In this document: positions 1 to 64,000 of the stretch, piece after piece
How positions within the stretch are numbered: position 1 is the stretch's first letter
Layout: each line of letters starts with the position of its first letter
Assembly: GCF_964213995.1 (NCBI RefSeq)
Contig: NC_135810.1
Coordinates: 118,854,001-118,918,000 of the forward strand
Reading direction: 5' to 3'
Origin: Mustelus asterias
Taxonomy: Eukaryota
Length of the DNA: 64,000 bases
The notes under the pieces: model-generated
The model's database searches: none
What the model saw: only the letters and a program-made list of their open reading frames with translations
Told to the model about the DNA's origin: nothing
Made by a program: the position numbers and the translations under genes

Positions 1-280
1 AATATACCAAGAGTCATTCTCATAGAAATATTATCCTGGCCAGAGTCATTCCCATGGAAAATGTACCCTGGTTAGAGTCTTCCCATGGGAACTATATCAT
101 AGCAAGAATCATTCCCATGGGAACTGTGTTCTGGTAAGAATCAATCCCATGGGAATTTTATCCTTGTAAGAGTTACCCCATGGGATTTGTATCCTGGTAC
201 AGTTATTGCAATGGGAACAGTATCCTCGTAAGAATCTTTTCCATGGGAACTGTATCCTGGTAAGAGTTATTTCCATGGGG
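1..280. repeat. Degenerate ~32-bp tandem repeat with palindromic TTCCCATGGGAA core
   Basis: CCATGG-like cores near 51, 82, 114, 146, 177, 208, 240, 272. Truncated by the window edge. Confidence 0.8.
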
Positions 281-699
281 TCAGAAGAGGAAATTGGAAG
301 GGATGGAAACATTCAGGAAGTCACTGGTCTTGACTGATGACAAAAGAATTTTTCGAGTGTCATGTTTCCCCAGTCCCCAGTGCAGTAAAAACAAGCATCT
401 CCCTGGACTGTAGATACAAACCACATGAAACACGTCTCTTGTTTGAGATGACAAAAAGCCTACGCAACTGGAAATGACTGAATTCACGAGCCCAACTGAC
501 AGGTTTGAGTTGAGCTGACGTAACTCCCTTTTTTCCACATTGGGTAGAGGTTGACACTTGTGGGAGAGCATCAAAGCTAAAAGCAAATTAACTAAATCTG
601 TCCTTTCACCTCAAGCATGTTTCCAGACTGGGCTCGGTTGAAAGCTTTTTCAGTCTGAGTCAGAACATAATGATTTCAAGCCCTGCTCTTGAGACCTAT

Positions 700-3000
700 G
701 GGCATAATAATTTTAGCAAGACCTCCCTATTTTTATGCTCCAACCCCTTTGAAATAACGGCCAACATTCCATTTACCTTCCCTGTTCAATTTGCATGCTA
801 GCTTTTTGTGATTTATGCATGAGGACCCCCCAATGCTTTCTGCAGTTTTTCTCTATTTAAATAATATTCAGCTCCTTTATTCTTCTTACCAAAGTACAGG
901 CATTCGCATTTTCCTACATCGTATTCCATCTGTCAAGCTTTTGCACACTCGCCTAACCTGTTTATATCCCTCAGGAAACCTTCTGTGTCACCCTCACCAT
1001 TTGCCTCCCTACCTCGAACCATAGAACCATAGAAAATTACAGCTCAGAAACAGGCCTTTTGGCCCTTCTTGTCTGTGCCGAACCATTTTATGCCTAGTCC
1101 CACTGACCTGCACTTGGACCATATCCCTCCACACCCCTCTCATCCATGAACCCGTCCAAGTTTTTCTTAAATGTTACCACTTTATCCGGCAGCTCATTCC
1201 ACACTCCCACCACTCTCTGCGTGAAGAAGCCCCCCCTAATATTCCCTTTAAACTTTTCTCCTTTCACCCTTAACCCATGCCCTCTGGTTTTTTTCTCCCC
1301 TAGCCTCAGCGGAAAAAGCCTGCTTGCATTCACTCTATCTATACCCATCAAAATCTTATACACCTCTATCAAATCTCCCCTCAATCTTCTACGCTCCAGG
1401 GAATAAAGTCCCAACCTATTCAATCTCTCTCTGTAACTCAGCTTCTCTAGATGACACCTAGTTTGTGTCATCTACAAACTTGGCAATAGTACATTCATTT
1501 CCTTCGTCCAAGTCATTAATATATATTGTAAATAATCGTGGCCCCAGCATTGATCCACTCCACTAGCCACTCCACTAGTTATCCTGAAAATGTCCCTCTT
1601 ATCCCAACTCTCTGCCTTCTATTAGTTAGCCAATCCTCTATCCGTGCTGATATACGACCCCAACCACCATGGGCTCTTATCTTATTCAGTACTTTTTGTG
1701 CAGTACCTTATCAAATGCTTTTTGGAAATCCAAGTATATTACATCTACTGGTTCCCCTTTATCTACCCTGCTTGTTATCACCCCAAGAAGTTGAATACGT
1801 TTGATTTTCCCTTCATGAAGCCATGCCGACCCTCTGTGATTATATTATGTATTGCTAAATACGCTGCTATTACATCCTTTATAGTGGACTCTAACATTTA
1901 CCCAATGACAGATGTTAAGTTAACTGGCCTAAGGTTACCTGTTTTTGGCTCCCTCCCTTTCTGAATACAAGTGTTACATTTGCAGATTTCCAATCCTCTG
2001 GAATGTTTCCTGAATTTAAGGATTATTGGAAGATAATTGGAACAAAATACCCTCAATTTTGTTCCAATTATTTATCTTCTCAGTTCTCTTGGATTTAACA
2101 ACGCTATTTCCTGCACTACCTCACAGTCACAACCAGTGCATCCACGATCTGTGTAGCTACTTCCTTTAATATCCTGGGTTGCAACGCATCAGGTCCGGGG
2201 GACTTATCGACCTTTAGCCACAATAGTTTCCCTAGTATTTTTTTCCCTCATGACTGTTACTGTATTTATTTCCTCCCCTCTTTTGCCCCTTGGTTATTTA
2301 GTAATTTTGGAATTTTAGTGAGGACGGATTCAGAATATTTAACTCCTCTGCCATTTACTGGTTCCCCATTTTTATTTCCTCAGTCTCCTTCTCTAGGGGC
2401 CTATGTTCTCTTTGGCCTTTATATATTTAAACAAGTTCTTACTGTTCATTTTTACATTACTTGCTAGTTTACCTTCATAGTTTATCTTTTCACTCTTTAT
2501 TTTTAATCATCTTTTGTTGGTTTTTAAAACTTCCCCAATCCTCCGGCTTACCACTATTCTTTACAACATTGTACTTCTTTTTTCTTTCAGTTTAATATTA
2601 TCCTTAACTTCCTTGGTTAACCATGGTTGATTTATCCCTTTCCTAGAATCTTTCTTTCTCACTGGGATATTTCTTTGTTGTGAATCATGAACTATTTTCA
2701 GAAACATCTTCCGTTGCTGATCGATCGTCTTTCCTGCTAAACTCCTTTCCCAGTCGTTCCAGCCAACTCTGCCCTCATTCCTGTATAATTGCCCTTATTT
2801 AAGTGTAGCACAGTTGTTTCTGACCCATGTTTCTCACTCTCAAACTGAATGCTACTGTGTTATAGCCACTGTTTGTTATCAGATCTTTTATGCTGAGCTA
2901 ATTAATTAAACTTGCTTCATTCCACATTACCAGATCCAAAATAACCCGCTGCCTGGTTGGATGCACAACATATTGATCTCAGCACCTGTCCCAAATACAT
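700..3000 (-). mobile_element. Old degraded CR1 LINE with a younger CR1 3' fragment (1016-1450) nested inside
   Basis: ORF 1094..1471(-) has LERRRLRGDLIEVYK...FFTQRVV, typical of the CR1 ORF2 C-terminus, with an (accataga)n tail. Flanks show decayed RT sequence (reverse of NYRPVSLTSV). Confidence 0.8.
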
Positions 3001-3235
3001 GCTATGAGTTCTTCTCGCTCACAACACCAGGGACCCGGATTGGGTGGCTGTCTGTGGGGAGTTTGCATGTTCTCCCCAAATCTGCGTGGGTTTCCTTCGG
3101 GTGCTCCGGTTTACTCCCACAGTCCAAAGATGTGCGGGTTACATGGATTGGCCAGACTAAATTGCCCCATAATGTCCCAAAGGTGTGTAGGTTAGGTAGA
3201 TTAGCCATGGCAAATGCATGGGGTTGGAGGGATAG

Positions 3236-4792
3236 TCATGATGTGGAGATGCCGGCATTGGATTGGGCTAGACACAGTATGAAGTCTCACAACACCAGGT
3301 TAAAGTCCAATAGGTTTATTTGGTAGCAAAAGCCACTAGCTTTCGGAGCGCTGCTCCTTCGTCAGGTAAGTGGGAGTTCTGTTCACAAACAGGGCATATA
3401 AAGATACAAACCCAATTTACAAAATAATGGTTGGTATGTGAGTCTTTTACAGACGCAAAAGCCCAGTCTGCAGGTCCAACAGGTGATCAAGAAGGCAAAT
3501 GGGATGTTGGCCTATATCGCGAGGGGGATAGAATATAAAAGCAGGGATGTCTTGATGCACCAGTACAGGGCATTGGTGAGGCCGCAGCTGGAATACTGTG
3601 TGCAGTATTGGTCCCCTTATATGAGGAAGGATATATTGGCATTGGAGGGAGTGCAGAGAAGGTTCACCAGGTTGATACCGGAGATGAGGGGTTTGGATTA
3701 TGAGGAGAGGCTGAGGAGATTGGGTTTGTACTCGTTGGAGTTTAGAAGGATGAGGGGGGATCTTATGGAGACTTATAAGATAATGCGGGGGCTGGATAGG
3801 GTGGAGGCGGAGAGATTCTTTCCACTTAGTAAGGAAGTTAAAACTAGAGGACACAGCCTCAAAATAAAGGGGGGTTGGTTTAAGACAGAGTTGAGGAGGA
3901 ACTTCTTCTCCCAGAGGGTGGTGAATCTCTGGAATTCTCTGCCCACTGAGGTGGTGGAGGCTACCTCGCTGAATATGTTTAAAGCGCGGATGGATGGATT
4001 CCTGATCGGTAAGGGAATTAAGGGTTATGGGGATCAGGCGGGTAAGTGGTACTGATCCACATCAGATCAGCCATGATCTTATTGAATGGCAGGGCAGGCT
4101 CGAAGGGCTAGATGGCCTACTCCTGCTCCTATTTCTTATGTTCTTAATCAAGTCTTAAAGGTACAGACAATGTGAGTGGAGAGAGGGTTAAGCACAGGTT
4201 AAAGAGATGTGTATTGTCTCCAGCCAGGAGGCTGGTTGAGGCCGTCCTCATGTGTGCGGAACCTGGCTATCAGTTTCATTCAATGAACACCGCTCGACAA
4301 TCACCAGGTAAGAATGTTCTCTTCCTATTGGGGAAGACTTCAGCGGTCACGGGCATTCAGTCTCTGATCTTCGGGTAAGCGTTGTCCAAGGCGGCCTTCA
4401 CGACACACGACAATGCAGAGTCGCTGAGCAGAGACTGATAGACAAGTTCCGCACACATGAGGACAGCCTCAATATGTCACACTATCTGTAACCCCCACGA
4501 CTTGCCTGGGTTTGCAAAATCTCACTAACTGTCCTGGCTGGATACAATACACATCTTTTCAAACTGTGCTTAACCCTCTCTCCACTCACATTGTCTGTAC
4601 CTTTAAGACTTGATTACCTGTAAAGACTCGCATTCCAACAATTATTTTGTAAATTGAGTTTGTGTCTTTATATGCCTTGTTTGTGAACAGAACTCCCACT
4701 TACCTGACAAAGGAGCAGAGCTCCGAAAGCTAGTGGCTTTTGCTAACAAATAAACCTGTTGGACTTTAACCTGGTGTTGTGAGACTTCTTAC
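3236..4792. mobile_element. Penelope-like element with inverted termini, interrupted by a CR1 (3452-4146, +)
   Basis: Inverted terminal sequences (agtctcacaacaccagg / cctggtgttgtgagact), EN C-terminal relic (AEQRLIDKFRTHEDSLN) and hammerhead motifs. Flanking duplication TTGGAGGGATAG (3224-3235, 4793-4804) inside an HE1 SINE. Confidence 0.8.
3452..4146 (+). mobile_element. CR1 LINE 3' fragment
   Basis: ORF 3438..4055 reads RPQLEYCVQYWSP...LEFRRMRGDL; 3' microsatellite tail. Confidence 0.9.
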
Positions 4793-4839
4793 TTGGAGGG
4801 ATAGGACAGAAGGTATTTGCCCAGAAGGAGCTTTTCCTT

Positions 4840-6054
4840 TATAGACAGTAAAAATACAAGACTTACTCCAACTTATAAATCAAAGAAAAGGTTTAATAAA
4901 GAAACTTCATGACTCCAAATTTGACACCTCACCCTGAGCCATTCCAAGCAATTTAACAATTCTCAAACGGTTCTTATTTATACTGAGTCAGCTGGTCAGC
5001 TGACCACTGTTAGCGCGAGTGGGCGAACACGACCACTTCGGACTCAGAGTCAGATTCAACAGCGGTTCAGCTTTATTAACGTCGACGGAGGTGCAATCAG
5101 GACATACAAACAGCACTGTCCCGAAAGCACTCTGAAAGCCTGCCGCAATGGGCTAGTTATACTCGAACTTTGACACTTTGTATGATTCAAATGTTTATAG
5201 AAATCATACAGTGCAGAAAGAGGCCATTTGACCCATCGAGTCTGCACCAACCACAATCCCACCCAGGCCCTACCCCCATATCCCTACATATTTTACCCAC
5301 TAATCCCCCTAACCTACGCATCTCAGAACACTAAGGGGCAATTTTAGCATGGCCAATCAACCTAACCCGCACATCTTTGGACTGTGGGAGGAAACCGGAG
5401 CACCCGGAGGAAACCCACGCAGACACGAGGAGAATGTGCAAACTCCACACAGACAGTGACCCAAGCCGGGAATCGAACCCAGGTCCCTGGAGCTGTGAAG
5501 CAGCAGTGCTAACCACTGTGCTACCGTGCCGCCCATTTTGTTAATGTTTTGTTTACAGTATTTGACTCTGACCATTCTGTGGTTGATGTGTAAATGGGTT
5601 GTTTATGGTGTTCTGATATGGTCATCCTGTTTAATGGGTTTTTAGGTGCGGAGTTGATGTGTTAAGTCTGGTGATTGCCCAGTGTGGGGAGGTGATAATT
5701 GTCTGAGATCTCCGGGGTTTCTTGGACAATAGGTGTTTTATCAGGAAGTTTTTCATGTCTAGGAGACCTTCTGTTTGATAAGGGCTTCCTGATATCCTTG
5801 GGGCCAATTTAATTAAATGGAAGGTTATGCTAATGTGAGTTCCTGAGTCCCTTTGTCAGCCTTGTTTCTGCATTTTAAAAGACCTGCTTGTCTGTTCACA
5901 CTTTGTGCCTGGGTGCTGCTTTGTCCTGTTTCATTTATTTGATTTTATTCTAAGAAATATTTAATCTAAGGAATCACAGAAATTTGTGTCCGCTTACACC
6001 ATCAGATCATTTTGTCATTGGTTACATGGTTTACTGGGTCAGCTGACCCCTTAC
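4840..6054 (-). mobile_element. Probable solo LTR of another ERV family, split by an HE1 SINE (5198-5534)
   Basis: Minus strand begins TGTAAGGG like the intact ERV LTR. GTATAAATAA is followed ~80 nt later by ATTAAA near the far end. ~880 bp without the SINE; flanks cctt/gctt (3/4 match). Confidence 0.45.
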
Positions 6055-6949
6055 AGCTTGTTGCCATTGATCACATTACAACAGATACAATGTTGTCACC
6101 AGTTACATTCTAACAGAGGGGAGGTCTGGGTGGGATGCTTTGTCGGAGAGTCAGTGTAGACTCGATGGGCTGGATGGCCTCTTCCTGCACATTAGGGATC
6201 CTATGATTCTCTGATACAGTATAGCTACTATTAGGGACCACATAGGCAACTGAAGAAGTGTTGCAATGTGGGAGATGCCATAATTTGGATGAGATCCCAC
6301 CCAGCGTGCCGAGAAGGATGCGAAAAATTAACAATTGTACGCTGAGGTAGGAATGGAATTGTGGGATCCTCCTATGCCTGTCTCTGACAAGAACAAAGAA
6401 CAAAGAACAATACAGCACAGGAACAGGCCCTTCGGCCCTCCAAGCCCGCGCCGCTCCCCGGTCCAGGATTGAATCCTGAATCCAGGATCCCCGCCCAATT
6501 TTCCAGCCTATCTACATCCTAATATCCTATCCACCGAGCTGTCCCTCACAGCTACGATGCTTTGTTCATCACAACCTATTAACTCACCCCCACCCCCCCA
6601 TTCCAGACCATGTGATCTCCAGGGAGAGGCGAAAACCCAGAGTGAAAACCCCAGGGCCAATATGGGGGAAAAAAAATCTGGGAAATTCCTCTCCGACCCC
6701 CTGAGGCGATCGAAACGAGTCCAGGAGATCACACTGGCCCTGATCAGAAAATGCTTCCCAACCCTATTCATTTCCACTTCTGCTTTACGAACACCATCTG
6801 AATTCCCTGCCCCCGAGACAGGTTCCCAACTATCCACAGTCTCGCTCTGTACTGGCACCAGCAAGATGATCATAGAATGAAGCCTTGAAACGAGAAACAA
6901 AGAACAATTAGCCCGCACCGCTCCCTGGTCCAAACTAGACCACTCTTTT

Positions 6950-7791
6950 AGAACATAGAACATAGAAAGCCACAGCACAAACAGGCCCTTCGGCCCACAA
7001 GTTGCGCCGATCACATCCCCACCTCTAGGCCTATCTATAGCCCTCAATCCCATTAAATCCCATGTACTCATCCAGAAGTCTCTTAAAAGACCCCAACGAG
7101 TTTGCCTCCACCACCACCGACGTCAGCCGATTCCACTCACCCACCACCCTCTGAGTGAAAAACTTACCCCTGACATCCCCCCTGTACCTACCCCCCAGCA
7201 CCTTAAACCTGTGTCCTCTCGTAGCAACCATTTCAGCCCTTGGAAATAGCCTCTGAGAGTCCACCCTATCCAGACCCCTCAACATCTTGTAAACCTCTAT
7301 CAGGTCACCTCTCATCCTTCGTCTCTCCAGGGAGAAGAGACCAAGCTCCCTCAACCTATCCTCATAAGGCATGCCCCCCAATCCAGGCAACATCCTTGTA
7401 AATCTCCTCTGCACCCTTTCAATGGCTTCAACATCTTTCCTGTAATGAGGTGACCAGAACTGCGCGCAGTACTCCAAGTGGGGTCTAACCAGGGTCCTAT
7501 AAAGCTGCAGCATTATCTCCCGACTCCTAAACTCAATCCCTCGATTAATGAAGGCTAGTACGCCATACGCCTTCTTGACCGCATCCTCCACCTGCGAGGC
7601 CGATTTAAGAGTCCTATGGACCCGGACCCCAAGGTCCTTCTGATCCTCTACACTGCTAAGAATGGTACCCTTCATTTTATACTGCTGCTCCATCCCATTG
7701 GATCTGCCAAAATGGATCACTACACACTTATCCGGGTTGAAGTCCATCTGCCACTTCTCCGCCCAGTCTTGCATTCTATCTATGTCTCGCC
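6950..7791 (-). mobile_element. Young 5'-truncated CR1 LINE nested in another CR1 (6390-6949 plus 8021-8327)
   Basis: Intact 247-aa ORF2 C-terminus and (gaacata)n tail. Host element rejoins across the insertion (ctagaccactctttt | ttttgtatccc). Confidence 0.92.
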
Positions 7792-8020
7792 TTGCATTCT
7801 TTCTATGTCTCGCCTTGCATTCTATCTATGTCTCGCCTTGCATTCTATCTATGTCTCGCCTTGCATTCTATCTATGTCTCGCCTTGCATTCTATCTATGT
7901 CTCGCCTTGCATTCTATCTATGTCTCGCCTTGCATTCTATCTATGTCTCGCCTTGCATTCTATCTATGTCTCGCGTTGCATTCTATCTATGTCTCGCCTT
8001 GCATTCTATCTATGTCTCGC
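7769..8020. repeat. 23-bp tandem repeat x11 (TTGCATTCTATCTATGTCTCGCC)
   Basis: Near-perfect units. The unit is the 5'-most sequence of the adjacent minus-strand CR1 (codes RDIDRMQ). Confidence 0.97.
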
Positions 8021-8482
8021 TTTTGTATCCCTCCATTCCCACTCCGTTCATATAGCTGTCTAGATAAGTCTTAAACGTTCCCAGTGTGTCCGCCTCCACC
8101 ACCTTGCCCGGCAACACATTCCAGGCCCCCACGACCCTCTGTGTAAAATATGTCCTTCTGATATCTGTGTTAAACCTCCCCCCCTTCACCTTGAACCCAT
8201 GACTCCTCGTGAACGTCGCCACCGACCCGGGGAAAAGCTTCCCACCGTTCACCCTATCTATGCCTTTCATAATTTTATACGCCTCTATTAAGTCTCCCCT
8301 CATCCTCCATCTTTCCAAGGAGAACATCTGTTGCTGGAGATGGTAATATGAATAAGCTATAACAGTGTGACTTACAGTATCCTAATGAATTCTATTACAT
8401 CCATCATGACTTGTCATCAAGTCATTTAGAAGCAGCTTTTAAAAGCTGATTGCAAAAGTCAGGTGCAGTTGTAGAATCTTAA

Positions 8483-8802
8483 CAAATGGCCTCTTTCAAC
8501 ACTGCACCATTTTAATGATGTGGAGATGCCGGCGTTGGACTGGGGTGGGCACAGTAAAAAGTCTCACAACACCAGGTTAAAGTCCAACAGATTTATTTGG
8601 AATCATGAGCTTTCGGAGCTCTGCCCCTTCCTCAGGTGAGTCAGTTCATCAGGTGAAGGAGTGGCGCTCTGAAAGCTCGTGATACCAAATAAACCTGTTG
8701 GACTTTAACCTGGTGTTGTGAGACTTCTTACTGTGCCCACCCCAGTCCAACGCCGGCATCTCCACATCATTAAAATGGTGCAGTGTTGAAAGAGGCCATT
8801 TG
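8483..8802. mobile_element. Palindromic Penelope-terminus element including inverted flanking DNA
   Basis: Two ~150-bp arms that are reverse complements; hammerhead-like core near the centre. Confidence 0.85.
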
Positions 8803-10739
8803 GTTCATCACACCTGTGGCAGCTCTCTGAAAGGGTGGTTAATTAGTGCCACCCTGCCAGCGCCCCCTTTGTTCCCTTCCTTCAGCCCGTCCCAAACGAT
8901 TTTTCTGCTTGACATAAATATCCAGTCCTCGTTTGGGAGCTATCATGGAGCCTTGGCACACTGCCCTTTCCATACTGTAGAACCATAGAATCCCTACAGT
9001 GCAGAAAGAGGCCGTTTGACCCATCACGTCTGCACCGACTCTCCGAAAGAGCATCCCCCCTACACCCTCCCTTCTATCCCCATGCATTTACCACGACCAA
9101 TGCACCTAACCTGCGCATCTTTGGACTGTGGGCGGAAACCGGAACACCCGGAGGAAACCCACGCAGACACGGGGAGAACATGCAGACTCCGCACAGACAG
9201 TCACCCGAGTCCGGGATTGAACTCAGGTCCCTGGCGCTGAGAGGCAGCAGTGCTAACCACTGTGCTACCTTTCAGATCGTGACAATTGACTGAGGAGAGA
9301 AACTCTTCCGCATCTCTTGGCGTTTTTGATTTCCTCTGGTTTCCAGTGCTCGGGCCCGTGAAACCAGGTTCTCCCTGTCTCCCGCTTACCAAAACCTCAC
9401 CTCTATTAAAGCTCCCTTTAAGCTTTCCTGTTCTCTGCAGAACAATTCCAGCCCCCCCCCCCCGTGTCTCTCTCCATAAACAGACATCCCTCATCCCGGA
9501 TGCCATTCCGGTAACTCTCTGGTCACAACCCCGGTTTGTGAGGACAATGATTAGAATTCCACTTGGTCTGCCTCGCCGTACATGTGGAAACATTGTGAAG
9601 GTTTCAGAGATCCTCCCCTGTGCATTTTGAAAGTTTGGTGGTGGAACCGATGGTGCGTGACACATTGTCAAAGTTTTGTGACGAGTCCGTGTCACTTCCT
9701 AAGTCCGTGTGGTTTTCACACTTTTAAAGATGCTTCAGTTTTAGTCCATTTTCCTGTTTCTGGGGAAATCGATTGTGCAAAAGCAGAGTAGGTGTTTATA
9801 CAAAGAACAACAAAGAGAACAAAGAACAGTACAGCACAGGAACAGGCCCTTCGACCCTCCAAGCCAATCATGATGCCTGCCTAAACTAAAACTGTACGCA
9901 CTTACAGAGTCCGTATCCTCCCATTCCCATCCTATTCATGTATTCATCTAGCTGCCCCTTAAATGCCGCTATCGTACCTGCTCCCACCACCTCCCCGGGC
10001 AGCGCGTTCCAGGCATTCACCATCCTCTGTGTAAAAAAACTTGCCTCACACATCTCCTCTAAACTTTACCCCACGCACCTGAAACCCATGTCCCCGAGTA
10101 CTTGACTTTTCTACTCTAGGAAAGAGCCACTCTGTCCATGCCTCTCATAATCTTATAAGTGCCTCTCACATCCCAATGCACTTTCGAGGTCACTGTTGTA
10201 ATGTGGACAGCCAATTTGCCCATAGCAAAGCCCCATAAACAGCAGACAGGTAAAGAACCAGGCAATCTGTTGCTAACTAAGGGACAAATGTTTGTCAGGA
10301 CACTGGGGAGAGAACTCCGGCTCTTTTTTAAATGAGTACCAATGGGTTATTCCACATTCATTGGAGAGGATAGATAGTTTAATGTCTTATCATAGAAATC
10401 ATAGAAACTCGACAGCACAGAAAGAGGCCATTCGGCCCATCGAGTCTGCACCGACCACAATCCCACCCAGGCCCTACCCCCATATCCCTACATATTTACC
10501 CACTAATCCCTCTAACCTACGCATCCCAGGACACAAAGGGCAATTTTAGCGTGGCCAATCAACCTAACCCGCACATCTTTGGACTGTGGGAGGAAACCGG
10601 AGCACCCGGAGGAAACCCACGCAGACACGAGGAGAATGTGCAAACTCCGCACAGACAGTGACCCAAGCCGGGATCGAACCCAGGTCCCTGGAGCTGTGAA
10701 GCAGCAGTGCTAACCACTGTGCTACCGTGCCGCCCTGAG

Positions 10740-13700
10740 AGACAGAACTCCCTCAGTTCAGCACTTCCAACAATGCAGCACATTCAACAGTGCAGCCCTC
10801 CCTCGGTGCGGCACTCCCTCAGTGCAGCATTTCCAACAGTGCAGCACTCCCTCGGTGCGGCACTCCCAACAGTGCAGCACTCCCTCGGTTCAGCACTTCC
10901 AACAATGCAGCACATTCAACAGTGCAGCCCTCCCTCGGTGCGGCACTCCCTCAGTGCAGCACTCCCTCGGTGCAGCATTTCCAACACTGCAGCACTCCCT
11001 TGGTGCGGCACTCCCAACAGTGCAGCACTCCCTCGGTTCAGCACTTCCAACAATGCAGCACATTCAACTGTGCAGCCCTCCCTCAGTGCGGCACTCCCTC
11101 AGTGCAGCATTTCCAACAGTGCAGCACACGCTCACTGCAGCACTCCCTCGGTGCAGCACTCCTTCACTGCAGCACTTTTAACAGTGCAGCCCTCCCACAC
11201 CACAGCATTCCCTCAATGCAGCACTCCCTCAGCACAGCGCTGTCTCAGCACAGCCCTCCCTTAGTGCAGCCATCCCTCGGTGCAGCACTCCCTCAATGCA
11301 ACACTCCCTTAGTGCAGCCATCCCTCAATGTGGCACTCCCACAGTGTAGCACTCCTTCAGTGCGACATTTTCAACAATGGAGCACCCCCTCAGTGCCGCA
11401 CTCCGTCATTGCAGCACTCTCTCAGTACAGCACTAGCTCAGTACAGCACTCCCTCAGCGCAGCACTCCCTCAGCGCAGCACTCCCTCAGTGCAGGACTCC
11501 CTCAGTGCTGCACTCTCTCACTGCAACACTCTCTCAGTGCAGCGCTCCCTCAGTGCCGCACTCCCTCAGTACAGCACTCCCTCTGCGTAGCATTCCCTCA
11601 GCGCAGCACTCCCTGAGTGCAAAACTCCCTCAGTACAGCAGTCTCTCACTGCAGCACTCCCTTAGCGCAGTGCTCCCTCAGTGCGGCACTCCCTCAGTGC
11701 AGCACTCCCTCAGTGCCGGACTCCCTCAGTGCAACACTACCTCAATGAAGCACTCCCTCAGTGCAGCACTCCCTCAGTGCCCCACTCCCTCAGTGCAGCA
11801 CTCCCTCAGTGCTGCCCTCCCTCAGTGCGGCACTCCCTTGGTGCAGCACTCCCTCAGTGCCCCACTCCCTCAGTGCTGCCCTCCCTCAGTGCGGCACTCC
11901 CTCAGTGCAGCACTCCCTCAGTGCCCCACTCCCTCAGTGCTGCCCTCCCTCAGTGTGCCACTCCCTCAGTGCAGCACTCCCTCAGTGCCCCACTCCCTCA
12001 GTGCTGCCCTCCCTCAGTGCTGCCCTCCCTCAGTGCGGCACTCCCTCAGTGCAGCACTCCCTCAGTGCAGCACTCCCTCAGTGCCCCACTCCCTCAGTGC
12101 CCCACTCCCTCAGTGCCCCACTCCCTCAGTGCTGCCCTCCCTCAGTGCGGCACTCCCTTGGTGCAGCACTCCCCCAGTGCCCCACTCCCTCAGTGCTGCC
12201 CTCCCTCAGTGCGGCACTCCCTCAGTGCTGCCCTCCCTCAGTGCAGCACTCCCTCAGTGCAGCACTCCCTCAGTGCTGCCCTCCCTCAGTGCAGCACTCC
12301 CTCAGTGCCCCACTCCCTCAGTGCTGCCCTCCCTCAGTGCTGCCCTCCCTCAGTGCGGCACTCCCTCAGTGCAGCACTCCCTCAGTGCAGCACTCCCTCA
12401 GTGCCCCACTCCCTCAGTGCCCCACTCCCTCAGTGCCCCACTCCCTCAGTGCGGCACTCCCTCAGTGCCCCACTCCCTCAGTGCCCCACACCCTCAGTGC
12501 TGCCCTCCCTCAGTGCTGCCCTCCCTCAGTGCGGCACTCCCTTGGTGCAGCACTCCCTCAGTGCGGCACTCCCTCAGTGCGGCACTCCCTCAGTGCGGCA
12601 CTCCCTCAGTGCGGCACTCCCTCAGTGCCCCACTCCCTCAGTGCCCCACTCCCTCAGTGCTGCCCTCCCTCAGTGCGGCACTCCCTTGGTGCAGCACTCC
12701 CTCAGTGCGGCACTCCCTCAGTGCGGCACTCCCTCAGTGCTGCCCTCCCTCAGTGCGGCACTCCCTCAGTGCTGCCCTCCCTCAGTGCTGCCCTCCCTCA
12801 GTGCGGCACTCCCTCAGTGCTGCACTCCCTCAGTGCCCCACTCCCTCAGTGCTGCACTCCCTCAGTGCGGCACTCCCTCAGTGCTGCACTCCCTCAGTGC
12901 CCCACACCCTCAGTGCCCCACTCCCTCATTGCCCCACTCCCTCAGTGCCCCACTCCCTCAGTGCCCCACTCCCTCAGTGCTGCCCTCCCTCAGTGCGGCA
13001 CTCCCTTGGTGGAGCACACCCTCAGTGCGGCACTCCCTCAGTGCGGCACTCCCTCAGTGCTGCCCTCCCTCAGTGCGGCACTCCCTTGGTGGAGCACTCC
13101 CTCAGTGCGGCACTCCCTCAGTGCTGCCCTCCCTCAGTGCGGCACTCCCTTGGTGGAGCACTCCCTCAGTGCGGCACTCCCTTGGTGGAGCACTCCCTCA
13201 GTGCGGCACTCCCTCAGTGCTGCACTCCCTCAGTGCGGCACTCCCTCAGTGCCCCACTCCCTCAGTGCCCCACTCCCTCAGTGCGGCACTCCCTCAGTGC
13301 AGCACTCCCTCAGTGCCCCACTCCCTCAGTGCTGCCCTCCCTCAGTGCGGCACTCCCTTGGTGCAGCACTCCCTCAGTGCCCCACTCCCTCAGTGCCCCA
13401 CTCCCTCAGTGCTGCCCTCCCTCAGTGCTGCCCTCCCTCAGTGCGGCCCTCCCTCAGTGCGGCACTCCCTCAGTGCCCCACTCCCTCAGTGCCCCACTCC
13501 CTCAGTGCGGCACTCCCTCAGTGCAGCACTCCCTCAGTGCCCCACTCCCTCAGTGCCCCACTCCCTCAGTGCCCCACTCCCTCAGTGCCCCACTCCCTCA
13601 GTGCCCCACTCCCTCAGTGCCCCACTCCCTCAGTGCGGCACTCCCTCAGTGCAGCACTCCCTCAGTGCCCCACTCCCTCAGTGCTGCCCTCCCTCAGTGC

Positions 13701-13957
13701 GGCACTCCCTTGGTGCAGCACTCCCTCAGTGCCCCACTCCCTCAGTGCGGCACTCCCTCAGTGCAGCACTCCCTCAGTGCCCCACTCCCTCAGTGCTGCC
13801 CTCCCTCAGTGCGGCACTCCCTTGGTGCAGCACTCCCTCAGTGCCCCACTCCCTCAGTGCCCCACTCCCTCAGTGCTGCCCTCCCTCAGTGCTGCCCTCC
13901 CTCAGTGCAGCCCTCCCTCAGTGCCCCACTCCCTCAGTGCTGCCCTCCCTCAGTGCA
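10740..13957. repeat. 16-bp minisatellite, consensus GCNNCACTCCCTCAGT, ~200 units
   Basis: Tandem array seen directly. Degenerate at 10740-11680, homogeneous further right, with variants gcag/gcgg/gccc/gctgccc. Confidence 0.97.
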
Positions 13958-16900
13958 GGGCTTTCAACAGTTTGCACATGTATATTCAAACTACCAACTC
14001 CAGATTTACTCTTGCCGGTACAGAGTAGAAACTGAAAGTAAACAGCAGCCTGTGCAACACCCTTATGACATCGCCATCAAATCAGGTGACCAGCTCTTAA
14101 AGCAATCAGGCAGTCACTTAAATATATAACAAAATAAAAGGTACAACTCTAAAGGGAGCTCGGAGCAGAGGGAGCTGGGTGTTTATGCACATAAATCATT
14201 GAAGGTGGCAGGACAGCTGGAGAGAGTGGTTCATAAAGCAGACAGCATCTTGATATTATCAATGGGGGCACAGAGACCAAGAGCAAGGAAGTTACAAAAC
14301 ACTGGTTCAGATTCAACTGGAGAAGTGAATCCAGTTGTGGGCATCCCTATTTTAGGAATCATGTGAAAGCATCAGGGAAGCACTGCAGAAAGATTTGTGA
14401 GAATGGTTCCAGGGATGAGGAACTTCAGTTACATAAAAGAATGAGAGAAATTGGAACGGATCTCCTGGGAGAAGAGAAGGCTGGGAGGAGATTTGATCGA
14501 AGTGTTCAAAATTATGAAGGGTCTGGACAGAGAGGATAGGGAGAAACCGTTTCCTTTAGTGGAAGGACCAAGAACAGAAGGACACTGATTTTAATATAAT
14601 TGGCAAAGGAAGCAATGGTGGTGTGTGGAGAAATCTTTTCACACAGCTAACGGTTAGGATCAAAAGGTCATGTACCAACCAACTCAAGTACAGATTCTTC
14701 CCTGCTGCCCTCAGACTTTTGAATGGACCTACCTCGCATTAAGTTGATCTTTCTCTACACCCGAGCTATGACTGTAACACTACATTCTGCACTCTCTCCT
14801 TTCCTTCTCTATGAACGGTATGCTTTGTCTGTATCGCGCGCAAGAAACAATACTTTTCACTGTATACTAATACATGTGACAATAATAAATCAATTTTTTT
14901 TTAATGTGCTGCCTGAAAGTGTGGAGGAGAAAGGGAATTGGATTATTATCTGGGAAAAAAAATGCAGGGTTACAGGGAAAAGGCAGGGGAATTGCACACG
15001 GTAGCACAGTGGTTAGCACTGCTGCCTCACAGCTCCAGGGACCCGGGTTCGATTCCCGGCTTGGGTCACTGTCTGTGTGGAGTTTGCACATTTTCCCCGT
15101 GTCTGCATGGGTTTCCTCTGGGTGCTCCAGTTTTCTCCCACAGTCCTTAAGATGTGCTGGTTAGGTGCACTGGCCATGCTTGATTCTCCCTCAGTGTACC
15201 CGAACAGGCGCTGGAGTGTGGCAACTAAGGGATTTTCATAGTAACTTCATTGCAGTGTTCATGTAAGCCTACTTGTAACACTAATCAATAAACTTTAAAC
15301 TTTAAACTATTTGGGTGACTTCTTCATAAAGCCAGCAGAGACATTGTGGGCTGAATGGCCTCCTTCCATGCTCTAACCATTCTATGATTCTACACTCAGC
15401 TACAACAGGAATTGACACATCTGGTCTTGCACCTTGGTCTACACAGAGTGTGGTAATCTGTACGAAAACATCAAGTACTGGGTGCCTTGAGATAAACAGC
15501 AGCATTTACCACAAAGTTCACAACAGGTCAGCGACATCTTGCGGGGGGTGGGGGACGGGGGGTGGGGAAGGTGGGGGACAATGCTCTGCTGCGATTCTTG
15601 GAATCAGGTGCTAGGTCTGTGTTTGACATCGAGACCCAGAGAGCAAACATTCAGGATGTGTGTGTCTGCAGGAGGTTAGCTGCAGTTTACACATAGTCAA
15701 GTGTCGCAGAGAGTTCAAATTGAAAAGCAGATTTTATAAGCTGCCTTTGTTTCAAGAGGGTTGAAGAGAAACTGCATAAACAATAGGACTTTGATGAAAC
15801 CTCTCCAGAAGTATTGTTCGATTTGATTTGATTTGATTTGATTTATTATTGTCACATGTATTAGTACACAGTGAAAAGTATTGTTTCTTGCACGCTATAC
15901 AGACAAAGCATACCGTTCATAGAGAAGGAAATGAGAGAGTGCAGAATGTAGTGTTACAGTCATAGCTAGGGAGGAGAAAGATCAACTTAATACAAGGAAG
16001 GTCCATTCAAAAGCCTGACAGCAGCAGCGAAGAAGCTGTTCTTGAGTCGGTTGGTACGTGATCTCAGACTTTTGTATCTTCTTCAGTGGTTAGCAGTGCT
16101 AACTATGCCACCATGTCGCCCTATTCCATGCAGATTTTAAAGAATCATTTCATAGGATTCCAGCATCTGTGGCAAGGTCAGCATTTATTGCCCATCCCCA
16201 GTGGTGGTGAGCTGCCTTCTTGAATCGCTGTAGTCCATGTGGTGTAGGCACGCCCACAGTGCTGTCGGGGAGGGAGTTCCAGGATTTTGACACAGCGATG
16301 GTGAAGGAACGGCCGATATATTTCCAAGTTAGGATGCTGAGTGACTCGGGGGAGGAACTTGCAGGTGGTGGTGTTCCCAGGGCAAAAACCTTCACTTTGT
16401 CAGCGGGATTGGATAATGCACAGGGTTCGAGATTCTTCAGTAACAGTCTCGATAAAACATTCCATTTTGCCCCAGTGTCAGTTTTGACTTTGAGTTTGCT
16501 TTGTTGAGCATTGACTGGAAGCTCAGTCACTGAGTGTGTTTGAAGCAGAGATTGATAGATTTCTGCTTAACAATAACGTAAAGGATCATGGGGATAGTGA
16601 TTGCACTATGTCCAATCAGCCATGATCGTATTGAATGGTGGGCAGAGCAAGTTCGATGGGCTGAATGGCCCATGTCTGCTCCTAAGTTCCAACCTTGTGA
16701 ATATTTCACTCTTTTCTGTGATGAGGCCAACAGATTCACAATGGAATGTTTCCAGGGGTTCAAGGTTTTGATTTATCTCCAGCTCATTCACTTGGTTTAT
16801 ATTTAAGCTTATGTTTATTTGTTAGTGTCACAAGTAAGGCTTACATTCACACTGCAATGAAGTTACTGTGAAAATCCCCTAGTCGCCACACTCCGGCACC

Positions 16901-17145
16901 TGTTTGGGTACACTGAGGGGGAACTTAGCATGGCCAATGCACCCTAACCAACACGTCTTTCGGACTGTGGGAGGAAACCGGAGCATCCGGTGGAAACCCA
17001 CGCAGACACGGGGAGAACGTGCAGACTCCGCACAGACAGTGCCCCAAGCCGGAAATTGAATGGGCAGGATCAGGGGCGTTGCAGGTGACACCAGGCGTGC
17101 TGAGCTTTGGGGAGGTAGCTGGCTGCAGCATGCCCTGAGATAGTA

Positions 17146-17318
17146 CAGTGCGGCCCTGTTATAACGCGATGGTTGGGGTCCATAAAAGCGGGGTCGCGAA
17201 AAAAGCGGGGTTGCGCTAAATTTGCCAATTATTAGCGGGAAAAAAAGAGTCCAATGACACCATCGCGTTATATCCGAATTCGCGCTAAATCGGGGCGCGT
17301 TAAATCGGGGTTCCACTG
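17146..17318. mobile_element. Tc1/mariner-pogo type MITE
   Basis: TA|CAGTG...CACTG|TA ends, imperfect ~23-bp TIRs (cagtgcggccctgttataacgcg / cgcgttaaatcggggttccactg), CpG-rich. Confidence 0.8.
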
Positions 17319-17747
17319 TACTTGGTTGACATGCCTTTAAGCCATAACACCTGGCAAAATGATTCCATTTGCCACATTTGTTGTACCTGTTAAATGCAAA
17401 GCATGTACTTCATTTTTGTAGGTGCTAGCCGTTACAGTTTGTGCAGGGTGTGTTTTGTACTAAAAAGATTTAATCTTCTCTTAATTCTTTAGTGCCCCTC
17501 TCAGACTGTTCATTCAACGTGCAAATATTAGCGGTGGATTCCAATGTTAAGACATTTGTTTTCATGGAGCAGTGGATTGCACTCACTGTCGCTGTGTATT
17601 CCACACACTACACGGTCTCTAACAAGTTCAGCAATGAGAACATCGAATTCACACTTTTTGCAGAATTTTGAGGGTTGAGACGAACGACTCTCTGGATTCA
17701 TCAGGTTTCTGGCTAGTGGTGTTGAAAGTGTATCTATCCACAATTAC

Positions 17748-18100
17748 GGGAGGCAATGGCCAAGTAGCATTATCACTATAATCCAGAAACTCAGCTAATG
17801 TTCTGGGGACCCGGGTTCGAATCCCGCCACGGCAGATGGTGGAATTTGAATTCAATGAAAAAAATATCTGGAATTAAGAATCTACTGATGACCATGAAAC
17901 CATTGTCGATTGTCAGAAAAACCCATTTCACTAATGTCCTTTAGGGAAGGAAATCTGCCATCTGTACCCGGTCTGGCCTACATGTGACTCCAGACCCACA
18001 GCAATGTGATTGACTCTCAACTGCCCTCCAAGGACAACTAGGGATGGGCAATAAATGCTGGCCGACCAGCGACGCCCGTATCCCGCAAATGAATTTTAAA
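17748..18100 (+). mobile_element. Second tRNA-derived SINE family
   Basis: B box gggttcgaatccc and core gggaaggaaatctgcc...ctggcctacatgtgactccaga. Other copies near 40300-40645(-), 45070-45390(+), 48000-48430. Confidence 0.7.
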
Positions 18101-18397
18101 AAGGATGCAGATTTGTCCAAACTCCTTCAGTCGTACCTCTTTGCCTTCCCTCTCCTGGAACAGGAAGGAATCCAGAGCAGAATTCTCCAGCCGTTCACAC
18201 CAACGGATTCTCCTGGCCCGCTGCAGCGAATGGAGATTTGGCCAAATATTCCGTCCTCACTGGCAGTGGCAACAGGGTGTGGATGGCCGGGGAATTCCGG
18301 CCCGGATTACTTCACAGCTTCCCAGCCTTCCAGGTTCAGCAACACGAAGGCTTGGACTTTCTTTGATTTGTTGGACAGACTGGCATAGCAGAAGACA

Positions 18398-19110
18398 CTT
18401 TGATTTTGATTTGATTTGATTTATTATTGTCACATGTATTAGTATACAGTGAAAAGTATTGTTTCTTGCGCGCTATACAGACAAAACATACTGTTCATAG
18501 AGAAGGAAAGGGGAGAGTGCAGAATGTAGTGTTAGAGTCATAGCTTGGGTGTAGAGAAAGATCAACTTAGTGCGAGGTAGGTCCATTCAAAAGTCTGATG
18601 GCAGCAGGGAAGAAGCTGCTCTTGAGTCGGTTGGTACGTGACCTCAGACTTTTGTATCTTTTTCCCGAAGGAAGAAGGTGGAAGAGAGAATGTCCGGGGT
18701 GCGTGGGGTCCTTAATTATGCTGGCTGCTTTGCCAGTGCAGCGGGAAGTGTAGACAGAGTCAATGGATGGGAGGCTGGTTTGCGTGATGGGTTGGGCTAC
18801 ATTCAGGATCTTTTGTAGCTTCTTGTGGTCTTGGTCAGAGCAGGAGCCATACCAAGCTGCGATACAACCAGAAAGAATGCTTTCTATGATGCATCTGTAA
18901 AAGTTGGTGAAAGTCCTGGTGGACTTGCCAAATTTCCTTAATCGTCTGAGAAAGTAGAGGCGTTGGTGGGCTTTCTTAACTATAGTGTCGGCATGGGGGG
19001 ACCAGGACAGGTTGTTGGTGATCTGGACACCTAAAAACTTGAAGCTCCCGACCCTTTCTACTTCGTCCCCATTGATCTAGACAGGGGCATCTTCTCCTTT
19101 ACGCTTCCTG
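18398..19110 (-). mobile_element. Rex1/Babar-type LINE 3' fragment
   Basis: (CAAAT)n tail and ASIIKDPTHPGHSLFHLLPSG-type C-terminus. Related copies at ~14670-14895(+), 15820-16085(-), 37340-37610(+), 61350-61560(+), 63575-64000(-). Confidence 0.7.
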
Positions 19111-21656
19111 AACATGCCATTCCTTCTCAAACCTTTTCCTGTTGTTGCTGATATTCTCATCAAGAATAAGCGAGTCGATGCATCTGCATTCTCGTGCTGT
19201 CTTGGCCAGCTCCTGATACCATTTAACCTTGTTAGGTTGTGTGTGAATGCTTAAACAATTTATTACCGTGCTACCCTATTGCTCTTAAATGGTGTGACTG
19301 CCGCCCCATGGGAGCGCACATCCGGCACCCTTCCACAAATCCCAATCACTGCCGGGGCACCGGTTGGTTGACAAATAATCATAGAATCCATAGATTCCCA
19401 CAGTGCAGAAGGAGGCCATTCAGCCCATCGAGCCTGCAACAACCACAATCCCACCCAGGCCCTATCCCCGTAACCCCACATATTTACTCTGTTAATCCCC
19501 TTGACACTAGGGTCAATTTAGCATGGCCAATCAACTGAACACCTTTAGAAATAATGCATGTTGCTTGTAAATGAATGCATGTTCTAAGAAAGGAATAGAT
19601 GGATATGCTGATAGGCTAAGATGAAGCAGATACGTTAGCAACGTTCGAGGTGTTTAAAGTTTATTTATTAGTGTCACAAGTCGGCTTACATTAACACTGC
19701 AATGAGGTTACTGTGAAAATCCCCTGGTCGCCACACTCCAGCGCATGTTTGGGTTACACTGAGGGAGAATTTAGCACGGCCAATGCACCTAACCAGCACG
19801 TCTTTCAGACTGTGGGAGGAAACCGGAGCAACCGGAGGAAACCCACGCAGACACGGGGAGAATGTGCAGACTCCACACAGACAGTGACCCAAACCGGGAA
19901 TCGAACCCGGGTCCCTGGCACTGTGAGGCAGCAGTGCTAACCATTATGCCACTATCTTTGCATACACATGAATGAGAGGCGAATAGAGGGGATGGAAACC
20001 ATGTATTGGTGCAGGCTTGGTGGGCTGAAGGGCCTGTTCCTGTGCTGTTTTGTTCTTTGCTCTTTGAAATACGGTGGGAGTAAGCTTATGTGGAGCATTA
20101 ACACCAGGATAGACCAATTATAGGCAGACCATTCAGTTAATGTTATAAAAATTCATTTATGGGGTGTGAGCTAGGCCAGCATTTATTACCCATCCCTAGT
20201 TGCCCTTGAGAAAGTGGTGGTGAGCTGCCTACTTGAACCTTCGCAGTCCCTGTGGTGCAGGTACATCCACAGTGCTGTTAGGGAGGAAGTCCCAGGATTT
20301 TGACCCAGCGATCTTGAAGGGACGGCCAATATATTTCCAAGTCAGGATGGTGAGTGGCTTAGAAGGGAATTTCCAGGCGCTGGTGTTTCCATGTATCTGC
20401 TGCTCTTGTCTTTCTAGGTGATAGAGGTTGCGGGTTTGGAAGATGCTGTCTAAGGAACCTTGGTGAGTTCCTGCAGTGCATCTTGTAGATGGTACACTGG
20501 ACTACACTGGTGTATGGACACCACATCAGTCTCCATCTCCCCAACTTTATCTAATATTGTCAATATATCTTTCTATTCCTTTGTCCCTTATGTGTTTTTC
20601 CAGCTTTTCTTTAAGTATTCTATACTGTTCACCTCAATTACTGCTTGAGATAGCAAGTTCTACGTTCTTATTACTATCTGGATACAGTAGTTTCTCCCGA
20701 ATTCTCTGCTGGATTTATTAGTGGTTATCTGATATTCATGACCTCTGATACTGGTCTCCCCACCAAGTGGAGCGATCTTCCCCACGTCTACCCTATCAAG
20801 CCCATTCGTAATTTGAAGGACCTCCAGGAGGTCACTCCTTAGCCTTCTCTTTTCTAGAGAAATTAGTCCCAGCAAGTCCAGCCTTCCGTGACCGGCACAA
20901 ACTCAAATTTCTGCCACGTAAATTTTTAATGCACTTTCTCCATCTCCGTGGAGACTTTTGACCCAGTTATTCCTAAATTACAAGTGCGAGGTAAAAGATT
21001 GAGTTGGATAGTGCAAGTTTTTTTTTAACTGTCTTTGGACATTCCATCTGGTTTATGGGGATTTGCGACTTGTGCAAAATTAGCCACATCAGAGGATTCA
21101 TGAACCCTTGAACCCAGAAGAAGTCTTCATGTTCTGCGATCATAGGGTGAATTATTTCAACATAAACCACACATTTGATTTCTACCGCATTGTGGTGCTG
21201 AGCAAGCTCTTGTTAAGAAGCCTCTGAGCGAGCTTTCTGCTGTCGTGTGGAGAGAATATGAGGGAAAGGCAAAAAAAAATAATGGGAAGGTGACAAAGAT
21301 GAGGGAGCGAAGGAGACACAACTTACCACTGTGGCGCAAAGGTTAGGTTGGTTGGTTATGCTAAATTGACCCTCATGTCAGGGGGATTAGCAGGGCAAAT
21401 ATGTGGGGTTACAGGGATAGGGCCTGGGTGGGATTGTGGTCGGTGCAGACTCGATGGGCCGAATGGCCTCCTTCTGCACTGTAGGGATTCTATGATTCTA
21501 TGATTATACGATAATGTCACCAGACTATTGATCCAGAGGTCCGAGATAATGCGCGGAGGTCATGGGTTCAAATCCCACCAGGGCTGCTGTTGGAATTCAT
21601 TAATTCAATTAATAAAATCTAGAACTGAAACATAGTCTCAGTAATAGTGGCTATGA

Positions 21657-21960
21657 GGGCGGCACAGTGGTTAGTACTGCAGCCTCACAGCACCAAGGGA
21701 ACCGGGTTTTATTCCCGTCTTGGGTCACTGTCTGTGCGGAGTCTGCACGTTCTCCCCGTGTCTGCGTGGGTTTCCTCCGGGTGCTCCGGTTTCCTCCCAC
21801 AGTCTGAAAGACGTGCTGGTTAGGGTGCATTGGCCATGCTAAATTCTCCCTCAGTGTACCCGAACAGGTGCCGGAGTGTGGCGATTAGGGGATTTTCACA
21901 GCTACTTCATTGCAGTGTTAATGTAAGCCTACTTGTGACACTAATAAATAAACTTTAAAC
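21657..21960 (+). mobile_element. HE1-head SINE with an alternative 3' tail (representative copy)
   Basis: Same head and core, but the tail is ...gtacccgaacaggYgccggagtgtggcgaYtagggg...aataaataaacttt. Copies near 14996, 16810, 19655, 36770, 45575, 49090, 55872, 57676, 61700. Confidence 0.85.
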
Positions 21961-22765
21961 TGAAGCAATCACTGATTGCTGTAGCATCCCATGTGGTCCA
22001 CAAATGCTCTTTCAGGAAGGAAATCTGCTACCTGGTCTGGCTTACATGTGACTTTAGACTCACAGTAATGTGGATGACTCTCAGCTGTCCCTCTGAAATA
22101 GAATCATAGAATCCCTACAGTGCAAAAGGAGGCCATTCGGCCCATCGAGTCTACACCAACAACAATCCCACCCAAGCCCTATTCCCATAACTCCATGCAT
22201 TTACCCTGCTAATCCCCCTGACACGAAGGGCCAATTTAGCATGGTCAATCCACCCAACCCACCCATCTTTCGGACTGTGGGAGGAAACCGGAGCACCCGG
22301 AGGAAATCCACATAAACATGGGGAGAAGATGCAAACTCCACGCAGGCAGTGTCCCAAGGCCGGAATCGAACCCATGTCCCTGGCGCTGTGAAGCAGCAGT
22401 GCTAACCACTGTGCCAACATGCCGCCCGGTGGCACGGTGGCCTAACAAGCCACTCAGTTCAAGGACAATTAGGGAGGGGCAAAAAATACTGTCTTGGAAC
22501 TATATCGCCTTTCCTTCACTGTTGCTGGTCAAATCCCAGGAAGTGTCTCTCTGACGGCATTGTGAGCGTACCTTTGCCACGTGGATCTCACCACCCTCCT
22601 CGCGGGCAGTTAGGAATGGGCAACTCAAATAGTGGCTTTACCCACAAGGCTAACATCCCATGAGTGAATAGAAAACAAAATGAGTATTGAGTTCAATTCT
22701 GGTCGCCACAATGCAGGAAAGATGTGGAGGCTTTGGAGAGGATACAGAAGAGGTTTACCAGGAAG

Positions 22766-23665
22766 TGTAAGGGAAATTGTACTGGATATTGTATGAGTTT
22801 AGTATGAAATTCAGATTCACTTGTAAGGGAAATTGTACTGGATATTGTATGAGTTTAGTATGAAATTCAGATTCACTTGTAAGGGAAATTGTACTGGATA
22901 TTGTATGAGTTTAGTATGGAATTCAGATTCACAGGTTTTAGTAAAATGATAAAGTAGATTTAGGTCTTAGTGAAATGATAAAGTAGATTTAGGTGAATAG
23001 TGAGATGGATATGTAACCTAAAGTAACTTCGTATGACCTAATATAATCAAGTGTAGTCGATATGATTAAAGTGGAGGAACTAGAAGAACTAAAGAAGTAA
23101 TATAGCAGTCACTGATTAGCAAAAGCAGACAATAGTCACTTAAGAAAACAAGAAAGACTGCTCGGTGGTTCAACTTAATAGCAGAGAGAATGTTTTCTTC
23201 TAAAAACACATTAGTAGACTATAAATCAGCAGGGGGGATGTCTTTTCTTCTAAACACATTCGCCTTAGCTTACAAAACCACGATTATTGTACAAACAGAA
23301 AAGTTCAGATAACAGCAAGAGTTATAACCACCATGGTTTAAGAAACGAAGAGATATAACAGTGAACGACCGATTGCAAAGAAAACAGATAAAGTGTCAAC
23401 TAAAAATAATGATGGCCAAAGAAAGAGCGGGCTGTAGGGTAAGATTACAACCAAGGACAGGCAGTAAAAGGGAGATAAGGATCTTGAGATAGGAGGCTGA
23501 AATGTACATAAAAGATTGTAAGCCCAAGAGCTCTTTGGAGTTTTCCGGACGCTCCCGGCTTTATCTCTTATGCTGAGAAATAAAGTCTTTTGCTTGAAAG
23601 ATCGCTGCTCAGACTCTCTGTTTTAAACTGATGTGAACGAATTGTCGTCCTGGGGAACCACGACA
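22766..23665 (+). repeat. 5' LTR (900 bp)
   Basis: Starts TGTAAGGG and ends CCACGACA. Three 56-bp tandem units at the U3 start, then two 29-bp units. TATA-like CATAAAA 23507-23513; AATAAA 23579-23584. Confidence 0.97.
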
Positions 23666-23669
23666 AAAT

Positions 23670-23689
23670 TGGCGCTGCTTAGCAGGGTT
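23670..23689 (+). promoter_or_regulatory. Primer binding site, tRNA-Ser-like
   Basis: TGGCGCTGCTTAGCAGGGTT starts 4 nt after the LTR end. It resembles the complement of vertebrate tRNA-Ser 3' ends (TGGCGCTGTGAGCAGG / TGGCGCAGCGAGCAGGGTT, from memory) with a one-base bulge. Confidence 0.7.
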
Positions 23690-23781
23690 GGTGAGAGATC
23701 GCCCAGAAAAGCATCTGGAAGGAGTAGCGGAGACGGTGGTCCAACCGGAACCGAGAAGTCCCCAGCCGGCCTTCTGTCAAC

Positions 23782-23790
23782 AAGGTAAGC
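23782..23790 (+). promoter_or_regulatory. Candidate major splice donor for env mRNA
   Basis: AAG|GTAAGC near-consensus 5' splice site about 120 nt downstream of the 5' LTR, the usual retroviral position. Confidence 0.5.
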
Positions 23791-24463
23791 AGACTTGCAT
23801 GCATGTAAATCCTTGTTGTCAGAAAGGGGTTTTCTCGAGGCCCGGTGCACCCGGCTCTCTGCTGGTCCTGGATCTCCCCAACCCAAAAAGATATCCTGCA
23901 CAGGTAAAACCAAATTGTGTAAAAATTTTGAGAGACTGAGTCTGATCCGAAGAGCAGAATTTTTGCATGCAAAAGCGCGCTGCGAATACTGTATTGTCTG
24001 TGAATGGGTAAAAAGTGAGACGGGAAAAAGGCCGAAAGCTAAAGTAATGCAATTAGGTTAAGTCAAGCGGTTTGGAGCGGGTTTTTCAGGTCACGACTTG
24101 CCCAGAAGAGAGTAAGTGTGGGAAAACCTGCCAGTCCAAACCTACCCAGGACCTCGGGTAAGGGACGTCAACCGAGAGGGAGAGAGATCAGTGAGAGATC
24201 ACTCTCTGACCTAATACAGTAGCCAAAAGCACAGGAGTGGATTTTAACCACAGGAAAGGGGAGTAGCAGCTAGAATAGAGGAAGTAAAAGACCAGTTTGA
24301 ACAAACTGGTCTGAGACAACAGCGTGAAGGACAGAAATAAGAGAGAGAGTCGGAATATAGGTAGGGTAATAACTAACAACTTGAAAAATTACCCTGACAA
24401 AACTGCCTGGTGACAAGATTGAAAATAACTAATCTTTGAATAATAACAAAAACGGAAGCAACA

Positions 24464-24841
24464 CTGGATTGGAAAAAGATTACACACATAATTAACTTAG
24501 AGGAGATAAAGAATGAGTGGCCGTATGTAAAATGGGAAAGAGTAGTCGATAGGAATTGGATAGACGAAATAAAATTGGAAACCCTAGAGAAATTAATAAA
24601 GGGATCTGACCGATACAGGATTCTTATACACATAGACGAGCAAGTGAAAACCTACTACCCTCTGGCCCGGGAGAGGAAGATAGTGCCGGGACAGGGGACT
24701 ACGGGGAAGTGGATATCAGGACCCCGGTTAGAATTACAGATAGTGGCAAAAGAAATCCAAAGGAAAGGTAAACAGGGGACTGAGCACGGAAAAACAATAC
24801 AGCAAGTAATAATCACTGTGATACCTAACTCTGACAGATGA
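24464..24841 (+). CDS. Putative non-AUG (CUG) accessory ORF upstream of gag, ~125 aa
   Basis: Frame is open from 24440 to 24841 with no ATG. CTG at 24464 is in context ACA-CTG-G. Same frame as gag, ending 13 codons before the gag ATG. Confidence 0.4.
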   Translation: MDWKKITHIINLEEIKNEWPYVKWERVVDRNWIDEIKLETLEKLIKGSDRYRILIHIDEQVKTYYPLARERKIVPGQGTTGKWISGPRLELQIVAKEIQRKGKQGTEHGKTIQQVIITVIPNSDR

Positions 24842-24880
24842 AGTGACAAAAATTGTGACAGTGATCCAAAAAGACGAGTA

Positions 24881-25381
24881 ATGGCGCACCAAGTTAAGAC
24901 ACCAGTGGAGATATTAGGGGATAAGTTCCCAGCCCTTAGGGGAGATATAGAACACGTCTCTAAAAAATGGGCCAAAAGAACAAATAAGAGCAATACACAG
25001 TGGCCGGAGGAAGGCACATGGTCCATAGAGAGGTGTGAGGACCAGAAGGGAATGATAAAGAACTATAAGATTAAGGATAAATCGAGCAAAAGAAGGGAAA
25101 AGCGAGAAAAGGAGTTAGAGATATTAGCCCTATTCCAACAAGAAGGGAAAGAGAGAAGAGGGGTATGGAGGGGAGGTAGAATGCAGATGCCAGTACAACT
25201 TGAGGAAAAAGCAAAATTGGAAGATCCAAACGTAGCCCCACCCCCATACTTAGAGAAACAGAGCTCCACGGGACTGTACCCAGTTATATCAGGCACAATG
25301 AATTTTGAGGGAGAATATGACATAGAACAGATGACGAAGGCGGGAAAGGCACCCACCTGTAAAGTTTCCAGATGTGGATAG
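24881..25381 (+). CDS. gag: Gag N-terminal part (matrix plus late domains), cut short by a frameshift
   Basis: WPEEGTW matrix-like motif, PPPY late domain (25238-25249) and LYPVI (LYPxL-like). Lies directly before the capsid ORF in a different frame. Confidence 0.85.
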   Translation: MAHQVKTPVEILGDKFPALRGDIEHVSKKWAKRTNKSNTQWPEEGTWSIERCEDQKGMIKNYKIKDKSSKRREKREKELEILALFQQEGKERRGVWRGGRMQMPVQLEEKAKLEDPNVAPPPYLEKQSSTGLYPVISGTMNFEGEYDIEQMTKAGKAPTCKVSRCG

Positions 25382-26573
25382 GAGAGGGAAAAGGGTATTC
25401 CCGGTGATTCTGAAGGGTGGCAGACCGCAGTATATCCCTTGGTCAGGTCAGGATTTGCCTAATTTAATTAATGAATTACCCAATATTTTGGATGGGGCTG
25501 GAAGGTGGATTGGACAGTTGGAGGCAGGGATGGTGGGAAAAAGGATGGCACTGGGCGACATCAAAGCTCTCCTGACAAAGGTGCTAGGAATGGACCAAAT
25601 GGCGGAAGTAATGAGATGTGCTGGCATCCCGACCGCAGCTTATAACCCAGCGGTGGATGGGATACTAATGGACCAGTACCGCCAAGACATCTGGCAGGCA
25701 CTGCGGGATATGTACCCCAATCGAATGGATGTAAAAACCCTAAAGGGAGAGCCACTGGGTGAGGAGGAGAATGCAGCTGTGTATGTGGAGAATCAATTAA
25801 AAAGGTGGAGAAGGGACACGGAGAGGGACATTCTAATAGACCCACTGACCAACTCCATGTTCCGGGCTGCAATCCTCGAGGGCTTGCCAGCCCCAGCTAA
25901 GACAAGGCTGGAGGAAGTGGTGGGCTTGGACTCAAAAAATTACCGAGAGTTTGTGGATTATGTTGCCCATGCAGTAGAGAGACATCGCAAAGATGAAAAG
26001 GATGCAGACAAACAGCTGAAGGAGGTACAACGTAAACTCCTTCAGGCACAGTTGGAGGAGATCAAAAGCAAGGATAAACTGAAGGCAAAAGAGGATCTCG
26101 CACCCAGAAAAATAGCACCAATGATGGTGGAGCAAAAGCCAGAGGAAATACCTGCACTAATCAAAGGGGGGAGCGGAGATGGAGGCCAGCCCGTCATAAC
26201 CTATAACATTTCTGCCTTCCCACTGTCCATGAACCCAGGAGCCTATGGCCTAAATTATCAAAACCCATACGCCCTGCAAAGTCAGACTGACTGGAATAGA
26301 AATGGGAAAGGACAGGGAGGTGGTAGGCCACCCTATCAGAATCAGAGAGGACAGGGACAGGTTAATCATCAGACTCCGAGACAGGGACCACTGCCTGGCC
26401 CTTCAGGTGTGTGTTGGGGGTGCGGGGAGGCAGGGCACATAAAAAGGAATTGCCCGCGGAATTTCCCCAGACAGGGAGAAAACCAGCAGCAGACAGGCCA
26501 ACAATTGATCCAAGGATCGCCAAACAGCATCCCGATGTTTCAAGGGCCGGTAAACCATCAGAATTCCCCATAG
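25335..26573 (+). CDS. gag: Gag C-terminal part (capsid, coiled coil, nucleocapsid zinc knuckle)
   Basis: Frame is open from 25335. YIPWSGQDL capsid start; CWGCGEAGHIKRNC = CX2CX4HX4C. Ends at a TAG in frame with pol. Confidence 0.9.
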   Translation, partial: RRRERHPPVKFPDVDRRGKRVFPVILKGGRPQYIPWSGQDLPNLINELPNILDGAGRWIGQLEAGMVGKRMALGDIKALLTKVLGMDQMAEVMRCAGIPTAAYNPAVDGILMDQYRQDIWQALRDMYPNRMDVKTLKGEPLGEEENAAVYVENQLKRWRRDTERDILIDPLTNSMFRAAILEGLPAPAKTRLEEVVGLDSKNYREFVDYVAHAVERHRKDEKDADKQLKEVQRKLLQAQLEEIKSKDKLKAKEDLAPRKIAPMMVEQKPEEIPALIKGGSGDGGQPVITYNISAFPLSMNPGAYGLNYQNPYALQSQTDWNRNGKGQGGGRPPYQNQRGQGQVNHQTPRQGPLPGPSGVCWGCGEAGHIKRNCPRNFPRQGENQQQTGQQLIQGSPNSIPMFQGPVNHQNSP

Positions 26574-29500
26574 GGAGGCCCAGAGAACCCCGAAATGGTA
26601 GGACAGTACGTACAGATAACAGAAACTGCAGAGCAGGAACCTATAGTTAACGTTAGAGTAGGAGGGATCGAGGTCCCCATGATGATAGACACCGGCGCCA
26701 CATGTACGTGCATGCAAACAAAATATGCGGATCACTTACCATTGTCAAACCAGTTTGTAAAAACTGTGGGGTTCTCGGGGAAAGTAACATTAGCTCGAAT
26801 GACGACGCCGGTGCCTGTTACCATTGGAAATAAGACAACCCATGTACCTATTTTAGTATGTGATAAAACTCCTTTAAATCTATTGGGAAGGGATGCAATC
26901 CTAGGTTTAGGACTGAAATTAGAATGCACTGAACAAGGAATTGATTTGATGGGAATGTATCCACTTGAAATACCAGGAAAGGAAGGGGTTAATGTATATT
27001 GGTTGGGAGATATAGAGGAACAAGTTAAAAAACAGATATGGGAAGTTTGGGGAAAGCTTATAAACACTTGGGTTCCACAAGCCAAATGGCCAAGAACAGA
27101 ATTACACAGTACAATGATATTTGATGAAGGGCAGGAACCTGAGATACAGGAGAAATGGGAAAGGGAGGCAGGACGAGAACAGGAAATAAAGTCAGGAAGT
27201 ATTTTAATCGGACTAGAGGGAGTAGCCCTCACAATTGTTAGGAATGAATGGGTTAACAAATGGTTCTCTGTATCTGGGGCGGAGCCACATGTCACATTGA
27301 AAGTGAATCCGGGATACAGATCAAAAGACCTAGGACCAATGGTGTTGAGAGCACAAGATTTAGAATTTGTCCAGACAGACAATGTAGATATTTGGACGTC
27401 CAGCAATGGACAAATGACGAAAATAATTTTGGATGTTAAAATGCTTGGGAAACCGAAGCACTTAACAATAGGAGTGCAAATCGAGAAACAGGAACTGGAG
27501 TGGAGAGAGAGGTTAGAGCAGGATTTGAACTCCCTCCCGCAGGAGTTGTGGTCCAGACAGGACACGGATGTAGGGAGGGTCAAAAACGCTAATCCAGTTG
27601 AAGTCAGATTAAAGATAGGACGTCAGGGACCGTATAGGCCGCAATACCCAATCAAGACAGAAGCAATTGAAGGAATTAGAGGGACAATTAAGGGATTGAT
27701 AGAAGCAGGGGTATTAAAAGAAACCCGGAGCAGGTGTAATACACCGCTACTACCAGTGAAAAAGGCGGACAGAGAAAAATGGAGATTGGTGCATGATCTA
27801 AGGGCAATTAATGAGGTAGTGGAAGATATGCCAGCAGAGGTTCCAAACCCTTATACCTTGATGACAAATATACCACCTGAAAGTAGATGGTTTACTGTAA
27901 TAGACCTATGTTCGGCATTTTTTAGTGTGCCACTAGCTCAAGAAAGTCAGTATCTCTTTGCATTTACGTACGAGGGGAAACAATACACATACAATAGGAT
28001 GCCCCAAGGATTTAAACATTCCCCACATGTATTCAATCAGGTGTTGAGAGCAGATTTAGAAGGAATACAGTTGGAAGGAACACTGATACAATATGTGGAT
28101 GATTTATTATTATGCACAGGAACACAAGAACAGTGCAGGAAGGATAGTTTAAAACTATTGGAAAGACTAGCAGAAGGGGGCCATAAAGTTTCCAGGAAAA
28201 AGCTGCAGCTGTGCCAGAAAAAGGTAGAATACTTGGGAAGAGAAATATCAGCAGGACAGAAGGAGATAGCTTCACAGCAAATAGAAGCAGTACTAAAAGT
28301 TCCGAAACCACGGACGGTGGGACAAATGATGACATTTTTGGGAATGACAGGATTCAGTTCAGAATGGGTGGAAAGATATGCCGAAAAAACGCAGGCACTA
28401 CGAAAGATAATGAAGGAGGCAGGGTGTGACGAATTAAAAGCCAAACTAAAATGGGATAAAGATGCTTCAGACGCATTTGAAAACGTGAAAAGAGAAATGG
28501 CACAGGCACCAGCATTGGCCTTACCGACCTATGACAAGCCCTTTGACTTATTTGTGAGTAACAGAGAAGCCGGATTTGCTACAGCAATGTTAATGCAGGA
28601 AAATTGCAAGGGTAGACGAAGGCAGGCTGTAGCATATTACAGTACCAAGCTAGACGACGTGGCAATGGGATACCCTCCGTGCTATCAAGGTCTGGCAGCA
28701 GCTTGGTGGGCGTACGAAAAGGCAGCTACGGTCACAATGGGATATCCGATAAACATACATGTATACCATAAGGTCGCTGAATTGATTGAGCAAGGAAAAT
28801 TTGTGCTGACACCTGCTAGGATCCATCATTATCGAATGCTAACCACATTTCCAGATATCACGATAATAAAGTGTAACAGAGTAAATCCAGCTGATTACAT
28901 GCCATTACCTCATGAAGGAGAAGAACATGAATGCTTAAGAGAAGCAAAAACATTTATGAAACTGAGAAAAGATTTAAGAGCAGAGGGACTAGTGACAGAA
29001 GGGAAAAGGATACTGTATGTAGATGGCTCATGTTACAGGGATCACTTAGGAAACCACGCAGGCTATGCCATAGTTGAACAGAAAGGGGAAACACTTGAAG
29101 TCATAGAAGCAGAGAAATGTGAACAGCCCTGTTCAGCCCAACTGGCAGAACTTAAAGCATTGACCAGAGCATGTGAGCTAGCAAACGGGGAAGCATTGGA
29201 AATTTATACTGATTCAGCCTATGCCCACGGGGTCTGCCATCTGTTCGGGGCAATATGGAAGCAAAGGGGATTTATGAAAAGCGGAGGAGGACCAATACAA
29301 CACGAAGGTCAAATCAGGGCTTTAATAAGGGCCATGATGGGTCCAAGGGAATTAGCCATAATTAAGTGTCAGGCGCATAAAAAGGGAGCAGACAGCATCA
29401 CACAGGGAAACACCAAAGCCGACAAGGCAGCTAAAGAAGCGTCAGGATGCATTGAGGCTACGATAGCCCCAGTAGAAATAGCAAGGCCGCACCCAGGGCC

Positions 29501-30947
29501 AGGTACGGGGGATATCGAACCTCACATCACATTAGAGGATGTAGCACAATTACAGGAGGAAACCTCCGTAGCTGAAAAGGCAATGTGGAAAGATAGAGGA
29601 GCACTACAGGGACAACAGGACAGGATATGGAGAAATGGGGAGGGATTAGTCATAGCACCCACATCATTACTAACCGTACTAATTAGCGAAGCGCATGGAG
29701 TGGACCACTGTGCGAGAGGAGAAGTGGCTAGAAAGATCAAGAAGGAAGGATTCTGGTCACCATACCTGCAAAACTCGATTGACTACATACTAAGTCAGTG
29801 TGAGGTGTGTGCTCAGAATAACATCAGGAAGGGCATTACTGCCCCAATAGGGCATATACCCATTCCTGAAGGACCATTTAAACATCTATGCATGGACTAT
29901 GTGGATATGGGAAAGGTGGTAAGAGGGAAAAGATACATGTTAGTGATTATTGATAGATTCAGCAGATGGATAGAAGCAACGCCATCCAAAGATCAAGGAT
30001 CTGGAACGGTGATTAACTTCCTGTCAAAAGAAATTATCCCAAGATTTGGCATACCCACGCAATTAAGTTCAGACAATGGATCTGCTTTTATAGGAAGGGC
30101 ACTGAGAGAGACACTCTCGGCACTCCGAGTAAAGCAGAAGTTTGGATGCGTATATCACCCTCAATCCCAAGGAATGGTGGAGAGAGCAAACGGGACCCTT
30201 AAGGCTAAAATAAGCAAAATTTGCAGTGAAACAGGGAAAAACTGGATAGATGCTCTGCCATTGGCTCTAATGCAATACAGGAGTCAGGAAAACAGAATCA
30301 CACATTTGAGCCCTCATGAAATGATGACAGGAAGAGTAATGCCGGTACCTAAGATCAGGGGATCAGGAGGTCCTACGCTAGAATGTTCAGATCAAAGCAC
30401 AAAAGAATATATACAACAATTAACTGTTATACATAGAACTATATTTGAACAGGAAAAAGCCAAGGAGGAGGAGAATCCGGTAACAGAACATCAGATCAAG
30501 CCTGGAGATCGAGTATACATCAGAAAGTTCCGGAGACGTTGGAACGAACCGAGACGAGAAGGACCGTTTGAAGTCACCAAAGTGTCTCCCACGGCTTTGC
30601 AAGTAGAAGGCAGTACACTGTGGTATCACTTGAACCATTGTACCAGAACGATACCAGGGGTGGGGGAGAGAAGGGAAATTGAAGAAGTACACAGAGTGGA
30701 TAGAGGTGATAGCGAGGAAGAAATAGAAATACACGGGGAGAATCGTGGGGAGGAGGAACAGGGCCAAGGAAGAACAAAAAGAATAGAGGATGATGAAAGT
30801 AGTTCTGTACATGAGCTGGCTGATGATACAAATGCCCAGCCTGAGCCTATTAGTCAAGGTGCCGAGGGAGGTGAGGACAGGGAAGGGGCCCCATTCCCCA
30901 CCTGGGAGTTGGAAACTATTTCCCTTAGGAACTTCCGTGACCCATAG
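26574..30947 (+). CDS. pol: Pro-Pol polyprotein: protease, 2H-phosphoesterase-like insert, RT, RNase H, integrase
   Basis: Uninterrupted 1450-aa ORF from the ATG at 26595, frame open from 26574. Motifs: IDTGA (PR); HST and HVT; MPQG and YVDD (RT); YVDGS, AELKA, YTDSAY (RNase H); H-H/CEVC zinc finger, D-D-E (MDYV, SDNG, MVER) and GPF (IN). Confidence 0.97.
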   Translation, partial: GGPENPEMVGQYVQITETAEQEPIVNVRVGGIEVPMMIDTGATCTCMQTKYADHLPLSNQFVKTVGFSGKVTLARMTTPVPVTIGNKTTHVPILVCDKTPLNLLGRDAILGLGLKLECTEQGIDLMGMYPLEIPGKEGVNVYWLGDIEEQVKKQIWEVWGKLINTWVPQAKWPRTELHSTMIFDEGQEPEIQEKWEREAGREQEIKSGSILIGLEGVALTIVRNEWVNKWFSVSGAEPHVTLKVNPGYRSKDLGPMVLRAQDLEFVQTDNVDIWTSSNGQMTKIILDVKMLGKPKHLTIGVQIEKQELEWRERLEQDLNSLPQELWSRQDTDVGRVKNANPVEVRLKIGRQGPYRPQYPIKTEAIEGIRGTIKGLIEAGVLKETRSRCNTPLLPVKKADREKWRLVHDLRAINEVVEDMPAEVPNPYTLMTNIPPESRWFTVIDLCSAFFSVPLAQESQYLFAFTYEGKQYTYNRMPQGFKHSPHVFNQVLRADLEGIQLEGTLIQYVDDLLLCTGTQEQCRKDSLKLLERLAEGGHKVSRKKLQLCQKKVEYLGREISAGQKEIASQQIEAVLKVPKPRTVGQMMTFLGMTGFSSEWVERYAEKTQALRKIMKEAGCDELKAKLKWDKDASDAFENVKREMAQAPALALPTYDKPFDLFVSNREAGFATAMLMQENCKGRRRQAVAYYSTKLDDVAMGYPPCYQGLAAAWWAYEKAATVTMGYPINIHVYHKVAELIEQGKFVLTPARIHHYRMLTTFPDITIIKCNRVNPADYMPLPHEGEEHECLREAKTFMKLRKDLRAEGLVTEGKRILYVDGSCYRDHLGNHAGYAIVEQKGETLEVIEAEKCEQPCSAQLAELKALTRACELANGEALEIYTDSAYAHGVCHLFGAIWKQRGFMKSGGGPIQHEGQIRALIRAMMGPRELAIIKCQAHKKGADSITQGNTKADKAAKEASGCIEATIAPVEIARPHPGPGTGDIEPHITLEDVAQLQEETSVAEKAMWKDRGALQGQQDRIWRNGEGLVIAPTSLLTVLISEAHGVDHCARGEVARKIKKEGFWSPYLQNSIDYILSQCEVCAQNNIRKGITAPIGHIPIPEGPFKHLCMDYVDMGKVVRGKRYMLVIIDRFSRWIEATPSKDQGSGTVINFLSKEIIPRFGIPTQLSSDNGSAFIGRALRETLSALRVKQKFGCVYHPQSQGMVERANGTLKAKISKICSETGKNWIDALPLALMQYRSQENRITHLSPHEMMTGRVMPVPKIRGSGGPTLECSDQSTKEYIQQLTVIHRTIFEQEKAKEEENPVTEHQIKPGDRVYIRKFRRRWNEPRREGPFEVTKVSPTALQVEGSTLWYHLNHCTRTIPGVGERREIEEVHRVDRGDSEEEIEIHGENRGEEEQGQGRTKRIEDDESSSVHELADDTNAQPEPISQGAEGGEDREGAPFPTWELETISLRNFRDP

Positions 30948-32508
30948 AAAAGGAGAATGGGATACAGAAGACATAAGGGTGCAAAATCAGGAAGATAGAG
31001 TATTAAGACGAACAAAACGTGAACGATTAGTGAGCACAAATACTATTTGGGAAAAAGCGCAGAAAAACAAATGGTGGAAATGGGCTGAGTATACAGGTCA
31101 GAGAAACAGTGATGGGAAAGAGTGTGTAGTATGTGCATCAGAGAAACCTAACACCCAAGTAACTGATATACCATGGGGATCAGGAGACTGTAGAACCAGG
31201 AAACAAAGCTGGAGAAAGGAAAATTGCCGTCCATATACCACATATATAAGGTATCATATGATAGGGAATCGGAACTACTCGTATGAGAATATAGACTGTT
31301 CCGGATCCGCATGTGATAACCTTTGTAAAGGTGAGCCGCCGTTGTGTCAATACCACTGCATCCTGTTTGCTGGGGTAAAAAAGGGCATCTACAACTTGAC
31401 CCACAGATGTCCAAAGTGGCCAAAAACGGCAGTGGACGCGGTCCCAAAGGAATGGAGTGTAGAGCCCAACTTACAAATCCGAGATTGCTATTGGAGGGAA
31501 AGTAGCACAGGAAGTAGTGTGGGAAATTACACAGGAGAGTGTGAAAGGATTTGGAATATAACCGATGCTCTTTATCTGATCCTCTCAGGAGGGGGATGGG
31601 CACCCCCTCCTTTTGTGTTAGACTATCAAGAAAATCAACTGGCCGATCTCTGGTGGCTTTGTGGCCCGGAGAAAGGGCTATTGGCAAAATTACCACAGAA
31701 TTGGAAAGGACTATGTGCTCGAGTTATGCTTGCCCAGAGCATTGTGATACTACCGGGGGAAAGAGAAATTAAATCACAAAGAATTAAGAGGGCATATACC
31801 CCTGACCCTACGATAAAATTGGACGCAATCGGACAGCCCCGCGGCATCCCGAATGAGTTCAAAGCTAGGAACGAAATAGCTGCAGGGTTTGAATCCCTCT
31901 TTGTTTGGATCACACCCAGCAAGAATACTGAGTGGATCAATTACATCTATTATAATCAGCAGAGGTTTATTAATTATACGAATGATGCCCTGGAGGCCTT
32001 AGGAGAGCAGTTGGATGCGACCAGCAAAATGGCGTGGCAAAATCGACAGGCGTTAGATTGGCTCCTGGCAGAGAAAGGAGGGGTGTGTGTTATGTTTGGG
32101 GATCAGTGCTGCACATTTATCCCTAATAACACTAATCCAGAGGGGTCATTTACACAAGCCATGAATAAGTTAAGAAATCTTAAGAAAGAAGTGAAAGAAA
32201 ATGCTGGGTTTGGGCATGAGGTATGGAGTTGGCTGGACAGAATATTAGGAAGATGGGGGGTGTGGTTTGCCAAAGCTGGAGCTGTAGCAATCGCAACAAT
32301 AATCATTCTGGGACTGATATTTTGTTGTTTTTTACCCGCCCTGAGATCCTTCCTTACCAGAGTGGCAGCGCGGCAGATGGTGACGCGGGTGCTAAGCAGC
32401 TCACGCTCGAGAGAAAAAACAGAGGAATGGGAAAATCTTGAGCCGCCCCCGCTGAGTGGATTCACAATGACCTTGGTCGAAGTTGAAACTCGTCACTCTG
32501 TAAAATAA
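30790..32508 (+). CDS. env: Envelope glycoprotein, gamma-type, 572 aa
   Basis: Hydrophobic N-terminus; furin sites RRTKR (31006-31020) and RIKR (31780-31791); CVVC (CXXC); ISD WQNRQALDWLLAEKGGVC; CX6CC (CVMFGDQCC); TM helix AVAIATIIILGLIFCCFL. Overlaps the pol 3' end by 158 nt. Confidence 0.95.
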   Translation: MMKVVLYMSWLMIQMPSLSLLVKVPREVRTGKGPHSPPGSWKLFPLGTSVTHRKGEWDTEDIRVQNQEDRVLRRTKRERLVSTNTIWEKAQKNKWWKWAEYTGQRNSDGKECVVCASEKPNTQVTDIPWGSGDCRTRKQSWRKENCRPYTTYIRYHMIGNRNYSYENIDCSGSACDNLCKGEPPLCQYHCILFAGVKKGIYNLTHRCPKWPKTAVDAVPKEWSVEPNLQIRDCYWRESSTGSSVGNYTGECERIWNITDALYLILSGGGWAPPPFVLDYQENQLADLWWLCGPEKGLLAKLPQNWKGLCARVMLAQSIVILPGEREIKSQRIKRAYTPDPTIKLDAIGQPRGIPNEFKARNEIAAGFESLFVWITPSKNTEWINYIYYNQQRFINYTNDALEALGEQLDATSKMAWQNRQALDWLLAEKGGVCVMFGDQCCTFIPNNTNPEGSFTQAMNKLRNLKKEVKENAGFGHEVWSWLDRILGRWGVWFAKAGAVAIATIIILGLIFCCFLPALRSFLTRVAARQMVTRVLSSSRSREKTEEWENLEPPPLSGFTMTLVEVETRHSVK

Positions 32509-32859
32509 CTACAATAGTGGAAGATCACCTTGTGGAAACAACAGCACTTTGCTGAAGTCCACACGAAACCAGGAGAACTTAGTCTGTACACAGGAATCAG
32601 TCTTTTTCCCTTCCCTAGACAAGAGTGGGAAGGTTTTTGGCTGATGACTGTCAGGGGCAGGCAATCTGGAGGAGCAACCCAAAAATCAGAACCGGGATAG
32701 ACAAATTATGATAAAGTTAGAATAGGGACACTGATCCCTGACCAAAATATTCGGCTCCTCCACATCGCCTGCAAAAAGTGATTAAAATAAAATACAAATG
32801 GGATCGAGCGAGGGGATTATTTGAGCTTGGTAATTGGGATGAGGCTAGGGAATAGCCTC

Positions 32860-32871
32860 AAAGGGGGGACT
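32860..32871 (+). promoter_or_regulatory. Polypurine tract
   Basis: AAAGGGGGGACT immediately before the 3' LTR TG. Confidence 0.9.
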
Positions 32872-33771
32872 TGTAAGGGAAATTGTACTGGATATTGTAT
32901 GAGTTTAGTATGAAATTCAGATTCACTTGTAAGGGAAATTGTACTGGATATTGTATGAGTTTAGTATGAAATTCAGATTCACTTGTAAGGGAAATTGTAC
33001 TGGATATTGTATGAGTTTAGTATGGAATTCAGATTCACAGGTTTTAGTAAAATGATAAAGTAGATTTAGGTCTTAGTGAAATGATAAAGTAGATTTAGGT
33101 GAATAGTGAGATGGATATGTAACCTAAAGTAACTTCGTATGACCTAATATAATCAAGTGTAGTCGATATGATTAAAGTGGAGGAACTAGAAGAACTAAAG
33201 AAGTAATATAGCAGTCACTGATTAGCAAAAGCAGACAATAGTCACTTAAGAAAACAAGAAAGACTGCTCGGTGGTTCAACTTAATAGCAGAGAGAATGTT
33301 TTCTTCTAAAAACACATTAGTAGACTATAAATCAGCAGGGGGGATGTCTTTTCTTCTAAACACATTCGCCTTAGCTTACAAAACCACGATTATTGTACAA
33401 ACAGAAAAGTTCAGATAACAGCAAGAGTTATAACCACCATGGTTTAAGAAACGAAGAGATATAACAGTGAACGACCGATTGCAAAGAAAACAGATAAAGT
33501 GTCAACTAAAAATAATGATGGCCAAAGAAAGAGCGGGCTGTAGGGTAAGATTACAACCAAGGACAGGCAGTAAAAGGGAGATAAGGATCTTGAGATAGGA
33601 GGCTGAAATGTACATAAAAGATTGTAAGCCCAAGAGCTCTTTGGAGTTTTCCGGACGCTCCCGGCTTTATCTCTTATGCTGAGAAATAAAGTCTTTTGCT
33701 TGAAAGATCGCTGCTCAGACTCTCTGTTTTAAACTGATGTGAACGAATTGTCGTCCTGGGGAACCACGACA
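32872..33771 (+). repeat. 3' LTR (900 bp)
   Basis: Same sequence as the 5' LTR with no mismatch seen by eye. Poly(A) signal AATAAA 33685-33690. Confidence 0.97.
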
Positions 33772-34548
33772 GAAGCTGCCGGGATTAGAGAGTATGAGCT
33801 ATAAGGAGAGGCTGGACAAACTAGGGTTTTTTCTCTGGAGCGGCGGAGGCTGAGGGGAGACCTGATAGAAGTCTATAAAATTATGAGAGGCATGGACAGG
33901 GTTGACAGTCAGAATCTTTCCCACAGTTGAAATACTAGGGGGCACGCACTTAAGGTGAGAAGGGGAAAGTTCAAAGGAGAAGTGAGGGGCAAATTTTTTT
34001 ACAGAGAGAGTAGTAGGTGTCTGCCAGGGGTGGTGGTGGAGGCAGATACGATAGTGGTGTTTAAGGGGCTTTTAGATTAGCACATGAATATGCAAGGAAT
34101 AGAGGGATATGGACCAAGGGCAGACAGAGGGGATTAGTTTAATTTGGCATCATGGTCGGCACAACATTATGGGCCGAAGGGCCTGTTCCTGTGCTGTACT
34201 GTTCTATATTCAGTGACCTTTGAAATCTTTGACCCAGCTCCCTGTTCAGAATGGAACTCTGCCACACCTTCATGCAGTCTGCAGTGCCCCATCGCGAAAG
34301 GTCCGGGCACAATTTCAGTTCACTAGATTGCTCACACGTTTCTCTTTCACTGAGTAACTCTTGCTGTTGTGGGCTTTCAGAATTAATCAAGTTATTCCAT
34401 GATCAAAAGAAATGATTTGACAGGTCATGACCTTTCAGTGACCTCCCCAGATTATTAACAGTGTCAGTGAGAGCACATGTGTGGGCACAGTTGAGTGTTA
34501 GTTATGCTACTGAACTAGTTAATCCTAATGCCTGGGTATAATAACCTC

Positions 34549-34897
34549 AGTAAGAAGTCTCACAACACCAGGTTAAAGTCCAACAGGTTTATTTGGTAGC
34601 AAATACCATAAGCTTTCGGAGCACAGCTCCTTCGTCAGATGGGGTGGATATCTGTTCTCCAACAGTGCACAGACACAGAAATCAAGTTACAGAATACTAA
34701 TTAGAATGCAAATCTCTACAGCCAGCCAGGTCTTAAAGGTACAGATAATGTGGGTGGAGGGAGCCACCCCATCTGATGAAGGAGCTGTGCTCCGAAAGCT
34801 TATGGTATTTGCTACCAAATAAACCTGTTGGACTTTAACCTGGTGTTGTGAGACTTCTTACTGTGCTTACCCCAGTCCAACGCCGGCATCTCCACAT
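34549..34897. mobile_element. Penelope-derived inverted element with hammerhead motifs
   Basis: 12-bp TSD TATAATAACCTC (34537-34548, 34898-34909). HHR motifs at 34606-34642(-) and 34769-34805(+). Confidence 0.85.
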
Positions 34898-37800
34898 TAT
34901 AATAACCTCCAGAATCTGATTTCAAATTCCATCATGCTGGCATTAGACTACAAACTGTGAAAAATTAAAATCAAAATGCCGTTAAAACCTCTTTTGGTTC
35001 ACTAATGCCCTTCAGTGAATCATAGAATCATAGACTAGAAACCCTACAGCACAGAAAGACGCCATTCAGCCCATCGAGTCGACACCGACCACAATCCTAC
35101 CCAGGCCCTACCCCCATACCCCTACATATTTACCCACTAATCCCTCGAACCTACGCACCTCAGGACACTAAGGGCAATTTTAGCATGGCCAATCAACCTA
35201 ACCCGCACATCTTTGGACTGTGGGAGGCAACCGGAGCACCCGGAGGAAACCCACGCAGACACGAGGAGAATGTGCAAACTCCACACAGACAGTGACCCAA
35301 GCCGGGAATCGAACCCAGGTCCCTGGAGCTGTGAAGCAGCAGCGCTAACCACTGTGCTACCATGCCGCCCTAAGGATAACCTCACTCAGCCTGCTCAAAA
35401 ATGTGACTCCTGATCCACAGCAACGTGTCTGAAACTTTTGTTCTTCATTCATGGGACGCTTGTATCGCTTTGGAGAGTCAGGAGGTGAGTTACTCACCAC
35501 AGAATTCCCAACCTCTGACCTGCTCTGGCAGCCACAGTGTTTATATGGCTAGTCCAGTTCAGTTTCTGGTCAATTAACCCCAGGATATTGATAGTGGGCA
35601 ATTCAGCGAAGGTAGTGCCATTGAATGTCAAGGGACGATAGTTAGATTTTCTCTTGGAGATGGTCATTGCCTGGCACTTGTGTGGCACAAATGTTACTTG
35701 CCACTCATCAGCCCAAGCCTCCAACAACCACAACCATCTTCCTTTATGCCAGGTATGACTCGAACCAGTGGAGAGCTTTCCTTCTGATTACGAATTCTGC
35801 AAGGGGCCCTTGACGCTATACCCATTCAAGGCTGAGCTCTGGAGCTGAGTGGACCTGACAAAATCCAAACTGAGCACCAGTGAGTGGGTTATTGCTTACA
35901 TTGTGCTGTCAATGACACACTCCATTGCTTTGCTGATAATCGAGTAAGTAGTCTCACAACACCTGGTTAAAGCCCAAAAGGCTTATTAGGCATCACGGGC
36001 TTCTCCTTCATCAGGTGAGTGAGGAGTTGTGTTCACAAACAGGGCATATACAGACACAAACTCAATTTACAAGATAATGGTTGGAATGCGAGTCTGAACA
36101 GGTAATCAAGTCTTTACAGGTACAGACAATGTGAGTGGAGAGAGGGTTAAGCACAGGTTAAAGAAGTGAGAATCGTCTCCAGCCAGGACAGTTAGTGAGA
36201 TTTTGCAAGCCCAGGCAAGTCGTGGGGGTTACAGATAGTGTGACATGAACCCATGAACTGTTGACATGAACTGTGACATGAACCAAGAACTGCTTGCTGT
36301 TTCTGCTGTTTAGCATGCATGCGAACCCTTTAACTTTAGCAAATTGACACCTCATTTTTAGGTATGCTTCGTCATGTTCCTGACATGCTCTCTTGCACTC
36401 TTCATTGAACCAGTGTTCATCCCTGGCTTGGTGAAAATGGCAGAGTGCGGGATATAGCGGGACATGAGTTTACAGATTGTTAGTACAGTTCTGCTGCTGC
36501 TGATGGTCCACTGCACCTCACTGATGCCCAGTCTTGAGCTGTTAGATCTGACCTGAATCAATCCCAATTATTATAGTGGTCAAGTCACTCAACACGATTA
36601 AGCATGGCTTCAGTTTGAAGACAGAATTTCATCTCCACAAGGACTGTACTGTGGTTGTTCCCACCAACATTGCTGTGGAGATGCATCTATGACAGGTAGA
36701 TTGGTGAGGATGAGGTCAGGTAGGGGATTTTCACAGTAGCTTTTCACAATAAACTAACTAAACTCTTTGGTAGCACAGTGGCACAGTAGTTAGCACTGCT
36801 GCCTCACAGCGCCAGGTACCCGGATTCGATTCTTGTCTTGGGTCACTCTCTGTGCGGAGTCTGCACGTTTTCCCTGTGTCTGTGTGGATTTCCTCCGGGT
36901 GCTCCGGTTTCCTCCCACACTCCAAAAGACGTGCTGATTACGAGCATTGGCCATACTAAATTCTCCCTCAGTGTACCCGAACAGAGTGTGGCAACTAGGG
37001 GATTTTCACAGTTACTTCATTGCAGTGTTAATGTAAGCCTACTTTTGACACTAATAAATAAACTAACTAAACGAAACTCAATTCTTTGGTAGCACAGTGG
37101 CACAGTGGTTTGCACTGCTGTCTCACAGTGCCAGGGACCCGGATTCGATTCTTGTCTTGGGTCACTGTCTGTGTGGAGTTTGCATGTTCTCCCCGTATCT
37201 GCGTGGGTTTTCTTTCATAATCCAAAGATGTGCTGGTTAGGTGGAGTAGCCATGGTAAGTGCGCGGGATTACGGGGATGGGGGCGGAGGGGAGGGCCTGG
37301 GCAAGATGCTCTGTTCCACATTCTCTGTAGCATTCTCTCTTCCACCTTCTTCCATCGGGAAAAAGTTTCAAAAGTCTGAGGTCACGTACCAACCGACTCA
37401 AGAAAAGCTTCTTCCCTGCTTTTGAATGGACTTACCTCGCACTAAGTTGATCTTTCTCTACACCCTAGCTATGACTGTAGCACTACATCCTGCACTCGCT
37501 CCTTTCCTTCTCTATGAACGGTATGCTTTGTCTGTATAGTGCACAAGAAACAATACTTTTCACTGTATGTTAATACATGTGACAATAATAAATCAAATCA
37601 AATCAAATCTTTCAGGGAGTCAGTGCGGGCTCGATGGGCCGAATGGCCTCCTTCTGCACTGCTGGGATTCTATGAGACCTTGGCCCCTCACTGCCGGCCG
37701 CAGGCTCAGTCTCGCAGGGGATTGCCGGCCTTTAGTCCCATTACTATTCCCAATTTTCTCTCCGAATTCAATTTCTCCGCTTTGATTTTAGTCACCCTTC

Positions 37801-40800
37801 GCTGGTTTCTCAACACAACGAGCTCATCGCAATGTGGATCTGAATGCTATGTTTTCTTCACTTGCCCCTGTCCCTCTCTCCTTCTCCCCCCACCGCCCGC
37901 ACATCGCTTCAATGAGCCTCTGAAACCTCCTTAATTGCATCGTGCCACCAAAGAATAACAGTCAAGTTTCACCATCCCAGCCCCCCCCCCCGTGCCAAAC
38001 CATAGTTCAAGAGGAGGACAAGGCTGATAAAATCAGTTTCAGATCTCAGCCGTCGAGACAAGTAATCTTATCAGATTTTCCCTTTCGCACAAGTCATTTT
38101 AAGATTCCTGTTTTTTTTGAAGTACGGTTAAAAGCTGAGTAACAACGGTAATGTGCAGAGGCTTTCGGCAGTCCGCGACTGACTGCTCTTTATTTTTTTG
38201 AGATTTGGCTGACGCTGGCAAGGCCACGTTCATCGACCGTTCTTTGTTTGCCCCTAACAGGGGTAGGGGTTGGCGGGTCTTCCTTCCCTTGGAGGTGATG
38301 GTACCCCCTTCACGACGACGGTGGAGGGGGGGGGTTTGAGTGGGCATCCAGCTTTGGGATAATCCAAGGTAGGTAGTCTGCCTTTTACCATTAAAAATCG
38401 GAGGAGCTGGAAAGCCGGTCAGCATTTGGAAAGGGAGGAAAATGTGGGTTAGTGCATGAGGTGGTGGGGGGAGGGGGCGGGAGAATCCGAGGAGGGAAGC
38501 TTTGCGACAGAAATGAAAAGCAGCAGAGGATGGGAGAACAGGCCAGTAACTGATTGGACTACACATTCTGAAGAAATTTGGAATTTTTTACCACCTGGAG
38601 CAGTTGGAGTGGGGTCCAGAGGGGCAATTTCTGCACACAGAGGGTGTAGAGTGTCTGGAACGAGCTGCCAGAGGTAGTAGTAGAGGTGGGTACAATTTTG
38701 TCTTTTGAAAAAACATTTAGACAGTTACATGGGTAAGATGGGTATAGAGGGATATGGGCCAAATGCGGACAATTGGTATTAGCTTAGTGGTAAAAACTGG
38801 GCGGCATGGATAAGTTGGGCTGAAAGGCCTGTTTCCATGCTGTAAACCTCTATGACTCTATCGGTCCTATCCTCATAACCACGCGTATTTTAGCCCACCA
38901 ATCCCTCTAAACTATATCTATTTTTGGACACTAAGGGGCAATTTACCATGACCAATCCACCTAACCCGCACATCTTTGGAGTGCGGGAGGAAACCGGAGC
39001 AAACCCATGCAGACACGGGGAGAACATGCAAACTCCACACAAGCAGCGACCCAAGGCTGGAATTGAACCCGGGTCCTCGGCAGTAGTGTTATCCACCGTG
39101 CCGCCCTAGTTATTAAATTATTGGACATAACAGTGGTTTTGTGGGTGGGGTGGGGGCGTTAGTTGGAGGATAGGCCCCCTTGCCCCCTCCCCTGCCCCAT
39201 AAACCTCTAAGGAGACAGTTAGCCAGTTTGTATCATTAAAGGCGCACTTAAATTCCATTTTAGGGGAGTCACCAGCATTTAGCCAATAGAAGCGGGGGGA
39301 GAGCTCCACGTCACCTAAGCTGGCCACCAGCTTCATGGATGAATGACTTCCCTGCGACAACTCAGGGGTCCATCAGTGCTGAAGACTCAATGGCTCACTA
39401 CTAGTTGGTTCATAAATAATGATGTGGAGATGCCGGCGTTGGACTGGGGTGGGCACAGTAAGAAGTCTCACAACACCAGGTTAAAGTCCCAACAGGTTTA
39501 TTTGGAATCACGAGCTTTCGGAGCACTGCTCCTTCATCATAAATACGTAAGAGAAATCTAACAATCTTCAATCAGCAAGCAATGTCTTTCAAAAATGTTG
39601 CCAATTGTCTCCTAAAAGGAAAAGTAACCAATGACATTCCTTTAAAATTTTGACTTAAAGCTCATTCCTTTGTCATTTTGGTGTTTTAGTCCAACATATG
39701 CAACTAAAAATTTAACTTATAAATACAGCGTGAGAGTGCCTCATTCACACTTGGTGAGGGGGGAATGGGGAGAGGGAGGGAGCGGAAAGGGGTAAAAAGG
39801 GGGTGGGTGACAGCCAGGAATAACTTCCAGGTTCCCAACCCAAAATTCAGCCCAGTGTTGGGGTCGGATACGGGAATTAAAATTCAACCTAATCTGAGGG
39901 TCAACGGTTAGAAAACAAACATTACACATTCAGGAGTGAGGCAGTTGATGGCACAGAGGAGCGTAGACGCTGAGTGTAATCTATTGTTAATGCACCACGA
40001 TACGGATTCAATCGGATTACATCACCCACCAAAGGGCAGCTAAAAGTGTGATTGATTCTTCTGAAATAGCCCAGCAAGCCATTCAATTCAGGGCAATTAG
40101 GAATGGACAACAAATGCAGGCCTAGCCAGCGGCACCCACATCCCATAAACAAATTTCTAAAAAGTGCTTTCCGGCCAATTAGGTGCTTTTTGAAGTGTTG
40201 TAATTCAAAAATGGTGGCAGCCAATTATCACACAGTAAATTCCCACAAACAGCCACATGATAATGGCCAGATAAGCTGTTTTTGATTGAGGTTTTTTAAT
40301 TATTCATTCATGGGACATGGGCGTCGCTGACTTGCCAGCATTTATTGCCCATCCCTAGTTGCCCGAGGGCAGTCGAGAGTCAACCACATTGCTGTGGCTC
40401 TGGAGTCACATGTAGGCCAGACTAGGTAAGGACGGCAGATTTCCTTCCCTAAAGGACATGAGTGAACCAGAGGGATTTTTCCAACAAGCGACAATGGTTT
40501 CATGGCCATCAGTACATACTTAATTCCAGTTTTTTTAAAAATTGAAATTCCACCATGGCAGGATTCGAACCCGGGTCCCCAGAACATTGGCTGAGATTCT
40601 GAATTAATAGTCTAGCAATAACACCATTAGGCCATCGCCTCCCCAACATTAATTGGGAGAACTCCTGAAATAATGACATGGGAGCTTTTACATCCACCCA
40701 AACTGGCAGATGGAGCCTTTGTTTAATATCTTACCCTAAAGACACAACCTCCAACAATTGCTACTAAACATGCTAAGCATTTCCTGTTTTTATCTTCAGT

Positions 40801-40974
40801 GAACTCCCTCGCTCTGTTAGAGAGTTAGTGCCATGGGTTCTTTTACGATCCACCCGATAGGGAAGACTGATCGACTGTCAGTATTGACCATTCTAATGGT
40901 AGCACCTCTAACAGTGCAGCAGTCCATCGGTATCAGATTCTGTGCTCAATGCTCTAAATAGGACTTGAACCCAC

Positions 40975-41657
40975 AACTGGTACACTACCAGCCACAGCCA
41001 TCTCTCCCGCTCTCTTGCCCCTGCAGGGAAGTGTAATCTGTGGCTGGTAGTGTACCAGTGATGGTGTCTCCCTTTACAGGCCCAGCTTGGTCCTTCTCCA
41101 GTGTCTCCTCTTGGACTTGTACTGATCTTGCAGCCGGTTTTCATGCGGATCCACTGTGGAATCAGCCGGTTCTGCTTCACCTTTTTAGCGAGGAACCGCT
41201 TCATCCTGCAGGTTTTGTGGGATGGCATGGCCGCGCGTCCACTCCGGCAGGAGGGATTCATTCCTCTGGTGGGGAGGAGGGATCGCCCGCAGAGTGGCGG
41301 CAGACCCCCCTGCCCCCTCCCTCCTCGCCGATCGGCCGCAGACTGGCAGAGGACACCTCCCCCGACCAGAGGATGATCTGGGTCCCACCCCCACACCCCT
41401 CGTCCAAACCTGGCACCACCCCCCACCCCCCCCCCCCCCCCCCCCCCACCCCCCCACCAACCAGAAGATGGCCTGGGTCAGAGAGCCGTTGCAGGCTCTG
41501 AGCCCGCTCTTCGGAAGCTGCAGCGACAACTTCAGACTTTTATTTACCAGGTCGTTAAAAGCGCGGATCCGGATCGGGCCAGAAGACGGTGAAGTGGGAT
41601 TTGGTGGTAGAGTTGGGCACGCCGTTCGTTAAGTTGATTTAAATGCATGCATTTAAG
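40975..41657. mobile_element. Second, left-truncated copy of the RPL39 foldback element
   Basis: Same central hairpin (cactaccagccacag...ctgtggctggtagtg) and same right flank (gggtcagagagccgttgcag...gatttaaatgca) as the 47-kb copy. Confidence 0.7.
41074..41228 (-). pseudogene. RPL39: RPL39 retrocopy, full CDS with a 1-nt deletion, inside a foldback repeat
   Basis: [35 protein letters not shown], then after the frameshift [15 protein letters not shown]. 155 nt versus the expected 156; no introns. Confidence 0.93.
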
Positions 41658-41670
41658 GCAGATATCCACT

Positions 41671-41707
41671 CCATCTGACGAAGGAGCAGCGCTCCGAAAG
41701 CTAATGG
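41671..41707 (+). ncRNA. Minimal type I hammerhead ribozyme motif (representative intact copy)
   Basis: CCAT-CTGACGA-a-GGAGC-agc-GCTCC-GAAA-GCT-A-ATGG: full catalytic core, stem I CCAT/ATGG, stem II 5 bp, palindromic AGCT in place of stem III. Confidence 0.75.
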
Positions 41708-41957
41708 CATTTGCTACCAAATAAGCCTGTTGGACTTTAACCTGGTGTTGTTAAAACTCTTACTGTGTTTACCCCAGTCCAACGCCAGCATCTCCACATC
41801 ATGACTTCTATGGCCAAGCCAGTTCTGTACCCATCTAGCTAGTTCAAACTTGATCCCCGATGTTTCAGCTGCCCATTCAGGTGTATATAAGTCACACCCA
41901 CTGCAGTAATCGAAGGTTAGAGAGTCCTCCTGAGGTCCCAGCCAACATTCTGCCCTC

Positions 41958-44918
41958 AGGCAACACCAATAGGGTTGTTGTAGTGGGAGACTTCAATTTC
42001 CCTGGTATAGACTGGAAATCGCTGAGAGCTGGGACTCTGAATGGGGAAGAATTTGTAAAATGTGTACAGGAGGGTTCTTTGGAACAATATGTAGATAGCC
42101 CGACTAGAGAGGGGGCTATACTGGACCTAGTACTGGGGAATGAGCCCGGTCAGGTCTTCAAAGTCTCGGTAGGGGAACATGTGGCAAATAGTGACCACAA
42201 TTCTGTTAGCTTTAGGATAGTGATGGAAAAGGATGAGTGGTGTCCCAAGGGTAAGGTGCTGGATTGGGGGAAGGCTAACTTTAGTGGAATTAGGCAGAAA
42301 TTGGCAGCTCTTGATTGGGAGAGGCTGTTTGAGGGTAAATCCACATCTGGCATGTGGGAGTCTTTTAAGGAACAGTTGTTAGGGCTGCAGGACAGGCATG
42401 TGCCTGTAAAAAAGAAGGATAAGAAGGGTAGGATTCGAGAACCGTGGATAACCAGGGAAATTGAGGGACTGGTCAAAAAGAAAAGAGAGGCGTATGTTAG
42501 GTCCAGGCAGCTAAAAACGGAGGGAGCTCTGGAGGAGTACAAAGAAAGTAGGAAAGAACTCAAACGGGGAATTAGAAGGGCAAAAAGGGGTCACAAAATG
42601 TCCTTGGCAGACAGGATTAAGGAGAATCCCAAGGCATTTTATTCATACGTTAGGAACAAAAGGGTTGTCAGGGAAAAAATCGGACCTCTCAGGGACAAAA
42701 GTGGGGAATTATGCTTGGAGCCCAAAGAAGTAGGGGAGATCCTAAATGAATACTTTGCGTCGGTATTCACAAAGGAGAGGGATATGTTGACTGGGAGTGT
42801 CTCGGAGGGGAGTGTTGAACCGTTGGAGAAAATCTCCATTACAAGGGAGGAAGTGTTAGGTTTGTTAGAGAATATAAAGACTGACAAATCCCCAGGGCCT
42901 GATGGAATCTATCCAAGGCTGCTCAGGGAGACGAGAGATGAAATCGCTGGGCCTCTGACGCAAATCTTTGTCTCGTCACTGGACGCAGGTGAAGTCCCAG
43001 AGGATTGGAGGATAGCTAATGTGGTCCCATTATTTAAGAAGGGAAGGAAGGATAACCCAGGTAATTATAGGCCAGTGAGCTTGACGTCCGTGGTGGGGAA
43101 GTTGTTGGAGAAGATTCTTAGAGATAGGATGTATGCGCATTTAGAAAGGAATAAACTCATTAACGATAGTCAGCATGGTTTTGTGAGAGGGAGGTCATGC
43201 CTCACTAGCCTGGTGGAGTTTTTTGAAGAAGTGACCAGAATGGTTGACGAGGGAAGGGCCGTGGATGTCGTCTATATGGACTTTAGTAAAGCGTTTGACA
43301 AAGTCCCTCATGGTAGGCTGGTAAAAAAGGTTGGATCTCATGGGATAAAGGGGGAGGTAGCTAGATGGGTGGAGAACTGGCTTGGTCACAGAACAGTAAG
43401 AAGTCTCACAACACCAGGTTAAAGTCCAACAGGTTTATTTGGTAGCAAATACCATAAGCTTTCGGAGCAATGCTAAACCTATCTAAACCGGGATGTTGGA
43501 TTTATGTCACATTATCAGTAACCCCCACAGCTTGCCTCCTGGACTTGCACAATTTCACAAGCTGTACTGTCTGGAGACAATACACATCTCTTTAACCTGT
43601 GTTGAATGCTCCCTCCACCCACATTGTCTGTACATTTAAGACCTGGCTGGCTGTAGAGATTTGCATTCTAATCAGTATTCTGTAATTTGATTTCTGTGTC
43701 TGTGCCCTGTTTGAGAACAGAGACCACTCCATCTGACAAAGGAGCATTGCTCCGAAAGCTTATGGTATTTGCTACCAAATAAACCTGTTGGACTTTAACC
43801 TGGTGTTGTGAGACTTCTTACTGTGCTTACCCCAGTCCAACGCCGGCATCTCCACATCTTGGTCACAGAAGACAGAGGGTGGTAGTGGAAGGGTCTTTTT
43901 CCGGCTGGAGGCCTGTGACTAGTGGTGTTCCGCAGGGCTCTGTATTGGGACCTCTGCTGTTTGTGATTTATATAAACGATCTGGAAGAAGGTGTAACTGG
44001 GGTGATCAGTAAGTTTGCGGACGACACAAAATTGGCAGGACTTGCAGATAGTGAGGAGCATTGTCAGAAGCTACAGAAGGATATAGATAGGCTGGAAATT
44101 TGGGCAAAGAAATGGCAGATGGAGTTCAATCCTGATCAATGCGAAATGATGCATTTTGGTAGAAATAATGTAGGGAGGAGCTATACGATAAATGGCAGAA
44201 CCATAAAGGGTGTAGATACGCAGAGGGACCTGGGTGTGCAAGTCCACAGATCCTTGAAGGTGACGTCACAGGTGGAGAAGGTGGTGAATAAGGCATATGG
44301 CATGCTTGCCTTTATAGGACGGGGCATAGAGTATAAAAGTTGGGGTCTGATGTTGCAGATGTATAGAACGTTGGTTCGGCCGCATTTGGAATACTGCGTC
44401 CAGTTCTGGACGCCACACTACCAGAAGGACGTGGAGGCTTTGGAGAGAGTACAGAGGAGGTTTACCAGGATGTTGCCTGGTATGGAGGGGCTTAGTTATG
44501 AGGAGAGATTGGGTAAACTGGGGTTGTTCTCCCTGGAAAGACGGAGGATGAGGGGAGACTTAATAGAGGTTTATAAAATTATGAAAGGCATAGATAGGGT
44601 GAACGATGGGAAGCTTTTTCCCAGGTCGGTGGTGACGTTCACGAGGGGTCATAGGTTCAAGGTGAAGGGGGGGAGGTTTAACACAGATATCAGAAGGACA
44701 TATTTTACACAGAGGGTGGTGGGGGCCTGGAATGCGCTGCCAGGCAAGGTAGTGGAGGCGGACACACTGGGAACATTTAAGACTTATCTAGATAGCCATA
44801 TGAACGGAGTGGGAATGGAGGGATACAAAAGAATGGTCTAGTTTGGACCAGGGAGCGGCGCGGGCTTGGAGGGCCGAAGGGCCTGTTCCTGTGCTGTATT
44901 GTTCTTTGTTCTTTGTTC
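41958..44918 (+). mobile_element. Long young CR1 LINE (ORF2 from within the endonuclease to the 3' tail), split by a Penelope insertion
   Basis: VVGDFNFP and SDH (APE endonuclease); NYRPVSLTSV, GVPQGSVLGP and FADD (RT). No stops apart from the insertion; (gttcttt)n tail. Confidence 0.95.
43394..43857. mobile_element. Penelope-derived inverted element
   Basis: 13-bp TSD CTTGGTCACAGAA (43381-43393, 43858-43870); LNRDVGFMSHYQ* EN tail; inverted termini. Confidence 0.9.
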
Positions 44919-44940
44919 AATAAACCGGAGTACTAGTTTT

Positions 44941-45053
44941 TAAGTTTAGCTAGTTTAGCTCTGACGAAGGGTCATCCAGACTTGAAACGTTGGCTCTATT
45001 CTCTCTCCTGATGCTGTCAGACCTGCTGAGATTTTCCACCATTTTCCATTTTT
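44941..45053 (+). mobile_element. 113-bp element with a minimal hammerhead ribozyme motif
   Basis: 11-bp TSD GTACTAGTTTT; agct-CTGACGA-a-GGGTC-atcca-GACTT-GAAA-CGT-T-ggct. Confidence 0.7.
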
Positions 45054-46677
45054 GTACTAGTTTTAAAATGTGGGAGGAACATGGGTTCAAATCTCACTGG
45101 TAGAATTTAAATTGAACTAATAAATCTGGAATTGAAAACTAGTCTCAGTGATGGTGACCATAGAACCATCATCGATTATTGTGAAAGGTTCACTAATGCT
45201 CCTTTAGGGAAGGAAATCTGCTGTCCTTACCTGGTCTGGCCTACATCAGACTCCAGAGCCATAGCAATGTGGTTGACATTTAACTGCCCTCTGAAATGGC
45301 CGAGCAAATCATTCAATTCAAGGGGCAATTAGGGATGGGCAACCAATGTCGGCCCACCCAGCGACACCCACATCCCGTGAAAGAGTTTTTAAAAAGTGGT
45401 CAGTTCATAAAATAGATTTTTGCTAAGCTATGCGTTGAGTGAAAATCTGTCAGCACTTTTATTACATAACAATTACTGACTCCTTTTCAGAAGGTATAGG
45501 ACATTGGTTTAAGTTAAAAGGGCAAAAAGAATTAATGGGAACCTGAGGAGCAACTTTTTTACACAGAGGGTAAAGTTTTAAAGTAAAGTTTATTTATTAG
45601 TGTCACCAGTAGGCTTACATTAACATTGCAATGAAGTTAGTGTGAAAATCCCCTAGTCGCCACATTCCGGCACCTGTTCGGGTACACTGAGGGAGAATTT
45701 AGCATGGCCAATGCACCCTAGCCAGCACGTCTTTCAGACTGTGGGAGGAAACCAGAGCACCCGGAGGAAACCCACGCAGACACGGGGAGAATGTGCAGAC
45801 TCCGCACAGACAGTGACCCAAACCGGGAATCGAACCCAGGCCCCTGGAGCTGTGAGGCAGCAGTGCTAACCACTGTGCTGCCCAACAGTGGTACATTTGT
45901 GGAATGAGCTGCCGGAGGAAGGGGTTGAGGCAGGGACATTGGCAACATGTAAAGGGCATTTGGACAGATACATGGATAGGAAAGGTTTAGAGGGATATGG
46001 GCCAAATGCAGGCAAATGGGGTTAGTTGAGACGGGCATTTTGGTCGGCGTGGACCAATTTGGGCCGAAGGGCCTGTCTCCGTGCCATTGATTCTATGATT
46101 CTATGGTAGTTCCTCAGTTGTGCAACTCTTTGTGAAGTTCTGAGAACATGGATAAAAGCAGATTATCAAATCACTCCCTGATCTTGCATCATGCCCATTC
46201 AGAAAGCAAAGGGGAGAAACTATGGGTGAAATGAAGAAAAAGGTTTTCAAAGTGATTGTCATATTTTGCAGAACAAAACCGATTTTTTTCTCTTATTGTT
46301 GACGCCTCTCTACTCACAGGAAGCTTCCTGCTAATCTGATTGAATCCGTATCACAGTGCATGTTGTGGTTAACAATAGATTAGACTCAGTGTCTACGCTC
46401 CTCTGTGCCATCAACTGCCACACTCCTGAATGTGTAATGTTTGTTTCCTAACCGTTGACCTCCAGATTAGGCTGAAATTTAGTTCCCATGTCCGACTCCA
46501 ACATTGGGCTGAATTTTGGGTTGGGAACCTGGAAGTTGTTCCTGGCTGTCGCCTGCCCCCCTTCACCCCTTCCTCCTCCCTCTCCCTCCCCGTTCCCCCC
46601 TCATCAAGCTTTTCGAATCCCACAAGCAGGATTTTCCGGCCGCAAAACGGGAAAATCCCGCCCAAGGTCAACACATG

Positions 46678-47790
46678 GGGGGGGAGTTTTACCATTTTGA
46701 GTCTAAGTGCCGAATCTGGGCGTCAAATAGATCCGAGCCTGGAATCTCCTCTTTCCAGCGCGCCCATACCCGTTTTGCCAGCTCCAGCCCGATCCGTGCC
46801 GTGGGCGGGGCTTAGCGCTGCCAGGACTGATCGGAGCTCTGAACTGCGCGTGCGCAGCTCGAAAAAAATCTGACAGCGTGCCCGGGCGCGAAAAAAAAAG
46901 CAGAAAGCGGGGAGAGCGGCTCTCTGACGTTCATCCTCTGGTCGGGGGGGAGGGGGGGGGGGGGTACGGGTGTGACCGAGCATCCCCTGCGGTGAGGAGG
47001 AGAGGGGGTGTGACGTCTCATCCTCTGGTCGGGGGGGGGTGGGTCCGCTGCCAGTCTGCGGCCGATGCCTCCTCCCGGAGTGGACGTGCGGCCATGCCAT
47101 CCCACGAGACCTTCAGGATGAAGCGATTCCTCGCTAAGAAGATGAAGCAGAACCGGCCGATTTCACAGTGGCCGATTCCACAGTGTTAAGGGATACACCA
47201 TCACTGGGACACTACCAGCCACAGCCATCTCTCCCGCTCTCTTAGCCCTACAGGGAAGAGTAATCTGTGGCTGGTAGTGAACCAGTGATGGTGCCAGGAG
47301 GGATCAGCCACAGACAGGCAGCGGAACCCCCCCCCGACCAAAGGATGAGACGTCACACCCCCTCTCCTCCCACCCCGCCCCCCGGGGATGAGATGTCACA
47401 CCCCCTCCCACCCCCCCCCCTCCCCAGGGGATGTGACGTCACACCCCCTGTTCTCCTCCCACCTCCCTCCCGCCCCGACCTGAGGATGGCCTGGGTCAGA
47501 GAGCCGTTGCAGTCTCTGACCCCGCTCTTCGGAGGCTGCAGCGGCGACTTCAGACTTTTATTTTGCAGGTCGGTAACAGCGCGGACGCGGATCGAGCCAG
47601 AAGACGGTAAAGTGGGACTTGGCGGTAGAGTTGGGCGCGCGGTTCATTAAGTCGATTTAAATGCAGGCAAATGCATTTAAATCGTCGGGCCGCCCGATTC
47701 GGGCGCGAGCCAGACCCACACCCGAATCGGGTGTCGGTAAAGGCGCGATCTGCTCGGATTCGGGCGCGAAGTTTTGGTAAAATCAGGCCC
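46678..47790. mobile_element. GC-rich non-autonomous foldback/MITE-like element carrying RPL39
   Basis: Imperfect terminal IRs (ggggagttttacca / tggtaaaatcaggccc). Long internal inverted arms (~46915-47225 vs ~47265-47510) around a ~40-nt loop. Right part matches 41340-41655 in the same orientation. Confidence 0.65.
47094..47189 (+). pseudogene. RPL39: RPL39 retrocopy fragment (N-terminal half) inside a foldback repeat
   Basis: [26 protein letters not shown], then a short duplication and loss of the C-terminal half. Shares upstream sequence (ggagtggacgYgcggccATG) and downstream sequence with the 41-kb copy. Confidence 0.88.
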
Positions 47791-50700
47791 ATGGTCTGCT
47801 CCCAGCCTTCTATGATTCCCGTGGCGGGCGGGACAGGAAAATTCCCCCCACGCCAGCCATACTGGCCAGAATTCTACCACCCCGCTTGTCACAGAATCGG
47901 CATGGACGAGGATCCAACAACGGGAATCTCCGTTGACCTCAGGCGGGAACTTCCGGTCTCGCCCGAGCGAGACTGTAAAATCCAGCCCACTGTGCCAAAT
48001 AGGGGCAACATGGTAATGTCACTAGACTAGACACCCAGAGGTTCAGGCTAATGCTCCAGGGACATGGACTCAAACCTCACCACGGAATTGAAAGCTAGTC
48101 TTTGTCATGATGATCCTGAAAATACCATGAATTGTTGTAAAAACCCATCTGGTTCACTAATGTCCTTTAGAGAAGGAAATCTGCCATCCATATGGCTCTG
48201 GAGTCACATGTAGGCCAGACCATGTAAGGACAGCAGATTTCCTTCCCTTAAGGGCGTTAGTGAACCAGCTGGGCTTTTCCAACAATCGACAATGGTTATC
48301 AGTAGATTCTTAATTCCAGATTTTTTTTATTGAATTCAAATTCCACCATCTGTTGTGGCGGGATTCGAACCCGGGTCCCCAGAACATTAGCTGAGTTCCT
48401 GGATTAATAGTCTAGCAATAATACCACTAGGTATCCCCTATCCTAAAATATAAATATAAGATTGTCACCCAGAGATCCACTGAGAATTCAGCAGAAACTT
48501 CTTTACCCAAAGAGTGGTGAGAAAATTGAACTCACTTGCACAGGGAGTGGCTGAGATAAATAGTATAGATGTATTATAGGGGACAAGAATATGAGAATGA
48601 AGGGAATAGAGGGTTAGATTCAGCTGAGGAAGAAGACCAGTGTTTATGCTGCACAGCATGGTGACACAGTGGTTAGCGCTGCTGCCTCACAGCACAAGAG
48701 ACCCGGGTTCAATTCCTGGCTTGGGTCACTGTCTGTGCGGAGTCTGCACCTTCTCCCTGTGTCTGCTTGGCTTCCTCCGGGTGCTCCGGTTTCCTCCTAC
48801 ACTCCAAAAACATGCCGGTTAGGTGTATTGGCCATGCTAAATTGCCCCTTAGTGTCAGGGGGTTAGTAGGGTAAATAAGTGGGGTTATGGGGATAGGGCC
48901 TTGGTGGGATTGTGATAGGTGCAGACTCGATGGGCTGAATGGCCTCCTTCTGCACTGTAGAGATTCTATGAATCTCCATTTGAGAATCCTCCCATCTTTT
49001 CTCATCTAAATCTACCATCGCCACTCTCCATTCCTCTCTTCCTCAGGCCTTTATCGAGTTTCTCCTTAAATGCATCTTTGCCATTGGCTTTTAAAGTTTA
49101 TTTATTATTTATTCATCACAAGTAAGGCTTACATTAACGCTGCAATGAAGTTACTGTGAAATTCCCCTAGTCGCCACAGTCCGGCGCCTGTTCGGGTCAA
49201 TGCACCTAACCAGCACATCTTTCAGACTGTGGGAGGAAACCGGAGCACCCGGAGGAAACCCACACAGACACGAGGAGAACGTGCAAACTCCACACAGACA
49301 GTGACCCAAGCCGGGAATCGAACCCAAGTCCCTAGTGCTGTGAGGCAACAGTGCTAACCACTGTGCCACCATGCCGCTCTCAGCTACTCCTGTGACAGTC
49401 AGTTCCAATGGAGGAAATGTTTGATCATTGAGTATTTCCCTGCCTTACAACAGCGACTATCGTTCAAGTATCTCTTTAGTTAAACAGAGCTTTCGGACAG
49501 TCTGAAGCCATGAAAGACAGTATATAAACACAGGGCGGAATGGACAAGTTGGGCCGAAGGGCCTGTTTCCATGCTGTAAACCTCGATGACTCTACATTTG
49601 ACCTTAATTAAAGTCGCTGCTGCTGTACAAATGCTGAAAAACCTGTCGTAGTTTGACCATTGTGGTAAGGTCCATCCCATCACTCGGAGGTTTCATGCCA
49701 GCAATGTTACGTGTGGTGGGAAGTGGGGAGGAGAGAAGAGATGTTTCACCATGATGCTTTGGGCCAGCGTGACAGCCGGACAGGATTGAGAGGCCTACTT
49801 CTCATTTCCTGACCAATCAATCATATGTCCATATCTAACGGACAACTGTAAAGCACCCCAGCCAGGATAATTGAGCCTAGTTCAGCACGGGCAGAAATTG
49901 GGCCTTCAAGCTCTCTGTAGTTCATGGGCATTGTGTGAAAGGCAAAACAGAAACAACAACAAGCCAAGAAAACTGGTGCAAGCACAAGAATATAACTTTC
50001 GTTTCCTGAGCACAAGTTAGGCCTCTGAACAGAACAAGCACTGCTTTGTTCCAAAGCACCATTGGGGCAAATTTATGGATGGGTTTACATAGAAACAAAT
50101 AAACTAGAAGCAGGAGTAGGCCATTCGGCCCTTCGAGCCTGCTCCGCCATTCATTTTGATCATGGCTGATCATCAAATTCAATATCCTGATTCCCCCCTT
50201 CCCCTCAAGTACCTTGATTCCTTTAACCCCAGGAGCTATATCTAATTTCTTCTTGAAATCAGGTAACGTTTTGGCCTCAACTACTTTCTGTGGCAGTGAA
50301 TTCCACACATTCATCACCCTCTGGGTGAAGAAATTTCTCCTCACCTCAGTTCTAAAAGGTTTACCCCTTATCCTCAAACTATGACCCCTAGTTCTGGACT
50401 CCCCCCACCATTGGGAACATTCTTTCTGAATCTACCCTGTCTAGCCCTGTTTGAATTTTATACGTTTCTATGAGATCCCCTCTCACTCTTCTAAATGCCA
50501 GTGAATGTAATTCTAAACGGTTTAGTCTCTCCTCATATGCCAGACCTGCCATCCCAGGAATCATTTGACCATTTGAATATGAATGAGGCATTTTTTAAAT
50601 GTATTTATCAGTTCAATTTTTAGGTGTGTATGTTTGACTAAGAAACCAAGGTGACAAATGAATGTGCTTTACATAGAAATTTTAAAGAAATGTTATTGGC

Positions 50701-52317
50701 TAATTTTCCTTTTAAAAGACAATAGGCAGCATTTATGGGCGACACGGTGGCACAGTGGTTAGCACTGCTGCCTCACTGCGCCAGCGACCCGGGTTCAATT
50801 CAGGCCTTGGGTGACTGTCTGTGTGGAGTTTGCACGTTCTCCCCGTGTGGATTTCCTCCGGGGGCTCCGGTTTCCTCCCACAATCCGAAAATGTGCAGGT
50901 TAGGTTGATTGGCCACGTTAAATTACCCCTTAGTGTCAAGGGAATCAGGTAAATACAGAGGGTTATGGGGATAGGACCTGGGTGGGATTGCTGTTGGTGC
51001 AGGCTCGATGGGCTGAATGGCCTCCTTCTGCACTGTAAGGATTCTATGAAAGACATTGGTTGCTGATTGAAGATTGTTAGATTTTTCTGACTTATTTAAT
51101 GAACCAACTAGTAGTAAGGTCAGTTAGCATGACTTGTTAAATAGCCCTTGAGAAAGTTAAAGCAATCACTAATTATTTCATGGTCACTATTACCGAGACT
51201 GGCTTTCCTTCCAGATTTTTTTAAAAATTAATTATTTAAATTTAAAGTGCACCAGCTGCCTTGCTGGGATTTGAACCCATGTCCCCAGAGCCATGTTCTG
51301 ATGAACAACCAAGTGGACTCCAGCTACTAACTCTGCTCAGTACAGATGCTGCCCAGACCGGCTGAGTTGTTCTTGTTCCCCAGAGCACTCACCTGGATTA
51401 CTAGCTCAGCACCATCTTCCCAGTCTCTATGATATAAACTCTACTACATGTAAGGGCAGCACGGTGGCACAGTGGTTAGCACTGCTGCCTCACAGCGCCA
51501 GGGACACAGGTTCGATTCCCGGCTTGGGTCACTGGCTGTGTGGAGTCTGCACGTTCTCCCCATGTCTGCATGGGTTTCCTCCGGGTGTTCCGGTTTCCTC
51601 CCACAGTCCAAAGTTGTGTGGGTTAGGTTGATTGGCCATGCTAAATTGACCCTAGTGTCAGGGGGATTAGCAGGGTAAATGTGTGGGGTTATGGGAATAG
51701 GGCCTGGGTGGGATTGTGGTCGGTAGACTCGATGGGCTGAATGGCCTCCTTCTGTACTCTAGGATTCTATGATTCTAAACCCCAATTTAACCAGGAGTGG
51801 CTGGGTTATGGACAAAGAGGTCTGGGATACTTTACAATGAATGTGTCCAATTCTGCACTCCATCATTCAGGAAGGATGATAAGGCTTTGGAACAGTTACA
51901 TACGGATATACAAGTTAGGAGTAGGCCAATCGGCCCCTTGAGCCTGCTCTGCCACCCAATAGGTCATGGCTGATGTGATTGCAACCTCAACCCCACATTC
52001 CTACTTACCCACGATAACCTCTCGCCCCCTCGCTTATCAAAAATCTATCTAGCTCTGCCTTAAAAATACTCGAAGGCTCTGCCTCCACTGTCTTTTGAGG
52101 AAGAAAGTTCCGGAGACTCACCGCCCTCTGAGAGAAAATATTTCTCTTCATCTCTGTCTTAAATGAATGCCCCCTCCCCTCCCCCCAGCACCCCCGCCAA
52201 ATTATTTTTTAAACAGTGACCCCTAGTTCTCAATTCTCCCACAAGACAAAACATCCTCTCCACATCTACCCTGTCAATACCCCTCAGGATCTTACATGGT
52301 TCAATTCAGTCACCTCT

Positions 52318-52660
52318 GGGCGGCACGGTAGCACAGTGGTTAGCACTGCTGCTTCACAGCTCCAGGGTCCCGGGTTCGATTCCCGGCTCGGGTCACTGTC
52401 TGTGTGGAGTTTGCACATTCTCCTCGTGTCTGCGTGGGTTTCCTCCGGGTGCTCCGGTTTCCTCCCACAGTCCAAAGATGTGCAGGTTAGGTTGATTGGC
52501 CAGGTTAAAAAAAAAAATTGCCCCTTAGAGTCCTGAGATGCGTAGGTTAGTGGGATTAGCGCGTAAATATGTGGGGGTAGGGCCTGGGTGGGATTGTGGT
52601 CGGTGCAGACTCGATGGGCCGAATGGCCTCCTTCTGCACTGTCGGGTTTCTATGATTTCT
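52318..52660 (+). mobile_element. HE1-type tRNA-derived SINE with CR1-like tail (representative copy)
   Basis: Pol III A box (tagcacagtgg) and B box (ggttcgattccc), V-SINE-like core, (gattctat)n tail. Similar copies near 5198-5534, 8978-9270, 10390-10735, 22100-22427, 35017-35370, 38870-39108, 48655-48970, 50737-51050, 51454-51775, 55594-55830, 56895-57210. Confidence 0.9.
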
Positions 52661-52800
52661 TACTCTTGGGATACAAGCCTAGCCTGTATAACTTTTCCTC
52701 ATAAGACACCTTACTCATTCCAGGTATTAGTCTGGTAAATCTACCCTGAACTGCTTCCAATATATTTAAACCCTTTCTTAAGTATGGAGACCAGTAGTGT

Positions 52801-53467
52801 ACACAGTAAGAAGTCTCACAACACCAGGTTAAAGTCCAACAGGTTTATTTGGTAGCAAATACCATAAGCTTTCGGAGCACTGCTCCTTCATCAGATGGAG
52901 TGGAAATGTGCTCTCAAACAGGGCACAGACACAAAATCAAGTTACAGAATACTGATTAGAATGCGAATCCCTACAGCCAGCCAGGTCTTAAAGGTACAGA
53001 CAATGTGGTGGAGGGAGCATTAAACACAGGCTAAAGAGATGTGGCTATCAGAAACTGATAGCCAAGTTCCGCACACATGAGGACGGCCTAAACCGGGATG
53101 TTGGATTTATGTCACACTATCAGTAACCCCCACAGCTTTCCTCCTGGGCTTGCAGAATCTCACTGGCTGTCCTGTCTGGAGACACAATACACATCTCTTT
53201 AACCTGTGTTTAATGCTCCCTCCACCCACATTGTCTGTATCTTTAAGACCTGGCTGGCTTTAGGGATTCGCATTCTAATCAGTATTCTGCAACTTGATTT
53301 TGTGTCTGTGCCCTGTTTGAGAGCACATTTCCACTCCATCTGACGAAGGACCAGTGCTCCGAAAGCTTATGGTATTTGCTACCAAATAAACCTGTTGGAC
53401 TTTAACCTGGTGTTGTGAGACTTCTTACTGTGTTCACCCCAGTCCAATGCCGGCATCTCCACATCAT
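52801..53467. mobile_element. Penelope-derived inverted element in a minus-strand CR1
   Basis: QKLIAKFRTHEDGLNRDVGFMSHYQ* (GIY-YIG EN tail), ~240-bp inverted arms, HHR motifs at 52862-52898(-) and 53336-53372(+), flanking duplication gaccagtaRtgtacacag. Confidence 0.88.
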
Positions 53468-56400
53468 GACCAGTAATGTACACAGAACCTCAAATGTGGT
53501 CTCACCAATGCCCTGTAAAAATTTAACATAACCTTCCCTCCCTACTTCCACATTCAATTCCCCTTGCAATAAATGATAACATTTCTATTAGCTTTACTAA
53601 TTATTTGTTGCATCTTTTGTGATTCATGCACTATGAAATTCAGATCCCTCTACACCTCCGAGATCTGCAATCTCTTACCATTCAGATAATACACTTATTT
53701 TTTATTCTTCCTGCCAAAATGAACAATTTCACATTTTCCCACATTATAGCCCATTTCTCAGACCTTTGCCCACTCACTGTAGTAAAACATCCCTACTGTT
53801 ATATTCCAGCCCCTTGGCAATAAACAGCAACATTCCATTGGTATTTCTAATCACTTGTACCTTCATACAAGTTTCTTGTAATTCATGAACCAGGAGCCCC
53901 CAGGACCCAGAGTTCTGCAATCTCCCTCCATTTAAATAATATTCTGCTTATCTATTCTTCCTGCTAAAGTAGGCAAGTTCACATTTTCCCACATTATACT
54001 CCAGTTGCTAGATTTTTGCCCACTTGCTTAACCTATCTCTATCCCTTTGTTGCCTCCGCATGTCCACTTCACAACCTACATTCCTACCATTCCTTGTGTC
54101 ATTGGCAAACTTAGCTACCATACCTTGGGTCCCTTCATCCGAGTCAATATCTTTACCCAAGGTAGGGGAGTCTAAAACTAGAGGGCATAGATTTAATGTG
54201 AGAGGGGAGAGATACAAAAGGGTACAGAGGGACTATTTTTTTCATACAGAGGGTAGTGAGTGGCTGGAACAAGCTGCCAGAGGTATAGTAGAGGCGGGTA
54301 CAATTTTGTCTTTTAAAAAGCATTTAGACAGTTACATGGGTAAGATGGGTATAGAGGGATATGGGTCAAATGCAGGCAATTGGGATTAGCTTAGGGGTTT
54401 AAAAAAAAAAGGGTGGCATGGACAAGTTGGACCGAAGGGCCTGTTTCCATGCTGTAAACCTCTATGACTCTATTAATACAAATTGTAAAAAAGTTGAGGC
54501 CCAGAGCTGATCCCTGTGGCACACCACTCAGCACATCTTGCCAACCAGAAAATGACCCATCTATGCCTACTCTTTCTTCCTGTTAAGTAAATCTTCAATC
54601 CATGCTAATACCCACCTACACCTACAGAGGAGATTTACCATAACGGGACCAAGGATGAAATACTCTAGGTATGTGAGGAAACTAGAGAAGGCAATCTTGG
54701 CTTGGAACAGAAAAGGTTAAGATTATAAGACCATAAGAAATAGGAGGTTGTCTGACCTTCCAGAGTTTTCTGTTTTCATTCCAGATTTCCAGCGGTATTT
54801 ATTGTAGGGAAGGTGGGCCTTGTCTAGTAGGTTGGGAGTGATGTGAAAGCAGGTCCATGTGGAGCAGAAACACTGTCGTGGCCCAGATGGGCCGAATGGC
54901 CTGATTCTGTGTAGTCGCTACAATCCCAATAGGCAAGTTGCTCACAGCATGGCCCAGCTAGCACAGAGTGTGGAAACTGAAGAGAGATTTGATTTCATGT
55001 TGAAACCACGTCAGAACGATGACTTTCTGCTTCTTTTCCTGCTCACTCCTTTGAAGCTTTCAGAGCGTGAGTGCGCTCAAAGGACATTAACCTACATACT
55101 TGCCCTAGCTGCTCTTATCTCGTGTTCCATCAATGCCAGTTGAAATGTTCTAATAAAGAGCATGCAGCGGAGATTGCAAAATAAAAATCAAAGTGATTAT
55201 GAAAGGATTATCTGCCTACCTGCATTGAAATGAAATGACTGGCGGGAAAATTTTACCCACTTTTAACTCAGCCATGGGCTACCAAGTCCAGTAAAACATA
55301 CAGATATACAATTACAAAGACTTAGAGTAATCTTTGCGATGGTTTTATATGTTGTTGTTGGAATATGATGAACTGCCCCCAGCAAATATAACACTCAATT
55401 TGGACACAATGGTGTTTGGTAGTAATAAGGACTGAGACAGAACAGACTCAAAGGAAGTATTTTTTTAATGCTTTACAGATTTGCAAGGTTCCCTGTGGCC
55501 GGGAGAATCCGGAGTGGAAATCTTGTGCCTCCTCTGGGCTTTACCTGCTTTTCCCGCTCACTTGTTTGAAGGTTTCAGAGCGAGAGTGAGTGACATGGTG
55601 GCACAGTGGTTAGCACTGCTGCCTCACAGCGCCAGCCGACCCGGGTTCAATTCCCAGCTTGGGTCACTGTCTGTGTGGAGTCTGCACGTTCTCCCCTTGT
55701 CTGTGTAGGTTAGGGGGATTAGCAGGGTAAATGTGTGGGGTTATGGGAATAGGGCCTGGGGTGGGATTATTGTCGGTGCAGACTCAATGGACTGAATGGC
55801 CTCCTTCTGCACTGTAGGGATTCTATGATTCCCATGGCTGCCATCACCTGCAATGCCCCTCACCCCGGTTATGGGTGGCACAGTGGTTAGCACTGCTGCC
55901 TCACAGCACCAGGGACCCGGTTTGATTCCTGGCTTGAGTCACTGTCTGTGCGGAGTCTGCACGTTCTCCCCATGTCTGCATGGGTTTCCTCCAGGTGCTC
56001 CGGCTTCCTCCCATAGTCCGAAACACGTGCTGGTTAGGGTGCATTGGCCATGCTAAATTCTCCCTCAGTGTATCCAAAAGGCGCTGGGAGTGTGGTGACT
56101 AGGGGATTTTCACAGTAACTTCATTGTAGTGTTAACGTAAGCCTACTTGTGACACTATTAAATAAACTTTAAAACTTAAACTTTTAACCGTTCTATAAAA
56201 TACTGGGTAGGTGCAGGAGTTGTGCCAACTCTGAGCAACCTGCCAGTTTCCTCCATTATGATCAGGGCCCCATATTTATTGCACCTTCCATTCCATCTGG
56301 CTTTCAGCTGTGGCCAACTATTTTGTTTTGTTTTAGCAAGTCCTTTGTGGGAAAAAGGTGAAAAATGTTTTTACCACCAGCTGGCTGCTTCAAAAGAAAG

Positions 56401-58116
56401 ATCCTCACAAAGCAAGGTTACAGGCACATAAATATTTATCTGCTAACAGAGAGCCGCAAAACATCTGCGGTTAAACCCATATCTTTACTGCAACAGTTTT
56501 GAATACAAGAATTCCAGTTGTTCCTTCAGCAAAGACTTCCACCAGAATCTAAACTTCCCACAGTGTAGAAAGCTATGGAAAGCTGTCCATGTGTAAAAGC
56601 AGGTCGAGGATTGTAAATACAAATTTTGTGACTTGTATATCCATGATGTGGAGATGCCGGCGTTGGACTGGGGTAAACACAGTAAGAAGTCTCACAACAC
56701 CAGGTTAAAGTCCAACAGGTTTATTTGGAAGAGCTTTTGGAGCACTGCTCCTTCATCAGGTGATGAACTTTAACCTGGTGCTGCGAGACTTCTTACTGTG
56801 ACCTGTATATCGTCATGGAATATTTGGGAACTGTTTTCGGCTGAGCTGAAAAGGCAAGTTTACATCAGGTGGGCTCGATATTATTCCTTGAATCAGAGGA
56901 TCATTAAATCCCTACAGTGGCTATTCAGCCCATCAAGTCTGCACCAAGCACAATCCCACCCAGGCCCTATCCCCGTAAACCCACGTACTTTCCCTGCTCA
57001 TCCCTCTGACACTAAGGGAAAATCTAGCATGACCCATCAACCCTAATCTACAGATCTTCGTTCAGACTGTGGGAGGAAACCAGAGCACCCGGAGGAAACC
57101 CACGCAGACAACGTGCAAACTCCACACAGATAGTCAACCAAGGCCAGAGTCGAACCCAGGTCCCTGGCGCTGTGAGGCAGCAGTGTTAACCACTATGCCA
57201 CCGTGTCGCTGCTTCAAGGAACAAGCGCTCAGATTTCTCATTTGAGTGCTTGAAAGCACTCAAGGTTTCCTTGAAATCTGCTTGTTGTAATTTCAGCATC
57301 TATCATCAGCTTTGGAACTACCAGCTTTGTTCAATTGAAAGGTTCTTGTTTGGGATTCAAGTTTCAGAGCAACTTTCTAACTGTTCCTTCCTTGAGTCTA
57401 AGTTTGGATAGTCCATTGGAGTTAGACTCCACAGAAACTGTGGAGGGGTCTGGTCAGCATTGTTTAACTGGGGTTCCCAGGAACCCAGGCTTCCAATAGC
57501 ATTCCAATACGGTTCCAATTTTTAAGTTATTTGAAAATTGTACCAAATGTTTTGATTTTTCAAGAGATTATGTTCTTACATTCAACAGAAAGTAAGCATT
57601 AAAAAACCGCACTCTGATTTGTTTGCTCAATAGTATTTTGCTTTATTTTCATTCTTGCTTTATAATATGTACACAGTTTAAAGTTTATTTATTAATGTCA
57701 CAAGTAGGCTTATATTAACACTGCAATGAAGTTACTGTGAAAATCCCCCAGTTGCCACACTCCGGTGCCTGTTCGGGTCAATGCACCCTAACCAGCACGT
57801 CTTTCGAACTGTGGGAGGAAACCAGAGCACCCGGAGGAAACCCACACAGACACGGGGAGAACATGCAAACTCCACACAGACAGTGACCCCCCCCCGTGGC
57901 CGGAATCGAATCCAGCTCCCTGACTCTGTGAGGCAGCAGTGCTAACCACTGTGCCACCGTGCCACCAGTTAGTGAGGAGGAGGAAGAGAGGGTTGGAGTT
58001 TCACAGAATGTCACACTATATTGAGTTTCTTGATCGAAAAAAGGATGAAAGCCACTGATTAAACTGCTATCATCCTCTTCCTCTGTAAAGTCAACACTGA
58101 GGCATTATTTCTATAT

Positions 58117-60670
58117 GAACAAAGAACAAAGAAAATTACAGCACAGGAACAGGCCCTTCGGCCCTCCAAGCCTGCACCGACCATGCTGCCCGACTGAACT
58201 AAAACCCCTACCTTTCCGGGGACCATATCCCTCTATTCCCATCCTATTCATGTATTTGTCCAGATGCCCCTTAAAAGTCACTATCGTATCTGCTTCCACC
58301 ACCTCCCCAGGCAGCGAGTTCCAAGCATCCACCACCCTCTGTATAAAAAACGTGCCTCATACATCTCCTTTAAACCTTACCCCTCGCACCTTAAACCTAT
58401 GCTCCCCAGTAATTGACTCTTCCACCCTGGGAAAAAGCTTCTGACTATCCACTCTGTCCATGCCCCTTATAATCTTGTAGACTTCTATCAGGTCACCCTC
58501 TCAAGCTCTGTCGTTCCAGTGAGAACAAACCAAGTTTCTCCAACCTCTCCTTATAGCTAATGCCTTCCATACCAGGCAACATCCTAGTAAATATTTTCTG
58601 TACCCTCTCCAAACCCCCCACATCCTTCTGGTAGTGTGGCGACCAGAATTGAACACTATATTCCAAATGCAGCCTAACTAAGGTTCTATAAAGCTGCAAC
58701 ATGACTTGCCAATTTTTAAACTCAATGCCCCAGCCAATGAAGGTAAGCATGCTGTATGCCTTCTTGACTACCTTCTCCACCTGCGTTGCCACTTGCCTGA
58801 AAGCTTTTCTAAAACTTGCATTCAATATAGTGACTCTTCACATCTCACACAAAGAATAGCTTATAAAAAGTAAGTTGTATCAAATAATTGTTCCCCGCCA
58901 TTTTGCCCCACTTACCCAATTCCATCATCTCTTCTACCCCTCCTTTGTCACCTACCAATGCCACCCCTTCCCTCACAGGCCATTCCATCCTTTCGCTGCC
59001 ATCCCGTCTGATTCCTCCATCCCTCCTGTGGCATCTCCATCCCACCCATGCCAACGCCAACTCTCCCATCAGAACCTCACGAACAAAGAAAAAAGAACAA
59101 TACAGCACAGGAACAGGCCATTCGGTCCACCAAGCCTGCACCAATACACGGTTTCTATCCCTCTGTTCACTTCTCGCTCATGTGTCTATCAAGATAGACC
59201 TTGAACGTTGCTAACGTGTCTGCTTCCACCACCTCCTCTGGCAGTGTGTTCCAGGCACCCACCACCCTTTGTGTGAAAAACTTCCCCCGCACATCTCCCC
59301 TAAGCTTACTACATCTCACCTTAACCCTCTGCCCTCCTGTAGTCAACCCTTCCATCCCGGGAAAAAAGCTTCTGATTATCCACCCTATCTATGCCTCTCA
59401 TAATTTTATAGACTTCTATCAGGTCACCCCTCAGCCTCCATCTTTCCAGTAAAAACAATCCAAGTTTATCCAACTTCTCCTCAGACCTAAAACCTTCCAG
59501 ATCAACATCCTGGTAAACCTTCTTTGCATCCTCTCCAAAACACCCAATTCCTTCTGGTAGTGTAGCAACCAGAAATGCATACAATATGCCAAATGCGGCC
59601 TAAATAAAGTTTTAAACAGCTGTAACATAACTTGCCAACCTTTATACTCGATGCGCTAGCCAATGAAGGCAAGCATGCTGTATGCCTTCTTGACCACCTT
59701 ACCTACCTGTGTTGCCACTTTCAAGAGTCCGTGGACCTGTATGCCCAGATCCTTCTGTACGTCGATGCTCTTAAGGGTTCTGCCATTTACTGTACAAATC
59801 GCACCTGAATTTGATCTTCCAAAACGCATCACTTTGCATTTGTCCGGATTAAACTCCATCTGCCATTTCTCTGCCCAAGTCTGTAATCTATTTAAATCCT
59901 GCTGTATCCTTTCCAACCAGGTTAGCTTTGTTGTTGGCGTGCACTAAACTTCCAACTCTACTGCACGCCACCATACACCAATACACCATCGACACGTGCA
60001 GATGCACCAAGTGCTCCAGTCCTCCAAGTACCCCTTGTACCTCTGCGTGCGCCATGTATCATCCACTGAATAAACCCACCAACAGTTGCAGCTATATAAA
60101 ACCTTGGTGAGGCCGCATTTGGAGAATTGTGTACAGTTCTGGTCACCACACTACCAGAAGGACGTGGAAGCTTTGGAGGGAGTGCAAAGAAGGTTCACCA
60201 GGGTGTTGCCTGGTCTTGGGGTTGTTGGCTTTGAGGAGAGGTTGAGTAAACTAGAATTGCTTTCATTGGAAAGATGGAGGCTGAGGAGAGACCTGATAGA
60301 GGTCTACAAAATTATCAGAGGCAAAGACAGGGTAGATAGGCAGAGGCTTTTTCCCAGGGTGGGAGCATCAATTACAAGAGGGCACAGGATCAAGGTGAAA
60401 GGGGTAAAGTTTAAGGGAGATGTGCGGGGGACATTTTTCACGGAGAGTGATGGGTGCCTGAAACGCGCTGCCAGAGGAGGTGGTGGAAGCAGGCACATTA
60501 GCAACATTTAAGAGGCATCTGCACGGGTGAATGAATAGGGAGGGAGTAGAGGGATACGGACCGAGTAAGGGCAGAAGTTTTTGTTAGTTTAGTTAGGGCA
60601 TCATGATCGGCACAGGCTTGGAGGGCCGAAGGGCCTGTTCCTGTGCTGTATATTTCTTTGTTCTTTGTTT
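58117..60670. mobile_element. Cluster of CR1 3' fragments (58117-58795 -, 59080-59915 -, 60085-60670 +)
   Basis: Repeated RPHLEYCVQFWSP / RGDLIEVYK / FFTQRVV peptides and gaacaaa tails. Further CR1 pieces at 9810-10155, 14110-14660, 33776-34210, 50088-50565, 62610-63186. Confidence 0.88.
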
Positions 60671-63600
60671 TTTATTAAAGCCACTCATTAGATTGAACAA
60701 TTGAAACAGTTGGAGTATTATTAAAAACTGAGTGTTATAAATATAAATCATCTCGGAATGTGATGCCGGTATACAATGAATACTGATTTCTAGCAATAAA
60801 TCAATCTTCCGTAACTACAGGAGGCAGAAATTACCCACGTAATAGAGAATAATTACCATATATTTGGGTGATTAAATGTACGTGTACAATACTAATGTAT
60901 ATCTTTCTTACTTCCCTATTCAAAATCATTCAACCAATTTTGTTCTTTAGAGGGATATGGTCCCCGGAAGGGTAGGGGGTTTTAGTTAAGTCGGGCAGCA
61001 TGGTCGGTGCAGGCTTGGAGGGCCGAAGGGCCTGTTCCTGTGCTGTAATTTTCTTTGTTCTTTATTCTTTGATCAATAATCTCAACCAAGTATCACTAAG
61101 AGTTTTTTTGTATATTCTTGTTTTTTAACTGATTTTTTTATTGGAAGGAAATGACTGACCACAAAGCTGACTTTTACAAGCGCCCTGACTGATCACTCGC
61201 AGTGCCTCCGCGTCTGAGGACCAGCATCTTCAACCTCAACAAGTTGCTCAGGAGGAGAAGGACATCTTCTTTCGGCAATGCTTCGTTTAAGGTGGTCACT
61301 CCCGCTGCTGGTTGCGATGTTATGCTTGCCAGGTAAAAGAAATTCCCACTTCTTCTTCTTCCCTGCGGCCGTCAGACTTTTGAATGGACCTACCTCGCAT
61401 TAAGTTGATCTTTCTCTACACCCTAGCTATGACTGTAACACTACATTCTGCGCTCTCTCCTTTCCTTCTCTATGAACAGCATGCTTTGTCTGTGTAGTGC
61501 GCAAGAAACAATACTTTTCACTGTATACTAATGCATGTGACAATAATAAATCAAATCAAATTTTCTTGCAGCATTATGCATCTGTAATAGATCTATCCAG
61601 TTTGTTTGTTATGCCATGGTAGGGAAGTACAGATGGCAACAAGTAACCCAGCCTGCCATGCCCCGGAATGTTGGCACGCATTTATTTTTGTTAAATTTTT
61701 TCATTAGTGCCATAAGTAGACTTACATTAACACTGCAATGAAGTTACTGTCAAAATCCCCTACTCGCCACATCCGGCGCCTGTTCAGGTAACACTGAGGG
61801 AGAATTTAGCACGGACAATGCGCCTAACCAGCATGTCTTTCAGACCGTGGGAGGAAACCGGTGCACCCAGGGAAAACCCACGCAGACACAGGGAGAATGC
61901 GCAAACTCCACACAGACAGTGACCCAAGCCCGGGAATCGAACCCGGATCCCCGGCGCTGTGAGGCAACAGTGCTAACCACTGTGCCACCTTGCCCCAATC
62001 AGTGGCGAATTCCTGATCTCGGTCGCGCTGTCAGCTGTGGAACTGAGAATAGGAACTTTCAGGCAGAGAGAGGTGATGGAATTGGAATGTTAGTCAATGT
62101 CTAAATGATGGTAGTAGAGCCTCGAGGGGGATGAATGTTCCTATGTCACAGAGCAACCTGGTAAATTAAGTATTAAAAAGATAGCCTTGCCTTCATTAAA
62201 TACACTTACCTGTCTCTCAAAAATATCTTTGCTTATAATGAACGCGCCTGGGAGTTTAAATGACGACCTTTCGTGTGTATTGCCTTGCATTATAATGCGT
62301 CGTTTTTTCATTATTCTGTTTGTTATACTGCTTGGTACTTCAATTTTGTCTGTATAAATAACTCTTTTTTCTGCTTGCCCACGCAATAAGTCACCAAACA
62401 CCAACAGTAACTCACGGAATTGATTTAATGGAATAAGTCATAGAATATATCGGGATATTATTAAATCAAACATTTCAAAATTAGAAGGTTTTTTTCAATT
62501 TAACCTATACCAAGTAGGAATAACCTTAGATGTAAATAAAAATGTTTGATGATACAAGCGCTACTTTATTAATATTTTATTTAATTAACTTGATACGTTT
62601 TTAAATAATATAAGGCCACACCTAGAATATTGTGTGCAGTTTTGGTCTCCTTTCCTGAGGAAAGACGTTCTTGCTCTCGAGGGAGCGCAGCGAAGGTTTA
62701 CCAGGCTGATTCCGGGGATGGCGGGACTGATGTATGAGGAGAGGTTGACTGGGTTAGGATTGTTTTCGCTGGAGTTCAGACGAATGAGGGGGGATTTCAT
62801 AGAGACTTATAAAATTCTAACAGGACTAGACAGGGTAGATGCAGGGAGGATATTCCCAATGGTGGGGGAGTCCAGAACTGTGGAACACAGTCTGAGGATT
62901 CAGGGTAGACCATTTAGGACGGAGTTGAGGAGACATTTCTTCACCCAAAGAGTGGTGAGCCTGTGGAATTCATTACCACAGGAAGTAGTTGATGCCAAAA
63001 CATTGAATGTATTCAAGAGGCGGCTGGATATAGCACTTGGGGTGAATGGGATCAAAGGTTATGGGGAGAAAGCAGGATTAGGCTATTGAGTTGGACGATC
63101 AGCCATGATCGTGATGAATGGTGGAGCAGGCTCGAAGGGCTGAATGGCCTCCTCCTGCTCCTATCTTCTATGTTTCTATGTTTCTATAATATCCCTAAAC
63201 CTCTTGATGTAAATGCATGTATCGTTGTTACCCTTTTAGAATTAAAGGGGTGCTGTCAAAATCAACCTTTAATTTTTTCATGTTATTTTCTTTGGCTGTC
63301 TTTACTTGAGTAGCAGATTATAGTTATTGAAACCTTTAATGTTGAATTCATCCCAAAACACTTCACAGAGGTGTGAGGGGAATGGGGAGTCACACACAGA
63401 AGGATAGGTTAGGAAGGGTGATCAAATACATAAGATGGGATTTAAGGAGGTTCTAAAGGGAGGAGGGGGAGCAGGAGAGGCAGTGAAATTTAGGGAAGGA
63501 ATTCCAGAGATTTGGAGCTTGCTTGCTGAAGGAATAGCGATGAATGGTGACACGAAAGCTTTCTGATTTAATTTTGATTTGATTAATTATTGTCACATGC

Positions 63601-64000
63601 ATTAACATACAGTGAAAAGTATTGTTTCTTGCACACTATACAGACAAAGCATACCCTTCATAGAAAAGGAAATGAGAGATTGCAGAATGTAGTGTTGCAG
63701 TCATAGCTAGGGTGTAGAGAAAGATCAACTTAATATAAGGTAGGTCCGTTCGAAGGTTTGATGGCAGCAGGAAAGAAGCTGTTTTTGAGTCAGTTGGTAC
63801 GTGATCTCAGACTTTTGTATCTTTTTTCCCGATGGAAGAAGGTGGAAGAGAGAATGTCCGGGCTGCGTAGGGTCCTTGATTATGCTGGCTGCTTTTCCAG
63901 GACAAGAGGAAGTGTAGACAGAGTCAATGGATGGGAGGCTGGTTTGCGTGATGGATTGGGCTACATTCACAACCTTTTGTAGTTTCTTGTGGTCTTGGTC

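Follow-up and report, generated by a model that had tools for sequence, protein, structure and literature searches.

Why does a shark genome hold, close together, two GC-rich elements that carry pieces of the ribosomal protein gene RPL39 on opposite strands? Both lie in the window, the whole 64,000-nt stretch of Mustelus asterias contig NC_135810.1 (positions 118,854,001 to 118,918,000) that was analysed. A sequence-only reading had placed them in a foldback family made by Pack-type gene capture. It is highly probable that they are instead worn Harbinger copies with a palindromic core of spliced RPL39 sequence, and that a single cDNA entry, a fold-back, spread in trans and recombination between the arms produced the family.

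The positions and RPL39 strands first proposed for the two copies were confirmed, with antisense coding sequence at 41074-41228 in copy 1 and sense coding sequence from 47094 in copy 2. The features are as follows.

40977-41037, plus strand: copy 1, RPL39 3' UTR, mRNA nt 215-275 (sense-arm stub and 40-nt loop), 97% to the host spliced model
41038-41250, minus strand: copy 1, fold-back arm, mRNA nt 22-235 (5' UTR, coding sequence 41074-41228, 3' UTR), 93% to host, 1 gap
41251-41651, no strand: copy 1, GC-rich inner arm plus subterminal Harbinger sequence, without either TIR
41658-41805, plus strand: dispersed repeat truncating copy 1, which we take to be a Penelope-like end, about ten more copies in the window
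41854-44841, plus strand: unrelated LINE remnant between the copies, endonuclease and reverse transcriptase frames (Pfam RVT_1, Exo_endo_phos_2)
46675-46677, no strand: copy 2, left TSD ATG
46678-46694, plus strand: copy 2, left TIR, variant GGGGGGA(A/G)TTTTACCA type, one G extra
46695-47076, no strand: copy 2, subterminal sequence and GC-rich inner arm
47077-47171, plus strand: copy 2, RPL39 mRNA nt 27-121 (5' UTR, ATG at 47094, 26 codons), exons 1 and 2 spliced, 96% to host
47184-47264, plus strand: copy 2, RPL39 mRNA nt 195-275 (stop codon region, 3' UTR, loop)
47265-47293, minus strand: copy 2, mRNA nt 207-235, what is left of the fold-back arm, up to the deletion junction of family C
47294-47774, no strand: copy 2, GC-rich inner arm and subterminal Harbinger sequence
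47775-47790, minus strand: copy 2, right TIR TGGTAAAATCAGGCCC
47791-47793, no strand: copy 2, right TSD ATG

The copies have in common a loop and stem (40976-41066 and 47203-47293, 93% across 91 nt) and a right flank (41435-41651 and 47455-47669, 86%). Copy 1 has lost both ends with their TIRs, and its 155-nt coding sequence contains the 1-nt deletion of the family, which shifts the frame past codon 35. Copy 2 is a complete element (46678-47790) with ATG on both sides, and its flanks, ACAC-ATG-GTCT, are consistent with the family target. The left-TIR variant of copy 2 was seen at 22 of the loci examined, two of which are the same place. RPL39 in the left arm of copy 2 had been given as 47094-47189; the sense start at 47094 stands but the piece comprises only mRNA nt 27-121, and a short duplication and a deletion precede nt 195-275. 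An Rfam search of 39000-50000 gave no match.

The proposal that the copies belong to a dispersed foldback family holds, since the fold-back (loop) junction is present at no fewer than 2,188 loci. Full copies, in which a long hairpin holds two RPL39 coding sequences arranged tail to tail, were also found: at least 315 two-arm loci have the RPL39 stop-codon ends in both arms. The right-arm junction of copy 2, gatggtg/ccaggaggga, is not a local accident, as it is present in 2,031 arms genome-wide, the number counted for C-type arms; A-type arms number 1,459. A sister family, B, has kept one arm, often with an open frame, at 49 junction loci or more. Reversed-pattern controls gave 0 matches in every genome count. 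Copies diverge by 2-3% from the majority sequence. Both coding arms are nearly whole in 3 of 30 unranked copies, and most copies today are without one or both coding arms, the two-arm form being a minority. Ribosomal protein mRNAs are common sources of retrocopies, and the spliced cargo would fit independent processed pseudogenes. That explanation, or a local rearrangement of two loci, has next to no probability, as thousands of loci have the 5' breakpoint, the fold-back junction and the frameshift in common, along with TIRs and 3-bp TSDs. The earlier conclusion that these are not ordinary processed pseudogenes, each with its own poly(A) and TSD, is thus upheld, and none of the three outcomes named beforehand as refuting the first reading occurred.

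The RPL39-carrying family is a non-autonomous PIF/Harbinger DNA transposon, because 16-bp TIRs and 3-bp TSDs occur together with transposase-bearing elements of the same ends in the genome. The TIR is GGGCCYGATTTTACCA; a later subfamily has a variant end. The target consensus is ASAC-WNW-GTST. TIRs and a TSD of fixed length had been anticipated; among 61 two-TIR copies the 3-bp TSD is exact in 45 and has at most one mismatch in 55, compared with a mean of 3.1 exact matches (maximum 11) after shuffling, and an exact 4-bp TSD is found in none. Two partner elements, L155 (5,764 bp) and L156 (5,511 bp), come from the 20 of 150 scored transposase loci that were extended to 10 kb. Both ends of each are common with the RPL39 family, and both have DDE_Tnp_4 (E 2e-39 and 5e-35, respectively), with the transposase of each split across two frames. 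L155 matches family B at 90% across the first 311 nt. PIF/Harbinger elements likewise have a 3-bp TSD, TIRs and a DDE partner, and the DDE transposase is accompanied by a Myb/SANT-like frame (PMC9179366). A Myb/SANT match in the partners (PF13873, E 0.01, 16 bits, opposite strand) falls below the 21.7 cut-off. The shark family differs in its 16-bp TIR, against 25-50 bp in the PIF/Harbinger literature (PMC9179366), and in its retro-derived palindromic cargo. Three RPL39-free relatives (L150, L153 and L158) contain the sequence adjoining the cargo 5' junction and a fourth, L151, has inner arms similar to those of the family; no exact empty progenitor site was found among the loci examined.

What did the transposon take up? 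The host RPL39 gene, located via exon 3, lies at G000:C14:8582784-8590214 and has two introns, the second of which starts with GTAC. Its protein reads KKMKQ and is identical to shark and skate eL39 (P0121). The cargo joins exons 1, 2 and 3, with the splice junctions exact in family B and with a later 1-nt loss at the exon 2-3 junction in family A. It spans mRNA nt 27-275, with one 5' breakpoint common to the copies. Relative to the host, the majority sequence of family B has 1 differing site in nt 27-203 and family A arms have 5 in nt 30-235. The loop of about 40 nt is RPL39 3' UTR (mRNA nt 236-275) and belongs to the cargo, not to the transposon. The cargo is a processed RPL39 copy nested in a DNA transposon, and the idea of Pack-type capture of genomic DNA is not supported because both introns are precisely absent. 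A foreign source, which had also been raised, is ruled out by the 98-99% match to host RPL39. Removal of the introns through DNA microhomology was considered as well and rejected; AGGTACAA is present at both ends of intron 2, but intron 1 was removed as an exact splice product.

The family has, like Pack-TIRs, host gene sequence between TIRs and distinct TSDs that denote repeated transposition (PMC8277862), and its parental locus is separate, at G000:C14. By the definition of Tan et al. the captured piece is genomic DNA, which the intron-free cargo is not. In the main survey of animal Pack-TIRs, captures free of introns were excluded by rule, so that the class to which this family belongs was filtered out; the survey lists 4 multicopy cases among 370, with an example of three transpositions, mostly in hAT and Tc1/mariner elements, and the words Harbinger, PIF and shark are absent from its main text (PMC8277862).

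An RPL39 cDNA, presumably made by a LINE, probably entered a Harbinger derivative once, by insertion or through repair. Alternatively, a pre-existing RPL39 retrocopy could have been captured at the DNA level in the manner of Pack-TIRs, by gap repair or fork switching, with the later steps unchanged; this is possible but rather unlikely. At the cargo 5' junction a short stretch of neighbouring transposon sequence is repeated in inverted form, which may be read as the trace of template-switching repair, and neither poly(A) nor a long, retro-type TSD was seen at the cargo, the 3' end of which was replaced by the fold-back. At the same junction, however, transposon sequence extends right up to the UTR without donor flank. 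A free older RPL39 retrocopy does exist (L053/L080, 83% to host), but it is too diverged and has no exon 1, whereas the cargo is 98-99% host-like, and among 36 exact exon-3 pattern matches only the host gene and L053 lie outside the element.

Under the favoured history, in which the cDNA entered directly, the cargo would then have folded back on its own 3' UTR through snap-back priming. The arm turn coincides with an imperfect inverted repeat that occurs naturally in the RPL39 3' UTR; compared with what perfect snap-back would leave, the fold-back junction lacks two bases and has one base substituted. The element would have been mobilised in trans by the transposase of related full-length Harbingers, with arm-to-arm conversion and crossover in active lineages. 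The cargo is presumed to be selfish, without host function, with deletion derivatives now outnumbering whole arms. The nearest known case is that of the Myotis bat Helitrons, such as HelibatN424 with RPLP0, in which spliced mRNA copies, including a ribosomal protein message, are likewise nested and multiplied (four cases that total 118 copies, six of them of RPLP0) and some open frames survive (PMC4224331). Those are rolling-circle elements with poly(A), TSDs and empty sites (PMC4224331), whereas the shark family is a cut-and-paste Harbinger with a palindromic cargo, arm recombination and no poly(A).

Foldback elements and genomic palindromes have long inverted arms around a loop and are subject to arm homogenisation and loop inversion. 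Unlike in foldback elements, the palindrome of the shark family is internal cargo, and the element itself ends in short TIRs, next to which the subterminal sequences are unlike each other. Do the two arms exchange sequence? The arm haplotypes form a ladder from host CAAGC through GAAGC, GAAGG and GAA-G to GAT-G, in which the two middle rungs are represented by one copy each (L046 and L096). All 80 arms examined in 40 two-arm copies have the family deletion. The same derived base was found in both arms 23 times, compared with 6.9 in deranged pairs, and rare non-CpG changes were common to both arms 7 times, compared with 0.27, in a strict test that draws on 5 of the 40 copies. The orientation of the loop is 36:35 among 71 copies, and at least 6 flips are forced by well-supported branches of a star-like tree in which 36 of 68 branches are open. 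The two arms likely recombine with each other because the stepwise mutations and the deletion occupy both arms and the loop is found either way round. Most ageing of the arms is independent, since the arm distance within a copy (3.6%) is only slightly smaller than that between copies (4.0%).

In family B, 26 of 37 single-arm copies have an open frame; 2 of the 37 turned out to be A-line types. None of the 37 copies encodes a protein equal to the host protein, and three copy proteins were absent from an exact-match protein collection. Amino-acid changes are slightly below the neutral estimate (0.65 and 0.73, p 0.036), a marginal difference in a sample picked by RPL39 patterns. A genome search with the 620-nt insert of family B gave 67 candidates, and the 40 that were scored were all full-length matches at 94-100%; the insert was without other match among the loci examined, and its source was not found.

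Could the hairpin have had an effect of its own? It has been considered that transcribed hairpin copies give siRNAs or piRNAs that cross-target RPL39, so that the cargo shielded the element or the cost to the host drove loss of the coding arms. A two-arm copy is predicted to pair with itself almost perfectly over about 290 bp (-630 kcal/mol, z -54), and two-arm copies have a median of 173 perfect 21-mers common with the host mRNA, both strands counted. C-type arms outnumber A-type arms, and there are precedents in Au76/Rangap1 (PMC6223193) and in maize epigenetic conflict (10.1101/777037). The mouse Au76 pseudogene of Rangap1 can likewise form dsRNA homologous to its parent mRNA, but it is a single locus with demonstrated Dicer-dependent siRNAs, whereas the shark family is mobile, high-copy and known from DNA sequence (PMC6223193). 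The proposal is nevertheless improbable. Palindromes are unstable and short elements have an advantage, which could explain the deletions without selection; a hairpin in C elements still contains some 70 nt of the RPL39 3' UTR, and the 49-copy sister family, without a long hairpin, retained its coding arm. None of 7 runs on record is listed as RNA. When contigs of four runs were mapped to a two-arm copy, X1 gave one 234-nt family-type contig and X2 gave 78 short contigs, of which one crosses the fold-back junction and is free of mismatches; X3 gave none and X4 covered the copy densely, where X1-X3 are RNA by guess only, are without a host-gene control and may include DNA carried over from a high-copy repeat. 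It is similarly doubtful that the RPL39 hairpin serves as camouflage, in that silencing hundreds of hairpins would hit the essential RPL39 itself, with conversion keeping the duplex perfect; the course from open frame to frameshift to coding-arm deletion, transferred to both arms, would then record an epigenetic conflict between a vertebrate transposon and its host. With this family, the idea from plants that gene capture leads to conflict could be put to the test in the germline of a vertebrate.

A vertebrate TIR DNA transposon has thus amplified a spliced copy of a host mRNA to thousands of loci, and the only comparable amplification that we found in the literature is that of bat Helitrons, with far fewer copies. 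For palindrome genetics, arm conversion and inversion could be measured in this family: it supplies arm pairs by the hundred, each 250-500 bp long, the parent sequence is known, the mutations form a ladder and the loop can invert. Copies of the family can also inflate RPL39 gene counts and blur read mapping.

The two RPL39-bearing elements of the window are members of a large dispersed family. Sequence comparison bears out where the sequence-only reading had put the two copies, and likewise the loop and right-hand flank common to both and the segments of RPL39 in each:

40976-41651, copy 1: loop and one antisense RPL39 arm present, both ends gone
46678-47790, copy 2: complete element, with ATG on either side

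The sense arm of copy 2 contains nothing of RPL39 beyond nt 27-121 and 195-275 of the spliced host mRNA model, and its other arm stops at the junction pointed out earlier. The loop is present in both copies as described, but it is itself RPL39 3' UTR (mRNA nt 236-275). With copy 1 as query, a search of its own genome (3.68 Gb) gave 1,543 candidates, the best 40 of which were scored, and most of the 30 loci retrieved have long internal inverted repeats and RPL39 in both arms. Since the retrieved set is ordered by score, the family was counted by whole-genome pattern matching, with reversed-pattern controls giving 0 matches for every count. The fold-back junction has 2,188 matches; the dispersed family that had been proposed is real and larger than could be seen from the window. 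In family A, the two-arm fold-back with a 1-nt deletion, the frameshifted exon 2-3 junction is matched in 1,459 arms, family C, which lost the coding part, has 2,031 arms, and the junction of the one-arm sister family B has 49 matches. Stop-codon ends occur in both arms at 315 or more loci, a lower bound since exact 10-nt ends were required. Among the first 30 exact junction matches on contig C1, both coding arms are near whole in 3 and the C deletion is in both arms in 10.

The family is Harbinger. Terminal inverted repeats (TIRs) and a fixed-length target duplication, both foreseen as possible, are present at 16 bp (GGGCCYGATTTTACCA) and 3 bp, and a later subfamily has a variant TIR at one end. 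For 61 copies in which both standard TIRs are present, the 3-bp duplication is exact in 45 (3.1 on average and 11 at most after shuffling) and a 4-bp duplication occurs in no copy; their target site is palindromic, ASAC-WNW-GTST. A whole-genome search with the Harbinger transposase profile PF13359 gave 10,689 candidates, a very high Harbinger content by vertebrate standards. The best 150 were scored, and many top matches carry long open frames. When 20 of the 150 were extended to 10 kb, many had end sequence in common with the family, and two, L155 and L156, closely match both ends. Both encode DDE_Tnp_4 transposase, with reading frames that are broken; of the two, L155 matches family B at 90% over 311 nt and has a weak Myb/SANT match on the opposite strand. 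The TIRs, 3-bp duplication and transposase partner fit the Harbinger description in the available part of PMC9179366, although the 16-bp TIR is shorter than described there.

The host RPL39 protein is the same, residue for residue, as P0121, which several sharks and a skate have as their eL39; on this ground the genome is taken to be shark-like. The gene lies on contig C14:

8582829, end of exon 1
8584567-8584670, exon 2
8589993, start of exon 3

Both introns are absent from the cargo, which runs from the final 20 nt of exon 1 through exon 2 into exon 3 as far as mRNA nt 275 and is spliced host RPL39 mRNA. The family B majority differs from the host at 1 site in nt 27-203 and family A arms at 5 sites in nt 30-235, one of which is the 1-nt deletion that all 80 arms compared carry. 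The 5' breakpoint is common to all families, which makes a single capture the simplest reading. In place of a second RPL39 arm, family B has a 620-nt AT-rich insert of degenerate 27-nt repeats (L052:2085-2700), which could be a second captured piece; a genome search gave 67 candidates but not its source. Intron 2 of the host gene has AGGTACAA at both ends (G000:C14:8584663-8584678, 8589991-8589998), a direct repeat of 8 nt that spans the splice sites, and its donor, GTACAAG, looks non-standard.

Transposase-bearing relatives have the stretch that borders the cargo's 5' junction on the outside. In the element this stretch is followed by a short piece of itself in inverted orientation and then by RPL39 UTR, which suggests a repair-type joint. 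RPL39 may have entered either by direct cDNA insertion or by capture of an earlier retrocopy. Neither poly(A) nor a long duplication is left at the cargo in the copies compared, but its 3' end was replaced by the fold-back. The sole free RPL39 retrocopy observed, L053 (L080:2545-2839, on contig C13 of G000), is older and independent, with exons 2-3 joined, a long 3' UTR, 83% identity to the host, and neither exon 1 nor TIRs. As for the fold-back, nt 236-246 and 264-277 of the host 3' UTR form an imperfect inverted repeat, at which a broken end could anneal and prime synthesis back along the cargo. The actual junction has two bases fewer than the predicted snap-back product and one substitution. 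An RPL39-free relative with family-B-like ends (L151:1-1164) has mirrored inner arms of its own, which suggests that this Harbinger lineage is prone to fold-backs.

It is proposed that the arms recombine with each other, so that the family would be self-homogenising. By their diagnostic states the arms can be ordered stepwise, from host type (6 arms) via L046 and L096, a single copy each, to GAA-G (16) and GAT-G (72). L046 already has the loop, in inverted orientation, and therefore the later changes postdate the fold-back, although both arms have them. Mirroring is also seen for the C deletion, with one-sided intermediates including copy 2 and L116. Among 40 copies with two arms, a derived base is shared by both arms in 23 instances versus 6.9 in deranged pairs; for rare non-CpG changes the figures are 7 and 0.27, the 7 coming from 5 copies. 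The loop lies one way in 36 of 71 copies and the other way in 35, and both orientations occur in family C. On a poorly resolved tree of one unique end, 19 orientation changes are needed (24 on average after shuffling, with 14 of 500 shuffles needing 19 or fewer), and supported branches force at least 6 flips. The arms differ by 3.6% within copies versus 4.0% between copies, which, together with the poor resolution of the tree, counts against a strong exchange effect. Polishing artefacts could account for some single-copy cases, but not for family-wide ones.

The suggestion that transcripts could act against RPL39 mRNA is possible in principle, as a two-arm copy is predicted to form about 290 bp of duplex and such copies have perfect 21-mers in common with the host mRNA (median 173). 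The 51-codon frame is open in 26 of 37 family B copies examined, a level allowed by youth alone. The amino-acid-changing share is 0.65 versus 0.73 (p 0.036), with the sample chosen by pattern and the neutral estimate rough. The cargo is read here as a probable passenger.

In the parts available, Thomas et al. (PMC4224331) describe four retrogenes nested in bat Helitrons, including RPLP0, with 118 copies altogether, and present this as the earliest case reported in a DNA transposon of any kind, and Tan et al. (PMC8277862) list 370 animal Pack-TIRs, 4 of them multicopy, from a survey that discarded intron-free captures. The accessible main text of a 244-genome retrocopy preprint (10.64898/2026.06.26.734816) mentions neither RPL39 nor DNA transposons, and the available portion of a plant review (PMC13317346) adds nothing on retrocopy-bearing Harbingers. 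Our search of a largely open-access literature found no paper on an RPL39- or retrocopy-bearing Harbinger; Repbase or Dfam may hold an unnamed consensus. A Harbinger derivative that carries a retrocopy and homogenises itself accounts well for the family.

The window has other repeats. Positions 10662-14129 (GC 60-68%) have long overlapping frames on the + strand, two of which were scanned and gave no Pfam match, and are probably a tandem repeat. A head-to-head repeat pair at 43393-43861, which we take to be Penelope-like, has 85-nt arms that are 99% complementary and sits in a LINE remnant. A retrovirus-like element at 25335-32508 (+) has three long frames, with a zinc knuckle, protease-RT-RNase H-integrase (MLVIN_C) and a TLV_coat envelope domain.
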